A program made the translations under genes and the position numbers. DNA of 58,889 bases, from assembly GCA_937944235.1 (NCBI GenBank), contig CALDYZ010000039.1, positions 1 through 58,889 of the forward strand, in the 5' to 3' direction. Positions 1 to 58,889 of the stretch are shown in pieces. The notes beneath the pieces are model-generated. The model saw nothing but the letters and a program-made list of their open reading frames with translations, was not told where the DNA came from and did no database searches. How positions within the stretch are numbered: the first letter of the stretch is position 1; each line of letters opens with the position of its first letter. This DNA is from Candidatus Dojkabacteria bacterium (GTDB lineage: Bacteria > Patescibacteriota > Dojkabacteria > J137).

Positions 1-63
1 ATGTAGCTAATTTAAAATTTTAATTTTATCAATTAAAATATTATAATCATTAATAGTTTAATT

Positions 64-2028
64 ATGCAAAAAATGGATTCACTAAAAACTAGACAAAATT
101 TTCTAGAATTTTGGAAACAAATACCTAGAAATTCTAAAGAAATTCCTAACAGTAGTTTGATACCTCAAAACGATCCCACATTGTTGTTTGTAAATTCTGG
201 GATGTTTCCTCTAGTACCTTACCTAAATGGACAACCTCACCCACTAGGAAAGAGATTACACAATATTCAAAGGTGTATTAGAACTAATGACATTGAAGAA
301 GTTGGGGATAATAGACATTTAGTATTTTTTGAAATGATCGGTAACTGGTCACTAGGTGATTTTAGCAAAGAACAGCAAATACCATGGATTATGGAATTTT
401 TCGTAGAAAATTGCGGTTTAAGTCCTTACAGGATATATGTTTCAATATTTGAAGGAGATGAATCATCCCCGAGAGATGATTTAGCGATAGAGATCTGGCA
501 AGAAACTTTTAAAAAATACAATATAAATGCTAAATATTCTAATGACATAACAAATATTCCTCCACAATGGGATACAAACAAAGAAATTCCGGATGAAGTA
601 ATGAATTGGCCTTACAGAATTTTCCCATATAACAAGAAAAAAAATTGGTGGTGTAGAGCAGAAGTACCAGGAGAAATAGGTGGTCCAACCTCAGAGATAT
701 TCTACGATATGGGTAAGATAGAAAAGACAGATGAAAATTATCATATAAATGACGAGTCTGGTAGATTTATAGAAATAGGAAATAATGTATTTATGGAATT
801 CAAACTGAATGAACGAAGGAAATGGATACCACTTGAACAAAAAAATATAGATTTTGGTGGTGGTTTTGAAAGAATCGTTATGAGTATACAGAATACCACA
901 GATCCATACCAAACAGATTTATTTAGTCTTATCATCAATAAAATAACAATGTTATCAAAAACAAATTATTTTGATTTAGAACCAGAATTGAAAAAAAGTT
1001 TTCGCATTGTCGCTGAGCACATTAGAAGTAGTGTATTGTTGCTAGCAGATGGAGTAATACCTGATAACAAAGATCAAGGATATATATTAAGAAGACTTAT
1101 TCGTAGAATGGTAAGACACGCAAATCTAATAAACATAAGGCAAACTTTTGCCATGCACTTGGCTGAAGAAGTTATAGAAAATTATAAACAATATTACAAA
1201 CACCTCGAAAACAATAAAGATTTAATATTAACTGAAATAGACAAAGAAGAATTTAAATTTAACAAAACACTAAAAAATGGAATTAGAAGAATTTATGAAA
1301 TTAAAAAGTCTCATAGCACAATAACAGGATTTGAAGCTTTTAAAATCTATGAAACTTTTGGTTTTCCTGTAGAAATGATTGCAGAGGAATTAAAAGATAA
1401 AATTACAGAAAAAGAAAAATTTTTGATGGAATTTAAACAGGCTGAGTTATCACATAAAATTAGCTCAAAAGCAGGGTCAGAAAAAAAATTTAAAGGTGGA
1501 CTTGCTGACCACTCTACCGAAACCATAAAACTACACACCGCTCAACATATTTTATTAGCAGCGATACAAAAAGTTATAGATACATCAATCAAGCAAAGAG
1601 GAAGTAACATAACGTCTGAGAGAATAAGACTGGATTTCAACTATCACAGAAAATTAACACCAGAAGAAATCACTAGAATAGAGGACTTGGCTAACGAACA
1701 AATAAACAAATGTTTGGATGTTAAAAGAGTAGAGATGCCAAAAAAGATTGCAGAAAAACTCGGAGCACAAATGGAATTTGGTCAAAAATACCCTGATATC
1801 GTGTCAGTATACTTCATAGGAAATTTCAAAGACATAACAGATAAAGATTACTTTTTACATCCTGATAAAGAAAGAATCTTTTCAGTCGAATTTTGTGGGG
1901 GACCTCACGTACAAAACACTTGTGAGTTATATCAATCTAAAAATGGAAGAAAAAGGTTAAAAATAATTTCCCAAGAATCTATTGGAGAAAACATTAAACG
2001 TATAAAAGCAGTTTTGGCACAAGAATAA
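64..2028 (+). CDS. alaS: Alanyl-tRNA synthetase, short form without the C-Ala domain
   Basis: 654-aa ORF. The class II AlaRS core is present (NDPTLLFVNSGMFPLVPY, RCIRTNDIEEVGDNRHLVFFEMIGNWSLGDF). Editing-domain motifs HTAQHIL and CGGPHV are present. The protein stops shortly after the editing domain. Confidence 0.93.
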   Translation: MQKMDSLKTRQNFLEFWKQIPRNSKEIPNSSLIPQNDPTLLFVNSGMFPLVPYLNGQPHPLGKRLHNIQRCIRTNDIEEVGDNRHLVFFEMIGNWSLGDFSKEQQIPWIMEFFVENCGLSPYRIYVSIFEGDESSPRDDLAIEIWQETFKKYNINAKYSNDITNIPPQWDTNKEIPDEVMNWPYRIFPYNKKKNWWCRAEVPGEIGGPTSEIFYDMGKIEKTDENYHINDESGRFIEIGNNVFMEFKLNERRKWIPLEQKNIDFGGGFERIVMSIQNTTDPYQTDLFSLIINKITMLSKTNYFDLEPELKKSFRIVAEHIRSSVLLLADGVIPDNKDQGYILRRLIRRMVRHANLINIRQTFAMHLAEEVIENYKQYYKHLENNKDLILTEIDKEEFKFNKTLKNGIRRIYEIKKSHSTITGFEAFKIYETFGFPVEMIAEELKDKITEKEKFLMEFKQAELSHKISSKAGSEKKFKGGLADHSTETIKLHTAQHILLAAIQKVIDTSIKQRGSNITSERIRLDFNYHRKLTPEEITRIEDLANEQINKCLDVKRVEMPKKIAEKLGAQMEFGQKYPDIVSVYFIGNFKDITDKDYFLHPDKERIFSVEFCGGPHVQNTCELYQSKNGRKRLKIISQESIGENIKRIKAVLAQE

Positions 2029-2030
2029 AA

Positions 2031-2987
2031 TCAAGTCCCTGAATTTGTCAATTTTTGAATCAACTTGATAAACAAAAAACCAGACACAATAAAAATTAGG
2101 ACCAAAAATACGTCATAACTGTCAGCCTTATATAAAGGAAAATAAAAAACTTTATCTACTAAAATGTCATTTTCATACACCGGTTCAAAAAAAGGAATTA
2201 ATACACTAAGAGAACCTAGTATACAACCTAACAAAACGCTGAAAGTTTTATCACTATAACGAATTAATCCAATTTTTATATACTTAACAAAAAATATTAA
2301 TGCACAAATAGCCCCTGCAGCGAACATTAATAGGTTTATCAGTTGTGAAACATTGACTGAAAAGTTTATTAAAGATTTTGCTAAGTTTAATAGATATTCA
2401 TACACCCCAAACAACATTAAAACAAAAGATCCACTGACACCTGGCAACAACATTGCTAGGACAGCAAAAACTGCAGTAATAAACAAATAAATAGGATTAG
2501 GATCTATAACAATAGAAGATGGTTTTAAACTTGATAATACAGAAAATAATACTGTAAACAAAAACGTAATGCTTAGATTAGTAAAATTTTTATTTTTTAT
2601 AGATTTAAAAGGCACATTAACGGAACCAAGTACGATACCAAAAAAAATGGCTTGTAAATAGTTAGGATATTTATTAATCACTACAGGTATAAGGTTAATT
2701 AATATTACATTTATAAAAATTACTCCAAATAATATTGATAAGCCAAAATTCAAATTTAATTCTGCTGCAACTTTAATATTTTGAAATGTCCTTTTTATCG
2801 GGAATAAACTATTATTTATCTTATAAAAAAGTTTTTTTTTTACAATCAGTAACAAATTGTTGATAAAAATGATCAAATCATCATAAATCCCCATAGCAAG
2901 GGCTAATGTAGAACCACTTATACCTGGTATTACTTCTGCTGTTCCAATAATCATACCCTTTAAAATATTTTTAAAAATATATTTCAT
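2031..2987 (-). CDS. DUF368-family polytopic membrane protein (family implicated in undecaprenyl-phosphate recycling)
   Basis: 318-aa hydrophobic ORF with the two repeated DUF368 signatures: GTAEVIPGISGSTLALAMGIYD and LLPGVSGSFVLMLFGVYEY. Confidence 0.8.
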   Translation of the reverse strand: MKYIFKNILKGMIIGTAEVIPGISGSTLALAMGIYDDLIIFINNLLLIVKKKLFYKINNSLFPIKRTFQNIKVAAELNLNFGLSILFGVIFINVILINLIPVVINKYPNYLQAIFFGIVLGSVNVPFKSIKNKNFTNLSITFLFTVLFSVLSSLKPSSIVIDPNPIYLFITAVFAVLAMLLPGVSGSFVLMLFGVYEYLLNLAKSLINFSVNVSQLINLLMFAAGAICALIFFVKYIKIGLIRYSDKTFSVLLGCILGSLSVLIPFFEPVYENDILVDKVFYFPLYKADSYDVFLVLIFIVSGFLFIKLIQKLTNSGT

Positions 2988-4222
2988 TTGTTTTGATCTT
3001 TAAAAATCATAGATTTGCTTAAATTAATTTCCCATTCTCTAGGAGTCGCTGAAACAAATATGACTTGATTTACCCTTTCCATAAATTCCTCAAATTTTAA
3101 AGGCCGATTATCTAAGGCTGATTTCATCCTGAAACCAAAATTTACTAAGTTTTGCTTTCTTGCTAAATCGCCACTATACATTCCCCCAATTTGAGGTACA
3201 GTAATATGAGATTCGTCGATAAAAATAACATAATCATCAGGAAAATAATCCAACAAGGTAGATGGAGGTGTGCCAACTTCACGTCCATCTATATATCTAG
3301 AATAATTTTCTATACCTTTGGTATAACCTGTTTCTTCTATCATTTCCAAATCATAATTAACTCTTTGTTTTAGTCTAGCAGATTCAACAAATTTTCCTTT
3401 CTTTTCAAATTCTTTAACCTCCTTTTGCATGTCTTCGTAAATCCTGGGTAGAACAGATTTCAATTTGTCTTCTGGACTAACATTGTGCTTGGAAGGGTAT
3501 ATCGTATATTCTGAAATGGATGTAATTAATTCACCAGTAATTGCATTAACTAAGCTCATAGACTCTATGGTATCATCAAAACAGTTAATTCGTAAAGCAA
3601 TATCATCATTAATAGGTAAATTAACATATATGACGTCACCTCTAACTCTGTAAGAACCAAATTCACAACCATAATCTATCCTTTGATATTGCATATCTCT
3701 CAATCTTACTAAAAACTTCTCTCTATTTAAACTTTCACCTACAACCAACTTGACACTTAAGTCAATATAATCATCAGGATTACCCAAACCATATATACAA
3801 GATACAGTAGATACTATCAGCACATCTCGTCGAGAGAGTAGAGCCATAGTTGCTGAATTTCTATATCTTTCTATTGTTTCATTAATATCACTATCTTTTT
3901 CAATATACAAATCTTTAGATGGTACATAAGCTTCAGGTTGATAATAATCGTAGTAACTCACAAAGTATTCAACAGCATTCTCTGGAAAGAATTCCTTAAA
4001 CTCAGAAAATAACTGAGCAGCTAAAGTCTTATTGTGAGAAAGAATTAAAGTAGGCTTGCCGATATTTTGAATAACGTTTGCCATGGTAAAAGTTTTACCA
4101 GTACCAGTAGCACCTATCAAAGTTTGAAATTGCAAGCCACGTTCTAGACCACCTGACAATGTTTCTATGGCCGAAGGCTGGTCTCCAGAGGGAAGGAACT
4201 TAGAATACAATCTAAAACTCAT
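2984..4222 (-). CDS. uvrB: UvrB N-terminal fragment (domains 1a/2/1b only; helicase domain 3 and the C-terminal UvrC-binding domain are absent)
   Basis: 412 aa. Walker A GATGTGKT is present, as are the beta-hairpin region YYDYYQPEAYVPSKDLYIEKD and the DESH box FIDESHITVPQ. The ORF ends at VSATPREWE...KDQNK, just before the expected RPTGLLDP. Its stop overlaps the DUF368 start by 4 nt. Confidence 0.85.
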   Translation of the reverse strand: MSFRLYSKFLPSGDQPSAIETLSGGLERGLQFQTLIGATGTGKTFTMANVIQNIGKPTLILSHNKTLAAQLFSEFKEFFPENAVEYFVSYYDYYQPEAYVPSKDLYIEKDSDINETIERYRNSATMALLSRRDVLIVSTVSCIYGLGNPDDYIDLSVKLVVGESLNREKFLVRLRDMQYQRIDYGCEFGSYRVRGDVIYVNLPINDDIALRINCFDDTIESMSLVNAITGELITSISEYTIYPSKHNVSPEDKLKSVLPRIYEDMQKEVKEFEKKGKFVESARLKQRVNYDLEMIEETGYTKGIENYSRYIDGREVGTPPSTLLDYFPDDYVIFIDESHITVPQIGGMYSGDLARKQNLVNFGFRMKSALDNRPLKFEEFMERVNQVIFVSATPREWEINLSKSMIFKDQNK

Positions 4223-4400
4223 TCATTTCAGAATAATATTGAAGTTCTAGTAAAAAGTAAAAGCACAAAAGACTTGATTATTTCAAAAAACTTATTGTAC
4301 AACTTAAATTTAATTTTACCTCCCTAAAAATCCTACAACTTCTTATTTCCTGTATAACAGAAAGGTCAGCACACAACAAAAAATAGCAAGACAACAAGCA

Positions 4401-4476
4401 TGGTGCCAGGAGTCGGACTTGAACCGACGACACATGGCTCTTCAGGCCACTGCTCTACCAACTGAGCTACCCTAGC
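4401..4476 (-). tRNA. tRNA-Phe (GAA), CCA encoded
   Basis: The reverse complement GCTAGGGTAGCTCAGTTGGTAGAGCAGTGGCCTGAAGAGCCATGTGTCGTCGGTTCAAGTCCGACTCCTGGCACCA folds as a cloverleaf. The anticodon loop is CTGAAGA. Confidence 0.95.
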
Positions 4477-5019
4477 ACTTATTAATATATTGCTCACTTG
4501 GTGTTAGTATACAAAATATATTTCATAAACACAAGAAAATTAAAGAAATAACTTTTGAATTTGAGAATCTCTTTTTTATTGTAAATAATATATTATATAA
4601 AGATACAAAATCTTTTTAAAATAGAGTTTCACAAAATTTAAACATAAAATCTCCCCTATTTTTAGTATATACAAACATGGTAAAATATATATAGAAAATA
4701 TAGTACTATTCTAAATAGATTATAGTGAATTAAAAAATTTGATGAAATACGTAATAACATCCTGGATAAACTGGATAGCTAAATTAACAAACCAGGGTCG
4801 TACTTAAATAAATATTGTTAAAAAAAAATATTCATCATTCAAAATCATGAGTATTGTTATTGAATTTATTGACCTAAGTTTCTATGAATTTTTTAAGGTA
4901 TTTTATAAACAAAACCTCACTTTTTTTTAATTCACAAATAATGTATATTTATACATAAATTAATGTTATCGTAATAATATAATTCAGAAAAGATTGTTAA
5001 TTGTATCAAAATATTATAA

Positions 5020-6885
5020 ATGTCAACAATAACATTACTACCCAATAATCTAATAAACAAAATAGCAGCGGGAGAAGTTGTTGAAAGACCATCTTCTGCA
5101 GTAAAAGAGTTAGTAGAAAATGCAATAGACGCTAAGAGTACTTACATAAAAGTTTGTATAGAAAATAAACTAAATCTGTTTAGTATTAAAGTTATAGATA
5201 ATGGAGTAGGCATATCACATGAAGATAAAGATAATCTGTTAAAACTACACTCAACCTCAAAAATTAAAAATTTTGAAGACCTATACAAATTAAATACCTA
5301 TGGTTTCAGAGGTGAAGCATTAGCTACTATAGCTTCCGTATGCAGTGAAGTAGAAATTGCATCAAAAAAAGAAAATGAAGAAGGTTTTACGTTGAAGTAC
5401 TTTAACAATCAAAAAATTAGCACGTCGACAGCTAATATAAGCACCAAGTCGGGAACATCTGTTCATATAAAAAATTTATTTGAAAAAGTACCAGCTAGAC
5501 TGAAATTTCTTAAAAATACAAACACTGAACTAAAACATATAATTACAATTTTTTTATCCCTAGCAATACCTAATCTAACCATACATTTTGAATTATATGT
5601 AGATAATAGATTAATTTACAATTTACCTGCAACTTCCCGTGTCAAATATAGAATAGGCGATGTATGGGATGAAAATATATCAAAACATTTTATTACAGTT
5701 AAAATAGAACATGAATCATATCAAGTTGATGGTTGTATTATAGATCCAATTTATTGCACAAGATCCACAGACAAACAATTCATATTTATTAATAAAAGAT
5801 ACGTTTATGATAAAGTAATACAAACATCTATAAACAAGGCATATTCCAATTTTATACACAAAGAATTAAAACCATCTTACTTTATCAATATCCACATTCC
5901 GTCAGAAAATTTAGACGTAAACATTCATCCTAGAAAACTTGAGGTAAAGTATGAGTATCCTGATAAAATTTTCAATTTAGTTTACAAATTAGTAGAAAGT
6001 ACATTACACGAAAATCAAAAAAGTAAATTTTTCGATTCAGCTTCAATACAATCCGATAAAATTGTTACAGAAAACAATGAGATAGATAACAGAAACGTAA
6101 TTAATAATGAGAAAGTCATTTTATTAGAGACCAATGACCATAAGTCACTAAATCATAAGCAATCCAAACTTACGAACAATAAATTTAGTAAAGTAAATGT
6201 CTATAATTACAGTAAGTCAACTCTCAATGAAAAAATAAGCATTAGTAAAATTAGTGAGACTTTACTGGAGTACGGAACTAAAAAAGAAAACTATCTTTAT
6301 CCAGTTCAAATATTCAGAAGGTACATAATCTATGAATCAGAGGATAATTTAATATTCATAGATCAACACGCTGCTGCAGAAAAAATTCAATTTGAAAATT
6401 TAATAAACAAATACCTGTCAAACAAAATAGAACCCATACCCTTATTAATCCCAGAAGTTCGAAGTTTAAATTTAGCTGATAAGAAAAAAATTTTAGAACT
6501 AAAAGATGAAATACTGAAAACTGGAATCAATATAGAAGATTTTGGTAACAATGATATATCTATAACTCACATACCAAGTACTAGTAAGAATTTCGATATT
6601 GATAGTTTTTTGAGAGATTTATTGAACGATGAAGTAAATGCTCAGATACTACTAACGAAAGATGGTTCGTATGTTGAAATTCCTAATTTCATTTATTCTA
6701 CAACTGCATTAATAGCATGTCATGGATCCATCAGATCAGGTCAAACTTTAACCACAGATGAGATGCGAAACATAATATCGGAAATAAGCAAATTAAAAAA
6801 TTCTTTAAACTGTCCCCACGGTCGACCGATCACATGGATTATGAACAAAGCTGAAATTGAAAAAAATTTTAAAAGAATTATATGA
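5020..6885 (+). CDS. mutL: DNA mismatch repair protein MutL, endonuclease type
   Basis: 621 aa. The N-terminal GHKL ATPase is present (IAAGEVVERPSSAVKELVENAIDA, YGFRGEALATIASV). The C-terminal endonuclease motif DQHAAAEKIQFE and CPHGRP are present. Confidence 0.93.
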   Translation: MSTITLLPNNLINKIAAGEVVERPSSAVKELVENAIDAKSTYIKVCIENKLNLFSIKVIDNGVGISHEDKDNLLKLHSTSKIKNFEDLYKLNTYGFRGEALATIASVCSEVEIASKKENEEGFTLKYFNNQKISTSTANISTKSGTSVHIKNLFEKVPARLKFLKNTNTELKHIITIFLSLAIPNLTIHFELYVDNRLIYNLPATSRVKYRIGDVWDENISKHFITVKIEHESYQVDGCIIDPIYCTRSTDKQFIFINKRYVYDKVIQTSINKAYSNFIHKELKPSYFINIHIPSENLDVNIHPRKLEVKYEYPDKIFNLVYKLVESTLHENQKSKFFDSASIQSDKIVTENNEIDNRNVINNEKVILLETNDHKSLNHKQSKLTNNKFSKVNVYNYSKSTLNEKISISKISETLLEYGTKKENYLYPVQIFRRYIIYESEDNLIFIDQHAAAEKIQFENLINKYLSNKIEPIPLLIPEVRSLNLADKKKILELKDEILKTGINIEDFGNNDISITHIPSTSKNFDIDSFLRDLLNDEVNAQILLTKDGSYVEIPNFIYSTTALIACHGSIRSGQTLTTDEMRNIISEISKLKNSLNCPHGRPITWIMNKAEIEKNFKRII

Positions 6886-7397
6886 ATTATAGAAATATAC
6901 TCAATAAAAATAGCATTATACAAAAATTCATACTGATTTTATTAATAATCATAGTAATACCGATAATTTCTGTATTTTTATATAGGGACTCATCCTCATT
7001 TTCCAATCTAAATAATAAGTTGATTAGCTCAAGTAATGTTACAGTAAATATAAACAACAACTTTTTTATCTTACAAATTGCTAATACTCCAGAGACAAGA
7101 TCTAAAGGTTTGATGTTCATAGAAAAACTAGATAAGAACAAAGGTATGCTTTTTATTTTTGAAAAAACAGAAATACAAACTTTCTGGATGAAAAACACGT
7201 ATATTCCACTGGATATAATTTTTTTAGATGAAAATTTTGATATTGTAACTATTTATAAAAATGCTAAACCTCTAGACACAAGAACATTATACTCATCATT
7301 AAAACCTAGCAAATATGTAATTGAAATATTAGGAGGTATAAGTGATCAAATCAATTTAACAGAAACTTCAAAAGTTAAAATTATTGATTATAAATAG
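6882..7397 (+). CDS. DUF192-family protein with an N-terminal membrane anchor or signal
   Basis: 171 aa. There is a hydrophobic N-terminus (ILILLIIIVIPIISVFLY). A DUF192-like core follows (ANTPETRSKGLMF...GMLFIF...FWMKNTYIPLDIIFLD). ATGA overlap with the mutL stop. Confidence 0.7.
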   Translation: MNYRNILNKNSIIQKFILILLIIIVIPIISVFLYRDSSSFSNLNNKLISSSNVTVNINNNFFILQIANTPETRSKGLMFIEKLDKNKGMLFIFEKTEIQTFWMKNTYIPLDIIFLDENFDIVTIYKNAKPLDTRTLYSSLKPSKYVIEILGGISDQINLTETSKVKIIDYK

Positions 7398-7566
7398 ATT
7401 TCACTTTTTTTGAGTAAAAATATTCAATCGAAAATCTAAAATTAATTAAATTTATTTAACAAAATTAGCAAAAAACAGACATAAGTTTTTTTACTTTAAT
7501 TCATAAATTTGTTAGTATATTCATACTGGATAGATGCTATAATTTTATAGGGTTGCTTAACCAAAT

Positions 7567-7595
7567 TTGACACAAATAACCTTAAAATAGATACT
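7567..7595 (+). promoter_or_regulatory. Candidate sigma70-type promoter upstream of clpP
   Basis: A perfect TTGACA lies at 7567-7572. After a 17-nt spacer comes GATACT at 7590-7595, about 56 nt upstream of the clpP ATG. An alternative extended -10, TGCTATAAT, lies at 7535-7543. Confidence 0.3.
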
Positions 7596-7651
7596 GATAT
7601 ACACAATATACACAATGTGCGATATTGTTATTAATATATACATAATTTAAA

Positions 7652-8239
7652 ATGAACAATACGAGCTATCTTATACCCATTGTTATAGAACAAACAAATA
7701 GAGGTGAAAGGTCATATGATATTTATTCAAGATTACTAAAGGAAAGAATAATATTTGTAGGTGGGCCTATCGACGATTTGCAAGCTAATTTAGTAGTTGC
7801 TCAGTTACTGTTTTTAGAAAAAGAAGATCCCAAAAAAGACATAATGATGTACATAAATAGTCCAGGGGGGCACGTGCAGTCAGGAATGGCTATAGTTGAT
7901 ACGATGGATCATGTTAAATGCGATGTATCTACAATAGCGGTTGGGTATGCTGCTTCAATGGGAGCAATATTATTAGCATCGGGTTCAAAAGGTAAAAGAT
8001 ACGCTTTAAAGAATGCTGAGATCATGTTACACCAACCGTTAGGTGGGGTCGAAGGACAAGCTTCTGATATAGAGATAACTGCAAATCACATAAAAAGGAC
8101 TAAAGAAAAATTATATAAATTATTATCTGAACGTACTAATCAACCTTATTCTAAAATAGAAAAAGATTTTGATAGAGATTACTGGATGACGTCAGAAGAA
8201 GCTCTAAAATATGGGATAATAGATGAAATCATCAATTAA
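7652..8239 (+). CDS. clpP: ATP-dependent Clp protease proteolytic subunit
   Basis: 195 aa. Motifs seen: [43 protein letters not shown] and LHQPLGG. Confidence 0.96.
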
Positions 8240-8415
8240 TTATACAGCAATGGTTTCACGGTGATAATCAATTTTAGATCATATACTTTATTCCGATATG
8301 TGAAAGATAGATTCGACTAACTTGTGAAAATATTTTAGTAATAAGAAATAAACAAAATTGTGTACTCTAATATCTACATATACATCGTGCATTTATGTTA
8401 AAATTAATAAGATGA

Positions 8416-8488
8416 GGGCATTTAGCTCAGCTGGTAGAGCATTCCTTTGACGTAGGAAAGGCCACAGGTTCGAATCCTGTAGTGCCCA
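8416..8488 (+). tRNA. tRNA-Val (GAC)
   Basis: GGGCATTTAGCTCAGCTGGTAGAGCATTCCTTTGACGTAGGAAAGGCCACAGGTTCGAATCCTGTAGTGCCCA folds as a cloverleaf. The anticodon loop is TTGACGT. No CCA is encoded. A possible extended -10 (TGTTAAAAT) lies at 8396-8404. Confidence 0.94.
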
Positions 8489-8502
8489 AGTTTGATAAAG
8501 TA

Positions 8503-10023
8503 ATGTCTATTTCTATTTCTAATACTAGTACCATGAAACCTTTACAAATTACTGACAGTACAATTTTACATTCAGCTGCACATGTTTTAGCAGCTGCAGT
8601 GATAAAAATGTTCCCTAATGTTGTCGTTGGAATCGGTCCGGTGCTAAGAAATACATTTTATTATGATTTTTCAGGAGTAGACAGAGATACAATAGAAAAA
8701 AACATAGACAAGATCCAGAACGAATGTGATAGTTTAGTAGAGAACATGATACCTATAACACAAACTTTTATGGAAAAGTATACTGCATATAATTATTTAC
8801 TCCAACATGGACAACTCTTGAAAGCAGAGTTGTTGCAAGTTATAGATGAAAAAAATATCAGTTTTTATTCTATAGATAAATGTTTCACAGATTTATGTAG
8901 AGGCCCCCATGTATCTAACACGAAAGATATTGGTTATATATTCATTAAAAGCGTAACCGAAGTTTATTGGAATAATGATCCATCTAGAGCTAAAATGGTC
9001 AGAATAAACGGTGTTTTGTTTTACTCAAAAAATGATAGAAACTACTACTCGTCATTACTATCAAATTATTACAGCAAAGACTTCTTTTTTTATTCCAAAA
9101 TGAATAAAATACTGAAAAAATTGAATGCCAAGAATTATCAATTTACGGTATTTGGTGTAGAAAGTTTGAATAATATAACTAATACCATTAATAACATTAT
9201 TCATCAGAATGTAAGTAAAAATTTACTGTACATAGACGCACCGTCTCTATTTGACAACAATCAACTAATTGATGAAAATTATATTACTAGCTATGTTTCC
9301 GAATCAGATAATTTTTCAATAATAGATAAAAGTAGCACAAAGAAATTAATACAAACAACAAGATTTTTAATTGAAAAGAAATTTTTTGCCATTCACGTAA
9401 ACATTATTCAGCAAGTATTAAAATTGTTTCGTCTATCAGAAGAGAATAATTTACTGATTGAAGTAATATCTGTTGACTTTGATGAAAACGTTACAAAACT
9501 TTCGTTACAACAAGTCCAAATGGTCAGCCAAAATTTGAAAAAAATATATGTAAACGAACTCCAACACCTTTTATCGGTAAAAGTATATGCGAATAATCAA
9601 ATAGGAGATGAAATTAAAATTTCTGAGATAATCATCGATAATCATAAAGATCAGTTTTATTCCATCACAGTATATTTTGACAAATTTACTATTCTAAAAT
9701 TAAGTGTAGAAGCAAATAACGGTTTCTTATCTAGTTTAAATAGATATGTTGATATTGTTATCATACCTATAAATAAAAACTCTGTCGAATTTTGCAATCT
9801 ATTACATAAAGATTTACTAAATAAACATTTTAGAGTAATAACATTATCTAAAAATAAAAGTTTAATGTCAAATATTATCACATCAGATATTTTACATCCT
9901 AAAGTAACATGTGTAGTTGGAGATAAGGAAGTACGAGTTAATGGTGTGTCAACAAGAGTTAATAGAAAAAATTTAGGTATTATTAAATTAGAAAATTTAG
10001 AGGAATATATAAAATCTTTATAA
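8503..10023 (+). CDS. ThrRS-like protein: editing (SAD) domain plus anticodon-binding-like C-terminus, with a degenerate catalytic core
   Basis: The ORF track starts at a GTG (8482) inside tRNA-Val, so ATG 8503 is more plausible. HSAAHVLAAAV...GIGPV..N.FYYDF and LCRGPHV match the ThrRS N2 editing domain. The C-terminus (VDIVIIPINK...VTCVVGDKEV...STRVNR) resembles a class IIa anticodon-binding domain. By eye the middle region lacks the RDHRKLG, CPGH, FYGPK and GS.ER motifs. The gene sits directly upstream of infC-rpmI-rplT. Confidence 0.6.
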   Translation: MSISISNTSTMKPLQITDSTILHSAAHVLAAAVIKMFPNVVVGIGPVLRNTFYYDFSGVDRDTIEKNIDKIQNECDSLVENMIPITQTFMEKYTAYNYLLQHGQLLKAELLQVIDEKNISFYSIDKCFTDLCRGPHVSNTKDIGYIFIKSVTEVYWNNDPSRAKMVRINGVLFYSKNDRNYYSSLLSNYYSKDFFFYSKMNKILKKLNAKNYQFTVFGVESLNNITNTINNIIHQNVSKNLLYIDAPSLFDNNQLIDENYITSYVSESDNFSIIDKSSTKKLIQTTRFLIEKKFFAIHVNIIQQVLKLFRLSEENNLLIEVISVDFDENVTKLSLQQVQMVSQNLKKIYVNELQHLLSVKVYANNQIGDEIKISEIIIDNHKDQFYSITVYFDKFTILKLSVEANNGFLSSLNRYVDIVIIPINKNSVEFCNLLHKDLLNKHFRVITLSKNKSLMSNIITSDILHPKVTCVVGDKEVRVNGVSTRVNRKNLGIIKLENLEEYIKSL

Positions 10024-10147
10024 GTAGACCTTACAAAAATAAAAAAGAGATAAATTTAAATTTTGTATGGAAATCTATATACACAATATAGTATAATTAG
10101 TAAGGAATGTTTATTGATTATCGTTATAAAGCAGAGCCATAAAAAAA

Positions 10148-10696
10148 ATTGTTAGAAAAAAGCCAAGAGAAGTCCGACAATTAGACATTAAAGCAAATGA
10201 AGATATAGTGTCTGAGAAGATTCAGACGATAGATGAAGGAGGCAATAATTTAGGTGTTTTGGCTAGGTCTGAAGCTTTAAATATAGCTAAAGATAGAGGT
10301 TTAGATCTGATACAAGTATCTTCAAGCGCTGATGGAAGCTATTGTACATGTATTATACAATCTCTATCAAAGTACAAATATGAAAAACAAAAAAAACTTA
10401 AAAAAGCTTCTGGTTCATCATCATCTAAACAAAAGGAATGGTGGTTCAAATCCAATATACAAGATAGAGATATTAAGGTAAAACTTGAAAAAGTTAGGGA
10501 GTACTTAGAAAAAGGGGGAATAGTTAAAATAGTCTTAAAAGCTTCACGTAAGGTTAGTTTGAGTGAATTAAAAGCTACTTTTGATAAAATAAGGGAAAAA
10601 TATTCTGAATTTGCTAAAGAAGTAGGACAGGTTAAGACAGATCAAGAAAACATTAACGTCAATGATATTAGTGTATTGATTAAGTTAAAAAAATGA
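10148..10696 (+). CDS. infC: Translation initiation factor IF-3, probable ATT (or ATA 10139) start
   Basis: The track ORF starts at GTG 10208. Conserved IF-3 N-terminal sequence (KANEDIVSEKIQTIDEGGNNLGVL) extends upstream in frame to a stop at 10127-10129, and no ATG/GTG/TTG lies in between. ATT at 10148 fits the known non-canonical infC start. The C-domain reads KEWWFKSNIQDRDIKVKLEKVREYLEKGG. Confidence 0.85.
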   Translation: MVRKKPREVRQLDIKANEDIVSEKIQTIDEGGNNLGVLARSEALNIAKDRGLDLIQVSSSADGSYCTCIIQSLSKYKYEKQKKLKKASGSSSSKQKEWWFKSNIQDRDIKVKLEKVREYLEKGGIVKIVLKASRKVSLSELKATFDKIREKYSEFAKEVGQVKTDQENINVNDISVLIKLKK

Positions 10697-10905
10697 AAAA
10701 ATTTAAGTTAAAAACACATAAATCAACAGTTAAACGTTTTAAGTTGTCGGGATCTGGAAAGGTATATAGATTAGAACAACAAAAACGTAATAATGCTCAT
10801 TTAAGATCAAAGAAAACACGTAGGCAAAAAGTACTACTGCAAGATAGGCTTGTGATTACATCAAAAGGCAATATAAAAAAAATAAAAAGATTATTACATG
10901 TTTAA
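10693..10905 (+). CDS. rpmI: 50S ribosomal protein L35
   Basis: 70 aa, basic (KLKTHKSTVKRFKLSGSGKVYR...NAHL). ATGA overlap with infC, in the canonical infC-rpmI-rplT order. Confidence 0.92.
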   Translation: MKKFKLKTHKSTVKRFKLSGSGKVYRLEQQKRNNAHLRSKKTRRQKVLLQDRLVITSKGNIKKIKRLLHV

Positions 10906-10915
10906 TTAGACTAAT

Positions 10916-11281
10916 ATGAAAGTTAAGAGAGGTGTCACAAAACACAAAAGACATAAAAAAATATTAAAATTAGCAAAAGGTTACAGAATGACTTATTCAA
11001 AGACATATAGAAAAGCAAAAGAAGCTGTTTTGCATGCTGGACAATACTCTTACAATCACAGGAAACATAGACACTCCCAATTTAGGAAAGAATGGATAAG
11101 GGTTATATCTGCATATCTCATGAATAATGATTTGGGTAGCTACAGCAAATTTATGAATCAACTAAAAAACAAGATGATCTTGATAGACAGGAAAGTTTTA
11201 GCAAACATGATACTCAAAGAACCTAAATTTATGGAAAATTTGGTAAGTTATGTTTATGGTTTTAAAATAGAAAAGGCTTAA
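10916..11281 (+). CDS. rplT: 50S ribosomal protein L20
   Basis: 121 aa (MKVKRGVTKHKRHKKILKLAKGYR...). It follows rpmI. Confidence 0.93.
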   Translation: MKVKRGVTKHKRHKKILKLAKGYRMTYSKTYRKAKEAVLHAGQYSYNHRKHRHSQFRKEWIRVISAYLMNNDLGSYSKFMNQLKNKMILIDRKVLANMILKEPKFMENLVSYVYGFKIEKA

Positions 11282-11606
11282 GGTATAAATATTCAGATAC
11301 ATATACAATTACAATAATAGTTAAATGCTTCATGAAATAGCTTTTTCTTGTGGTGGGATTGTGTGGTTTGATTATGAAGAAGAATAAAAAGAACATTTAT
11401 ACGTACATATATCTGTCATACATATGTGTGAATGGATATATATAGCTGAAATCTTACATTTACAGATATATTGAGTACTGACCACGGCTCGTTATATTCA
11501 CGAATGTCAAATATAGATAAATATAATATATAGATGCAGAACAACTTCAAAGGCAAAGTGTAACTGACAAATCGAGAAAAAACGACTATTATACTAGCAC
11601 TGTTTA

Positions 11607-11912
11607 TTAGCTGTTGCCCCTAGATAAAGCTTTTTTCTTTGGTTTATCTTTAAACAACCTAGTATTGTTACGGTCACCTTCTATTATTTTACTTTTTACT
11701 AACAAAGCGTATACCGTGTCAGTAGGCTGAGCTCCTACAGAAAGCCAATATTGCACCTTTGTTTGATCAACATTAAAATCTTTGGTAATCGGTGAATACC
11801 AACCTATCTGATCTAAAAAATAAGATTCTCTTTTCTCTCTTGCATTACAAACTACTATCTTGTAACTTGGTTTATTTTTTTTTCCAACTCTCGAGAGTCT
11901 TATTTTAACCAT
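11607..11912 (-). CDS. rpsP: 30S ribosomal protein S16
   Basis: 101 aa (MVKIRLSRVGKKNKPSYKIVV...GWYSP...VQYWLSVGAQPTDTV). Confidence 0.93.
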   Translation of the reverse strand: MVKIRLSRVGKKNKPSYKIVVCNAREKRESYFLDQIGWYSPITKDFNVDQTKVQYWLSVGAQPTDTVYALLVKSKIIEGDRNNTRLFKDKPKKKALSRGNS

Positions 11913-11947
11913 AATTTTATCTTAACAACATCAAGCTTTCTGTGATT

Positions 11948-12673
11948 TTATAATTTATCCATAATTTTTGCAACATAGTTATCAGCTTTTTGTAAAAAAT
12001 TCTTTGCTGCTTTCTCTTCAGCTTTGTGTTTGCTATTACCAAAACCTTCGGTCAACATAATATCCTTAACAAACAATCCCATCTTAAAGATTTTCTTATG
12101 ATCCGGACCGTATGAGGAAATCTCCCTATATTCCGGTGTGATCTTAAATAAACTTTGTAACATTTCTTGAACCTGCGTTTTAGCATTTTTGTGTAATTGT
12201 TTAGCAACTACATCCTCCACCTTATAGATTAATTCGCGGTAAATTAAATCTTTTACTACTTGGTAACCACTTGATAAATATATTACTCCTAACAGAGACT
12301 CAAAAAAATTAGCCAACGTACTAATATTCTTTAAACCTCCAGTGTTTATCTCACCTTGACTCATAATAATAAAATTGTGCAAATTTAACCTTTTAAACTC
12401 TTTGGCTAAACTTTCGGTTTTAACTAAAGCTGATCTTATTACCGTTAAATCCCCTTCTTTCAAGTTTTGATAATTGTTATATAAATACTCCGTAACCACA
12501 AGCTCAAGTACCGCATCACCTAAAAACTCCAATCTTTCATTATCTCTTATATTTTTATTCCTAACCTTAACAGATTTATGAGTAAAAGCTTCAGACAATA
12601 GCTTTTGGTCTATTACTTCATTTATCTGTAAGATCTTCATTATTTTTTTTATATCGGTATCGGACAATAACAT
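11948..12673 (-). CDS. rnc: Ribonuclease III
   Basis: 241 aa. The RNase III signature ERLEFLGDAVLELVVTEYLY is present, followed by a C-terminal dsRBD-like region. Confidence 0.92.
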   Translation of the reverse strand: MLLSDTDIKKIMKILQINEVIDQKLLSEAFTHKSVKVRNKNIRDNERLEFLGDAVLELVVTEYLYNNYQNLKEGDLTVIRSALVKTESLAKEFKRLNLHNFIIMSQGEINTGGLKNISTLANFFESLLGVIYLSSGYQVVKDLIYRELIYKVEDVVAKQLHKNAKTQVQEMLQSLFKITPEYREISSYGPDHKKIFKMGLFVKDIMLTEGFGNSKHKAEEKAAKNFLQKADNYVAKIMDKL

Positions 12674-12678
12674 AAAAT

Positions 12679-13143
12679 CTACAAATTAAAATACTTTCCG
12701 AGAATTACATTAGTTAAGGAGTACATTTTTCCAGCATTTAGCTCTTTATCCAACTCGATTGCTTCATCTATACCCACTTTTGGCGGAACATTTTTTAATA
12801 CCTCAACCTCAGTGGCAATAACATACCATATAGATTTTGTAAGATAGTCTATCTGTTCAATTGGTCTCTCTCGGGCTACCTTTGAAACTAAGTTATTAAG
12901 TTTGTCAACTACCTTTTCAAAGTTATTTGCTATAGAAACATATAAATCTCTATTGTAATCTTTTACAATACACTCATTTTCATAACCAATTTCAACCAAA
13001 ATTGTCTGGATTTCAAAAGACATAAAATGATTTTGATCTATATCACTATTAACGATAAACAAGTACTGATAAACATACTGCACCGATAAAATGCGGGAAA
13101 CATGGTTAGCAAAAAAGAGCTTAAATTTATATTTTGTTGACAT
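12679..13143 (-). CDS. nusB: NusB-family antitermination protein (divergent)
   Basis: 154 aa. The C-terminal half (IATEVEVLKNVPPKVGIDEAIELDKELNAGKMYSLTNVILGK) matches the NusB pattern: E-L...vP..V.I.EAvElak......fvNgvL. Confidence 0.55.
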   Translation of the reverse strand: MSTKYKFKLFFANHVSRILSVQYVYQYLFIVNSDIDQNHFMSFEIQTILVEIGYENECIVKDYNRDLYVSIANNFEKVVDKLNNLVSKVARERPIEQIDYLTKSIWYVIATEVEVLKNVPPKVGIDEAIELDKELNAGKMYSLTNVILGKYFNL

Positions 13144-13175
13144 TTAAATTAAATGTACCATCAATGCAACTATTG

Positions 13176-13385
13176 TTAATCTAAAACTTTTACGTTTTTA
13201 TAAACTTTATTATTTTTACTTACTACATGTGCTTTAAAAGAATATCCTTTTTTATTCAAAGAGAAAAGTGTACCTCCACACTTCTTCACTTTTCTAGCCA
13301 AAGTAATTAGCTTATTGTAACGATCAGAAGCTTTAGTGGATCTAGCTTTCTGCAAAGATCTTCTGTGTTTTGGAGTAGCGGCCAT
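13176..13385 (-). CDS. rpmF: 50S ribosomal protein L32 (Cys-poor form), probable
   Basis: 69 aa, basic. The N-terminus MAATPKHRRSLQKARSTKA resembles the L32 MAVPKRRTSKSK motif. No CxxC zinc motifs are present. Confidence 0.55.
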   Translation of the reverse strand: MAATPKHRRSLQKARSTKASDRYNKLITLARKVKKCGGTLFSLNKKGYSFKAHVVSKNNKVYKNVKVLD

Positions 13386-13443
13386 ACTGTAAAAATAAAA
13401 TCAAACTCATACTAGGAAAGTGTATCATAATATTACTTATTTA

Positions 13444-14019
13444 TCAAATTAATTTAGTTAATAAGTATATTTTTATGCAAGAAGAACCTGATTTGAAATG
13501 GCGAATTATGTTGATGAACTTATTATAGATCAAAACTTTATTTGTAAAATATCTCTTTGGAGATCTCACAACCACCACAGCGCTTGGTTTTGTCATTCTA
13601 CTCAATACTATTCTAAGTAAAGTTTCTTCAAAAATTGTAGAAAATACTGAAAAGGGAGGATCTATAAATATTAAATTTTCTGGAATTTTATGTCTGTATA
13701 GATAAACTAAAACATCTGACTTAATAAATTTAATATTAGATATATTATTTTTTTCAGCAAACTCCTTCAAAAAACGCTCAGACTCTGCAGAAGAATCAAC
13801 AAATGTGCATCTGATTGCACCTCTACTTATTGCCTCAAAACCATAACTACCAGAACCTGCATATAGATCTAAAACCTCTATACTTTCCTTTATTGATTCA
13901 ATATTTAGGTAATCAAAAATTTTAGATTTTATAAAATTTGTAACCGGTCTTGTATTCTTAGGGACTTTTAACCTTTTTAATTTGTACATCCCCTTTATAA
14001 TTTTAGGATTTTTCTGCAT
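13444..14019 (-). CDS. rsmD: 16S rRNA (guanine966-N2)-methyltransferase RsmD family
   Basis: 191 aa. The SAM motif VLDLYAGSGSYGFEAISRGA and the catalytic IFIDPPF are present. Confidence 0.8.
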   Translation of the reverse strand: MQKNPKIIKGMYKLKRLKVPKNTRPVTNFIKSKIFDYLNIESIKESIEVLDLYAGSGSYGFEAISRGAIRCTFVDSSAESERFLKEFAEKNNISNIKFIKSDVLVYLYRHKIPENLIFIDPPFSVFSTIFEETLLRIVLSRMTKPSAVVVVRSPKRYFTNKVLIYNKFINIIRHFKSGSSCIKIYLLTKLI

Positions 14020-14037
14020 GATATACTAAATTATTAA

Positions 14038-14526
14038 TTATCGCTCAAGATTCTTTAACAAAAAATAATACAAAACTATAGCAACGGTATTACTTACATT
14101 CAAAGAGTTTTTGATTCCCAACATTGGTAATTCACAAATAAAATCTGAAGTATCAATAACTTCGTTTGAAACACCAGTGATCTCATTTCCAAAAATAAAA
14201 AAAATCTCTTTGTTTTGATATTTTGTATTTTTGACAATTGTCTGGTAAATAACATTTATAGGGAGAGATTTGCTTGGATGTTGTTCTACTGCTATAAAAA
14301 CACCCTTTGTTTTATTTTGTAAATAAAATTCTTTATAATCATAAAAATATGTCCAAAACAACTCTTTTTCAGCACCTAAAGCTGTTTTAGATATTCGGAC
14401 ATCGTCTGGGGTAGGTGTTATACCTAATAATATTATTTTCTTTGTACCAGCTCCAGATGATGTTCGGAATATAGATCCTACGTTATATATTGACCGAATA
14501 TTATCAAGTACTACATTAATTATCAT
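14038..14526 (-). CDS. SpoU/TrmH-family RNA 2'-O-methyltransferase
   Basis: 162 aa. SPOUT motifs seen: NVGSIFRTSSGAG, FGNEITGVS and IPMLGIKNSLNVSNTVAIVLY. Confidence 0.8.
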   Translation of the reverse strand: MIINVVLDNIRSIYNVGSIFRTSSGAGTKKIILLGITPTPDDVRISKTALGAEKELFWTYFYDYKEFYLQNKTKGVFIAVEQHPSKSLPINVIYQTIVKNTKYQNKEIFFIFGNEITGVSNEVIDTSDFICELPMLGIKNSLNVSNTVAIVLYYFLLKNLER

Positions 14527-16522
14527 AAAAATAAAAAGGGTTATTATCTATAAAACTTGAAACTTCACCTTCATCTAAAATTTTTTTACCCAAATCTATT
14601 CCTTTATTTAAAGTATCTAAATTGACAAAAGAAGCTATCTTAAAATTTGGCATACCTATTTGTCTATCACCTAGCAGATCACCAGGTCCTCTCATTTGAA
14701 AATCTTTTTCTGCTAACGACATACCATCATTATTTTTTGTAAAAAAAACAATTTTTTCTAGCTGCAATTCATTTAGCTCCTCTTCCTCAATCAAGAAACA
14801 CATACCTTCTTTACCAGTTCTACCAACTCGCCCTCTTATTTGATGCAATTGAGATAACCCAAACATCTGAGGACTAACTATCAAGATCACATCTAAATCG
14901 GGTATATTGATACCTATTTCAACTATTGATGTAGCTACCAAAAACTGAGTCTGTCCATTTTTGAAATTGTCTAATATAACTAATTTTTTCTTTTCACTCA
15001 TATTACCTGTTAAACTACTTACAATTATATTAGGATTCATTGATTTTAATTTATTACTAAAATTTTCAACATTCATGAAATTATCACTTTCTGAGGCAGG
15101 AACAACTACTAAACATTTTTTTATGACACCCGTATTTACTTTTTCGATTAACTTTGCATAAAACTTATTTGACTTTAATCTTCTAACAAAAAAAGTTTTT
15201 ACTTTTCTTGTGCCAAATGGCATCATTTTTATAGAGTAAACCTCTAAATCATCAAACAGACACCTTAAGATTGTTCTTGGTATAGGAGTTGCTGTCATTT
15301 CAATAAAATTTGGTCTAGACATTTCATCGAAAAATGATTGTTCTTTTTGCAGAACACCAAATTTTTGTTGCTCATCAAACACGACAAGTCCTACATTCGT
15401 TATTTTTTTAAAGTTTAATGCTGTCGTACCAACTATAATCGAGTGTTCACAATCTTCTATTGTTGTTTTGTTATTTTTAGATAATTTTTTCAGGTTTATG
15501 TTAAGTTTATTACAAATTAAAGATAAATTTTCAAAATGCTGATCCACTAAAACAGAAGTAGGCGCCAACAAAAGTGAATTAGTATTTGAAAAATAGTTGA
15601 GTATCAACGCATAAAATGCTACAAAACTTTTACCACTTCCTACATCCCCTTGTACTAAGATATCGAAACGTTGGTTAGATTTATACTTTTCATATATATT
15701 TCGCATTATAGTTTCTTGATCATGTGATAAATTTACATTTAATATCTTTGAAAACATCAAAGGTGTAAATTCCGTCGTCATTTTGTAATTAACTTTTGAG
15801 TAAAACGGTCCAGACTTGCTATGTTTTAGTTTTATATAGATTGTTGCTATTTCATATAGACTTAGTTTCTGTATTATACTGTTAACTTTCTCAAGACTTT
15901 TTGGAAAGTGAATTTCATAAAGATCTTCAAAAGTTATATCAAAATGATTATTGATCAAAGTATTCAAAGATTTGTTTACTTTCAATAGTTTAAAAAAAAT
16001 TTTATGTAACATTCTTCTATAGTATTTGACTGAAATACCTTTTGTCAATTTATAAACAGGTGCTATTGTTCCTACATGCAATTGTCCTTTTTCCAGGTCT
16101 ACTTTTTCAATATCCAATAAAAAATTTTCTGTTCTCCCAAATTTATTTACATTTTTTTTTATTTTTAAATAATACTCATTGTCTTTTCGTATAGAATTAA
16201 CCAAATAATCCTTATTGAAAGATTTAACATTGATTTTTTTACCATCAAATTTGTCCAAAAAGACAAAATTTTGTAATGTTAGCTTAGGCTTTACACGTAA
16301 ATTTGAAGCTGATACGAGCTTAACACAAATGGTTGCGATTTGTTCCGATGAATTAATAAAATCAGTAAATCTCGTTAAATGTGATGTGTTTTCGTATCTA
16401 GTGGGAAATCTAAAAATTAAGTCACTCAAACTGGATACACCAAGATTTTGTAGTGCCCTAACAATTGTGTCATTAATTCTAAATATGGATGATATATTAC
16501 CTTTTAAGTCAATATTTATCAT
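14516..16522 (-). CDS. recG: ATP-dependent DNA helicase RecG
   Basis: 668 aa. It has an N-terminal wedge region, helicase motifs LVQGDVGSGKS and VFDEQQKFG, MTATPIPRT, then GRVGR and a C-terminal TRG-like region. Confidence 0.92.
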   Translation of the reverse strand: MINIDLKGNISSIFRINDTIVRALQNLGVSSLSDLIFRFPTRYENTSHLTRFTDFINSSEQIATICVKLVSASNLRVKPKLTLQNFVFLDKFDGKKINVKSFNKDYLVNSIRKDNEYYLKIKKNVNKFGRTENFLLDIEKVDLEKGQLHVGTIAPVYKLTKGISVKYYRRMLHKIFFKLLKVNKSLNTLINNHFDITFEDLYEIHFPKSLEKVNSIIQKLSLYEIATIYIKLKHSKSGPFYSKVNYKMTTEFTPLMFSKILNVNLSHDQETIMRNIYEKYKSNQRFDILVQGDVGSGKSFVAFYALILNYFSNTNSLLLAPTSVLVDQHFENLSLICNKLNINLKKLSKNNKTTIEDCEHSIIVGTTALNFKKITNVGLVVFDEQQKFGVLQKEQSFFDEMSRPNFIEMTATPIPRTILRCLFDDLEVYSIKMMPFGTRKVKTFFVRRLKSNKFYAKLIEKVNTGVIKKCLVVVPASESDNFMNVENFSNKLKSMNPNIIVSSLTGNMSEKKKLVILDNFKNGQTQFLVATSIVEIGINIPDLDVILIVSPQMFGLSQLHQIRGRVGRTGKEGMCFLIEEEELNELQLEKIVFFTKNNDGMSLAEKDFQMRGPGDLLGDRQIGMPNFKIASFVNLDTLNKGIDLGKKILDEGEVSSFIDNNPFYFYDN

Positions 16523-16691
16523 CAGTTATTTGATAGCAAAACGATTAACGAGGAAAGTATAGGGGTCAACAAAATACCTAAAAAAATAACAAACCCTATC
16601 AGATATAAAAACAATTGCCTTAGTTTTTTTTTATTAAACACTTTTTTAATTAACATAACCAAAAACCTTACTATACTACATTTAGATGTCA

Positions 16692-16776
16692 CGGAGAGTG
16701 AGGGATTCGAACCCCCGGTCCCTTACGAGACACCTGTTTTCAAGACAGGCACATTAGACCACTCTGTCAACTCTCC
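16692..16776 (-). tRNA. tRNA-Ser (UGA), long variable arm
   Basis: The reverse complement is GGAGAGTTGACAGAGTGGTCTAATGTGCCTGTCTTGAAAACAGGTGTCTCGTAAGGGACCGGGGGTTCGAATCCCTCACTCTCCG. The anticodon loop is CTTGAAA. Confidence 0.93.
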
Positions 16777-16933
16777 TAAAACTGGACTTCATGTAGTATA
16801 TCAAACTTTAGATCAAATTTGATGTTGATTATTAACGCTGATTGTATACTCACTTGTACATTAGGAATGTATAATGATTTAGTTGTTCATGTGATAAAAT
16901 AGGTCTATACAAGAAAAATAAACATATTTGATT

Positions 16934-19900
16934 ATGACAAAAATAAGATTAAAAAAAATAAACAGCTTATCATCAATAGAAGATAGAATAGAGATAGCAA
17001 AAAAAAATTTAGAAAAACATAAAAGCAAAATTTTTAAAAAAAATTACAAAAGAAGTTTGTTAATAAAGTTCAGAAATGTAGCACTTACGATACTTTCGGT
17101 AATAGCGTTATCTGGTATTATTGGAGCTTCTTTATTCTTTAACTATTTAAATGGTTTAACTGACAAGTTGCCTAATCCAAAAACAATTTTTCCTCACATC
17201 CCCATAGCCTCTGAAATTTTTGATAGGAGAGCTATCGAAAATGACGAATCGGGCACTAGGTTGTATAGATTAATAGGTAACCAAAACTCTGACGATTTTA
17301 GTATAGGTGAAATTCCAGACAAGGTCAAACTAGCATTTCTAGCTGCCGAAGATAAAGACTTTTTTATTCATAATGGTTTTAATTTGAGTGCAATTATAAG
17401 ATGTGCTTTTTTAAATCTGGTGCACAAAGAGCAAGGATGTGGAGGAAGTACCATAACTCAACAACTAGTAAAATTAACAACAAAAAAAGCCTCGCCTACA
17501 GTAGAAAGAAAAATTGAAGAATTATTGCTAGCTTTAAAAATAGAACAAACCTATACCAAGAACGAAATATTGGAAATGTATCTTAAAATAGCACCGTTTG
17601 GTTCATCTATATTAGGCTTAAAAACTGCCGCTAATTTTTACTTTGGTCTAGAGCCCAAAGATCTGAACTTGGCCCAAGCGGCAGTATTGGCTGCGATAAT
17701 ACAAAATCCGAACTATTTGTCACCTACTGTACCTATTGATCAAAATATTATGAGATCAAGAAATGATGTTAATGAAAGAAAAAAATATATATTTACTCAA
17801 CTCAAAATAAATTTAAATAAATTTAATGAGGATCTAAGACGTATTAGTAACGATACTGAAATGGATAATGTCTTAGAAGAGCAAGATATTCTAGAAGCAG
17901 AATCATTTGACTGGATTAGCACCTTAAAGCCTCCCATAATTACAGATATAAAGGCAGGTCATTTTGTTAACTTTGTACTTAATCAATTAAGGTCTCGCAA
18001 CTATAAGAATTATACAGAACCATTTACTCTGGAAGAATTACAATCCGAAGGTTATAAAATATACACAACTTTGGATTACGAAATACAAAAAATAGCAGAA
18101 GATAAAGCTTTTGTTGGTGGTACGTCTTTCCCTCATTGGAATGTAAAAAACGCCGCATTAATGACTATAATCCCAAAAACCGGACAAGTGCTTGCATGGG
18201 TAGGTTCAAAAAGCTTCGTAGGTGAAGATGAAGGTTGTGATTCTAGAGGCCTTAACTGTGCTTATAATCCTCAAGTAGACGTTTTACAAAGTCTACAAGA
18301 ACCTGGATCTTCTAATAAGCCTTTGGGATATTATCTAGCATACAAAGAAGGCTTGTTGTATCCAGGTAGTCTTCTTCCAGATGTTCCCATAAAGATAAGA
18401 GACATCAATGGTAATTATTACGAACCTAAAAATTGGAATAATACTTTCAATGGTGTATTTTATACTGCTAAAAGTGCATTAGTACAGTCTAGAAACATCC
18501 CAGCAATTCTTGTCATCAGGATGGTAGGGGTAAACAACTACATTAAAACTTTCAGAGAATTTGGATATACTACAGCAACAGGACAATATGGAGAAGCAGC
18601 TATATTAGGTGGAATTTCAGTGTATCCATGGGAACATGCTCAAGCCTATAGTGTCTTCGCAAATGGAGGAGAATTGACTTACATAGATCCGATATTACTG
18701 ATTAAAGATAGACATGGGAATATAGTTTATGAATCTAAACCTGTGACCAAAAAAGTTGCAGATGAAAGGGCAGTGTATTTATTAAATGACACTATAAGGA
18801 ATTATGATGGATATTCTGATAGAGGAAGAGATATGGCAGGTAAAACTGGCACAACAGAAAATAGTATGGACGCTTGGTATATTGGGTATTCACCAGATTT
18901 TGTCACAGTATGTTGGGCAGGTAACAATAACAACTCTCCTATGGATCAAAATAGAGGTTTTCCTTTCTATGTTGTTCATCCATGGTGCAAAGAGTATTTT
19001 AATGAAATCGGAAACTCACCTTACATGATAAACAAAACACCCTTTCGTAGACCAGCCGGTGTAATTTACGGAGGGAATAAGTGTAATTCTGAAGGAGAAT
19101 GTGTAGGAATTGAGCCCGGCTATATGATAGATGGTCTAAATTTAAAACCCGATAAAAAATTGGTCAAAGTAAGTGTCTGCTCTGACCAACAAAATAAAAA
19201 AGCTAGGCCAATAGATATACTTATGGATTTACATGTTGAAAAAGAATTTCCATATTTCGTAATGCCTGATGAAGCTTTACAACCGCAATTAGATGATTAC
19301 ATGTTAGCAAAGCACAAAGAGAAACCAAATGAATTTTTTCCAAATGGAGGACCAAACGAAGAATGTGATATTAAAAGAAATACCAGTGTAGCGAGTGGTC
19401 CGTTTTTTTTGATTAAAACACCAATTAACAACGTCTCAATTTATGAAAAAACCGTTAGATTATTAGGAGGAATATTTGTTGAAGATTCAAACCTAGTATC
19501 GGCGAAAGTGTATTTAAATGATTCTTTCCTGCCAGGATGCATAATAAGCAATTTTAACAGTTTTGATGTTACATGTGATTTAAGTTCGATTATTTTAGAC
19601 AACGGATTGTATGATTTAAAAATTACAGCAACAGACGCCCTAAATAGAACAAATTCTGTAAATATTAATATTATTTACAACTCAATAACCAGCAATAACT
19701 TTATATTCAATATATTACCACCTACAAATTTGATAATCGGTAACAATTTAGGTAGTGGATGTATCAATCCACCTTGTGCCTATGACATTCAGGTGAGTTA
19801 TACAGGAATGCTTAGTCTTAGTGTAGTTGACTTATTTGTTAATATAAACGGATCCAATGTTAAGATAGGTAACATGAACGTTTCAGGAAGTACTTTCACT

Positions 19901-20041
19901 TATTTAAATTGGGGGGGAGAAATCACAAGTCTGATTAGTGCCACTGAAGATAACTATAAATTTTTCGTAAAAGCAAAAACATCAAGTAACATTCAAATTA
20001 TGTCTAATGATTCCATCAATATAAAAGTTACTTCAATTTGA
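16934..20041 (+). CDS. Class A penicillin-binding protein (GT51 glycosyltransferase plus transpeptidase) with a long C-terminal extension
   Basis: The track ORF starts at TTG 16928 and the first ATG is at 16934. The GT51 motifs AAEDKDFFIHNGF and GGSTITQQLVK are present. The transpeptidase motifs SSNKP, SRN and KTGT are present. About 340 aa follow the transpeptidase module. Confidence 0.9.
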   Translation: MTKIRLKKINSLSSIEDRIEIAKKNLEKHKSKIFKKNYKRSLLIKFRNVALTILSVIALSGIIGASLFFNYLNGLTDKLPNPKTIFPHIPIASEIFDRRAIENDESGTRLYRLIGNQNSDDFSIGEIPDKVKLAFLAAEDKDFFIHNGFNLSAIIRCAFLNLVHKEQGCGGSTITQQLVKLTTKKASPTVERKIEELLLALKIEQTYTKNEILEMYLKIAPFGSSILGLKTAANFYFGLEPKDLNLAQAAVLAAIIQNPNYLSPTVPIDQNIMRSRNDVNERKKYIFTQLKINLNKFNEDLRRISNDTEMDNVLEEQDILEAESFDWISTLKPPIITDIKAGHFVNFVLNQLRSRNYKNYTEPFTLEELQSEGYKIYTTLDYEIQKIAEDKAFVGGTSFPHWNVKNAALMTIIPKTGQVLAWVGSKSFVGEDEGCDSRGLNCAYNPQVDVLQSLQEPGSSNKPLGYYLAYKEGLLYPGSLLPDVPIKIRDINGNYYEPKNWNNTFNGVFYTAKSALVQSRNIPAILVIRMVGVNNYIKTFREFGYTTATGQYGEAAILGGISVYPWEHAQAYSVFANGGELTYIDPILLIKDRHGNIVYESKPVTKKVADERAVYLLNDTIRNYDGYSDRGRDMAGKTGTTENSMDAWYIGYSPDFVTVCWAGNNNNSPMDQNRGFPFYVVHPWCKEYFNEIGNSPYMINKTPFRRPAGVIYGGNKCNSEGECVGIEPGYMIDGLNLKPDKKLVKVSVCSDQQNKKARPIDILMDLHVEKEFPYFVMPDEALQPQLDDYMLAKHKEKPNEFFPNGGPNEECDIKRNTSVASGPFFLIKTPINNVSIYEKTVRLLGGIFVEDSNLVSAKVYLNDSFLPGCIISNFNSFDVTCDLSSIILDNGLYDLKITATDALNRTNSVNINIIYNSITSNNFIFNILPPTNLIIGNNLGSGCINPPCAYDIQVSYTGMLSLSVVDLFVNINGSNVKIGNMNVSGSTFTYLNWGGEITSLISATEDNYKFFVKAKTSSNIQIMSNDSINIKVTSI

Positions 20042-20672
20042 GTAAAAACTTCTCAACTGAAGATGGTAATATTATTGCGCTGTAGTCAACATCATCTACA
20101 CTGAAATCCTTTTGAACTAATCCAAAACTAAACCTTGAAATCGTCAATTTTAGATTCCATCTGGATATTGATACATTACTCTGAGAGAGCTCCATGTCTC
20201 TAATAATAATTATTTGATCATACTTCTCTAAAGTGTCTATGAAATTAACCAAATTATTTAGACCTCCCTCTAGCACTAATTGAAAAGATGTTTCTCGTAA
20301 AGAAAAAATATCGTGCATATTATTTGTCTGTATACTTGACTCATTAAACTTTTCATTTAAAAACTTAATATCTAGTCTACTAGCAATAGATAGCAGGTTA
20401 TCTCTAAATTTGAGCAATTCACTTTGAGTTTCTTTAGCTGATATATCTATAGCCTTATTGATCGCATTATATTTACTGAAATTAATAGAATCTGCTTTTA
20501 TGGAACCTATATTTCTTTTTATATAACTAACTGATTCATTTAAAACTATTAACTCATTATATTTATCAAAAATGCTTATAACTTTAGGTATTATAAACAC
20601 AAAAAAAATAAAGCTGGCCAAAAAAATAATGAGTAAAGTCTGTAAAGATGGTATTACACTAATTTTCATCAT
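20028..20672 (-). CDS. PilO-like type IV pilus assembly protein (bitopic)
   Basis: 214 aa. It has a single N-terminal TM segment (LLIIFLASFIFFVFIIP) and then a coiled-coil-like region. It is the last gene of the pilM-pilN-x operon, so the call is positional. Confidence 0.45.
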   Translation of the reverse strand: MMKISVIPSLQTLLIIFLASFIFFVFIIPKVISIFDKYNELIVLNESVSYIKRNIGSIKADSINFSKYNAINKAIDISAKETQSELLKFRDNLLSIASRLDIKFLNEKFNESSIQTNNMHDIFSLRETSFQLVLEGGLNNLVNFIDTLEKYDQIIIIRDMELSQSNVSISRWNLKLTISRFSFGLVQKDFSVDDVDYSAIILPSSVEKFLLKLK

Positions 20673-21246
20673 TAAGAAATATCCTTAACACTATAGAATA
20701 TTTATTCTCTTTGTCATTGAAAGTGACATTCCTCACAAAAACATCTTTAACATCTTTATCTGATAATAATATTTTTTTAATTTGATTAATATCAATGTTG
20801 TTAACAAACATTATTACCCCTAGACTACCATCTGATTCGCGAGAATATGATGATATTTGAATATCACCAACATAGTTATCCACCAAACGATTAGCTTTTT
20901 TTATCAGTTTAGTTAAATTTATATCAAAATCTACAAAAGGATTTAAAACATCCATTTTTGTCTTTAAATTTTTTTTCAATATTATCATGTCTTTTTGTGA
21001 ATTTATTTCATTCTTTAAATTTTTAATCTCATTCTTAACAATATCTAACCTGCTATTTAACACAAAAATCTCCAAATAAGTTAAAATTACGGCTATCACG
21101 GCAAAAATCAATAATAATAAAATTCCTTGTAAAAGAGAGAAAAATTTAACATTTTTAACTCTTTCTTGATCTATAAAGGTCTTGTGTAATAAATTAAAAT
21201 GAAATCTTTCCATAAGTAGTTGTTTATCTTTGCTTAATACTTGCAC
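20659..21246 (-). CDS. pilN: PilN-like type IV pilus assembly protein
   Basis: 195 aa. An FNLL motif near the N-terminus is followed by a TM segment (LLLLIFAVIAVILTYL) and a coiled coil. It lies immediately downstream of pilM. Confidence 0.55.
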   Translation of the reverse strand: MQVLSKDKQLLMERFHFNLLHKTFIDQERVKNVKFFSLLQGILLLLIFAVIAVILTYLEIFVLNSRLDIVKNEIKNLKNEINSQKDMIILKKNLKTKMDVLNPFVDFDINLTKLIKKANRLVDNYVGDIQISSYSRESDGSLGVIMFVNNIDINQIKKILLSDKDVKDVFVRNVTFNDKENKYSIVLRIFLNDEN

Positions 21247-22252
21247 CTATGGCAGATGCAAATTTAAATATATTGACTCTTGAAAGTATTTCTTTCTGAA
21301 TTATCGGTTTTATCTTAATATTTTTTGTTGGATCACCTCTAACTATTAATAAGTTTGTTGTTTGAGACAAATAAGTATCTAAACCTTTTAGCATAGCTCC
21401 TCCTCCTAGTAAAAAACCTATTTTTAGGTAACTTAATTGACCAAATTTGTCTTTATGATATGCTATAAGTTTCATAATCTCAGCTAATATTATATCCACA
21501 ACAGGTTTTATTGAACTCGCAATTTTACCTTCATATAACGAGAAATCAAAGCCATTGTTGATTTTTAATATTTCAGCTTGTTCAACTTCAATGCCAAAGT
21601 CAGCAGATATTAGTTTAGTCATAGATCTACTACCAACTGCAATCATCTGTGAATATATCACTCCCATGCTTGTGTTTAAACTTATATTTGTAGAGTTGCC
21701 ACCTATATCTATTGATAAAAAACATTCATTATTTAAGGGTTTCATATTAAACATCAAAACTCGGTGATTAGATATCGATTCTGTCTCTATGGCTAGCAAA
21801 TTTAAACCTAAACTTTTAAAATAATTCAAATATTTTAATGCGAGATCTTTATCTATTGACGCAACATAATAAGATATTTTTTTAGCTGATTGATTATCAA
21901 AAACAGGAATATACGTAATATTTTGAGACTCTATATCAACAGGTATTAGAGACTTATATGAATAGTATATCGCATCTTCAATTTCTTTATCTGATAGATA
22001 AGGTAAAGTAACAACCCTAGTTAACACTTTATCCTCAGGTATACTTAAAACAACACTCTTTGAACTGAGATTTAACTTATTGATATTTGTTACAAAATAT
22101 TTTGGATCACAATTAAATAAATCATCTATAACATGTCCATCCCTAAACAGCGAAAACGATCCCAACGACTCAAGTTCATAATGTTCTTGTGAACTTGTAA
22201 CAGCTGCTACTTTGACTTGAGAACTAGATATATTTACCCCAAAAAATTTCAT
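21224..22252 (-). CDS. pilM: PilM, actin-like ATPase-fold pilus assembly protein
   Basis: 342 aa. It has an N-terminal GVNISSSQVKVA phosphate-1-like motif, an internal DIGGNSTNIS, and a C-terminal LGGGAMLKGLDTYL. Confidence 0.75.
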   Translation of the reverse strand: MKFFGVNISSSQVKVAAVTSSQEHYELESLGSFSLFRDGHVIDDLFNCDPKYFVTNINKLNLSSKSVVLSIPEDKVLTRVVTLPYLSDKEIEDAIYYSYKSLIPVDIESQNITYIPVFDNQSAKKISYYVASIDKDLALKYLNYFKSLGLNLLAIETESISNHRVLMFNMKPLNNECFLSIDIGGNSTNISLNTSMGVIYSQMIAVGSRSMTKLISADFGIEVEQAEILKINNGFDFSLYEGKIASSIKPVVDIILAEIMKLIAYHKDKFGQLSYLKIGFLLGGGAMLKGLDTYLSQTTNLLIVRGDPTKNIKIKPIIQKEILSRVNIFKFASAIGASIKQR

Positions 22253-22274
22253 ATATTCAATTTACAATAATCGT

Positions 22275-23171
22275 TTATATACCACCTTCCAAGAAAATAT
22301 TATAAAAGAAAATATTTTCAAATTGATAATTTAACGGCATTTGAGTAGATAAAGTTATAACAGGCGTATCTATATTATTATCTATAAATTGCAATTTGAC
22401 TTTTATATCTCTTATTTGGTAGGGTAACATGGCATTATTTTCAGCAAATAAATTGAATCTAGCTGTGCGCACATTATCAATATTTGATCTAGGTATTACA
22501 AGTAGAAACTTTGGTGATACCTGATCAATATTGAATCCATTCTGCATAAATAAGTCAGTGACATTTAACTTGAAAGTTTTTAGTGCGTTATTTCGAGGAG
22601 AGTCAAAAATATCGAAAAACTCTAAATTATTAACAGATAACACATGATTATTGTCATCGAACAAAGTAGATAATCTATTTTTGGTTCTATTTATAAAATC
22701 ATCAAATATTATTGAGAATTCAATAGCAATATCAGAATAAAGATCCATGATAAAATCACTTTTATAACCATTTAAATACATAATATAAGACTCATCTCTT
22801 TGTAATGAAAACAAGTTCAGAGATTTTGTATCTTCTATTTCAGTAAATATTTTTGCTGATTTATTTTTTACAGACACCTCGGTTTCACATAAATATTTTC
22901 TTTTGTCGATTAAACTCAAACAAAAACCATCATTTTCTAGTGAGGACAAATCAATACTGTTTCTCAATCTATCTACATAATTTCTGAGAGCTCCTTCTGC
23001 ATAAATCATACCTTGATTGTATAAAGCATTATAAACAATAGTTTTTCCTGAATTTGAAACTATAAACATAACATAGAATATTAAAGTAGACAAAAAAGAG
23101 ATGACTAAAATCGTAATCACAAGAGCTTGGGCATTCGCTTGTTGTAACAACATAATTCTAAATTTGTTCAT
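22275..23171 (-). CDS. Hypothetical pilus-locus protein with an N-terminal TM segment (PilX_N-like)
   Basis: The track ORF starts at TTG 23213. ATG 23171 gives MNKFRIMLLQQANAQALVITILVISFLSTLIFYV. I recognise no other motif. It sits between the minor pilins and pilM. Confidence 0.4.
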   Translation of the reverse strand: MNKFRIMLLQQANAQALVITILVISFLSTLIFYVMFIVSNSGKTIVYNALYNQGMIYAEGALRNYVDRLRNSIDLSSLENDGFCLSLIDKRKYLCETEVSVKNKSAKIFTEIEDTKSLNLFSLQRDESYIMYLNGYKSDFIMDLYSDIAIEFSIIFDDFINRTKNRLSTLFDDNNHVLSVNNLEFFDIFDSPRNNALKTFKLNVTDLFMQNGFNIDQVSPKFLLVIPRSNIDNVRTARFNLFAENNAMLPYQIRDIKVKLQFIDNNIDTPVITLSTQMPLNYQFENIFFYNIFLEGGI

Positions 23172-23176
23172 ATTAT

Positions 23177-23710
23177 CTAAAATATTCTCTCTAAAATTAC
23201 AATTTGAGCCCAAGATTGATTCATATCAAGACCTATTGAATCAAAAAAATTTTTCTTTGAAGGTTCGTATAGTATGGTGATATACAAATAGTACCCCCCA
23301 TTAAGAACATACCTCTTATAAAAATTTAACTCAAAAACATTTATATTAGCACCCAGTTTATTCACTAAGTAGTTTTGTCCATCTTTAATCTCAAATTTAC
23401 AAATTTTTTGATCACATAGCTTCCATTCGTACAAGTTATTATCTTTAAAAAATGAACAGGTACCGCTAATATTGCAATTAGATAACACATCAGCGTTTTT
23501 AAAATCATAATCTAACACGGAATTTATCACAGATATCTCATTTTCTATGAAATTAATATCAACAATAGCTTTTGTTATTTTTATTGATTGTATTACTATA
23601 TTAAACAACATAACTAATAACATAGCTATTATGCTTATACTTATAATTACCTCCACAAATGAATATGCTTCTTTAAGAGTAAAAAAAACCTTTATTTTTA
23701 TTTTAGTCAT
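23177..23710 (-). CDS. Minor (pseudo)pilin-like protein
   Basis: 177 aa. The leader plus hydrophobic helix read MTKIKIKVFFTLKEA/YSFVEVIISISIIAMLLV, with Glu at +5 relative to the proposed Ala(-1) cleavage site. Confidence 0.55.
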   Translation of the reverse strand: MTKIKIKVFFTLKEAYSFVEVIISISIIAMLLVMLFNIVIQSIKITKAIVDINFIENEISVINSVLDYDFKNADVLSNCNISGTCSFFKDNNLYEWKLCDQKICKFEIKDGQNYLVNKLGANINVFELNFYKRYVLNGGYYLYITILYEPSKKNFFDSIGLDMNQSWAQIVILERIF

Positions 23711-24234
23711 ATTCGTAAATAATATATAACACTTTGAGCTTCTTCAATTTTCATATTGTGTTTCATACTATAAATTTTTAGTACAAAATTATTATTGAGC
23801 TCATCTTTACTTATGAATTCTATTAAAACACAAGCTAGAGAGAACACATATTTACTTTTCTCACAAACGTATTGCGAACCCTCTGTTGTAATACGATTCA
23901 AGTAGACCTTATTGCTTGTATCGAAGTCTTCTGAATCTGCAAAGACCTCAAAAAAAATATTTAACTGATTATTAACGGGAATATCGCTAATTGTAAAATT
24001 ATCAATAAATTGAAAATTTTTTGCTGTTAAAATATCCAACATAGATATAATAACCCTATTGCTTTGAGATATCATTTCATATTTTTTCAATTCCAGGATA
24101 CCTTGATTTAATATGTTGACACCTCCTAGTATCGTGATTGATAACACAAGCATGATCATTAGAGCTTCTATTAGTGAGCTGGCCCGTAGGTTGTGCCCGA
24201 AGTGCCTAGATGTAAAATTAATAAAGTTTTTCAT
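23707..24234 (-). CDS. Minor (pseudo)pilin-like protein
   Basis: 175 aa. The N-terminus reads ...HNLRA/SSLIEALMIMLVLSITIL, with Glu at +5. Confidence 0.5.
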   Translation of the reverse strand: MKNFINFTSRHFGHNLRASSLIEALMIMLVLSITILGGVNILNQGILELKKYEMISQSNRVIISMLDILTAKNFQFIDNFTISDIPVNNQLNIFFEVFADSEDFDTSNKVYLNRITTEGSQYVCEKSKYVFSLACVLIEFISKDELNNNFVLKIYSMKHNMKIEEAQSVIYYLRI

Positions 24235-24742
24235 AGGTTATTTCAGATGTTAATAGATTAATCTTAATAATACCTAAAACAAGTTTATTTACAGAATTCT
24301 TCATTTGAATATCACAGTAACCCTGATTCATTATATTCCCGTACATATATGCGCTAGCACCTAACAACCTAAAATTCTGAATTTGATAGCCCACACCCTT
24401 ACATTGATTTGATACGAAATTATAATCAACATTATTAAAAAAAACATTTACATTATTTTCATTACAAGATAATTGTCCACTTGAAATCAAGCATGAGGTG
24501 ATGGCTAATTTATTATCTCTTGTAAATATAAACCACGCTGAAGCACTTTGATTATTTTGTGATACGTTATACAAAGAATATGATCTTATGTCATACAATT
24601 TTTGTAAAAAAAAATCTACAGCCATACTGTATTCAATGGATGATTTTAAGTTATTTAAGCCATTAAAAGTAAACAAACCCACACTAGCAATTATGCCTAA
24701 AATTACTATTAATTCTATAATAGAGAAAGCTAGTTTATTCAT
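24218..24742 (-). CDS. Minor pilin-like protein (FimT/GspH-like size)
   Basis: 174 aa. The N-terminus reads MNKLA/FSIIELIVILGIIASVGLF, a class III signal-like sequence with Glu at +5. Confidence 0.6.
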   Translation of the reverse strand: MNKLAFSIIELIVILGIIASVGLFTFNGLNNLKSSIEYSMAVDFFLQKLYDIRSYSLYNVSQNNQSASAWFIFTRDNKLAITSCLISSGQLSCNENNVNVFFNNVDYNFVSNQCKGVGYQIQNFRLLGASAYMYGNIMNQGYCDIQMKNSVNKLVLGIIKINLLTSEITYEKLY

Positions 24743-25428
24743 GGATAAGCTACCAATAAAAATTCTTTGCCTAATATTAAGTATACAAGCACACCAGTAT
24801 AAATCACTGGTACAAACGGTACTGCTGTTTTAAGATTTAAATTTCTTTGTAAAAAAATTTTATAAATCAATATGAACAACAAACATATCGCAGTTCCATA
24901 TATAATAATACTTAATATTCCAATTAAACCAAATATTGAGGATAAAATACCAACTAAATCTGCATCTCCTTCACCTATTCCTTTTTTATCGGTAATAAAA
25001 ATCAAGAATCTAACTAAAAAGTACATTACAAATCCAGTTACAGCATTCTCTAAAACATTTGTAGAAAATACGTTTGATGAACTAATCAAATTAAAATAAA
25101 TCAAAATGTTTATAAGCGCTGATGTCAAAGATAATATTAAAACTACTGTAGTCGGTATTTTCATTAAATAGACGTCTATATTGCTTAAAAAAAGTAGCAA
25201 ATTAATGACCAAAATAACTAAATTTAGTTCTAAATCAAACTCTACATATTTTAAAAATAAAGACAAAATTACATATATAGTAAAAAAAAACAATGCAGCC
25301 GACAAAGCAAATTTATTTATAGATCTAAAATACTCATCAAAATTGCTCTTTAGTGATATCTTAACGAAAACAAAACTTATCAGATAGACTATCGATAAGA
25401 ATATTAAAGGAGGAAAAAAATGTATCAT
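24739..25428 (-). CDS. pilD: Prepilin peptidase (A24 family), short form without the Cys-rich N-terminal domain
   Basis: 229 aa, polytopic. Candidate catalytic Asp motifs are NIDVYLMKIP and GIGEGDADLVG. There are no CxxC pairs. Confidence 0.75.
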   Translation of the reverse strand: MIHFFPPLIFLSIVYLISFVFVKISLKSNFDEYFRSINKFALSAALFFFTIYVILSLFLKYVEFDLELNLVILVINLLLFLSNIDVYLMKIPTTVVLILSLTSALINILIYFNLISSSNVFSTNVLENAVTGFVMYFLVRFLIFITDKKGIGEGDADLVGILSSIFGLIGILSIIIYGTAICLLFILIYKIFLQRNLNLKTAVPFVPVIYTGVLVYLILGKEFLLVAYP

Positions 25429-25431
25429 TAC

Positions 25432-25890
25432 CTATAAGCCTGAGTCCGAACAAGTACTCAAACTACCGGGCACTTTACTGTTAGTAAAATATTTCCAAGA
25501 GCCGTCTTCCAACTGTACACCCACCCAATACTCTGCACCAGTAGATGAATAACAATAGTTGGTGAAAGAGCCATTAGTATTACCCAACGGAGAAGACGGA
25601 TTCTGACGTTTCAGGGGAGGTAATAATTTAATTACCACATCACTTCTGAAAACTATCTGATCTTCTCCCCCTGAACCTGTTACATATGTCAAATTCAACG
25701 GGTAAACACCTGTACTAACGTATATCGCAGTCAATGATTTATTTATATTATTTAATAGATCAACTCTTTGAGTATTTCTAGTTGTTTGCTGCACTATATT
25801 TATACCAACTAAAGACATACCCATCAGAATGGATATTACACCCATACCAACCAATAACTCAATTAATGTAAATGCACCTTTGTACCTCAT
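25432..25890 (-). CDS. pilA: Type IV major pilin
   Basis: 152 aa. The N-terminus is MRYKGAFTLIELLVGMGVISILMG. Two C-terminal Cys residues could form a D-region disulfide. Local GC is visibly higher than in neighbouring genes. Confidence 0.85.
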   Translation of the reverse strand: MRYKGAFTLIELLVGMGVISILMGMSLVGINIVQQTTRNTQRVDLLNNINKSLTAIYVSTGVYPLNLTYVTGSGGEDQIVFRSDVVIKLLPPLKRQNPSSPLGNTNGSFTNYCYSSTGAEYWVGVQLEDGSWKYFTNSKVPGSLSTCSDSGL

Positions 25891-25909
25891 AAAAAAAATT
25901 AAAAATTAA

Positions 25910-27157
25910 CTAAAAACCAATCAAGTTACCAGCTTGATATATCGGCAAGTAAACAGCTAAAGCCATAAAAGCAACTAGTAATCCAACCACTATCAGCATA
26001 AAAGGTTCTATACTTTTTGTCAAGTTTTCTCCCATTTGACTCACTTCGGTCATAAAATAAGTATACATATCATTCAACACTGATACCAAACTACCTGACT
26101 CCTCCGCTGACGCTAAAACTGCAACTAATAACTGCGGATAAGCAGTTTTCTCATCATTATTTTCAGTTAATGCCACAGATAGAGCCTTACCATTTGTAAC
26201 AGCATTTTTAGTTCTTACTATTATATCTGAAAAGTATTTATTTGATAGTGAATTAGCAGTTATATCTAAAGCGTCTATAATACTTAAACCGCTCTCTAAT
26301 AACATTGATAATATTCTCATACTATTTGCTATGCTATATCCTTTTAACAATGAGCCAAATATAGGCATTCGCAAAATCATTCTATCTAATCTGATCCTTC
26401 CGTATAAAGTTGAATAATAGTATCTAATTGCTAAAATCAGAAAAATCACAACCAAAAATAAAACAACCAAATTAAGTGGATTAAGAAAAAAATTAGCAAC
26501 TGTTATCAAAATAGAAGTTGGTATGGGTAAGTCATCAACACCAAAACTTGAGTAGAGTAACTTAACCTGAGGCACCATAAAAAAAATCATAATAAATACA
26601 ACAACAAATATAACAACGAGGATGATACTTGGATATATCAAAGCACTCTTTATTCTTGATCGTAATTCTCTGTTTTTAAGATTGTCATCTTTAATCTTTC
26701 GTAAAATTTCGACCAAATTTCCGCTTTTTTCTCCAGCTCTTATCAAACTAACTTCCACATTATTTAATATACCTGACTCAATGGTAAATGCTTCAGACAA
26801 ATTTTTACCTGATAAAATTAGATTATATATTCTTCTTAATTTTTCACCAAGAGACGCTTTCCATTTTTGATTAATTAATATCTCAAAAACTGTATTTATA
26901 TTTATACCTGACGACATCATTGTGTAAACTTGTGTCAAAATGACAATTTTATCTTTAAAAGATATACCTGTGAGTTCTTTATTCAGTAAATTTTTAAAAT
27001 TATTTCTAATATCCTCTTGGATGGACAAGATAACTAAATTTTGTTTTTTTAATGATTCTTCCACTTCAAAAATATTTGAAGCACTAACAGTTCCATTAAC
27101 CCTTTCAGCATCTTGATTTATAGCCAAATATCTGTACTTTCCCATATTAAATAACAC
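25910..27157 (-). CDS. pilC: Type IV pilus platform protein PilC (GspF family)
   Basis: 415 aa with two GspF-type repeats and three TM regions. It sits between pilT and pilA. Confidence 0.88.
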   Translation of the reverse strand: MLFNMGKYRYLAINQDAERVNGTVSASNIFEVEESLKKQNLVILSIQEDIRNNFKNLLNKELTGISFKDKIVILTQVYTMMSSGININTVFEILINQKWKASLGEKLRRIYNLILSGKNLSEAFTIESGILNNVEVSLIRAGEKSGNLVEILRKIKDDNLKNRELRSRIKSALIYPSIILVVIFVVVFIMIFFMVPQVKLLYSSFGVDDLPIPTSILITVANFFLNPLNLVVLFLVVIFLILAIRYYYSTLYGRIRLDRMILRMPIFGSLLKGYSIANSMRILSMLLESGLSIIDALDITANSLSNKYFSDIIVRTKNAVTNGKALSVALTENNDEKTAYPQLLVAVLASAEESGSLVSVLNDMYTYFMTEVSQMGENLTKSIEPFMLIVVGLLVAFMALAVYLPIYQAGNLIGF

Positions 27158-28463
27158 CTTTACTTTTGAGCAAACTAATGTAATTACTCATTGAAATCAT
27201 ACCTTCATTTACACTTGTGGTTATAACATTGTTTATCTGATCAATCTCATCCTTTTTAATTAAATTCTGTATTGCATTGTTAACAAACATTAATTCAATT
27301 GCGGGTACAACACCACCATTAATAGTGCGTATTAGCTGCTGAGTTAACACAGCTCTCAAAGAAGATGCTATTGATATCCTAGCTAGAGATCTTTGCTCGC
27401 CTGGAAACATATCAATCATTCTTTGAATAGTTGAAGAAGCGGAATTAGTGTGCAAAGTCGCTAAAACTAAATGTCCCGTTTCCGACAACTTTAGAGATGC
27501 TGCCAATGTCTCTACATCTCTTATTTCTCCAACCATTAATACATCTGGATCTTGACGTAAAGCTGATTTTATTCCAGACTCCCAATCCATAAAATCAACC
27601 AAAAAATTTCTTTGATTTATAATTGACATACCCTTTGGATATATGTATTCTATTGGATCCTCTAAAGTAATTATTTTTTTCTGTTGAGATAAATTCAAAT
27701 AATTTATTAAACTCGCTAGAGTGGTTGTTTTTCCACTTCCTGTAGATCCAGTAATTAAAACCAATCCATTGTCAAATTTTACCAAACTACTTAAACTTGC
27801 AGGTAATGACAATTCATCCAAAGTCTTAATTTTCTCTGGGATCAGTCTTATGGATATCGAGTACCCGCCTACTACTTTTGCAATGTTCACTCTTAGACGT
27901 GTACCTCCAACACTTATTCCAAAATCTGTGCTGTCTTTAGACAGTAATTCAGACAATAGATTACGAGAACTGACCACATCATATCTATTCATCTCATTTA
28001 TATATCCTATAATCGTTTGACTCGTTATCACCTGAGACTTCAACATAATTAGTTCTTTGACTTTTCTTGCATAGACCCTATACCCAGGATTGATATGTAT
28101 ATCCGAGGCATTTAAATTCAATGCTTCGGTTATGATATCAATCAAACTGTAACTTTTCTTTGTTAATTCCATATTTTGTAAAAGTTTTGGTTGATCTGAT
28201 ATTGCTACTTGTTGATTGCTCATATTTTCATTTATCCTATCTGCGTTTTGCAGTACTTCAAATGAAATTTCACTTTTTTCTTGTTTACTCAAATTAAAAT
28301 TGCCATTACTTTGTTGTGAATTATTATCAACAAAGTCAGTTTGATTAACAAAATTTGCTGGCTGATTTGAACCAATATGCTGTTGAGCACCGGCCACATC
28401 TCTAAACAAACCTTCTTTTCTATTTTTTTTATCCCTAATATTTAGAATAGTCTGTATCGGCAT
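27147..28463 (-). CDS. pilT: PilT-type retraction ATPase with an N-terminal Q/N-rich extension
   Basis: 438 aa. Motifs seen: ASDIHI, Walker A GSTGSGKTTT, ITLEDPIEY, LRQDPDVLMVGEIRD and TGHLVLATLHTNSA. The first roughly 105 aa are low-complexity N/Q/S-rich. Confidence 0.88.
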   Translation of the reverse strand: MPIQTILNIRDKKNRKEGLFRDVAGAQQHIGSNQPANFVNQTDFVDNNSQQSNGNFNLSKQEKSEISFEVLQNADRINENMSNQQVAISDQPKLLQNMELTKKSYSLIDIITEALNLNASDIHINPGYRVYARKVKELIMLKSQVITSQTIIGYINEMNRYDVVSSRNLLSELLSKDSTDFGISVGGTRLRVNIAKVVGGYSISIRLIPEKIKTLDELSLPASLSSLVKFDNGLVLITGSTGSGKTTTLASLINYLNLSQQKKIITLEDPIEYIYPKGMSIINQRNFLVDFMDWESGIKSALRQDPDVLMVGEIRDVETLAASLKLSETGHLVLATLHTNSASSTIQRMIDMFPGEQRSLARISIASSLRAVLTQQLIRTINGGVVPAIELMFVNNAIQNLIKKDEIDQINNVITTSVNEGMISMSNYISLLKSKGVI

Positions 28464-28473
28464 ATAAAATATA

Positions 28474-30303
28474 CTAATATCTAACTCTGAACACCTCCTT
28501 TAACGAAGTATCTCCATCCAACACTCTAAGAATACCATCTTGTAACAAAGTTATCATTCCATTTTGTACAGCTAAACTTTCAATTTCACTTTCAGATGAG
28601 TTATTTTTAACCAAACTTAAAATATCTTTATTAGCCACCAAACATTCAAAGATACCTATACGTCCAATATAACCTGTATCTTCACATCTAGAACAGCCTA
28701 CTGGTTCATAAACATTTTCATCAATTTCATTAAGTTTATCCTTATACATTTTACCAAAAGAACTGTCTTTAAACTGTTGATTTATGGAGTCGAATACATT
28801 TCTTATAAACGACTTATCAATTTCAGTTAAATTTGCTTTTCTTTTACAATAAGGACACAATTTTCTAACTAATCGTTGACCTATAGACATTTTAATAGTG
28901 GATAGTAAAACATATTTTTCAACTCCCATATCTATCAATCTTGTAAACGTACTTGCTGCACTATTGGTATGTAAAGTGGTGTAAACCATCCTTCCTACCA
29001 ACGAAGCCTGTATAGCCAGAGTAGCAGTTTCATGATCTCTAATTTCACCTACCATAATGTAATCAGGATCTTGACGCAAAAAAGCCCTTAAACCATTAGC
29101 GAAATTAAGTCCTACTTCTGGATTTACTTGAACATGATTTACACCATCTATCCTTACCTCAACAGGGTCTTCTAGTGTAATTATATTAACACTTGGTTTG
29201 TTTATCATACTCAAAATTGTAGATAGTGTTTTAGTTTTTCCGCTACCTGTAGGGCCTGTAACGAATACTATACCTTGAGTAGTATTTATTATATTCTTCG
29301 TGAATTCTAAATTATAGTATCTTAATCCAAGTTCTTCTAAGGATATAATAGAAACATTTCTTTCCAATATTCTCATAACCACTTTTTCACCATAAACTGT
29401 TGGTATGCTAGAAACCCTCACATCTACAATTAAGTTAGAAGATTTATAATCAAACCTACCATCTTGTGGAATTCTATGCTCATCTATCTTCATGTCAGAC
29501 AAAATCTTTATTCTTGCCAACAAAGGAGGATGTAAATTAATATTGTTTATAGACATTTTTTCTATCAATACACCAGATAACCTAAAACGCACAACGATTT
29601 TATTTTCTTTTGGTTCAATATGTATATCCGATGCTTTATGATTAACTGCATAATCAAGTATCATGTTTACTATATTAACAACAGAAGATTCTTCAAAACT
29701 ATTATTATTTTTTGTTACATGATCTACTCTCTTATTAAAGTTATTGTTGAGTTCTCCGGTAAAAATTGCTGAATACTCTTTATCTAGGGTTGACTTTATT
29801 TTGTCCGGGTTAGTATAAAACAAATTATTTACTTTAATTTTGATAATTGATTCTAGTAATTTAACACCTTGCAGATCCAACGGATCTTTCATAGCCAAAC
29901 TTAAGCCGCTATTTATATTTTCGGATGTAGTACTTAAATTCGGGATAACGTCTAAATTTACAGGTATAAAATTATGGTCATAAAATATGTCTTTGTTAAC
30001 TTTGCTCAAAATATCTTTATTTGGTAAAACATCATCTAAATCTATGTATTTCCAATTTTTAAACTCTGCATAATATCTGTGGTATAAATCTATGTTGTTT
30101 ATATCCCAAGACTCATAAACCACTTCTTCCATTTTTTTCGATTCTTTTAATGCCCGTAATTTTAATTCATTGGCTTTATCAGTATTTAAATAATTTTTAG
30201 TGATCAAAAAATCTACGAAGTTTCTGCTATCCAAGTAAGTATTAAGTGGAGAAAATTTTGTGTTTACATTCGATTTTGTTGTTTGTAACGGTGTAACATC
30301 CAT
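28474..30303 (-). CDS. pilB: PilB/GspE-type pilus extension ATPase
   Basis: 609 aa. Motifs seen: ASDIHIEP, Walker A GPTGSGKTKT, LRQDPDYIMVGEIRD, and the tetracysteine motif CPYCK...CSRCEDTGYIGRIGIFE. Confidence 0.92.
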   Translation of the reverse strand: MDVTPLQTTKSNVNTKFSPLNTYLDSRNFVDFLITKNYLNTDKANELKLRALKESKKMEEVVYESWDINNIDLYHRYYAEFKNWKYIDLDDVLPNKDILSKVNKDIFYDHNFIPVNLDVIPNLSTTSENINSGLSLAMKDPLDLQGVKLLESIIKIKVNNLFYTNPDKIKSTLDKEYSAIFTGELNNNFNKRVDHVTKNNNSFEESSVVNIVNMILDYAVNHKASDIHIEPKENKIVVRFRLSGVLIEKMSINNINLHPPLLARIKILSDMKIDEHRIPQDGRFDYKSSNLIVDVRVSSIPTVYGEKVVMRILERNVSIISLEELGLRYYNLEFTKNIINTTQGIVFVTGPTGSGKTKTLSTILSMINKPSVNIITLEDPVEVRIDGVNHVQVNPEVGLNFANGLRAFLRQDPDYIMVGEIRDHETATLAIQASLVGRMVYTTLHTNSAASTFTRLIDMGVEKYVLLSTIKMSIGQRLVRKLCPYCKRKANLTEIDKSFIRNVFDSINQQFKDSSFGKMYKDKLNEIDENVYEPVGCSRCEDTGYIGRIGIFECLVANKDILSLVKNNSSESEIESLAVQNGMITLLQDGILRVLDGDTSLKEVFRVRY

Positions 30304-30389
30304 AGTTATATTTGATATTATTTTTTATATTACTGTTTGAAGTACTACAAATATATAGTAATAATATTACAAGTTTATTGCAATTAAAA

Positions 30390-31022
30390 ATGTTCTATAT
30401 TCCTATAATCATTAAAAATTACGGACAGTTAACACTTAAAGAATTGTTATCTGACTTTATAAGCAAAAAAATAGACGTGGAAAATAACTTATCTAATGTT
30501 TTTGTCCTCAATAAAAATTACGATGGAGAGAACAGGCAATACATAGGGTTGGATGCTTTGAAAGCTTACTTTAAACAACTTTTTCTAAAGCACGATACCA
30601 CTAAAATTTATATTATCCTAGACGCTGATTTGTTAACCGATGAAGCTCAAAACTACTTACTCAAAGTTCTTGAAGAACCAAATCAAAACATAGCTATATT
30701 TTTAGTTGATAATGCTAACAACATGAAAATTAATTTACTAGCAACCATTCAATCTAGATGTTTAGTATATTATCTTAGAGGTACAGATTCATCTAATGAT
30801 AAATCTCAAAATGGTGATTTAGATTTATTAAATCCTGAAAGTTATAATTTTCAATTGCTCTATCATCAATTCATAAATAAAATTACTAAAATTGGTAGAA
30901 AACCCTCATTATTAGAATGTGACGACTTCTTTAAACACATACTAACGTCACAAAATACTGAATTATTGACAACCCTTTTTTTAATTGACTTAATTATTTC
31001 AAAAAAATATAATTTGGAATAA
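30390..31022 (+). CDS. holB: DNA polymerase III delta-prime-like clamp-loader subunit (no P-loop)
   Basis: The track ORF starts at TTG 30312 and ATG 30390 is more plausible. YIILDADLLTDEAQNYLLKVLEEP and the sensor-1-like ATIQSRC are present. No GxxGxGK motif is present. Confidence 0.6.
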   Translation: MFYIPIIIKNYGQLTLKELLSDFISKKIDVENNLSNVFVLNKNYDGENRQYIGLDALKAYFKQLFLKHDTTKIYIILDADLLTDEAQNYLLKVLEEPNQNIAIFLVDNANNMKINLLATIQSRCLVYYLRGTDSSNDKSQNGDLDLLNPESYNFQLLYHQFINKITKIGRKPSLLECDDFFKHILTSQNTELLTTLFLIDLIISKKYNLE

Positions 31023-31059
31023 TGATTCTATTTTCTATTGTTATTTTATCTTTTTGTAT

Positions 31060-31686
31060 ATGAGTGTTAATTTAAAAAAATTCTATTTCCTTTTATATAC
31101 ATGGAGTAGCACCATAATGTTCGCTATATTGGTATTGTGGTTGTCACAGATTCCTAATTTATCTGTTGCTTCTGATACAATGACTGACGAGATCGTGAAA
31201 GTAAGTTTTAGAATGACAATGTACGCAATTTTTTTTATATTGGTTTATAGATCATTTATACTAACTTTAAAAAGTACAGTGTTAAGGCTATCTAAGTGGA
31301 GATCTAAGAGAGAACAAGAAGAAGACAAAGAATTTGTATTTATAATAGAGACTCTTGTTTTAATTGCAACTATTTTTATTACCATCTGTTTTAGTTTTTT
31401 TGAGGAATACTCTCAAATAATGATAATGGGTAGAAATAATTCAAACCCTGTCGTTGCTTGTTCTATAGCTAATCTGCAGACAGGTATTTTAGAAAACTCA
31501 AGTTGCTTTCAGGCGTCATCTTTAAGTGAAGCTAACAAAGACGTTTTAGTTAGTATAATGTCTATCTTACTAACCGCTATTATCGTGTATTCTTTACCGA
31601 TTATTGGGGAATTAGAGGTCGCAATAAAGTACAAACTAGTCAATGTAGTAAAAAGGTTAAAGAAAGATAATAATAATAATACATAG
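31060..31686 (+). CDS. Hypothetical membrane protein (weakly VanZ-like)
   Basis: About 208 aa with roughly 4 TM segments. The VanZ resemblance is loose (DEIVKVSF..YAIFFILVY; EEYSQ...R...KDVLVS). Confidence 0.3.
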   Translation: MSVNLKKFYFLLYTWSSTIMFAILVLWLSQIPNLSVASDTMTDEIVKVSFRMTMYAIFFILVYRSFILTLKSTVLRLSKWRSKREQEEDKEFVFIIETLVLIATIFITICFSFFEEYSQIMIMGRNNSNPVVACSIANLQTGILENSSCFQASSLSEANKDVLVSIMSILLTAIIVYSLPIIGELEVAIKYKLVNVVKRLKKDNNNNT

Positions 31687-31720
31687 TTGTGATTTACAGA
31701 AGTTTTCTAATTTTGAAGAT

Positions 31721-33661
31721 ATGCTAGATCAAGATCAATATTCAGCGACGAACATAACAATTTTGAAGGGATTAGAAGCCGTAAGGAAACGACCTGCAAT
31801 GTATATAGGTGGGACTGATGTAAATGGTCTACATCATTTGGTATGGGAAATAGTAGATAACTCAATTGATGAAGCTCTAGCAGGATATGCTGACACTATA
31901 ATAGTAATCCTAAACAAAGACAAATCTATAACAATAAGAGATAATGGTAGAGGAATTCCAGTTGACATACATCCAGAAGAAAAAATTAGCGCTTTACAAA
32001 TAGCTGCGACTGTATTACACGCAGGTGGTAAGTTCGATAATAAAACTTACAGAGTTAGCTCAGGCTTGCATGGTGTGGGACTGTCTGTTACTAATGCATT
32101 GAGTAAATATTGTCGAATCAAAGTATTTAAAGATAACAAAATATATTTTCAGTCTTATAAAAAAGGTATTCCTGATGATATAGTGAGAGAAATAGGTTAC
32201 ACATCAGAAAATGGTACAGAAGTAACTTTTTTGCCGGATGACGAAATATTTTCTACATTAGATTTTAATTTTAAATTGATAAGTAATAGATTAAGACAAC
32301 ATGCGTACCTAAATAGTGGAATTAATTTCGTCCTAGTTGATAACAGAACAGACATGACAAACCAATCAAAAGCATCAAAAAATGTGATTTATCGTTTTAA
32401 GGGAGGTCTTAAGTCTTATGTTAAAAATTTAAATTCGGTAGAAAAGGTTATACAAAAAAATATATTTCACGTAAAAAAATCAATAGATGATATAGAAGTA
32501 GAGGTAGCGATACAATATACAGAAGATATCCAGACAAACGAAATCGCTTTTGCAAACAATGTGTTAAATCCTGACGGAGGAACTCACTTATCTGGATTGA
32601 GAATGGCATTAACTAGATCAATAATAAACTATCAAAATGAATATGCCCCTGAAAAAGAAAAATCAATAAAGTTAACAGGAGATGATATAAGAGAAGGTTT
32701 GACTGCTGCAGTAGCTGTCAAATTATCTAATCCTCAATTTGAAGGTCAAACTAAAGGAAAATTGAACAACGTTGAGGTTACCCACGCTGTTAGAAGAGTA
32801 GTAGAGGAATCTCTAAGTTATTTTTTACAAGAAAACCCTGTTGATGCGAAATTGATACTAAACAAGATATTGCTAGCAAGTAAAGCAAGAGCTGCTGCCA
32901 AGGCTGCAAGGGAAAGTATTATCAAAAAAAGCATATTTGATAGTGGTGATTTACCTTCGAAGTTAGCGGACTGTTCAGATAAAGATCCTATAAAGAGGGA
33001 GTTATTTATAGTAGAAGGAGATTCGGCGGGAGGTTCCGCCAAAACAGGTAGAGATAGAAACTTTCAAGCAGTATTGCCTATGTTTGGGAAACCTATCAAT
33101 TCAGAAAGATATCGTTTAGATCGTGTTTTAGCTAATATCGCTATAAATGATCTAATTAAAGCATTAGGTTGTGGTATAGGAGAAAACTTTGATATCAAAA
33201 AACTCAGGTATCACAAGATAATATTAATGTCAGATGCCGATGTAGATGGATCACATATAAGAACTCTTATGCTAACTTTATTTTACAGACATTTAAAGCC
33301 CTTACTGGACTTGGGTTATGTATACATTTCTCAACCTCCTTTGTACAAGGTTATATTGTCAGCAAACAGAAGTATCTGGGTTAAGGATGATAAAGAAATG
33401 AAAAAAATAGAACAAGAAATTATTAATAAAACCGGTAAAAATCAGCCTATAGTAAAACAAAGATTTAAAGGATTAGGAGAAATGAACCCAGAGCAGCTAT
33501 GGGAAACTACGTTAAATCCTCAAACTAGAACTTTAAAGCGAATAACAATAAGTGATGGAGAACTTGCAAATAAAATGTTTGACATATTGATGGGGGAAGA
33601 AGTGATGCCCAGAAGATTATTTATCGAAGAGAATAGCAATTTAGCAGAATTAGATATTTAA
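31721..33661 (+). CDS. gyrB: DNA gyrase subunit B
   Basis: 646 aa. Motifs seen: [33 protein letters not shown], the Toprim motif EGDSAGG and DADVDGSHI. Confidence 0.97.
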
Positions 33662-33663
33662 AT

Positions 33664-36330
33664 ATGACAAATGTAGAAAAAAATTATACATATAATTTGC
33701 CGTACTTTGACTCTAACCATATAAGAGATTTTGAACCTTCTGAAAAGGTAGAAATAGTGGAAGAATTAAAAAAAAGCTATATAGATTACGCTATGAGCGT
33801 GATTATATCCAGAGCTTTACCTGATTTAAGAGACGGACTAAAGCCTGTACAGAGAAGAATTCTATATGCTATGTACAATATGAACATTTTACCTGGTACA
33901 CCCTACAAGAAAGTGGCAAGAATAGTTGGAGATGTTATAGGTAAATATCATCCACACGGAGATAGTTCCGTAACCGATGCATTAGTAAGAATGGGCCAAG
34001 ATTTCAATATGAGATACCCTTTGATTGATGGTCAAGGTAATTTTGGATCTTTAGACGGAGATCCTGCTGCAGCTATGAGATATATAGAGGCAAGATTGTC
34101 AAAAATCGGACTAGAGCTCTTAGAAGGAGTAGATTATACATGTGATTTTATTTCTAATTATGATGGAAATGAGCTTGAACCAATAATACTACCTGCTAAA
34201 TTTCCTAATATTTTAATAAACGGATCCGAAGGTATAGCAGTAGGTATGGCCACTAAAATACCTCCCTACAACCTGACAGAAATATCCAATGGAATTGTTT
34301 ATATGATACAAAATGGCAAATTAAATAGAGGTAATTTAGATAAAAATGTTGATTATTCAAAAGATATACAAAATTTAAATGATATAAAAAAGTTACCAAA
34401 AAATAGATTTCCAGAATTTTTAACAGACATTAATACAGATAATCTAATGCATTATATCAAAGCACCAGATTTTCCAACTGGAGGAGAAATTTTATGGACA
34501 AATGATATAAAAAATATACTAGATCATGGGAAAGGCTGTATAACTATAAGAGGAGTAACAAAGATAGAGAAGTTAGATGGTGGTAAAAACTGTAGGATAG
34601 TAATAACAGAAATACCTTACCAAGTAAATAAATCCAGTCTAGTAGCAAAAATAGTTCAACTAGTTAAAGAAAAAAAATTAGATGGCATATCAGATTTAAG
34701 AGATGAGTCAAACAAAGAAGGAATTCGAATTGTTTTAGAAATAAAAAAGGATGTAAATCCTCAAACAATAATAACAAAGCTATATAAACTAACGGAAATG
34801 CAAAAAAATTTTAGCGCCAACATAATTGTTTTACACAAAGGTCAACCTAAGGTTATGGGAGTAAGAACTATATTGAAAAATTTCATAGAATTTAGAATAG
34901 AGATCAACATTAGGCAAAAAGAACACGATCTGGCAAAAGCAAAAGAACGAGAGCACATATTACAAGGTTTGATGATAGCAGTTAACCACATAGACGAAAT
35001 AATAGCAATTATTAAATTCTCAAAAGATTCGGAAGAAGCAAAAAATAATTTATGTAAAAAATATGTGCTTTCAGAAATACAAGCCCAAGCTATATTGGAC
35101 ATGCAGTTAAGGAGACTTGCAGCTTTGGAGAGAGAAAAAATAGATCAAGAGTATCATGAAACAGTCGATAAAATAAGAGAAATTTTAGAGTTGCTAAATG
35201 ATGATGAGAAGTTACTTATGCTATTGATAGATCAAACTAAAGAATTAAGTAAAAAATATGAAGATGACAGGAGGACCGCAATAAATATGTCTGATGCAAA
35301 AGATATTCCCTTAGAAGAAACCATACCAAATACAAAAACATTAATTACTTTATCTGAAAAGGGATACATAAAGAGAGTGGAATTTAATAATAATAAAATA
35401 CAAAACAGAGGAGGGGCGGGGAAAAAAATTGCAACTACAAAACACGAGGATTTCATAAAACACATTTTACCTTGTATGACACATGATGAAATAATGTTTT
35501 TTTCGGATTTTGGCAAAGTTTATTCAATAAAAGCTTATGAAATTCCAGAGTCATCAAACACATCTAAAGGCATTCCAATAATAAACTTGATAAAAATAGA
35601 TCCGTCAGAAAATATAACAAGTATTTTGACTAAAAACACAAAAGGAGAAGTTTTTGATGAAGACATAAAACAAGAAGAAAGTGAATCATATATTTTTAAT
35701 GGTATCACAAACAACTCTAAAAATAATAAATTTGAATATTTATTAATGGCTACAAAACTAGGCATGGTAAAAAAAACAAGTATATTAGAATTTCAAAATA
35801 TAAGATCAAATGGATTAATAGCGATCAATTTACATGAAAAAGACAAATTAATTTGGGTTAAACCAACCACCGGTTCTCAAAATGTTTTATTAATTACTAA
35901 AATGGCTAAGTCTATTCACTTTTCAGAAAGAGATGTTAAGGAGACCGGAAGATCTAGTCAAGGAGTTAGAGGTATTAAGCTAAAAGATGGAGATGAAGTT
36001 ATATCGATGGACATTGTGAGACCAACAGAGAATCTAATTTTGACTATTTCGGAAAATGGGTATGGTAAAGTTACGAATTTAAGCCACTTCACAATACAAA
36101 AGCGAGGTGGATCTGGTATTCTAGCTGCCAAAATAAATGCAAAAACAGGTAATTTAGTTATTGGTAGAATTATTGACCATCCTAATAAGGAATTAATGAT
36201 CGTAAGTAGATTTGGACAAGCTATTAAAATCAACACCAACAATTTACCTCTAAGAAACCGTCAAACTTCAGGTGTAATTCTCATTAGATTAAAAAATGAA
36301 GATAAAGTATCTGCTGTAGCCATTGTGTAA
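33664..36330 (+). CDS. gyrA: DNA gyrase subunit A
   Basis: 888 aa. Motifs seen: [24 protein letters not shown], and AAAMRY (carrying the catalytic Tyr). A C-terminal beta-pinwheel region follows. Confidence 0.97.
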
Positions 36331-36647
36331 ACTAGGTAATTAAAACTATAGTAGATATAGTGGAGTTTAAAAAATGACAGTTTTAGACGAGTCACAAGTG
36401 TTTACAAATTACTGAGTATAATGTATCTTATATTTAGTTAAATATCGATATCATAATGCATATATTGATTATTATTTATTAATTAAAATTTAACAAATTT
36501 GCTTGTTTGCTTGTTTTACTTTAATTATTAAAATAATAAAAAAATGGAAATTTTGTACGTTAACTTTTTATTTACTAAAAAAAATTTTTTTAAACCTACT
36601 CTCTACCACTCTAATTCTTCAAATGTTTCACAAATATTGTTTCATAA

Positions 36648-37565
36648 CTAAAACAATAACTTGCCATAAATACCCCACTCGCCATTCATTAATACTGTAA
36701 ATAAAATTACCACTAAAACGAAGATGTACTCTATATAGAGACTATGAATATTATTTTGTATTCTATGTTTCGATTCTAATAGAAGATTAAACGTCAAATA
36801 ATACACCAAAGTAATATTTAATGTTTTTAAAAATACGACTATGTTCCAAGGAATTAAAGCAAATATAAACAGTACCATTATTAATACCACAAAAATCGCT
36901 TCCTTTAAGCTCGATAAATCGTATGATCTAAGGAGTAAGCTAAATAACTTTTTGTTATTACTTTTATAAGAAGTAGTTGTATTGGTACCTAGGCCGATAT
37001 ATGGATCTCTAAAAACTTCTTGAAATTTACTAAAAAAAGAACTTACATAGACCTGTATGAAAATTGAAATGATTAAGATGGTAAAATACAATATCTTATC
37101 CGTTTCTACGGAACTTAAGAACAAAAAGACATTTATGTAAATAATAAATATAGATAATATAAACTGCGCAGTTCTTGCAACCTGCTCAAGTGGAATGTAT
37201 CTACTTACTGTACCATTAAATAAGTTACTAATATTAACAAGTATGTAATGTACAATAAAAAAAATAATAAAATAAACAAATATATGCCAAAGTAAATATT
37301 CATTTGCTTCATAAACGACAATTAATCTATTAACTAAAAACACCAACGGTGCTATTGACGACAAAGGATAAATTATTACTAATATTAGTGCGTCCTTATG
37401 GATAGCTTTACCTGTAATGATCCAAAATAAGAATATAAAACTAACCGGATATACTATAAAATAAAGTATGTTACTTAAATCTTCCGATACATTGAAACAT
37501 GCCAAAATCAACAAAAAACTTAAATATGCTGAAGTGGATAATATGTATAATCTAGTTTTTTTCAT
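36648..37565 (-). CDS. Hypothetical polytopic membrane protein
   Basis: 305 aa with roughly 8-9 hydrophobic segments. No motif recognised. Its start overlaps the ruvB stop by 14 nt. Confidence 0.4.
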   Translation of the reverse strand: MKKTRLYILSTSAYLSFLLILACFNVSEDLSNILYFIVYPVSFIFLFWIITGKAIHKDALILVIIYPLSSIAPLVFLVNRLIVVYEANEYLLWHIFVYFIIFFIVHYILVNISNLFNGTVSRYIPLEQVARTAQFILSIFIIYINVFLFLSSVETDKILYFTILIISIFIQVYVSSFFSKFQEVFRDPYIGLGTNTTTSYKSNNKKLFSLLLRSYDLSSLKEAIFVVLIMVLFIFALIPWNIVVFLKTLNITLVYYLTFNLLLESKHRIQNNIHSLYIEYIFVLVVILFTVLMNGEWGIYGKLLF

Positions 37566-38640
37566 ATTTATTTTCCGATGATAAATTTAGTAAATATGAA
37601 ATCCCATCTTGGGTAATCATTCTACCTTTAGATGTTTTTAATATGAAACCCAATCTAAGCAAATATGGTTCGAATATACATTCGATATTATTAGCGTCCT
37701 CTCCCACTATAGAAGATAGCGTTTTTAGACCAACTGGATTAGGCATAGATCTATACAAAATTTTCAATATTTCCAAATCCAGACTATCTAGTCCATATTC
37801 ATAAATTTCCAAAAGTTCTAAAACCTTTTTCGTTATATCAATATCGATAGTAAAGTCTTTTATTGTATCTTCTTGCGTTACTTGAGCTATGTAGAAATCT
37901 CTTATAGCTTTCAGCAATCTAATTGCTACTCTAGGAGTCATACGTGAATTTTTTGACAACAAGTACAACGATTCGTCATCTACACTGAATCCCATAATTT
38001 TTGATTTCTGTTTCAAAATTTCAACTAATTCATCTGATGTGTAATAATCAAGCTTCATTATTACAGCAAATCTGTCTCTCAAAGGATTAGACACCTTCGA
38101 CAACATAGTAGTGGCACCTATGAGTGTAAACGGTTCCAAATTCAATTTAATCACTCTAGCCGAAGGACCCTTTCCAACTAAAACGTCAACATAACCATCT
38201 TCCATCGCTGGGTATAAAGTCTCTTCAACAGAAGATTTTAACCTATGTATTTCATCTATAAATAATATGTCATTTCTAGATAAACTCCCTAATACAGAGG
38301 TTAAATCTGTAGGTTTATCTATGTTATTTCCATTCAAATATGTTAAGTTACCTCTACCATATTCATTTGCTATAACAAAAGCAATTGAAGTTTTACCTAA
38401 TCCTGGAGGGCCGTGCAAAAGAATGTGTTCCAAATTTTTATCTCGTTTTTTTGCTGATACAATTATATTATTTAAAATCGTTTTTTCTTTATCTCTACCT
38501 ATAACCTCAGAAAACGATTTAGGTCTCAACGAAACTTCTTCTATAGCATTATCAAAACTCATATCTTTGTCGACAAAATTATCACTCAACAAGATAGAAT
38601 TTCTCTTTAACTTTTGATTTTTCTTTTTACTTATTACCAT
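37552..38640 (-). CDS. ruvB: Holliday junction branch migration helicase RuvB
   Basis: 362 aa. Motifs seen: LRPKSFSEVIGRD, Walker A GPPGLGKTS, Walker B FIDEIHRL and TPRVAIRLL. Confidence 0.95.
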   Translation of the reverse strand: MVISKKKNQKLKRNSILLSDNFVDKDMSFDNAIEEVSLRPKSFSEVIGRDKEKTILNNIIVSAKKRDKNLEHILLHGPPGLGKTSIAFVIANEYGRGNLTYLNGNNIDKPTDLTSVLGSLSRNDILFIDEIHRLKSSVEETLYPAMEDGYVDVLVGKGPSARVIKLNLEPFTLIGATTMLSKVSNPLRDRFAVIMKLDYYTSDELVEILKQKSKIMGFSVDDESLYLLSKNSRMTPRVAIRLLKAIRDFYIAQVTQEDTIKDFTIDIDITKKVLELLEIYEYGLDSLDLEILKILYRSMPNPVGLKTLSSIVGEDANNIECIFEPYLLRLGFILKTSKGRMITQDGISYLLNLSSENKYEKN

Positions 38641-39241
38641 TTATCAATAATTTTAAAGATTTTTTAATTAATACTTGTATATCTTCATTTATGTCCAAAT
38701 TATTTAAACATTTATCTATTAAAACTCTGTCATAACCAAAATTTATTAATATATCTATAAGTTCATTACGTTTATTGATGTGAACAACATCATAATTATT
38801 TTTTTTAAAATTTTCGTTTAAAAACTCATCTACAAATGTTTTGAACTTTGACATATCGGATAATTCAGAAATTATCTTTCTTGCTAATTTATCCCCTAAT
38901 CCCGGTATTTTAAGTGCACTTTGTTTATTGGTTTTAACTGATTCTACTACTCCAATTACTCCCACCCTATGAACTATATTGAAAGCTATTTTCGGTCCTA
39001 TTCCATCAACATCAAGTAATATTTCAAATAATTTTTTGTCTGATAACTCAGTAAAGCCCCATAAAGTTTGTGAATCCTCCCTATATAGCATTACCGTGTG
39101 TATTGCAATTTTTTGTCCAATTTCACATTCTGATACATAAAAAAATTTAACAAAGTACGCTACTCCATTACTCAACATTACGCTTAAACCCATATTGTGA
39201 TAATCTACATAATCTATTATTCCAACAAGCTTGCTAATCAT
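38627..39241 (-). CDS. ruvA: Holliday junction DNA-binding protein RuvA
   Basis: 204 aa. It has an N-terminal OB fold (MISKLVGII...) and HhH motifs (VDGIGPKIAFNI, IPGLGDKLARKII). Confidence 0.9.
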   Translation of the reverse strand: MISKLVGIIDYVDYHNMGLSVMLSNGVAYFVKFFYVSECEIGQKIAIHTVMLYREDSQTLWGFTELSDKKLFEILLDVDGIGPKIAFNIVHRVGVIGVVESVKTNKQSALKIPGLGDKLARKIISELSDMSKFKTFVDEFLNENFKKNNYDVVHINKRNELIDILINFGYDRVLIDKCLNNLDINEDIQVLIKKSLKLLINGNK

Positions 39242-39746
39242 TTAATTTCTTATAAATCGTATTTACATTAATATGACAAAAACAAATAGCTAATGCATCT
39301 GCAACATCATCTGGTCTTGGTACCTCATTTAACTTATATATAGACTGCACGCTCTTCTGCACATATTTTTTTGCAGAACGTCCATATCCAGTTACTGATT
39401 GTTTCACTTGCAACGGTGTATACTCATAGACACAAATATTCCTTACAAAACATGTATGTATTACGACTCCTCTTGCATGTAAGACATCAGTAGCCGTTTT
39501 TATATTCTTAAAGTAAAATAAAGACTCTATTGCAAGTTCATCTGGTTGATATTGGTCGATTATATCACTAATACCTAATGCTATCTCATTTATTCTATAA
39601 TAGATTGATTGATTTAAAGTGGTTTGTATTATCCCATAATCTACTGGTTCATAACTGAGTACACCTTGAAATGTATAACTTACAACAGCCCATCCACAAC
39701 GATCATAACCTATATCTATTCCAATTACCCTTTTATTTAATTTCAT
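39234..39746 (-). CDS. ruvC: Crossover junction endodeoxyribonuclease RuvC
   Basis: The track ORF starts at TTG 39764. ATG 39746 gives MKLNKRVIGIDIGYDRCGWAVV. Also present: ELAIESLFY, and a C-terminal DDVADALAICFCH. Confidence 0.9.
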   Translation of the reverse strand: MKLNKRVIGIDIGYDRCGWAVVSYTFQGVLSYEPVDYGIIQTTLNQSIYYRINEIALGISDIIDQYQPDELAIESLFYFKNIKTATDVLHARGVVIHTCFVRNICVYEYTPLQVKQSVTGYGRSAKKYVQKSVQSIYKLNEVPRPDDVADALAICFCHINVNTIYKKLND

Positions 39747-40971
39747 TTGAACCCAGTATAACAATCAAATCTCCTATAGTATTGACTTTCGGATTCCCAA
39801 TTTTTATATCTAAAGTTTCACCAAAATAGTCTTTAAGCTTTGATATACTGAAACTAAAGCGATCTATACCATCTTGAGTTTTAATATAAAGTGTATTGTT
39901 GTAAATACTTTCATAAGTACCAATTTTTATCACATTAAAACCTAGGTTTCTTAAATAATGAGCATTAGTGCTAGCCAAACCATTAATACTACTACCATTA
40001 TATATTTCTACCATTGCTTGTTCATTGGTCAAACTTTTTGTAAATATCAATTTGTTGAAAAAAACTCTTACTGAATCGTCAGTTTTAATATAAAAACGAT
40101 TCTCCACATGCTCAAAAAGATTCACTGTATCTACAACTTTAGAATTATCTAAAATTTCACTAACTACTTTTGTCCAGGTATACTCATTCATATTTCCAAT
40201 AAATTTATAATTTTTATCAAACTTATCATAAAATAGCAATTTACTTAATTCTCCAAATCGTCCATAAACATTATAGTAAGCATCTAAAATGCCATCTTTT
40301 AAACAATTCAAATCCTTAAAATTATTGCATCTATTTTTATTTATCTCATCTGTACTTAAAAAAACTAATCCATCTATTTGCAGTCCTAAAACATCCGCTA
40401 CACTCATTAAATATTTGTATAATATCGATAAAATATCTACTTTTGCTGAAAATAACCATTGTTGCAGCACAAAGTTTTCCAAACTAGCATTATTACTTTT
40501 ATCTATAATTAAGTTTAAAGGCAAATTTAAAAAATAATTCTGTAAATTACTTTTAATCAGTAATCCTACATTAGTGAACTTATACTCGTCAAAATTTAAT
40601 TTCAAGTCGAAATTATCCTGAATATCTAAAATAACAATTAAAACAACAACGCTATCATTATTTAAATTAAAATCTTTAAAGAGTTTTCCACTCGTGTGAG
40701 TATATCTGTAAAAGTTTATTGTGGGTTCCGAGTTGATAAAGTCTCTAAAAAAGTTAATATATCTAAACAAAATTGTTACTAATATAGATACAAAAATAAT
40801 AATTCCAAATATCTTAACAAAAACCTGTAAGTTTTTATTTTTTGTGAATTTCAATAAATAACAAAGTACGATTTTATCGATAAACTTTAAAAAAAGAGAG
40901 CTAAACCTCAAATTAATAAAAAGTCGTCTTTTTCTCCTACTTTTTACGAAGCTATACTGATTTCTTCTCAT
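39733..40971 (-). CDS. Membrane-anchored protein with a LytR_C-like C-terminal domain (LCP-like, divergent)
   Basis: 412 aa with an N-terminal basic region and one TM segment. The C-terminus VEIYNGSSINGLASTNAHYLRNLGFNVIKIG matches the LytR_C pattern. The LCP catalytic region is not clearly recognisable. Confidence 0.45.
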   Translation of the reverse strand: MRRNQYSFVKSRRKRRLFINLRFSSLFLKFIDKIVLCYLLKFTKNKNLQVFVKIFGIIIFVSILVTILFRYINFFRDFINSEPTINFYRYTHTSGKLFKDFNLNNDSVVVLIVILDIQDNFDLKLNFDEYKFTNVGLLIKSNLQNYFLNLPLNLIIDKSNNASLENFVLQQWLFSAKVDILSILYKYLMSVADVLGLQIDGLVFLSTDEINKNRCNNFKDLNCLKDGILDAYYNVYGRFGELSKLLFYDKFDKNYKFIGNMNEYTWTKVVSEILDNSKVVDTVNLFEHVENRFYIKTDDSVRVFFNKLIFTKSLTNEQAMVEIYNGSSINGLASTNAHYLRNLGFNVIKIGTYESIYNNTLYIKTQDGIDRFSFSISKLKDYFGETLDIKIGNPKVNTIGDLIVILGSNEIK

Positions 40972-41742
40972 TTATTTTACTTGATTTGTGGAAATCATAT
41001 CTACTTCGCATCTCTCAGCATCATCTATGGTATTTGTTTTTTGATTTGTAATAACATTAGTATCTATAGAGTCTGCTCCGCTATCCTGTTTTCTAAAATT
41101 GTCGACGTATGACACCATCTTTTTATAGATTCGAATAAACAAAAAATTTCTAATCTTATCAAGATAAACTAAACAAATTTTTAGTAAATTACTTATATTA
41201 TACAGTTGTTTAGATTTATTAATATTGCCACTTATTAGATTACTCATTTGAGTTTTGTGGGGATTATCTCTATCTTCTGAAACTTTAAACTTCTTGTTAT
41301 CAATATCATTCAAATCAATATTTATTCTTAAATCAGATTTTTCATTATGTTGATCATAATTGCCAATCTCTTTGTCCAATAAATTTTTAGACACACTAAG
41401 ATTGATGCTTATATTTGCATTTCCGTCTTTATCTGTAAAATTTATAATTGGTAGGTTAATGCCTTTTTTACTAATATAATCAATGTTGTCCTGAATAATT
41501 AATAAGTTATCTTCACTTTTTTCTGGTCTTAATATTATATAAAACAACAAACCTGGAATATTAAATGTCAAAACTATAAAAGAAAACAATAACCCCAAAA
41601 AAACCGATTTATATCTACGGTATCCATCTATAAATACCCACACAGCAACCAAAACCCACAGCAAAACTAAATAAAATAATATAAAAGACCCCAACTGAAA
41701 ATTTAGACTAGACTCAATCAAGCCCAAGATGAAATTTTCCAT
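40972..41742 (-). CDS. Membrane protein with a PLD-nuclease N-terminal (PLDc_N) type two-TM domain
   Basis: 256 aa. The N-terminal region LLWVLVAVWVFIDGYRRYKS...GLLFYIILRP resembles PLDc_N. The rest is N/D/K-rich with no recognised motif. Confidence 0.4.
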   Translation of the reverse strand: MENFILGLIESSLNFQLGSFILFYLVLLWVLVAVWVFIDGYRRYKSVFLGLLFSFIVLTFNIPGLLFYIILRPEKSEDNLLIIQDNIDYISKKGINLPIINFTDKDGNANISINLSVSKNLLDKEIGNYDQHNEKSDLRINIDLNDIDNKKFKVSEDRDNPHKTQMSNLISGNINKSKQLYNISNLLKICLVYLDKIRNFLFIRIYKKMVSYVDNFRKQDSGADSIDTNVITNQKTNTIDDAERCEVDMISTNQVK

Positions 41743-41781
41743 TTTGAAACAAAAAATATAAAAAAATTAGTTAGTTAGAAA

Positions 41782-41866
41782 TACCGAAGGAGGGAGTCGA
41801 ACCCTCACTCCCAATAAGGGAACCAGATTTTGAGTCTAGCGTGTATACCAATTTCACCACTTCGGC
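41782..41866 (-). tRNA. tRNA-Leu (CAA), long variable arm
   Basis: The reverse complement is GCCGAAGTGGTGAAATTGGTATACACGCTAGACTCAAAATCTGGTTCCCTTATTGGGAGTGAGGGTTCGACTCCCTCCTTCGGTA. The anticodon loop is CTCAAAA. Confidence 0.92.
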
Positions 41867-41885
41867 CTCCAAAGTTATAATATGA

Positions 41886-43196
41886 TTATATCATATGGTC
41901 ATAAAATTTTTGCTTGGATCCATCAAATTTTAGCTTTACCTTGCCTAACGGACCATTTCGATGTTTCGCTATAAAAACATCAATCAATTGTAATTGATTT
42001 TGTTGTTGTTCTTCTGTATCCCCAGTCGTATCTCTAGCTAAAAATATTACTACATCAGAATCTTGTTCTATAGAGCCCGATTCTCTTAGATCTGATAGCT
42101 GAGGTATTTTCTCTTGTCTATTTTCAACAGACCTATTTAATTGCGATAGAGCAAGTATAGGTATGTTTAGCTCCCTTGCTAAAATCTTTAAAGATCTTGA
42201 TATTTCACCTATTTCAAAAGCTCTGTTTTCAGTTCTACCTGAAGTTTGCATTAGCTGTAAATAATCGACAACTATCAAATCTAAACCTTTTTCTAGCTTT
42301 AATTTTCTTGCTTTAGTTCTCAAAGATTGCAAATTAATTGACGCGCTGTCGTCTACATATATATTAGACCTGGATATTTTGCTCATCCCTTCTGCAAATT
42401 TAAGATAATCAGAATCTGATAACTTTCCCATTCTAATATTCCATAGATTTACGTCAGATTGTTGAGCCAGAATTCTACTTATTACTTGTACAGCAGGCAT
42501 TTCTAATGAAAATATCAATACTGATTTATTAAGATTAACAGCTATAAATCTTGATATGTCAAATGTAAAGGCACTTTTTCCAACTCCAGGTCTAGCAGCT
42601 ACTATTATTAAGTCTGATTTATGTAAACCCCCTAAAATTTTATCCAAAGATTGTAATCCAGTAGATAATCCTCTCAGACCATCTGGATTTTTTGCGTACT
42701 CATCTGCTAATTTTATCTGCATCTCAACTAAATCCTTTGCACTATATAGATTATCAGTATCCGAGACATTTACCACTGTATATAAAGTTTTTTCCAGCTG
42801 TGAAACTATATCACTTAATTGTATTTGTGTATTTTCAAGATCATTGTTAATTTTTATAGCGAATTTCCTAAGAATATTCCTTTTACCGTTATCTGCAAGG
42901 ATATCTATGTAGTATGCTATATTTGTCAGAGAAGGAATAGCATCGATCAGCTCTGTAATGTACTTACTACCCCCTACTTCTTTTAGTTTTCCTAGTTTTT
43001 TAAGCTCTGTAGATAAAACTAGAATATCTATAGTCAAACCCCTTTGATATAAAGAATCTAAAACTTTGTATACTATCTCATGTCTCACATCACTAAAATA
43101 TTCATAACGAATTTGGGAAAATATTTTTTCATGTAAGTCTTCATCTATTAAAATGGCCCCTAACACTGCTCTTTCAGCTTCAAGATAAGTATTCAT
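41886..43196 (-). CDS. dnaB: Replicative DNA helicase DnaB
   Basis: 436 aa. Motifs seen: the N-terminal AERAVLGAIL, Walker A ARPGVGKSAF, SLEM, DYLQLM and SQLNR. Confidence 0.96.
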   Translation of the reverse strand: MNTYLEAERAVLGAILIDEDLHEKIFSQIRYEYFSDVRHEIVYKVLDSLYQRGLTIDILVLSTELKKLGKLKEVGGSKYITELIDAIPSLTNIAYYIDILADNGKRNILRKFAIKINNDLENTQIQLSDIVSQLEKTLYTVVNVSDTDNLYSAKDLVEMQIKLADEYAKNPDGLRGLSTGLQSLDKILGGLHKSDLIIVAARPGVGKSAFTFDISRFIAVNLNKSVLIFSLEMPAVQVISRILAQQSDVNLWNIRMGKLSDSDYLKFAEGMSKISRSNIYVDDSASINLQSLRTKARKLKLEKGLDLIVVDYLQLMQTSGRTENRAFEIGEISRSLKILARELNIPILALSQLNRSVENRQEKIPQLSDLRESGSIEQDSDVVIFLARDTTGDTEEQQQNQLQLIDVFIAKHRNGPLGKVKLKFDGSKQKFYDHMI

Positions 43197-43300
43197 AATT
43201 TTTAATTTTTAAAAAAAATATTCAGCAAATTATAACCTATATTTGACCATTAATTACTAGACATTTAACGTTATTAAAGTTAAAATACTAAACAAAATTT

Positions 43301-43636
43301 ATGTTAAAATTTATGAAAGCTAAAGTAAAGCTAAATTTAGTTAAAGCTATATGTACTTCCTGCAAAACAGAGTACTCTTTCTTAACTTCTGCTGATAAAA
43401 TACACATAGATATTTGTTCTAACTGTCATCCATTTTATACAGGAAAACAAACTCTCGTAGACACAGATAACAGGCTACAAAAGTTTAACGATAAAATGTC
43501 AAAAAACACTAGTATTAGTTCAGTCCGTCTATCCAAAAAAGAAAGGTTAATAGCTCGCAAAAAGGAATTTAGCGATAAAAAGCAAGCTAAAGATGGTAAG
43601 TTGACACTGAAAGATATGCTTGCATCAATAAAGTGA
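43301..43636 (+). CDS. rpmE: 50S ribosomal protein L31 with a C-terminal basic extension
   Basis: 111 aa (the start could instead be ATG 43313). The sequence CTSCKTEYSF...ICSNCHPFYTGKQ is present. About 45 extra residues follow the conserved core. Confidence 0.85.
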   Translation: MLKFMKAKVKLNLVKAICTSCKTEYSFLTSADKIHIDICSNCHPFYTGKQTLVDTDNRLQKFNDKMSKNTSISSVRLSKKERLIARKKEFSDKKQAKDGKLTLKDMLASIK

Positions 43637-44745
43637 TGTATTTTTTTGTGGATTTCGATTTAGAATTTATTAAAAAATTTAGAAGTGATTATGATATAAG
43701 GGAAATCGAAAGCAGAATAAACTCATTATCTGTTAAATTTACAAACCCGAGTTTATTTAATAAAGCTGATGTTGAGGAGTATGATAATCTCACAGTATTA
43801 TTGAATCTTTTAATCTATATAGATGAAACGTTTGCAGACTTTAATGTTTTCAACGACTTAAGGGCTTCCAACTTGTTAACCGAGGATGAGCTAAAGTTTG
43901 AGGAATATGCTCTTTGTAACAGGATCGAATATATAAAACAAAGTATAAAAACCAATTTTTCAAAAAAACTTGAGTTTGATGAACTACAAGCAATACTGGA
44001 AATAAGACCAGGCGTAGGAGGTGAAGAAGCATCCTTGTTTGCTGAAGAAATAGCTAGAGCATACACTATTTATATGACAAGAAAAGGTATGGATTTTATG
44101 ATTTTATCTAAAGATTATTCAGAAAATGGAACTTTGAAAGAATTTATTGTTCATATCACAGAAAAACATGCTTATGGTGAATTACGTTTTGAATCTGGAA
44201 TATTTAGAGTGCAAAGAATCCCTATTACAGAATCTAATGGCAGAATTCATACATCCACAATAATATTTACAGTTTTACCTTTTTTTCAATCTCAAGATGA
44301 TGAAAATGACGTTAAGATAAATCCTGAGGATATAAGAATAGATACTTTTAGATCATCAGGTGCTGGAGGACAATCCGTAAACACAACTGATTCTGCTGTT
44401 CGTATAAAGCACTTACCCAGTGGTATAATCGTAACTTGTCAAAATTGTAAATCACAGCATCAGAACAAAGAATACGCATTAAGAATACTAAAGAGCAAAC
44501 TGTTACAAATGAAAAAAGAAGAAAAATTGATGAAGCAACAATCTATTAAACAACAAATTTCCCATAATGTTGATAGATCTTTTAAAACAAGAACTTTCAA
44601 CTTTCCTCAGTCTAGAATCACAGATCACAGAATAAATAAAAGTTGGTTCAATATTGAGGAATTTATGGAGGGAAACATAGAAGAAGTAATCAGGGATACA
44701 AGAAACATATTAAGAAGTGATTTATCACAAACAGTTAAGGAATAA
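43636..44745 (+). CDS. prfA: Peptide chain release factor 1
   Basis: GTG 43633 and ATG 43636 are both possible starts. Motifs seen: RPGVGGEEASLFA and GGQ (RSSGAGGQSVNTTDSAVRIKHLPSG). The codon-recognition tripeptide is PIT in QRIPITESNGRIHTS, which is RF1-type PxT rather than the RF2-type SPF. Confidence 0.92.
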   Translation: MYFFVDFDLEFIKKFRSDYDIREIESRINSLSVKFTNPSLFNKADVEEYDNLTVLLNLLIYIDETFADFNVFNDLRASNLLTEDELKFEEYALCNRIEYIKQSIKTNFSKKLEFDELQAILEIRPGVGGEEASLFAEEIARAYTIYMTRKGMDFMILSKDYSENGTLKEFIVHITEKHAYGELRFESGIFRVQRIPITESNGRIHTSTIIFTVLPFFQSQDDENDVKINPEDIRIDTFRSSGAGGQSVNTTDSAVRIKHLPSGIIVTCQNCKSQHQNKEYALRILKSKLLQMKKEEKLMKQQSIKQQISHNVDRSFKTRTFNFPQSRITDHRINKSWFNIEEFMEGNIEEVIRDTRNILRSDLSQTVKE

Positions 44746-44757
44746 CGTTACTTTACT

Positions 44758-45990
44758 TCAATTGACGTTCTCGATATAAGTATGTATGCTATTAATACTA
44801 TCAGAATGTACATTGTCAATTTTTATATCTGGCTTTATAGGATTATTTTTGTCTAAGACAAAACCTTTTGGGGACAACCAATTCTGAAAAGTCAAGTTCA
44901 ACAGGCCTCCTGTATCTAAAAAATTTTTGATCATTGTCTGCTCTGACCCTTTTCCGAAAGTACTTTCACCTACAATTATTACATTAGTTAAATTTTCTTT
45001 CAAAGACAAAGTCAAAATCTCCGCAGCTGATGCCGTACCTCTATCCACTAATATATATATTTTTTTATAATCAACAACTTTAGGTAATGTGCTATAGATT
45101 ACATTAGTTATTTGATTTTTAGAGTTTCTTTCTGAAGTTATTACTGAACCTTTATCTAAAAAATAATCTGCTACTACAACTGCACCTTGTACATATCCTC
45201 CTGAATTGCCTCTTAAATCTAGATACAAGCTTTTTGTTCTGGATCTATTATTTTGCTCCAAAAGAACAGAAAACTTATCTCTTATGTTCTTTAAGTAACC
45301 ATCTAAACTAGTGTCCACAAAGTCAGTTATTTTAACATAATCTACTTTATCAAATTTATCTAGCTCAATTATAATCTTAGGGATTGTTATTTTTTCTCTA
45401 ATTAATTTTATTTCGTACTTTTCTTCATTTGAAGATAATAATACAAGTCTGACTTCTGTACCCGCTTCACCTCTTATCAAGGACGATACCTCATATGGAA
45501 GCTTGTTTCTAACATCTATATCATCAACTGCTATAACATAAGTACCAGGAGCAATTTTATCAACACGACTTGCAGCTCCGCCGTCGACTATTGAACTTAT
45601 ATAGGTTTTTGGATACTGAAGCCTATCATTGTTCCAATCCAACACTACTCCGATACCATGATAATCTCCTGATAATGTCTCTAAATATTTCTCCGCATCA
45701 TGACTATCTAAAAAAAAGGAATAAGGATCTCCCAACAAACTTACATATGCGCTAATAAGACTGTTTTCTACCTGCTTTAAAGATTTAAACTCTCCTAAAA
45801 AATTATTACTTAAAAAGTCTTCAGTTTTCACTAACTTATCTAATAATGAGCGGTTGTTAAAAAATTTTATATTCAATTCATTATGTTGACTATGTATTCT
45901 AGATATATAAACACCTAAAAAAAAACCAAACAGTGCAGCAAGGCTAAATAAAAAAATAAACTGACTCCTGCTGATATAGTTATATCGCAT
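44758..45990 (-). CDS. ctpA: S41-family C-terminal processing peptidase
   Basis: 410 aa with an N-terminal TM segment and a PDZ region. Motifs seen: LRGNSGGY and VDRGTASAAEIL. Confidence 0.85.
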   Translation of the reverse strand: MRYNYISRSQFIFLFSLAALFGFFLGVYISRIHSQHNELNIKFFNNRSLLDKLVKTEDFLSNNFLGEFKSLKQVENSLISAYVSLLGDPYSFFLDSHDAEKYLETLSGDYHGIGVVLDWNNDRLQYPKTYISSIVDGGAASRVDKIAPGTYVIAVDDIDVRNKLPYEVSSLIRGEAGTEVRLVLLSSNEEKYEIKLIREKITIPKIIIELDKFDKVDYVKITDFVDTSLDGYLKNIRDKFSVLLEQNNRSRTKSLYLDLRGNSGGYVQGAVVVADYFLDKGSVITSERNSKNQITNVIYSTLPKVVDYKKIYILVDRGTASAAEILTLSLKENLTNVIIVGESTFGKGSEQTMIKNFLDTGGLLNLTFQNWLSPKGFVLDKNNPIKPDIKIDNVHSDSINSIHTYIENVN

Positions 45991-46078
45991 AAAAAAAATC
46001 CTATATAAGCTATTCTATACAAAAAAAATAAAAAAATTTAGTAAATTTAACAAGAGTTTCATCTATTTAATACGTTAT

Positions 46079-46333
46079 TTACACGTATTGAGTAAAAGGC
46101 ATTAAAGCTAAATACCTTGATCTTTTTATTGACAAAGCTAGTTTTCTCTGACATTTAGAGGAAACTCCAGTCCTTGAAGATGGGAAAATCCTTCCCCTGG
46201 TAGATACGTATTTTTTCAGTAAACTAATGTCTTTGTAATCTATTTTACTTGGATCTCCGCCAAAAGGACACGAATCAGGAGGCCTAACAAACAAAATTTT
46301 TCTCTTATTATTTTTATTACTTTTATACTTCAT
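46079..46333 (-). CDS. rpsR: 30S ribosomal protein S18
   Basis: 84 aa (IDYKDISLLKKYVSTRGRIFPSSRTGVSSKCQRKLALSIKRSRYLALMPF). Confidence 0.94.
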   Translation of the reverse strand: MKYKSNKNNKRKILFVRPPDSCPFGGDPSKIDYKDISLLKKYVSTRGRIFPSSRTGVSSKCQRKLALSIKRSRYLALMPFTQYV

Positions 46334-46361
46334 ACACCATCATAAAAACTTTTGTCACCTA

Positions 46362-46847
46362 TCAAAATAGTGCCTTCGAATCAACATCATCAGAATCTCT
46401 GTCAACAACATCATCATAAGTGTCAACAATATCAACATCCCGAGCTTCAGAACTTTTATTAGAGCTTCCAGCCAACTTGGCATTTTCATAACCTACACCC
46501 TTTTTTCCTTTAGCATCTAAAACATACATATCATTTACTTTAATTTCAGTTTTCGTCACTTTATGTCCAGAAGAATCTTCATAAATTCTACTTCTTAGCT
46601 CACCTTCAATATACACCAGCATACCAACATCAAGTACATTAGCACATATCTCTGCTAATTTATTAAAAGCTACCAGATTGTGATACTCCGTTCGCTCTTT
46701 AATTGTTCCATCCTTGTCTTTCCAACTAGTATTTGTAGCCAGTCCCAGAGAGCATACGACAATATTACTTGAAGTCTCTTTAATCACTGGACTTCTTGTT
46801 AAATTACCTATTAACATTACCTTGTTTAAAGATCTTGATTTACTCAT
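46362..46847 (-). CDS. ssb: Single-stranded DNA-binding protein
   Basis: The track ORF starts at TTG 46868. ATG 46847 gives MSKSRSLNKVMLIGNLTRSPV. It has an OB fold and an acidic C-terminal tail (DRDSDDVDSKALF). It sits between rpsF and rpsR. Confidence 0.9.
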   Translation of the reverse strand: MSKSRSLNKVMLIGNLTRSPVIKETSSNIVVCSLGLATNTSWKDKDGTIKERTEYHNLVAFNKLAEICANVLDVGMLVYIEGELRSRIYEDSSGHKVTKTEIKVNDMYVLDAKGKKGVGYENAKLAGSSNKSSEARDVDIVDTYDDVVDRDSDDVDSKALF

Positions 46848-46877
46848 ATGAAATTTAACTAATAACAATTATAATAA

Positions 46878-47204
46878 TTACAAGTTATTTTTTTTAATAA
46901 TAAGATACCTTAAAATATTACTAGATAAATATTTATCGTTTTTTAACATTTTCGTGACTTTTACAATACTACCTTGCTTGGCTGAATTCTGATCAAATTT
47001 AACATTAAAAAAACAATATATACCTTCTGTTTGATTTCTTATTGGATAAGCAAGCTTTCTTCTCCCTTCTAATTCTTCTTTAACAACTAATCTTTCCAGC
47101 GCGAAGCCAAAGTTACCGAAAACTTCACTAATCTTCTGCAACAAGTCACTCCTTGCTTCGTCTGTAGGCTGAACTTTTAACACCAAAGCTAATTCATAAT
47201 CCAT
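46878..47204 (-). CDS. rpsF: 30S ribosomal protein S6
   Basis: 108 aa (MDYELALVLKV...RRKLAYPI...EGIY). It is in the canonical rpsF-ssb-rpsR order. Confidence 0.88.
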   Translation of the reverse strand: MDYELALVLKVQPTDEARSDLLQKISEVFGNFGFALERLVVKEELEGRRKLAYPIRNQTEGIYCFFNVKFDQNSAKQGSIVKVTKMLKNDKYLSSNILRYLIIKKNNL

Positions 47205-47259
47205 ATAAAAAAATAAAAACCCATAAGCTTTCTAATTATATACACATTTCAGATAAAAT

Positions 47260-47883
47260 TCAAATTTTTTGTTTGAATTTTATGGCATCTTTTACAGCTT
47301 GTAAACCTACATTTTCAATTTCAGATCCTACAGGTATACCTTGTGCAAGCTTATAAAACACACAGTGAGTATTTAGTTTCTCTATAATATTCTTAAGAAA
47401 AAAAATTGTGCTCTCAACCTCAAAGTTTAGATTAAATGCAAATATGACCTCATGAAGATTATCTAGAGAAGTTACTAATTGGCCGATGCTTTCAATAGGT
47501 AAATCCTCGCTAAAAACTCCATTCATAGGTGACATTAAATTTCCACATAAATTATAAATTATTCCTTTATACTCACTCACTCTCGACATTATGTCCAAAT
47601 TCATGGAATTTTCAACAAACATCAATTTAGTCTGATCCCTATATTTTGGACTACAAAATAAACACTCCTGATTCTGAAATATAAAACCATTACATCTATC
47701 ACAACGAACAAAATTTGACACTTCTACAGAAATACTTTTTATAATAAGATCAGTTTCATGCCTGTCACGCTCAAGAATGTTTAAAGCTATACGACGACAC
47801 TGTCTTAAAGATAGGCCCGTCAAGTTGACCAAAGCATAAGTGATAGTCTTAAATATATCTTGCGGTTTATTATCATCAGTCAC
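47260..47883 (-). CDS. recR: Recombination protein RecR
   Basis: 207 aa. It has a C4 zinc finger (CDRCNGF...CLFCS), a Toprim-like region, and a C-terminal LAQGIPVGSEIENV. It lies downstream of dnaX-ybaB. Confidence 0.85.
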   Translation of the reverse strand: MTDDNKPQDIFKTITYALVNLTGLSLRQCRRIALNILERDRHETDLIIKSISVEVSNFVRCDRCNGFIFQNQECLFCSPKYRDQTKLMFVENSMNLDIMSRVSEYKGIIYNLCGNLMSPMNGVFSEDLPIESIGQLVTSLDNLHEVIFAFNLNFEVESTIFFLKNIIEKLNTHCVFYKLAQGIPVGSEIENVGLQAVKDAIKFKQKI

Positions 47884-48202
47884 CCAAAAAACCCTTTAAA
47901 TCTTCTATATTAGTATTACTGGACAACATTTTGTCTAATTCTTGTCTTGCTTTCTTATAAGAGTTAAGGAAATCCTCCTGTAATCTTTCTAAAAATATAT
48001 TTAATTCATCAGAATCGTAATTTTGTAAAAAAGGCAAACTCTGAATGTATCTTTCTTTACTTATTTCAACTTTCAACAAATCATATAAGCCGTTTATAAG
48101 TATTCCTACCCCCCCAGAAACGCCTGCCGACTGGAAAGAAGACATCTTTTTTTTCGCCTCCATAGCCTTTTTGGCTAACTTGGCCATATCAAAAATTCCC
48201 AT
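47876..48202 (-). CDS. ybaB: YbaB/EbfC-family nucleoid-associated protein
   Basis: 108 aa (MAKLAKKAMEAKKKM...). It holds the canonical position between dnaX and recR. Confidence 0.8.
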   Translation of the reverse strand: MGIFDMAKLAKKAMEAKKKMSSFQSAGVSGGVGILINGLYDLLKVEISKERYIQSLPFLQNYDSDELNIFLERLQEDFLNSYKKARQELDKMLSSNTNIEDLKGFLGD

Positions 48203-48211
48203 ATTAATTTA

Positions 48212-49765
48212 CTAACTAAAAAATATACTATTTACTAAGTCATAATTATTAATATTTTGCAAAACACTATTAGTATAATAATTTTGAACACCTTTTTCAA
48301 GATTTGAATCATTAATTAACTTACTTTTGTTGTCTTTGACTTCCTCGTTCGTAGAATTTTCGAGAGTTTTTGTACTAGTTCCAACATTCTCTACATCAAT
48401 AATTATGTCATTAGTGCAATAAAAATCTTTCAGGATATTTTTATAAGATAGACTATTCAAAAAACTTGCATCCATATTGTTGAAAACTTTTATTACAACC
48501 TTGCCTTTAGAATCAGATGTGACCTCTGATCTACCGAGAATTAATCTTAGCGCCTTGGGTAAAGCAACCTCAGAATTTATAATATTTGGATTTTGTGTTG
48601 ATTTTTTATTATCTACAGAGTTGATAACTATATTTTGACTATTGTTAGTCGGAAGGAAATTATTATTTATGGCAACATTATAATTATTTGGATTATGTAC
48701 ATTTACACAGGTATTTTCTGCAGTTGTATTTTCTAATTTTAAGTATATTGAAATACCTAAAGATTTAGCATTTGAATAAGACAATTCCTTTTTGATAGAC
48801 AATAAAATACTTGACATTAAAATAAAGTTCCTATGATCTAATTTTGATGCACTCACTAATTCTATTAACTTATTTAAAGAATCGTCTATCAACTGTTTAA
48901 CAGAGTTAGAATTTTCAAATATTTTCACAAATGTACGTAAGTATTCACGTTTCTGAATATCATCTAAAGAATTTTGTAAGTTCAAAAAATCTGTTATTGA
49001 ATTTAAAAACTTCTCCACTTCTTTGTAAGAAGGTAAACCCAAGAACTCCAGTAGTTCATCAAGTGTTACAGAATTTAAAGATATTTTGTCTAAAGTAAAT
49101 ATTTTAGATAATAATGTTTCAGCATCTCTAAAACTTCCACCTGTAAATTCATATATACGATTATATACTTCATCTGGTAATGTAAACCCTTCTTGTAGAG
49201 TAATATGTTTCAACTTACCTATAATTACTTCAGGGGTTTGTAATTTGAGATCAAAACGGATCACCCTTGATAAAATAGTTTCAGGAATTTTGTGAGGCTC
49301 AGTAGTTGCTAACAGGAATATTACATTTTTCGGAGGTTCTTCCAAAATTTTTAGCAGTGCATTGAAAGCCTGAATCGTGAGCATGTGAACTTCATCTATT
49401 ATATAAATTTTTTTGGGCAGTAATACTGGTGTATAGCCAACTGCATCTCTTAAATTTCTCATATCATCAATACCTCTGTTCGAAGCAGCATCTATTTCTA
49501 TAATATCTACAGAAGCGTTGTTATTTATGGACAAACAATTATCACATTCATTGCACACATCATTAAGTTCTCTTAAGTTTTTGCATGAAATTGCTTTTGC
49601 AAACAACCTAGCCAAAGTCGTCTTACCTGTACCCCTACTACCAGTAAATAAATAACTACTATACACATTCAAATTCTTAATAGAATTCAACAAGGCTGAC
49701 TTGATCAAATCAGCACCCAGAAACTCTTTAAATGTCTTCGGCCTATACTTTCTATAAATTACCAT
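48212..49765 (-). CDS. dnaX: DNA polymerase III subunit gamma/tau
   Basis: 517 aa. Motifs seen: YRPKTF.EF.G, Walker A GSRGTGKTT, a Zn module (CKN..C.EC.NC), IIDEVHML and LKILEEPP. Confidence 0.94.
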   Translation of the reverse strand: MVIYRKYRPKTFKEFLGADLIKSALLNSIKNLNVYSSYLFTGSRGTGKTTLARLFAKAISCKNLRELNDVCNECDNCLSINNNASVDIIEIDAASNRGIDDMRNLRDAVGYTPVLLPKKIYIIDEVHMLTIQAFNALLKILEEPPKNVIFLLATTEPHKIPETILSRVIRFDLKLQTPEVIIGKLKHITLQEGFTLPDEVYNRIYEFTGGSFRDAETLLSKIFTLDKISLNSVTLDELLEFLGLPSYKEVEKFLNSITDFLNLQNSLDDIQKREYLRTFVKIFENSNSVKQLIDDSLNKLIELVSASKLDHRNFILMSSILLSIKKELSYSNAKSLGISIYLKLENTTAENTCVNVHNPNNYNVAINNNFLPTNNSQNIVINSVDNKKSTQNPNIINSEVALPKALRLILGRSEVTSDSKGKVVIKVFNNMDASFLNSLSYKNILKDFYCTNDIIIDVENVGTSTKTLENSTNEEVKDNKSKLINDSNLEKGVQNYYTNSVLQNINNYDLVNSIFFS

Positions 49766-49970
49766 TCTTACTCCGTAATCTTCTTGCTAATCTTCTTCTT
49801 CTTTTTTTCATTTTTGCATAAACTTTCTTTTTTTGGTGCCTAATAACACTTTTTGGAACATAATACCTTCTTGCCTCTCTAACCTGCAAAACTCCCTCCC
49901 TATTAGCTTCTCTCCATAAAAGTCTTAATGCTAAATCTAGCGGCTTGTCTTGATGCACAACTACAGACAT
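49752..49970 (-). CDS. rpsU: 30S ribosomal protein S21
   Basis: 72 aa, very basic (LDLALRLLWREANREGVLQVREARRYYVPKSVIRHQKK). Confidence 0.8.
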   Translation of the reverse strand: MSVVVHQDKPLDLALRLLWREANREGVLQVREARRYYVPKSVIRHQKKKVYAKMKKRRRRLARRLRSKNGNL

Positions 49971-50040
49971 ATACTAACTTTAAAAATTTAGTAAACAAAT
50001 AAACTTCAAAGTGATTATAACAAAAAAATACATAGAAAAA

Positions 50041-51417
50041 CTAAAAGTTGACAAACAAACCTTCCAAAAACTTGCCCAAAAGAATAAAAATATCTAACCT
50101 AACCAAATCCTTTAATATAACCAAAAAACCTAATGCCATCAATAAAATAAAACTAAACAAATTTAAAAAATTTTTCAAATTTTTATTTATATTAATTTTA
50201 AACGTCTTACTAAAAATCCACCCCAACGATTCAATTAAGATTTGTCCTCCATCTAAAGCAGGTATGGGTAAAAGATTGAAAATAAATAAAGATATATTAA
50301 GCAGAGTAAACAATAAAAAAAGATTACTTAAATCACCGGATTTTACAATTAAATTGGTTTGATTAATTACACTTGGTAAGCTACCTAAATTTTCAGCTAA
50401 TGGCTCGACCGAGTTTAGAATTACAGATTTTCTAAATAAATCTAACAATACAGATAATTGATACCCTAAAAGGTCTTTAATCAAATTAAAAGTTGAATCT
50501 AATCCTTTCCCATACTCTAAAAAAATAACATCAGAAGATAAGTTAAGCCCATCTCCATTAACTTCAGTCAACATAACCGATAACACTCCGCCTTGCTGAT
50601 TTCTAAGAGGCAAATCAAAAGTTACGTCTAATTTATCAAAATTTCTTAATATGCTTAAACTTATTGCTTTACCTTGTAACTCATTAATTCTAGCATTAAA
50701 ATCTTTTAATGAAGAAATATCTTGTCCATTTAAACCGACAATGTAATCATCTTTTTTTATTGGAATATTTTTATTTGAAGGATTCGATAAAACTTTCAAA
50801 TAAGGATTTTGGAAAGAATTTGAATTTATCGAGTAATCTGTATAACTCATGTCATCTAAATTAAAAAATCTGTACAAATTTGTGGTGTATTCTTCATTAT
50901 TTTTTATTAATAAATATGTTCTGGATGAGAACAAAAAATTTAAATTTTCGTAATCTAACTTTGAGTAATTTCTGGGATCTAAGCTAACACCACTGACAAG
51001 ATTACCTTTAATTGATAAATTAGCAGAAAAAGGATAATCATAAAGATGAGGTAAAATTATACTATTCTTATTTAAAAGAAAAATCCAACCTAAAAACAAA
51101 GCTAGCATTAAATTTACTAACACTCCAGAAAACAATATGAATAATTTTTTAACAATATTTAATTTCACAAAGTCAGAATTAGGTGATTCTTGATCAATTT
51201 CAACATAACCCCCCAACGGAATAAGACTAAAGCTAAATTCTGTACCCCACCAATTTACTTTATATAATTTTTTACCAAAACCAACAGAAAAAATAGGTAC
51301 CTTAACACCAAATAATCTGGCAGATAGGTAATGACCTAATTCATGAAAAAATACTATAGTAGAAATACCAAGTAGAAATACAATAGTGGACGAAACAAAA
51401 AAAAGAAAATCCAACAT
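50041..51417 (-). CDS. rseP: RIP site-2 metalloprotease RseP (M50)
   Basis: 458 aa. Motifs seen: HELGHYLSARLFGV (HExxH), a PDZ-like middle region, and NLLPIPALDGG. Confidence 0.9.
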   Translation of the reverse strand: MLDFLFFVSSTIVFLLGISTIVFFHELGHYLSARLFGVKVPIFSVGFGKKLYKVNWWGTEFSFSLIPLGGYVEIDQESPNSDFVKLNIVKKLFILFSGVLVNLMLALFLGWIFLLNKNSIILPHLYDYPFSANLSIKGNLVSGVSLDPRNYSKLDYENLNFLFSSRTYLLIKNNEEYTTNLYRFFNLDDMSYTDYSINSNSFQNPYLKVLSNPSNKNIPIKKDDYIVGLNGQDISSLKDFNARINELQGKAISLSILRNFDKLDVTFDLPLRNQQGGVLSVMLTEVNGDGLNLSSDVIFLEYGKGLDSTFNLIKDLLGYQLSVLLDLFRKSVILNSVEPLAENLGSLPSVINQTNLIVKSGDLSNLFLLFTLLNISLFIFNLLPIPALDGGQILIESLGWIFSKTFKININKNLKNFLNLFSFILLMALGFLVILKDLVRLDIFILLGKFLEGLFVNF

Positions 51418-51425
51418 TATACCTA

Positions 51426-51965
51426 TTACATCATAATTTTTTCTCTTTTGTTATTTGAAATATCATCTAAAATACTTATATACCTATCAACAATTGACTG
51501 TACCTTATCCAAATAAACAACTTTTTCGTCTTCTCTCACAATAGTCTCTTTTATCTTACTATTTATATCGTGTCTTTCTCTACGAATCCTTGCTTTATAT
51601 TTTTCTAGAGTATCCAAAAGATTTTTTACTTTCTTTTGTTTATCCTCCACACTTAAGTTAAAAAATTTTAATCTAATTAACCTTCCATCATCTGAAACAT
51701 TTGCTCCTATTTGAGAATCATTAATCAGAGAATTTAAAACGACATTCCTTATAGAATCATCAAACAGGTGTACTACGACTGTTTGAGGATTTTCAAAGTT
51801 GAAGGTTGCTAAGTCTTTTAATCTCATCTTAGTTCCATAAGCTGTTACTTGGATATTCGCTATATCATCAAACGATGGACTCCCCGTTCGTATCGTACTA
51901 GCGTAAACCTTAAAAGAATCTACATGAGACTGTAAAATTTGTTCAAATTTATCTAAATCCACCAT
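51426..51965 (-). CDS. frr: Ribosome recycling factor
   Basis: 179 aa of typical RRF length, with RTGSPS.....I.V.AYG and the C-terminal RRERHD. It lies downstream of tsf. Confidence 0.9.
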   Translation of the reverse strand: MVDLDKFEQILQSHVDSFKVYASTIRTGSPSFDDIANIQVTAYGTKMRLKDLATFNFENPQTVVVHLFDDSIRNVVLNSLINDSQIGANVSDDGRLIRLKFFNLSVEDKQKKVKNLLDTLEKYKARIRRERHDINSKIKETIVREDEKVVYLDKVQSIVDRYISILDDISNNKREKIMM

Positions 51966-51970
51966 AAAGG

Positions 51971-52561
51971 TTAGCTACCCTTTCTAACAGATATATGAAC
52001 ACCGTTTTTGATATCAAACTTGTAAATGTACTTAACCTCAACTTTTTCACCTAATCTCGCTACCAACTCACTGATCACATCTTTAACTGTCTTACTACTG
52101 TCAAAGAAAAATTTTTGATCCATTAAACAAACTTCTGAATACATTTTGTTTAAATCCAAATCCGTTACCGTGGAGATCTTATTCCCAAAGTATTCACCAA
52201 AAAAATCATCAGGTACATCTTCTCTGTCAATAAACAAAGTATTTGAAGCAACTACATGCAAAGCAATATCATCAGCTAAATTTTTAAATAAATCATTGTT
52301 AGCAGCAAAATCCGTTTCACAAGAAAGTAGAACTACACACAAAAGACCGTCATTGTGTTTATAAGTACCTAAAACTCCGTTTAGTGCCACTTTCGACTGT
52401 CTTTTAATAAACTTAGCCATACCCTTTTCTCTAAGATACAATAAGGCCTTTTCAAAGTTACCCTGCGATACTTCTAATGCTTCTTTACAAGAAGCTAATC
52501 CTGCACCAGAGGTTTCTCGAAGTTTCTTTACATCTTTTATATCTACAGTATACATAAACAA
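51971..52561 (-). CDS. tsf: Elongation factor Ts (short form)
   Basis: 196 aa with a UBA-like N-terminus (VKKLRETSGAGLASCKEALEVSQGNFEKALLYLREKG) and CETDFAANN. Confidence 0.92.
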   Translation of the reverse strand: MFMYTVDIKDVKKLRETSGAGLASCKEALEVSQGNFEKALLYLREKGMAKFIKRQSKVALNGVLGTYKHNDGLLCVVLLSCETDFAANNDLFKNLADDIALHVVASNTLFIDREDVPDDFFGEYFGNKISTVTDLDLNKMYSEVCLMDQKFFFDSSKTVKDVISELVARLGEKVEVKYIYKFDIKNGVHISVRKGS

Positions 52562-52566
52562 TACAA

Positions 52567-53535
52567 CTAACTTTTTTTATTTAACTTTTCTGCTTGATAC
52601 CTACCCAAAATACCCTTTTTAGCTTCATCAGATTTGCTAGCTGTTGATTTTTTTGTAGACCTTACTCTTTTTTGTTTATTCTCAATATTTTGTTCAACAG
52701 ATACAACATTAACCTCAATCACCCTTCTTGTCTGACTTTCGCTATCTCCAGTACTTTCATAATTATTGTTAGAACTACTTATCTTTACATCAATCAGAGA
52801 GTAATCTTTTAGATCATGCACCACCCTTTCATTTACAGAATTCTGCATTAAAGATTGTTCTATTGCATTATATATAAACTTTATAGATTTTATAGCATCA
52901 TCATTCGCATAAATTGGATAGTCTATACCCGAAGGATTAGCGTTTGTGTCAACTACACCTACTATAGGAATACCTACTATCTTTGCTTCTTTAACAGCCA
53001 CCTTCTCATAGCCAACATCCAGCACTATTATTGCACTAGGCTTTTGAGCCATAGTTTTTACTCCTCTGTATAAAGTTGAGAGTCTGCTCCACTCCTTCTT
53101 CATTAACGAAACCTCATATTTTGTTCTATCCCAAACACCTTCTCGTAAAAATTTTTCTAAACTTAATAATCTATTTAAACTATTCTTAATAACCTCAAAA
53201 TTCGTAAGCAAGCCTCCAATCCATCTCCTATCAATGAAGTGGCAGCCTGCAGATACCGCTAAATTCTCCGTAAGTTTACGAGCCTGCTTCTTGGTACCAA
53301 CAATTAATACTGGAGAACTAGATTGATTTGTAGATAAGAATTTCACAGCATTACCCAAACTCTCGATAGTCTTGTCAACATCTATGATATGTATATTGTT
53401 TTTCGTGTATTTTATCACACTGCTCATCTTAGGATTCCATCTCTGTACCTGATGACCAAAATGTACACCAGCGGAAATAAAGTCTTGCTTATCTGGTATA
53501 AGCTCAGTCTTAAAAAAAGTGTTAACATCGCTCAT
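52567..53535 (-). CDS. rpsB: 30S ribosomal protein S2 with a C-terminal extension
   Basis: 322 aa. Motifs seen: AGVHFGHQVQRWNPKM, FIDRRWIGGLLTN and GIPIVGVVDTNANP. About 80 extra low-complexity residues follow at the C-terminus. Confidence 0.95.
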   Translation of the reverse strand: MSDVNTFFKTELIPDKQDFISAGVHFGHQVQRWNPKMSSVIKYTKNNIHIIDVDKTIESLGNAVKFLSTNQSSSPVLIVGTKKQARKLTENLAVSAGCHFIDRRWIGGLLTNFEVIKNSLNRLLSLEKFLREGVWDRTKYEVSLMKKEWSRLSTLYRGVKTMAQKPSAIIVLDVGYEKVAVKEAKIVGIPIVGVVDTNANPSGIDYPIYANDDAIKSIKFIYNAIEQSLMQNSVNERVVHDLKDYSLIDVKISSSNNNYESTGDSESQTRRVIEVNVVSVEQNIENKQKRVRSTKKSTASKSDEAKKGILGRYQAEKLNKKS

Positions 53536-53620
53536 TTTTTGAGTGAACTAAACAATAAGAACAAACAAACAGAAACTTTTTTTTGACAAGAGCAAAACTG
53601 TTTGTAATAGACAATTATGA

Positions 53621-55903
53621 TTATAACACAACTCCACTGCTAATCTTATAAATTTTTTTAACCTTTGGATAGTCAGGATGTGCCCAAAAATAACCATATC
53701 TACCTTTTTTTAATATATATCTCCGCCCTTCATCAGTTAAAGGCGGTTCACCTAATTTGTCAGCCAAATATTCGTCCAAAAATTCTAATTGTCGAATATC
53801 TTTCACTCTAGGATAATCAGGATGTGCCCAAAAATAACCATACCTACCTTTTTTTAAAACATACACAACTCCCTCTTCTGTTTTAGGAGGATCTTTGTAT
53901 TTCGTCAAATCTATGTCAATTATCTGAATATTTTTATCTGATAGATAGTTATCCTGATATTGCTTGATACCTTTACAATCTGGATAATTGGAGCAACTAA
54001 AAAACTTACCAAAACGACCCAGCTTGATTAACATTGAAGATCCACAAAGATCACATTTAACACTTTCTGGCGCACGACCTAGTTGAGTAAACTCTGCCCT
54101 TGATATAGATTTATCAGCTTTAAGATAATCCTGGTTAAATTTAGAATAAAAATCTTTTAAAAAATCTAACCAATTTAATTTAGCCGATTCTATCATGTCC
54201 AAACCATCTTCCATTTTTGCGGTAAACTCTAGATCAACTATATATGTAAAATATTTTTTCAACAAACTGATGACCGTTCTTCCTATATCTGTTGGTTTAA
54301 AATACTTGCCATTTTTTTCAACATAAGTCCTTTGTTGAATAATACTAATTATAGAAGCATAAGTTGATGGCCTACCTATACCCTCTTTTTCCAGTTTTTT
54401 AATTAATGAAGCCTCATTATATCTAGGTGGTGGATTTGTAAAATGTTGACAAAGCATAACATCAGTCATTAAGACTCCGTCATTTATTTTAAAATTGGAT
54501 GAATTTAAACAATCGTTCGACAAAGATTTTTCAGAATTAAAAATTACCTGGTATCCATCAAATATCACCTTACTCTGATTATTCCTGAATAAAATATCTC
54601 CCTCTAGAGATTCTACATCTGTAGTATAAATCTGAATTACTTGCTCCGACATCTGAGAGGCGATGGCATAATTTCTTATTAAATTGTATACCAACAGTTC
54701 TTGACCCACTAGTTTTAAATCTTCACCATTTTTAAAAATACTAACAGGCCTTATACATTCATGAGCTTCCTGAGCAAATTTATTACTAGCGCCCTTGCTC
54801 TTGAATTTACTTAAAGAGTCGTAATTACCCAAATAGTTTTCCCCAAAATTTTGTACTACGTATTTTCTAACCTCTTGAACGACTTTCTCTGCCATATGCA
54901 CAGAATCTGTTCTCATATAGGTTATTAGACCTTTTTCATAAAGACTTTGAGCTATACTCATTGCCTTTTTTGCATTTATGCCTAACTTATTTATAGCTGC
55001 CTGCTGAAAAGTAGAAGTTCTAAGAGGAAATGGAGGTCTTCGCTTTTGAATAGAAACACTTATATTTTTTACTACATATCTTCTATTTTTTATTACTTCA
55101 AATAATCTAGTCGCATTTTCTTGATTATTTATGTTTAATAGGTTACCTTCATATGCTTTCAAGTCAAAAACATCCCCATTAGATAAAAATGAATTATCTT
55201 CTTTTACAGTCGCTTCATTCATAACCTGAAGGGTATCTGCAAATTTTTCAGCTATTTTTATTATTAAGTTTATATTTTTTTTTGATTCATCACTTTTACT
55301 AAATTTAGCCTGTATAGTCCAAGTCTCAGAAGGTTTAAAACTTTCTCGTTCTTCCTCTCGATCTACTAATATTCGTAAAGCCACAGACTGAACTCTTCCT
55401 GCTGATAAACCAAATGCTACTTTCTTCCATAATAAAGGTGATAAAGTGTAACCTACTAACCTATCTAATATTCTCCTAGCATACTGAGAATGAACCGTAT
55501 TCATATCAATGCTTCTTGGATTTTGTATGGCGTGTAAAATTGCATCTTTTGTTACTTCAGTAAAAACAATTCTTTTGATGTTTTTATTTTTTAAGGGCTT
55601 TGCAGAATCATCTATTAAACCAGATTCTTTTAAAACATTATAAGCTATAGCTTCTCCTTCTCTGTCTTTATCTGTTGCTAGAAAAATCTCATCTGCTTTT
55701 TTAGATAATTTGTATATATTATTTATAATATTTTTATTTTTGATTTCCCACTCTACAGAAAAATTTCTAGTTATATCGACACCCATTTTTGACTTGGGCA
55801 AATCTACTACATGACCTTTTGTAGCTATAACTTCAAAATCGTCTCCTAAATATTTTCTTATCGTTTTGGCTTTGGAAGGTGATTCGACTATAAACAATTT
55901 CAT
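53621..55903 (-). CDS. topA: DNA topoisomerase I
   Basis: 760 aa. It has a Toprim N-terminus (LFIVESPSKAKTI) and a catalytic Tyr region (LITYMRTDS). It carries one C4 zinc ribbon (CDLCGS...CSNYPDC) and two Cys-less ribbon-like repeats. Confidence 0.96.
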   Translation of the reverse strand: MKLFIVESPSKAKTIRKYLGDDFEVIATKGHVVDLPKSKMGVDITRNFSVEWEIKNKNIINNIYKLSKKADEIFLATDKDREGEAIAYNVLKESGLIDDSAKPLKNKNIKRIVFTEVTKDAILHAIQNPRSIDMNTVHSQYARRILDRLVGYTLSPLLWKKVAFGLSAGRVQSVALRILVDREEERESFKPSETWTIQAKFSKSDESKKNINLIIKIAEKFADTLQVMNEATVKEDNSFLSNGDVFDLKAYEGNLLNINNQENATRLFEVIKNRRYVVKNISVSIQKRRPPFPLRTSTFQQAAINKLGINAKKAMSIAQSLYEKGLITYMRTDSVHMAEKVVQEVRKYVVQNFGENYLGNYDSLSKFKSKGASNKFAQEAHECIRPVSIFKNGEDLKLVGQELLVYNLIRNYAIASQMSEQVIQIYTTDVESLEGDILFRNNQSKVIFDGYQVIFNSEKSLSNDCLNSSNFKINDGVLMTDVMLCQHFTNPPPRYNEASLIKKLEKEGIGRPSTYASIISIIQQRTYVEKNGKYFKPTDIGRTVISLLKKYFTYIVDLEFTAKMEDGLDMIESAKLNWLDFLKDFYSKFNQDYLKADKSISRAEFTQLGRAPESVKCDLCGSSMLIKLGRFGKFFSCSNYPDCKGIKQYQDNYLSDKNIQIIDIDLTKYKDPPKTEEGVVYVLKKGRYGYFWAHPDYPRVKDIRQLEFLDEYLADKLGEPPLTDEGRRYILKKGRYGYFWAHPDYPKVKKIYKISSGVVL
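53667..53713. repeat. Intragenic direct repeat copy 1 (topA C-terminal module)
   Basis: This 47-nt stretch (ggatagtcaggatgtgcccaaaaataaccatatctacctttttttaa) matches 53811-53857 at 45 of 47 positions, offset by 144 nt (48 codons). Confidence 0.9.
53811..53857. repeat. Intragenic direct repeat copy 2 (topA C-terminal module)
   Basis: ggataatcaggatgtgcccaaaaataaccatacctacctttttttaa. On the minus strand, both copies encode KKGRYGYFWAHPDYP. Confidence 0.9.
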
Positions 55904-55909
55904 AACAAG

Positions 55910-56986
55910 CTAAACTAAGAAATATAAACCAGAATTTTTAAATACTACATTTTTACACTCTAACATTAGTAATATCATCATAATTTTATCTAATTCAAAG
56001 TTTGTCTTACTCACGATAGTATCTATATCGGTTCCATTTTTATCAATTAAGGACAGTACCAAAATTTCATCCTTGGTGAGGGTAAGTTTAATATCATCAA
56101 TGTTATACTTCTTTTTGATTAAGCCTAAGTCTTCTATCAACTGATAAGGATCTTCAACTAATCTTGCTTTATCTTGTCTGATTAATAAATTACCGCCGGA
56201 TTTTGTATTAGGTTCTGAAGGTAAAGCAAAAACATTCCTATTATAATCAAATGCCAAGTTACAAGTGATCAATGCCCCACTTTCAGTTGTACCCTCTACG
56301 AATAACACATTTTTTGCTAAACCGGCTATTATTCTATTTCTTTTTGCAAAAGAGTATGGACCTATTATATCTAAACTTGTATTTTCTGATAATATCAAAC
56401 CATTTTTACTTAAAATTTTCTCATAAACAAACTCATTTGCGGCAGGAGTACATATATCAACTGATGAAGCTAGTACTGCAATTGTGTACATATTATTTTC
56501 CAATGCAGACAAATGAGCTTGTCTATCTATACCAAAAGCCAAACCACTAATCACGGATATATCATAATTTGATAATACCAATACAAATTCTTTTACTCTA
56601 TTTAGAGAAACAGTATTGGGTTTCCTTGTGCCTATTATAGCAATAGAATTACTTATCTTTAAACTATCAATATTTCCTTTGTAAAATAAAATTGGAGGAG
56701 GATCATCAATATGAGCAAGTATATTGGGATAATCAAACCTACCGTACAAAAGAATTCCAACATCATTTTCGATATATTTATTTATACAATTCAATACATC
56801 TTTTTCATTAACATTACTTTTGTAAGTAGGATTTATAGTTGAGCTAAATAAATATGACTTATCAGATGAAATCTTATCCACTAAAACTTTTCTGATGATT
56901 TTTGTGCCTACTCCTCTAGAAAACTTCAAAAGTAATAAATTCTTTAAGTTTTCTACATCTTGATAAGATAAATTTTTTATCAGCAT
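55910..56986 (-). CDS. dprA: DNA processing protein DprA (Smf)
   Basis: 358 aa. The Rossmann-fold core is present (IAIIGTRKP....VISGLAFGIDRQAHLSAL), as is GTTESGALITCNLA. The C-terminus is winged-helix-like. The dprA-topA adjacency is conserved in many bacteria. Confidence 0.9.
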   Translation of the reverse strand: MLIKNLSYQDVENLKNLLLLKFSRGVGTKIIRKVLVDKISSDKSYLFSSTINPTYKSNVNEKDVLNCINKYIENDVGILLYGRFDYPNILAHIDDPPPILFYKGNIDSLKISNSIAIIGTRKPNTVSLNRVKEFVLVLSNYDISVISGLAFGIDRQAHLSALENNMYTIAVLASSVDICTPAANEFVYEKILSKNGLILSENTSLDIIGPYSFAKRNRIIAGLAKNVLFVEGTTESGALITCNLAFDYNRNVFALPSEPNTKSGGNLLIRQDKARLVEDPYQLIEDLGLIKKKYNIDDIKLTLTKDEILVLSLIDKNGTDIDTIVSKTNFELDKIMMILLMLECKNVVFKNSGLYFLV

Positions 56987-58626
56987 CTTACATTTTTATT
57001 AATACAGTTCAAAAAATCTCTTAGTACAAATGATAAGCCGTAACCGCCTCCGCCATGTCTTGTATGTAACACGAATGCATATTCCCTACCATCTAGTTGA
57101 AAAACGCCAGCAATCCAACCATGAGTTGTATTCACCAACCTATTAAATCTGTATTCTTGAGACTCTGCAGTACCAGTTTTAGCTATAATATTAAAATCTT
57201 TCATATTTCCTAAAGAACTATATGTTGTACCTGTAACTGAATAGACTGCATCTTTTAACCCTTGCCTAATCAAACTTATGTATTCCATGTTCAAATCTAA
57301 ATAAATGTTCTTATCAATATTGTAGTTTTCATCTTTTACGATCTTTGCATTTTTCCAATTTCCTCTTCTTTCTCCAAAAATAGAGTAAACATTAAGAACA
57401 TTTATAGGAGTTAAAACTAAACTACCTTGACCTATAATATAATTACATAAGTCCCCCTGAAATAGGCCTGTTAAATATAAATTGGCGTGTACATCTAAAA
57501 AAAAAGTTGTTACAGTTCCATTAAACATATTAAAAGCAATAGCAATATCGTAGATATCTTTAGAAAAATCCGCAAAGTTTGAAGTATTTTTGATAAGACT
57601 TTGACAAAAGAATATATTACTTGATCTCGCTAATGCACTTCTTAAATTCAATAAACCATACCTGTTTTGACTAAACTCACAGAATCTATCTCTGTCATTA
57701 AAGTAAATACATCCTGTAGAGTCAACTAAAGTACTCTCTTCAACGATATTTTTTGATAGTAAAAAATATGAAGATATAGGCTTAAATATTGATCCAGGAG
57801 CTGACTTAACAGTCACAACTTTATCCATATAAGGTAAACCTCTTTTATCCTGTTTATATAAATAATAGCTATGTACCAGATTTTCTGGGTCTATAGATGG
57901 TTGAGATATGTAAGACAAAATACTTCCATCACTATTATCAACAATTATTGCTGCGTAACTAGCAGCATCCACCAATTTAGCGTAATTAGACAGTAAATTA
58001 TTTAATGTGATCTGCCATTCTATATCCAAAGTTAAATATAAATCATTACCTCTTACTGGTTCAACCACATACTCAGAGTCTAGATAAGACTCAATAAAAC
58101 CATTAATACCAGAGAGTTGTTTTTGATAATGTCTCTCAACACCTATAGGGGAAAATCTTTCTAATGAATCATTCTGGAGATATCCTAAAAAGTGATATGT
58201 CAAATCTGTATAAGGATAAACCCTATTAAAAAGTTTAATTAACTTTGTACTTGATGTATAATTACTACTAATAAACCTATCTAAATCGTCATCACTTGCA
58301 CTGTCATATAATACACAAAAATTCCTACCCTGGTAAATGATAGTTTTGCAATTTTCATTTACCTGTTGTAATTTAAGTACACGATATAGAACTTGGTCGT
58401 AAGCCAGAACTTTTGATGTCTTATCATATATTGATCCTCTTTCAGCTTGAAGTATTTCTGTACGATTCAAAACATCTTTGACTTTTATAACTGATGTAAC
58501 ATAATTACTTAATACTCTAATGAGTAATACAACAATAAAAAGGATACATATAAGAAAGACAACTAAATTGAAATCAAAAAACCTAAATTTAAAAAAATTT
58601 GATGACCTTACCTTACTTTTGTGCAC
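56980..58626 (-). CDS. Class B penicillin-binding protein (PBP2/FtsI-type transpeptidase)
   Basis: 548 aa with an N-terminal TM anchor. The SxxK (PGSIFKP), SxN (RSSN) and KTG (AKTGTAE) motifs are present. Confidence 0.88.
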   Translation of the reverse strand: MHKSKVRSSNFFKFRFFDFNLVVFLICILFIVVLLIRVLSNYVTSVIKVKDVLNRTEILQAERGSIYDKTSKVLAYDQVLYRVLKLQQVNENCKTIIYQGRNFCVLYDSASDDDLDRFISSNYTSSTKLIKLFNRVYPYTDLTYHFLGYLQNDSLERFSPIGVERHYQKQLSGINGFIESYLDSEYVVEPVRGNDLYLTLDIEWQITLNNLLSNYAKLVDAASYAAIIVDNSDGSILSYISQPSIDPENLVHSYYLYKQDKRGLPYMDKVVTVKSAPGSIFKPISSYFLLSKNIVEESTLVDSTGCIYFNDRDRFCEFSQNRYGLLNLRSALARSSNIFFCQSLIKNTSNFADFSKDIYDIAIAFNMFNGTVTTFFLDVHANLYLTGLFQGDLCNYIIGQGSLVLTPINVLNVYSIFGERRGNWKNAKIVKDENYNIDKNIYLDLNMEYISLIRQGLKDAVYSVTGTTYSSLGNMKDFNIIAKTGTAESQEYRFNRLVNTTHGWIAGVFQLDGREYAFVLHTRHGGGGYGLSFVLRDFLNCINKNVRC

Positions 58627-58659
58627 AAGTACAGAGAAACATAAAAATTTGACCTAGTA

Positions 58660-58732
58660 AGCCATTACGCAGATTTGAACTGCGGACCTCACCCTTACCA
58701 TGGGTGTGCTCTACCAACTGAGCTATAATGGC
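58660..58732 (-). tRNA. tRNA-Thr (GGU)
   Basis: The reverse complement is GCCATTATAGCTCAGTTGGTAGAGCACACCCATGGTAAGGGTGAGGTCCGCAGTTCAAATCTGCGTAATGGCT. The anticodon loop is ATGGTAA. Confidence 0.9.
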
Positions 58733-58749
58733 TTTTAAATAAATAGGGA

Positions 58750-58833
58750 TCCGGGGAGAAGGATTTGAACCTCCGTAGCCCTTAGGGCGTCTGATTTACA
58801 GTCAGATGCGATTGACCGCTCCGCCATCCCCGG
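58750..58833 (-). tRNA. tRNA-Tyr (GUA), long variable arm, C1-G72 first pair
   Basis: The reverse complement is CCGGGGATGGCGGAGCGGTCAATCGCATCTGACTGTAAATCAGACGCCCTAAGGGCTACGGAGGTTCAAATCCTTCTCCCCGGA. The anticodon loop is CTGTAAA. Confidence 0.88.
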
Positions 58834-58835
58834 AA

Positions 58836-58889
58836 AGCCACTTGTCAGACTCGAACTGACGACCGATTGTTTACAAAACAATTGCTCTA
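58836..58889 (-). tRNA. tRNA-Thr (UGU), 3' part only (cut by the window edge)
   Basis: The reverse complement is TAGAGCAATTGTTTTGTAAACAATCGGTCGTCAGTTCGAGTCTGACAAGTGGCT. The anticodon loop is TTTGTAA. The 5' acceptor and D arm lie outside the window. Confidence 0.8.

Follow-up and report, generated by a model that had tools for sequence, protein, structure and literature searches.

A gene in the canonical thrS position of a Dojkabacteria-like member of the candidate phyla radiation (CPR) raises the question of what role is left to a protein that derives from threonyl-tRNA synthetase (ThrRS), has intact editing and anticodon-binding modules and carries an eroded aminoacylation core. This anatomy, proposed in an earlier note on the same DNA, is confirmed here by Pfam searches, a 43-sequence alignment, structure models, family conservation and synteny. 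Throughout, the window refers to the whole 58.9 kb stretch of DNA that was analysed, and the protein and its relatives are called pseudo-ThrRS.

The open reading frame of the ThrRS-derived pseudo-synthetase extends from 8503 to 10023 on the forward strand and encodes 506 aa when read from the ATG at 8503 (ORF list, hhalign). Directly upstream lies a gene for tRNA-Val(GAC) (8416..8488, forward strand; ARAGORN; Rfam tRNA, 70.3 bits), which is possibly co-transcribed with it, and downstream are infC, rpmI and rplT (10208..11281, forward strand; Pfam IF3_N/IF3_C for infC, ORFs), the conserved downstream partners of thrS, so that the position assigned in the earlier note is borne out. In a comparison of start codons across the family, M11 is the start used by 83% of 42 members, and the true start is probably the ATG at 8533 (M11), giving a protein of 496 aa. 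The adjacency to the tRNA-Val gene therefore stands, but with a spacing of 44 nt rather than the 14-15 nt (15 nt in the earlier note) measured from the upstream ATG. The window also contains a gene for tRNA-Thr(GGU) (58660..58732, reverse strand; ARAGORN, Rfam and reading of the sequence), with the pairs G1-C72, C2-G71 and C3-G70 and with U73, which is the presumed substrate of pseudo-ThrRS. AlaRS, encoded at 64..2028 on the forward strand (654 aa), served as an internal control: it is matched by Pfam tRNA-synt_2c at 1.6e-105 and tRNA_SAD at 3e-8, and the other housekeeping genes of the window are as recognisable in Pfam. Since the class II core of AlaRS and the housekeeping genes are fully recognisable, the erosion is specific to the pseudo-ThrRS gene.

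Profile-profile alignment with hhalign makes pseudo-ThrRS collinear with canonical ThrRS across 498 columns (probability 100%, E 8.6e-97), and its AlphaFold model is matched by Foldseek to the E. coli and S. aureus enzymes (E 1e-29 and 2e-27, respectively; TM-score 0.66-0.67). A second model, built from family sequences alone, gives the same structural matches. The protein falls short of the bacterial threonine--tRNA ligase equivalog cut-off, scoring 112.1 bits against NCBIfam thrS (TIGR00418; cut-off 383.65) and aligning only with profile positions 2-245 of 565. The absence of an N-terminal TGS domain, recorded previously, is correct and is no peculiarity but a trait of the class, shared by its canonical ThrRS of 585-603 aa.

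Editing site, core and anticodon-binding domain

The profile HMM comparison that the earlier note had proposed finds tRNA_SAD and HGTP_anticodon in the protein and not tRNA-synt_2b (PF00587), for which Pfam gives no match even at E<=1. Pfam also matches SAPIS-gp6 at residues 299-356, but with 22.7 bits this falls under the cut-off of 27.4 and was put down to chance similarity of a helical segment.

The N2 (tRNA_SAD-type) editing domain occupies residues 19-175 (8557..9027, forward strand), as delimited by phmmer, Pfam, alignment and superposition. Residues 20-193 match positions 72-242 of S. aureus ThrRS (phmmer, E 1.3e-20), residues 119-168 match Pfam tRNA_SAD (2.5e-10), and the modelled domain fits the E. 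coli N2 domain (1tje) with an rmsd of 1.8-1.9 A across 157-160 columns. All six editing residues, equivalents of H73, H77, K156, D180, C182 and H186, are present in the 43-sequence alignment: H23 and H27 in the HSAAH motif (8569-8583), K107 (8821-8823), and D130, C132 and H136 in the DLCRGPH motif (8890-8910), all on the forward strand; Y54 also belongs to the editing site. Both motifs had been read correctly from the start, and H73/H77 and C182 are experimentally critical for editing (PMC3592468, PMC4041444, PMC12003907). Another N2 motif, AGAYW[RK]GD, is replaced family-wide by x[VS][HY]WNxDxxRP in the alignment.

Residues 176-414 (9028..9744, forward strand) comprise a linker helix and a degenerate, shortened class II core, as judged from the lack of a Pfam match, the residue table and the models. 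Separating N2 from the anticodon-binding domain, this part measures about 240 aa rather than the ~290 aa first estimated, and its class II core-equivalent part, at 213 aa compared with 287-297 aa in canonical enzymes, is shorter by about 75-80 aa. None of nine catalytic residues (equivalents of C334, R363, E365, D383, H385, Y462, K465, H511 and R520) is kept in the 43-sequence alignment. All three zinc ligands (E. coli C334, H385, H511) are absent or deleted, the motif 2 region is deleted and its Arg and Glu (R363, E365) are gone, and FYGPK is missing, which upholds the failure of the earlier note to find these elements. Other readings of the core needed revision. The full RDHRKLG linker motif is indeed absent, but a relic of it survives in the alignment as K-D-F. 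The loss of the motif 3 arginine is real, but motif 3 corresponds to DKFTI and not to ANNGF, which aligns with a conserved 'EHxxGxFP' segment past motif 3 whose invariant Glu is E403. The segment FFAIHVNII, thought to replace DDAHIF, lies about 8 residues further downstream, in the next helix, according to the profile-profile alignment.

The shortened core keeps a class II-like fold in the structure prediction, a check that the earlier note had also suggested: AlphaFold pLDDT is 80-93 for residues 176-414 outside 240-270, and Foldseek aligns about 398 columns of the predicted model with crystal structures of the catalytic and anticodon-binding parts (E~1e-14). Residues 240-270 (9220..9312, forward strand) form a low-confidence loop, with pLDDT <50 in both models and gaps in the alignment with canonical ThrRS; this former site of motif 1 and the zinc-Cys loop is probably disordered.

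The class IIa anticodon-binding domain spans residues 415-506 (9745..10020, forward strand; Pfam HGTP_anticodon, residues 417-505, 5.4e-6). E476 (9928-9930) and R485 (9955-9957), both on the forward strand, correspond to E. coli E600 and R609, which have been named as anticodon-loop binders (PMC6430810), and are invariant across the pseudo-ThrRS family in the alignments. The equivalent of R583 is Ile in the window's subgroup, leaving two of the three named anticodon-loop residues.

The pseudo-ThrRS family and the search for a catalytic partner

As defined here, the pseudo-ThrRS family comprises proteins of 493-527 aa that have an N2 domain with an intact editing hexad, a shortened core with at most two of the nine catalytic residues and an anticodon-binding domain, and whose gene lies between clpP and infC; the window protein is one of them. 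Grouped at 50% identity, these short forms fall into 36 clusters or more, the 36 cluster representatives having 0-2 of the nine catalytic residues left, and intermediate forms add about 29 clusters. The six editing residues are kept in nearly all of the ~65 degenerate clusters. Named family members are Candidatus Dojkabacteria. Within the window's subgroup the N2 and anticodon-binding domains are 52% and 54% identical, as in canonical enzymes, whereas identity in the core is 27% compared with 47% in canonical enzymes; the pseudo-ThrRS core thus has about double the evolutionary rate seen in real enzymes. For two members whose proteins are 82% identical, with dS saturated, dN/dS is ~0.04-0.06 in all three parts.

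The window gene immediately precedes infC, with rpmI and/or rplT next in order, as do its relatives P0002 (present in JGI samples 3300044940 and 3300044941), P0009, P0011, P0016 (GCA_964414295.1) and L006, and the same holds for the intermediate form P0018 (GCA_046753765.1) and for the canonical P0014 and P0107. Wherever the upstream flank is readable and conserved, a ClpP gene is found directly upstream, with the exceptions of P0014 and P0107. Since every member that can be placed is at the ancestral ClpP-thrS-infC-rpmI-rplT locus, pseudo-ThrRS is a decayed ortholog and not an extra paralog. Canonical Dojkabacteria ThrRS, exemplified by P0014 (586 aa), have all nine catalytic residues, and in the 120 sequences that match best the identity of their core is 76-100%. 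The converse form of ThrRS, catalytically intact and editing-dead, is encoded at the thrS-infC locus of the complete Dojkabacteria genome CP129477.1, and no N2-bearing protein from this contig is among the matches listed; editing may therefore be dispensable in at least some Dojkabacteria. Dojkabacteria ThrRS thus appears to decay by modules, with different lineages carrying a canonical, an editing-dead or a catalysis-dead version at one and the same locus.

A separate catalytic ThrRS was sought at several levels. When three canonical ThrRS were compared by phmmer with the six-frame ORFs of the 58.9 kb window, the matches were confined to the gene itself and, weakly, AlaRS, and Pfam revealed no other class IIa synthetase among the window's ORFs of >=120 aa. 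No catalytic ThrRS was found within 10 kb of the relatives' genes, for which flanks of ~6-22 kb each were inspected. A scan of a GTDB genome collection that does not include the window's own genome, using patterns specific to the window's subgroup, yielded one locus, RFKV01000005.1 (Dojkabacteria isolate J137). The catalytic and anticodon-binding part of P0014, searched against 5.8 billion proteins, retrieved the canonical Dojkabacteria clade only and no catalytic-only partner. Comparison of the accession neighbourhoods of RMD77736, MCA9379353 and MFQ5492717 with named Dojkabacteria ThrRS gave no match, and among ~360 ThrRS proteins listed no partner could be traced to either of the ~1.14-1.15 Mb contigs that carry the family members P0249 (1,149,470 bp) and P0250 (1,140,724 bp). 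The editing-dead, catalytically intact P0390/P0391 were rejected as partners, since they occupy this very ancestral locus in another genome. P0401, which NCBI assigns to Candidatus Dojkabacteria, and P0024, which has no taxon label, are canonical ThrRS encoded away from the infC locus on contigs of ~30% GC, and represent candidate partner types.

Possible roles and their consequences

We favour, with a probability of roughly 0.55, the reading that pseudo-ThrRS is a tRNA-Thr-specific trans-editing factor, a putative bacterial-type counterpart of crenarchaeal ThrRS-ed suggested by sequence, models and analogy; its deacylase activity, its specificity for tRNA-Thr and the existence of a partner enzyme are what we infer. 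The gene, an ortholog of the ancestral Dojkabacteria thrS, has irreversibly lost aminoacylation, with its zinc site, its ATP- and threonine-binding motifs and the ~75-80 missing core residues, and purifying selection has preserved a catalytically complete N2 site and an anticodon-binding domain with two of its three named anticodon-loop residues. The folded core remnant, also under purifying selection, joins these two domains and probably mediates dimerisation. Pseudo-ThrRS would then most likely bind tRNA-Thr via its anticodon-binding domain and hydrolyse Ser-tRNA-Thr in trans, the mischarged product being made by a separate catalytic ThrRS, probably a poor editor, encoded elsewhere in the genome. 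Several observations weigh against this reading: no catalytic partner was found in the window or within 10 kb of the relatives, editing may be dispensable in part of the class, the R583 equivalent has become Ile in the window's subgroup, and the AGAYW[RK]GD motif of N2 is altered family-wide.

The crenarchaeal protein ThrRS-ed also has a non-functional core and an anticodon-binding domain. Crenarchaea divide ThrRS into ThrRS-cat and ThrRS-ed (Korencic et al. 2004, as summarised in PMC3592468 and PMC7373986). In both cases proofreading would be entrusted to a ThrRS-derived protein and charging to a separate enzyme, a partner that is putative for the window protein, and both proteins have an aminoacylation-dead ThrRS scaffold with an anticodon-binding domain. 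The resemblance is one of design and does not reflect shared descent of the editing domain: the archaeal domain resembles D-aminoacyl-tRNA deacylase, whereas the window protein has the unrelated bacterial N2 domain (tRNA_SAD, HxxxH/CxGxH), and Pfam reports no archaeal editing-domain family in pseudo-ThrRS. The window protein is, in addition, bacterial (CPR) and encoded at the bacterial thrS-infC locus. Canonical Dojkabacteria ThrRS such as P0014 share with it the locus, the order of N2, core and anticodon-binding domains, the lack of TGS and an N2 domain up to 42% identical, and differ in having nine of the nine catalytic residues where the window protein has none. HisZ is an inactive class II synthetase paralog, an extra copy recruited to regulate a metabolic enzyme; like pseudo-ThrRS it has a class II synthetase fold without aminoacylation, whereas the window protein is an ortholog at the ancestral locus with a translation-related hydrolytic site.

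Free-standing editing proteins of the AlaX type act in trans and belong to the same editing superfamily, with the HxxxH and CxGxH motifs (PMC12003907) that the window protein also has; AlaX and AlaXp are, however, short, without core remnant or anticodon-binding domain, and target Ser-tRNA-Ala, and NCBIfam AlaXM gives pseudo-ThrRS 36 bits against a cut-off of 300. A closer functional precedent comes from Anabaena, where the T1-SYY zinc-ligand mutant has no synthetic activity and full Ser-tRNA-Thr deacylation in trans, and where apo-T1 trans-edits for T2, an editing-poor second ThrRS (PMC4787780). This is again a zinc-less, synthesis-dead ThrRS of the bacterial type, although in T1 the state is a zinc-dependent, reversible switch of a complete enzyme and in the window protein a permanent genetic loss with core deletions, fixed in a large clade. 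The earlier suggestion of a bacterial-type ThrRS-ed analogue is thus sound in its anatomy and, fitting the T1-SYY precedent, plausible as an analogy.

The same system lends some credit to a different arrangement, in which pseudo-ThrRS is not free-standing but the obligate partner in an asymmetric heterodimer, its dead core pairing with the core of a separate catalytic ThrRS so that one subunit charges and the other proofreads. Zinc-free T1 + T2 heterodimers exist in vivo in Anabaena (PMC4787780), and a class II core fold retained under purifying selection though catalytically empty (models, dN/dS) would suit such pairing. We nevertheless regard it as unlikely: few regions are as eroded in the window's subgroup as that of motif 1, which forms the class II dimer interface and is predicted to be disordered (residues 240-270), no partner is known, and editing inside the T1/T2 heterodimer is itself in trans (PMC4787780). 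A little less probable again is a tRNA-Thr- or RNA-binding role without proofreading, as regulator of infC-rpmI-rplT or tRNA chaperone, or a role as deacylase for other mischarged species. E. coli ThrRS offers a precedent by binding its own mRNA operator via the same anticodon-binding residues (PMC6430810), the gene stands first in the infC operon wherever a family member can be placed, and changes affect both the AGAYW motif and the R583 equivalent; yet a purely binding role leaves unexplained the invariance of the six editing residues in the ~65 clusters, and no structured leader RNA was found around the gene with Rfam.

That pseudo-ThrRS could be the sole ThrRS of the organism, with a radically remodelled active site or with Thr-tRNA-Thr obtained by another route or from a host, is very unlikely. 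Its gene does stand at the only ancestral thrS locus, the window encodes a tRNA-Thr and no other ThrRS was seen in the readable sequence, but this amounts to just 58.9 kb from the window's genome and, for each relative, ~6-22 kb flanking its gene, and AT-rich genomes, labelled as Dojkabacteria in the case of P0401, do have ThrRS off the infC locus (P0401, P0024). The loss of the motif 2 and 3 arginines, the zinc ligands and FYGPK, the deletion of the motif 2 region and the doubled rate of core evolution also speak against it. We think it just as improbable that these Dojkabacteria have no conventional ThrRS and that some unrecognised enzyme or pathway charges tRNA-Thr, or that the cells rely on a host for ThrRS activity or charged tRNA. 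As for a decaying, functionless pseudogene, the intermediate forms do show catalytic residues disappearing step by step and the core shrinking, but dozens of lineages diverged to 24-51% identity keep an intact reading frame, conservation of the N2 and anticodon-binding domains equals that in working enzymes, the dN/dS values are far under 1 and the structure predictions are confident. The conservation data seen in the sequences effectively refute this reading, to which we give hardly any weight.

Pseudo-ThrRS is a sizeable family, and we found no description of such an architecture in Dojkabacteria or CPR in the literature. Some of its members are named 'threonyl-tRNA synthetase' by IMG and PGAP, and annotation-based CPR reconstructions will therefore overcount ThrRS, recording this essential enzyme as present where the gene cannot charge tRNA-Thr. 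If the trans-editing reading is true, pseudo-ThrRS would provide a natural, permanently 'apo' ThrRS for studies of trans-editing, and bacteria would have independently reached the crenarchaeal split between threonine charging and serine proofreading with an unrelated N2 domain, which would clearly exemplify convergent subfunctionalisation within the translation machinery.

Residues lost and kept

An earlier note had described the ORF at 8503-10023 (+ strand, 506 aa) as a ThrRS derivative with intact editing motifs and anticodon-binding module and an eroded aminoacylation core, and both halves of this description hold. The profile-HMM comparison proposed there recovers tRNA_SAD (residues 119-168, 2.5e-10) and HGTP_anticodon (residues 417-505, 5.4e-6) in Pfam, and tRNA-synt_2b is absent even at E ≤ 1. 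The NCBIfam thrS model scores 112 bits against a cut-off of 383.65, the match being confined to the N-terminal 245 profile positions; among PDB sequences, residues 20-193 match residues ~72-243 of the S. aureus and E. coli ThrRS, and the C-terminus weakly matches the anticodon-binding domain. A profile of 15 relatives is collinear with the canonical ThrRS profile over 498 columns (probability 100%, E 8.6e-97); the protein is a whole ThrRS and not a two-domain fusion.

In a 43-sequence alignment including canonical ThrRS, the equivalents of C334, R363, E365, D383, H385, Y462, K465, H511 and R520 (E. coli numbering) occur in every canonical sequence, and none of the nine is present in the window protein. 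The core-equivalent part measures 213 aa versus 287-297 in canonical ThrRS, with alignment gaps that delete the zinc-Cys loop, the motif 2 loop, FYGPK and the segment preceding motif 3. All editing residues are kept (H23, H27, K107, D130, C132 and H136, corresponding to E. coli H73, H77, K156, D180, C182 and H186), as is Y54 of the N2 editing domain; the literature singles out H73/H77 and C182 as important to Ser-tRNA-Thr hydrolysis (PMC3592468, PMC4041444, PMC12003907). E476 and R485, equivalent to E600 and R609, are invariant, and Ile replaces R583; all three have been named as anticodon-loop binders (PMC6430810). At ORF residues 150-170 (8950-9012) the canonical N2 motif AGAYW[RK]GDxxxxML reads x[VS][HYF]W[NK]xDxxRPx[ML] throughout the family.

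AlphaFold models from a mixed alignment (mean pLDDT 85.0, pTM 0.78) and from family sequences only (83.7, 0.77) are poorly predicted only at residues 1-9 and about 240-270. Both match the full-length ThrRS of E. coli and S. aureus (TM-score about 0.65, E 1e-29 to 2e-27) and align over ~398 columns (E ~1e-14) with crystal structures of catalytic plus anticodon-binding fragments, which indicates that the class II core fold, as modelled, persists as a scaffold. Superposition of the N2 part on 1tje gives an rmsd of 1.8-1.9 Å.

As an internal control, the class II core of the AlaRS encoded in the window scores 1.6e-105, and gyrase, DnaB, RuvABC, an RF-1-type release factor, EF-Ts, RRF and other housekeeping genes of the window are all normal; the erosion is therefore specific to the ThrRS-derived gene.

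Several other window genes have features of their own. The AlaRS (64-2028) is only 654 aa long, which accommodates the catalytic domain and a C-terminal tRNA_SAD editing module but leaves no space for C-Ala; that of relatives spans 636-690 aa. A UvrB-like ORF (2984-4222, - strand) of only 412 aa carries ResIII/DEAD and UvrB_inter without Helicase_C or a UVR domain, lies next to an unrelated VCA0040-like protein, and is conserved in short form at a relative's locus, L001 (405 aa, 79% identity). A type IV pilus cluster (20028-30303, - strand) encodes a PilM-like protein, a prepilin peptidase, an N-methyl pilin, T2SSF and two T2SSE ATPases, interspersed with several ORFs lacking any Pfam match.

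Family and ancestral locus

A first protein search returned about 15 proteins of 493-532 aa, 24-51% identical to the window protein, with SAD and anticodon-binding domains and no tRNA-synt_2b; two of them carry the name Candidatus Dojkabacteria, and the window's own taxonomic assignment is drawn from its relatives. Exhaustive profile searching of 1.84 billion cluster representatives and a residue-by-residue tabulation of the matches yielded 36 clusters of short forms (493-527 aa, 0-2 of nine catalytic residues, HHKDCH editing hexad intact except in two, one of them N-truncated) and about 29 of intermediate forms (549-594 aa, 0-7 of nine, hexad intact except in two), the latter counts being approximate where the automatic alignment crosses the divergent region, and catalytic-residue counts in divergent sequences generally depending on such alignments. 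Canonical matches have nine of nine, apart from a few scattered sequences towards the end of the list. Two ThrRS relatives from that end, P0347 (629 aa) and P0373 (653 aa), have 2-5 of nine; P0347 keeps the hexad and has a ~68-residue N-terminal extension, the part that carries the TGS domain in canonical ThrRS, and in P0373 the hexad Cys is Ser. These may represent independent losses of catalysis outside the Dojkabacteria family. In a neighbour-joining tree of N2 and anticodon-binding domain, subject to possible long-branch effects, the 15 short forms and P0023 form one clade, with P0018 and P0019 nearby.

Identity within the window's subgroup is 52% in N2, 27% in the core and 54% in the anticodon-binding domain, and 52%, 47% and 45%, respectively, in the canonical set. 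Between two members with 82% protein identity, dN/dS is 0.037 (N2), 0.041 (core) and 0.059 (anticodon-binding domain), upper-level indications only, since dS is saturated. By these comparisons, catalytic constraint is gone, but the whole protein, core remnant included, is maintained.

The second ATG (8533, M11), at the start position of 83% of 42 family members, is probably the true start, which puts the gene 44 nt downstream of tRNA-Val(GAC) (8416-8488); the adjacency noticed earlier stands, its distance of 15 nt probably does not. The infC-rpmI-rplT genes lie directly downstream (10208-11281), as had been stated. A 184-nt gap (10024-10207) precedes the first ATG/GTG/TTG in the infC frame, and in L001 (11573-12109) infC was skipped by the gene caller yet is present by BLAST, suggesting a start codon that is atypical, as usual for infC.

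Each thrS form that was placed has infC directly downstream, then rpmI and/or rplT, and MutL-DUF192-ClpP upstream wherever this flank is readable and conserved. A pseudo-ThrRS precedes infC in the window and at the loci of P0002 (L001-3), P0009 (L007), P0011 (L008) and P0016 (L014), as does the intermediate P0018 (GCA_046753765.1); at L006 (MAG J137) only the thrS-infC-rplT side was examined, and canonical P0014 and P0107 have this side in common, but upstream of them lie different genes or the contig is too short. The window gene is therefore the ancestral-locus ortholog in decayed form rather than an additional paralog. The pheS-pheT pair follows rplT in canonical and intermediate lineages and not in catalysis-dead ones; pheST has been relocated in the very clade that lost ThrRS catalysis. 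In catalysis-dead lineages opposite-strand genes follow rplT (10916-13143 in the window): the window, L001 and L006 have rpsP-rnc-nusB, L008 and L014 a gene for a penicillin-binding protein. The editing-dead lineage of L010 also has pheS-pheT there (compare L004, L005, L010, L017).

Charging of tRNA-Thr and a possible trans-editing role

The window encodes a normal-looking tRNA-Thr(GGU), and in pseudo-ThrRS organisms something must charge it. ARAGORN and Rfam disagree by 1 nt at either end of this tRNA; it and tRNA-Tyr adjoin a seventh tRNA (58836-58889, - strand), which lacks its 5' part because the window stops there (Rfam, 37 bits). No second ThrRS was found within the 58.9-kb window or near any relative's gene, and accession-neighbourhood matching linked no pseudo-ThrRS to a catalytic ThrRS; contigs of 1.149 and 1.141 Mb carry the family members P0249 and P0250, respectively. 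In the 120 best-matching sequences, identity of the canonical Dojkabacteria core is 76-100%. P0401, with the label Candidatus Dojkabacteria, and P0024, without taxon label, are canonical ThrRS (570-571 aa) located away from infC on contigs of ~30% GC (L011, 10001-11716 of the 376-kb JAKPPI010000205.1; L013, 10001-11713 of the 605-kb JGI Ga0376519_000001), one near a lone pheS, the other between dnaE and miaB. Such AT-rich genomes thus do contain relocated or acquired thrS genes, and these are possible examples of the catalytic gene that pseudo-ThrRS lineages would need; no link from either to a pseudo-ThrRS was found.

The editing-dead, catalysis-intact P0390/P0391 was rejected as the partner, since its gene sits at this same ancestral locus in a different genome. 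That genome, the complete 1.09-Mb Dojkabacteria sequence CP129477.1 (GCA_030583825.1), shows the converse state at its ClpP-thrS-infC locus (L010, 4730-6499): a 589-aa ThrRS with nine of nine catalytic residues, a destroyed hexad (AFKDGG) and no Pfam SAD match (also P0390, P0392, P0393). No N2-bearing protein from this contig is among the matches listed.

We favour, at a probability of roughly 55%, a trans-editing factor for Ser-tRNA-Thr: the anticodon-binding domain would catch tRNA-Thr, the core remnant would hold N2 in position and possibly dimerise, and N2 would hydrolyse Ser-tRNA-Thr let go by a separate ThrRS. Two systems set a precedent: the crenarchaeal ThrRS-cat/ThrRS-ed pair (PMC3592468, PMC7373986) and, among bacterial-type ThrRS, the T1-SYY mutant from Anabaena, which lacks synthetic activity, edits fully in trans and forms a heterodimer with T2 (PMC4787780). 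That the pseudo-ThrRS likewise works as a heterodimer variant is a rather unlikely alternative, and a role other than editing, for a protein that keeps the editing hexad, is slightly less likely still. It is improbable that a protein with this core remains the sole ThrRS, or that tRNA-Thr is charged by an unknown route; a pseudogene, given the apparent maintenance of the whole protein, is the least credible reading of all.

The earlier note knew of no such architecture for the bacterial-type editing domain; likewise, a full-text literature search returned no account in which a bacterial N2-type ThrRS has been pared down to an editing factor, and nothing on ThrRS in Dojkabacteria. In design the pseudo-ThrRS matches ThrRS-ed; it differs in its editing domain, in belonging to another domain of life and in sitting at the ancestral locus. 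The pseudo-ThrRS constitute a large family in which intermediate stages of decay are still visible.
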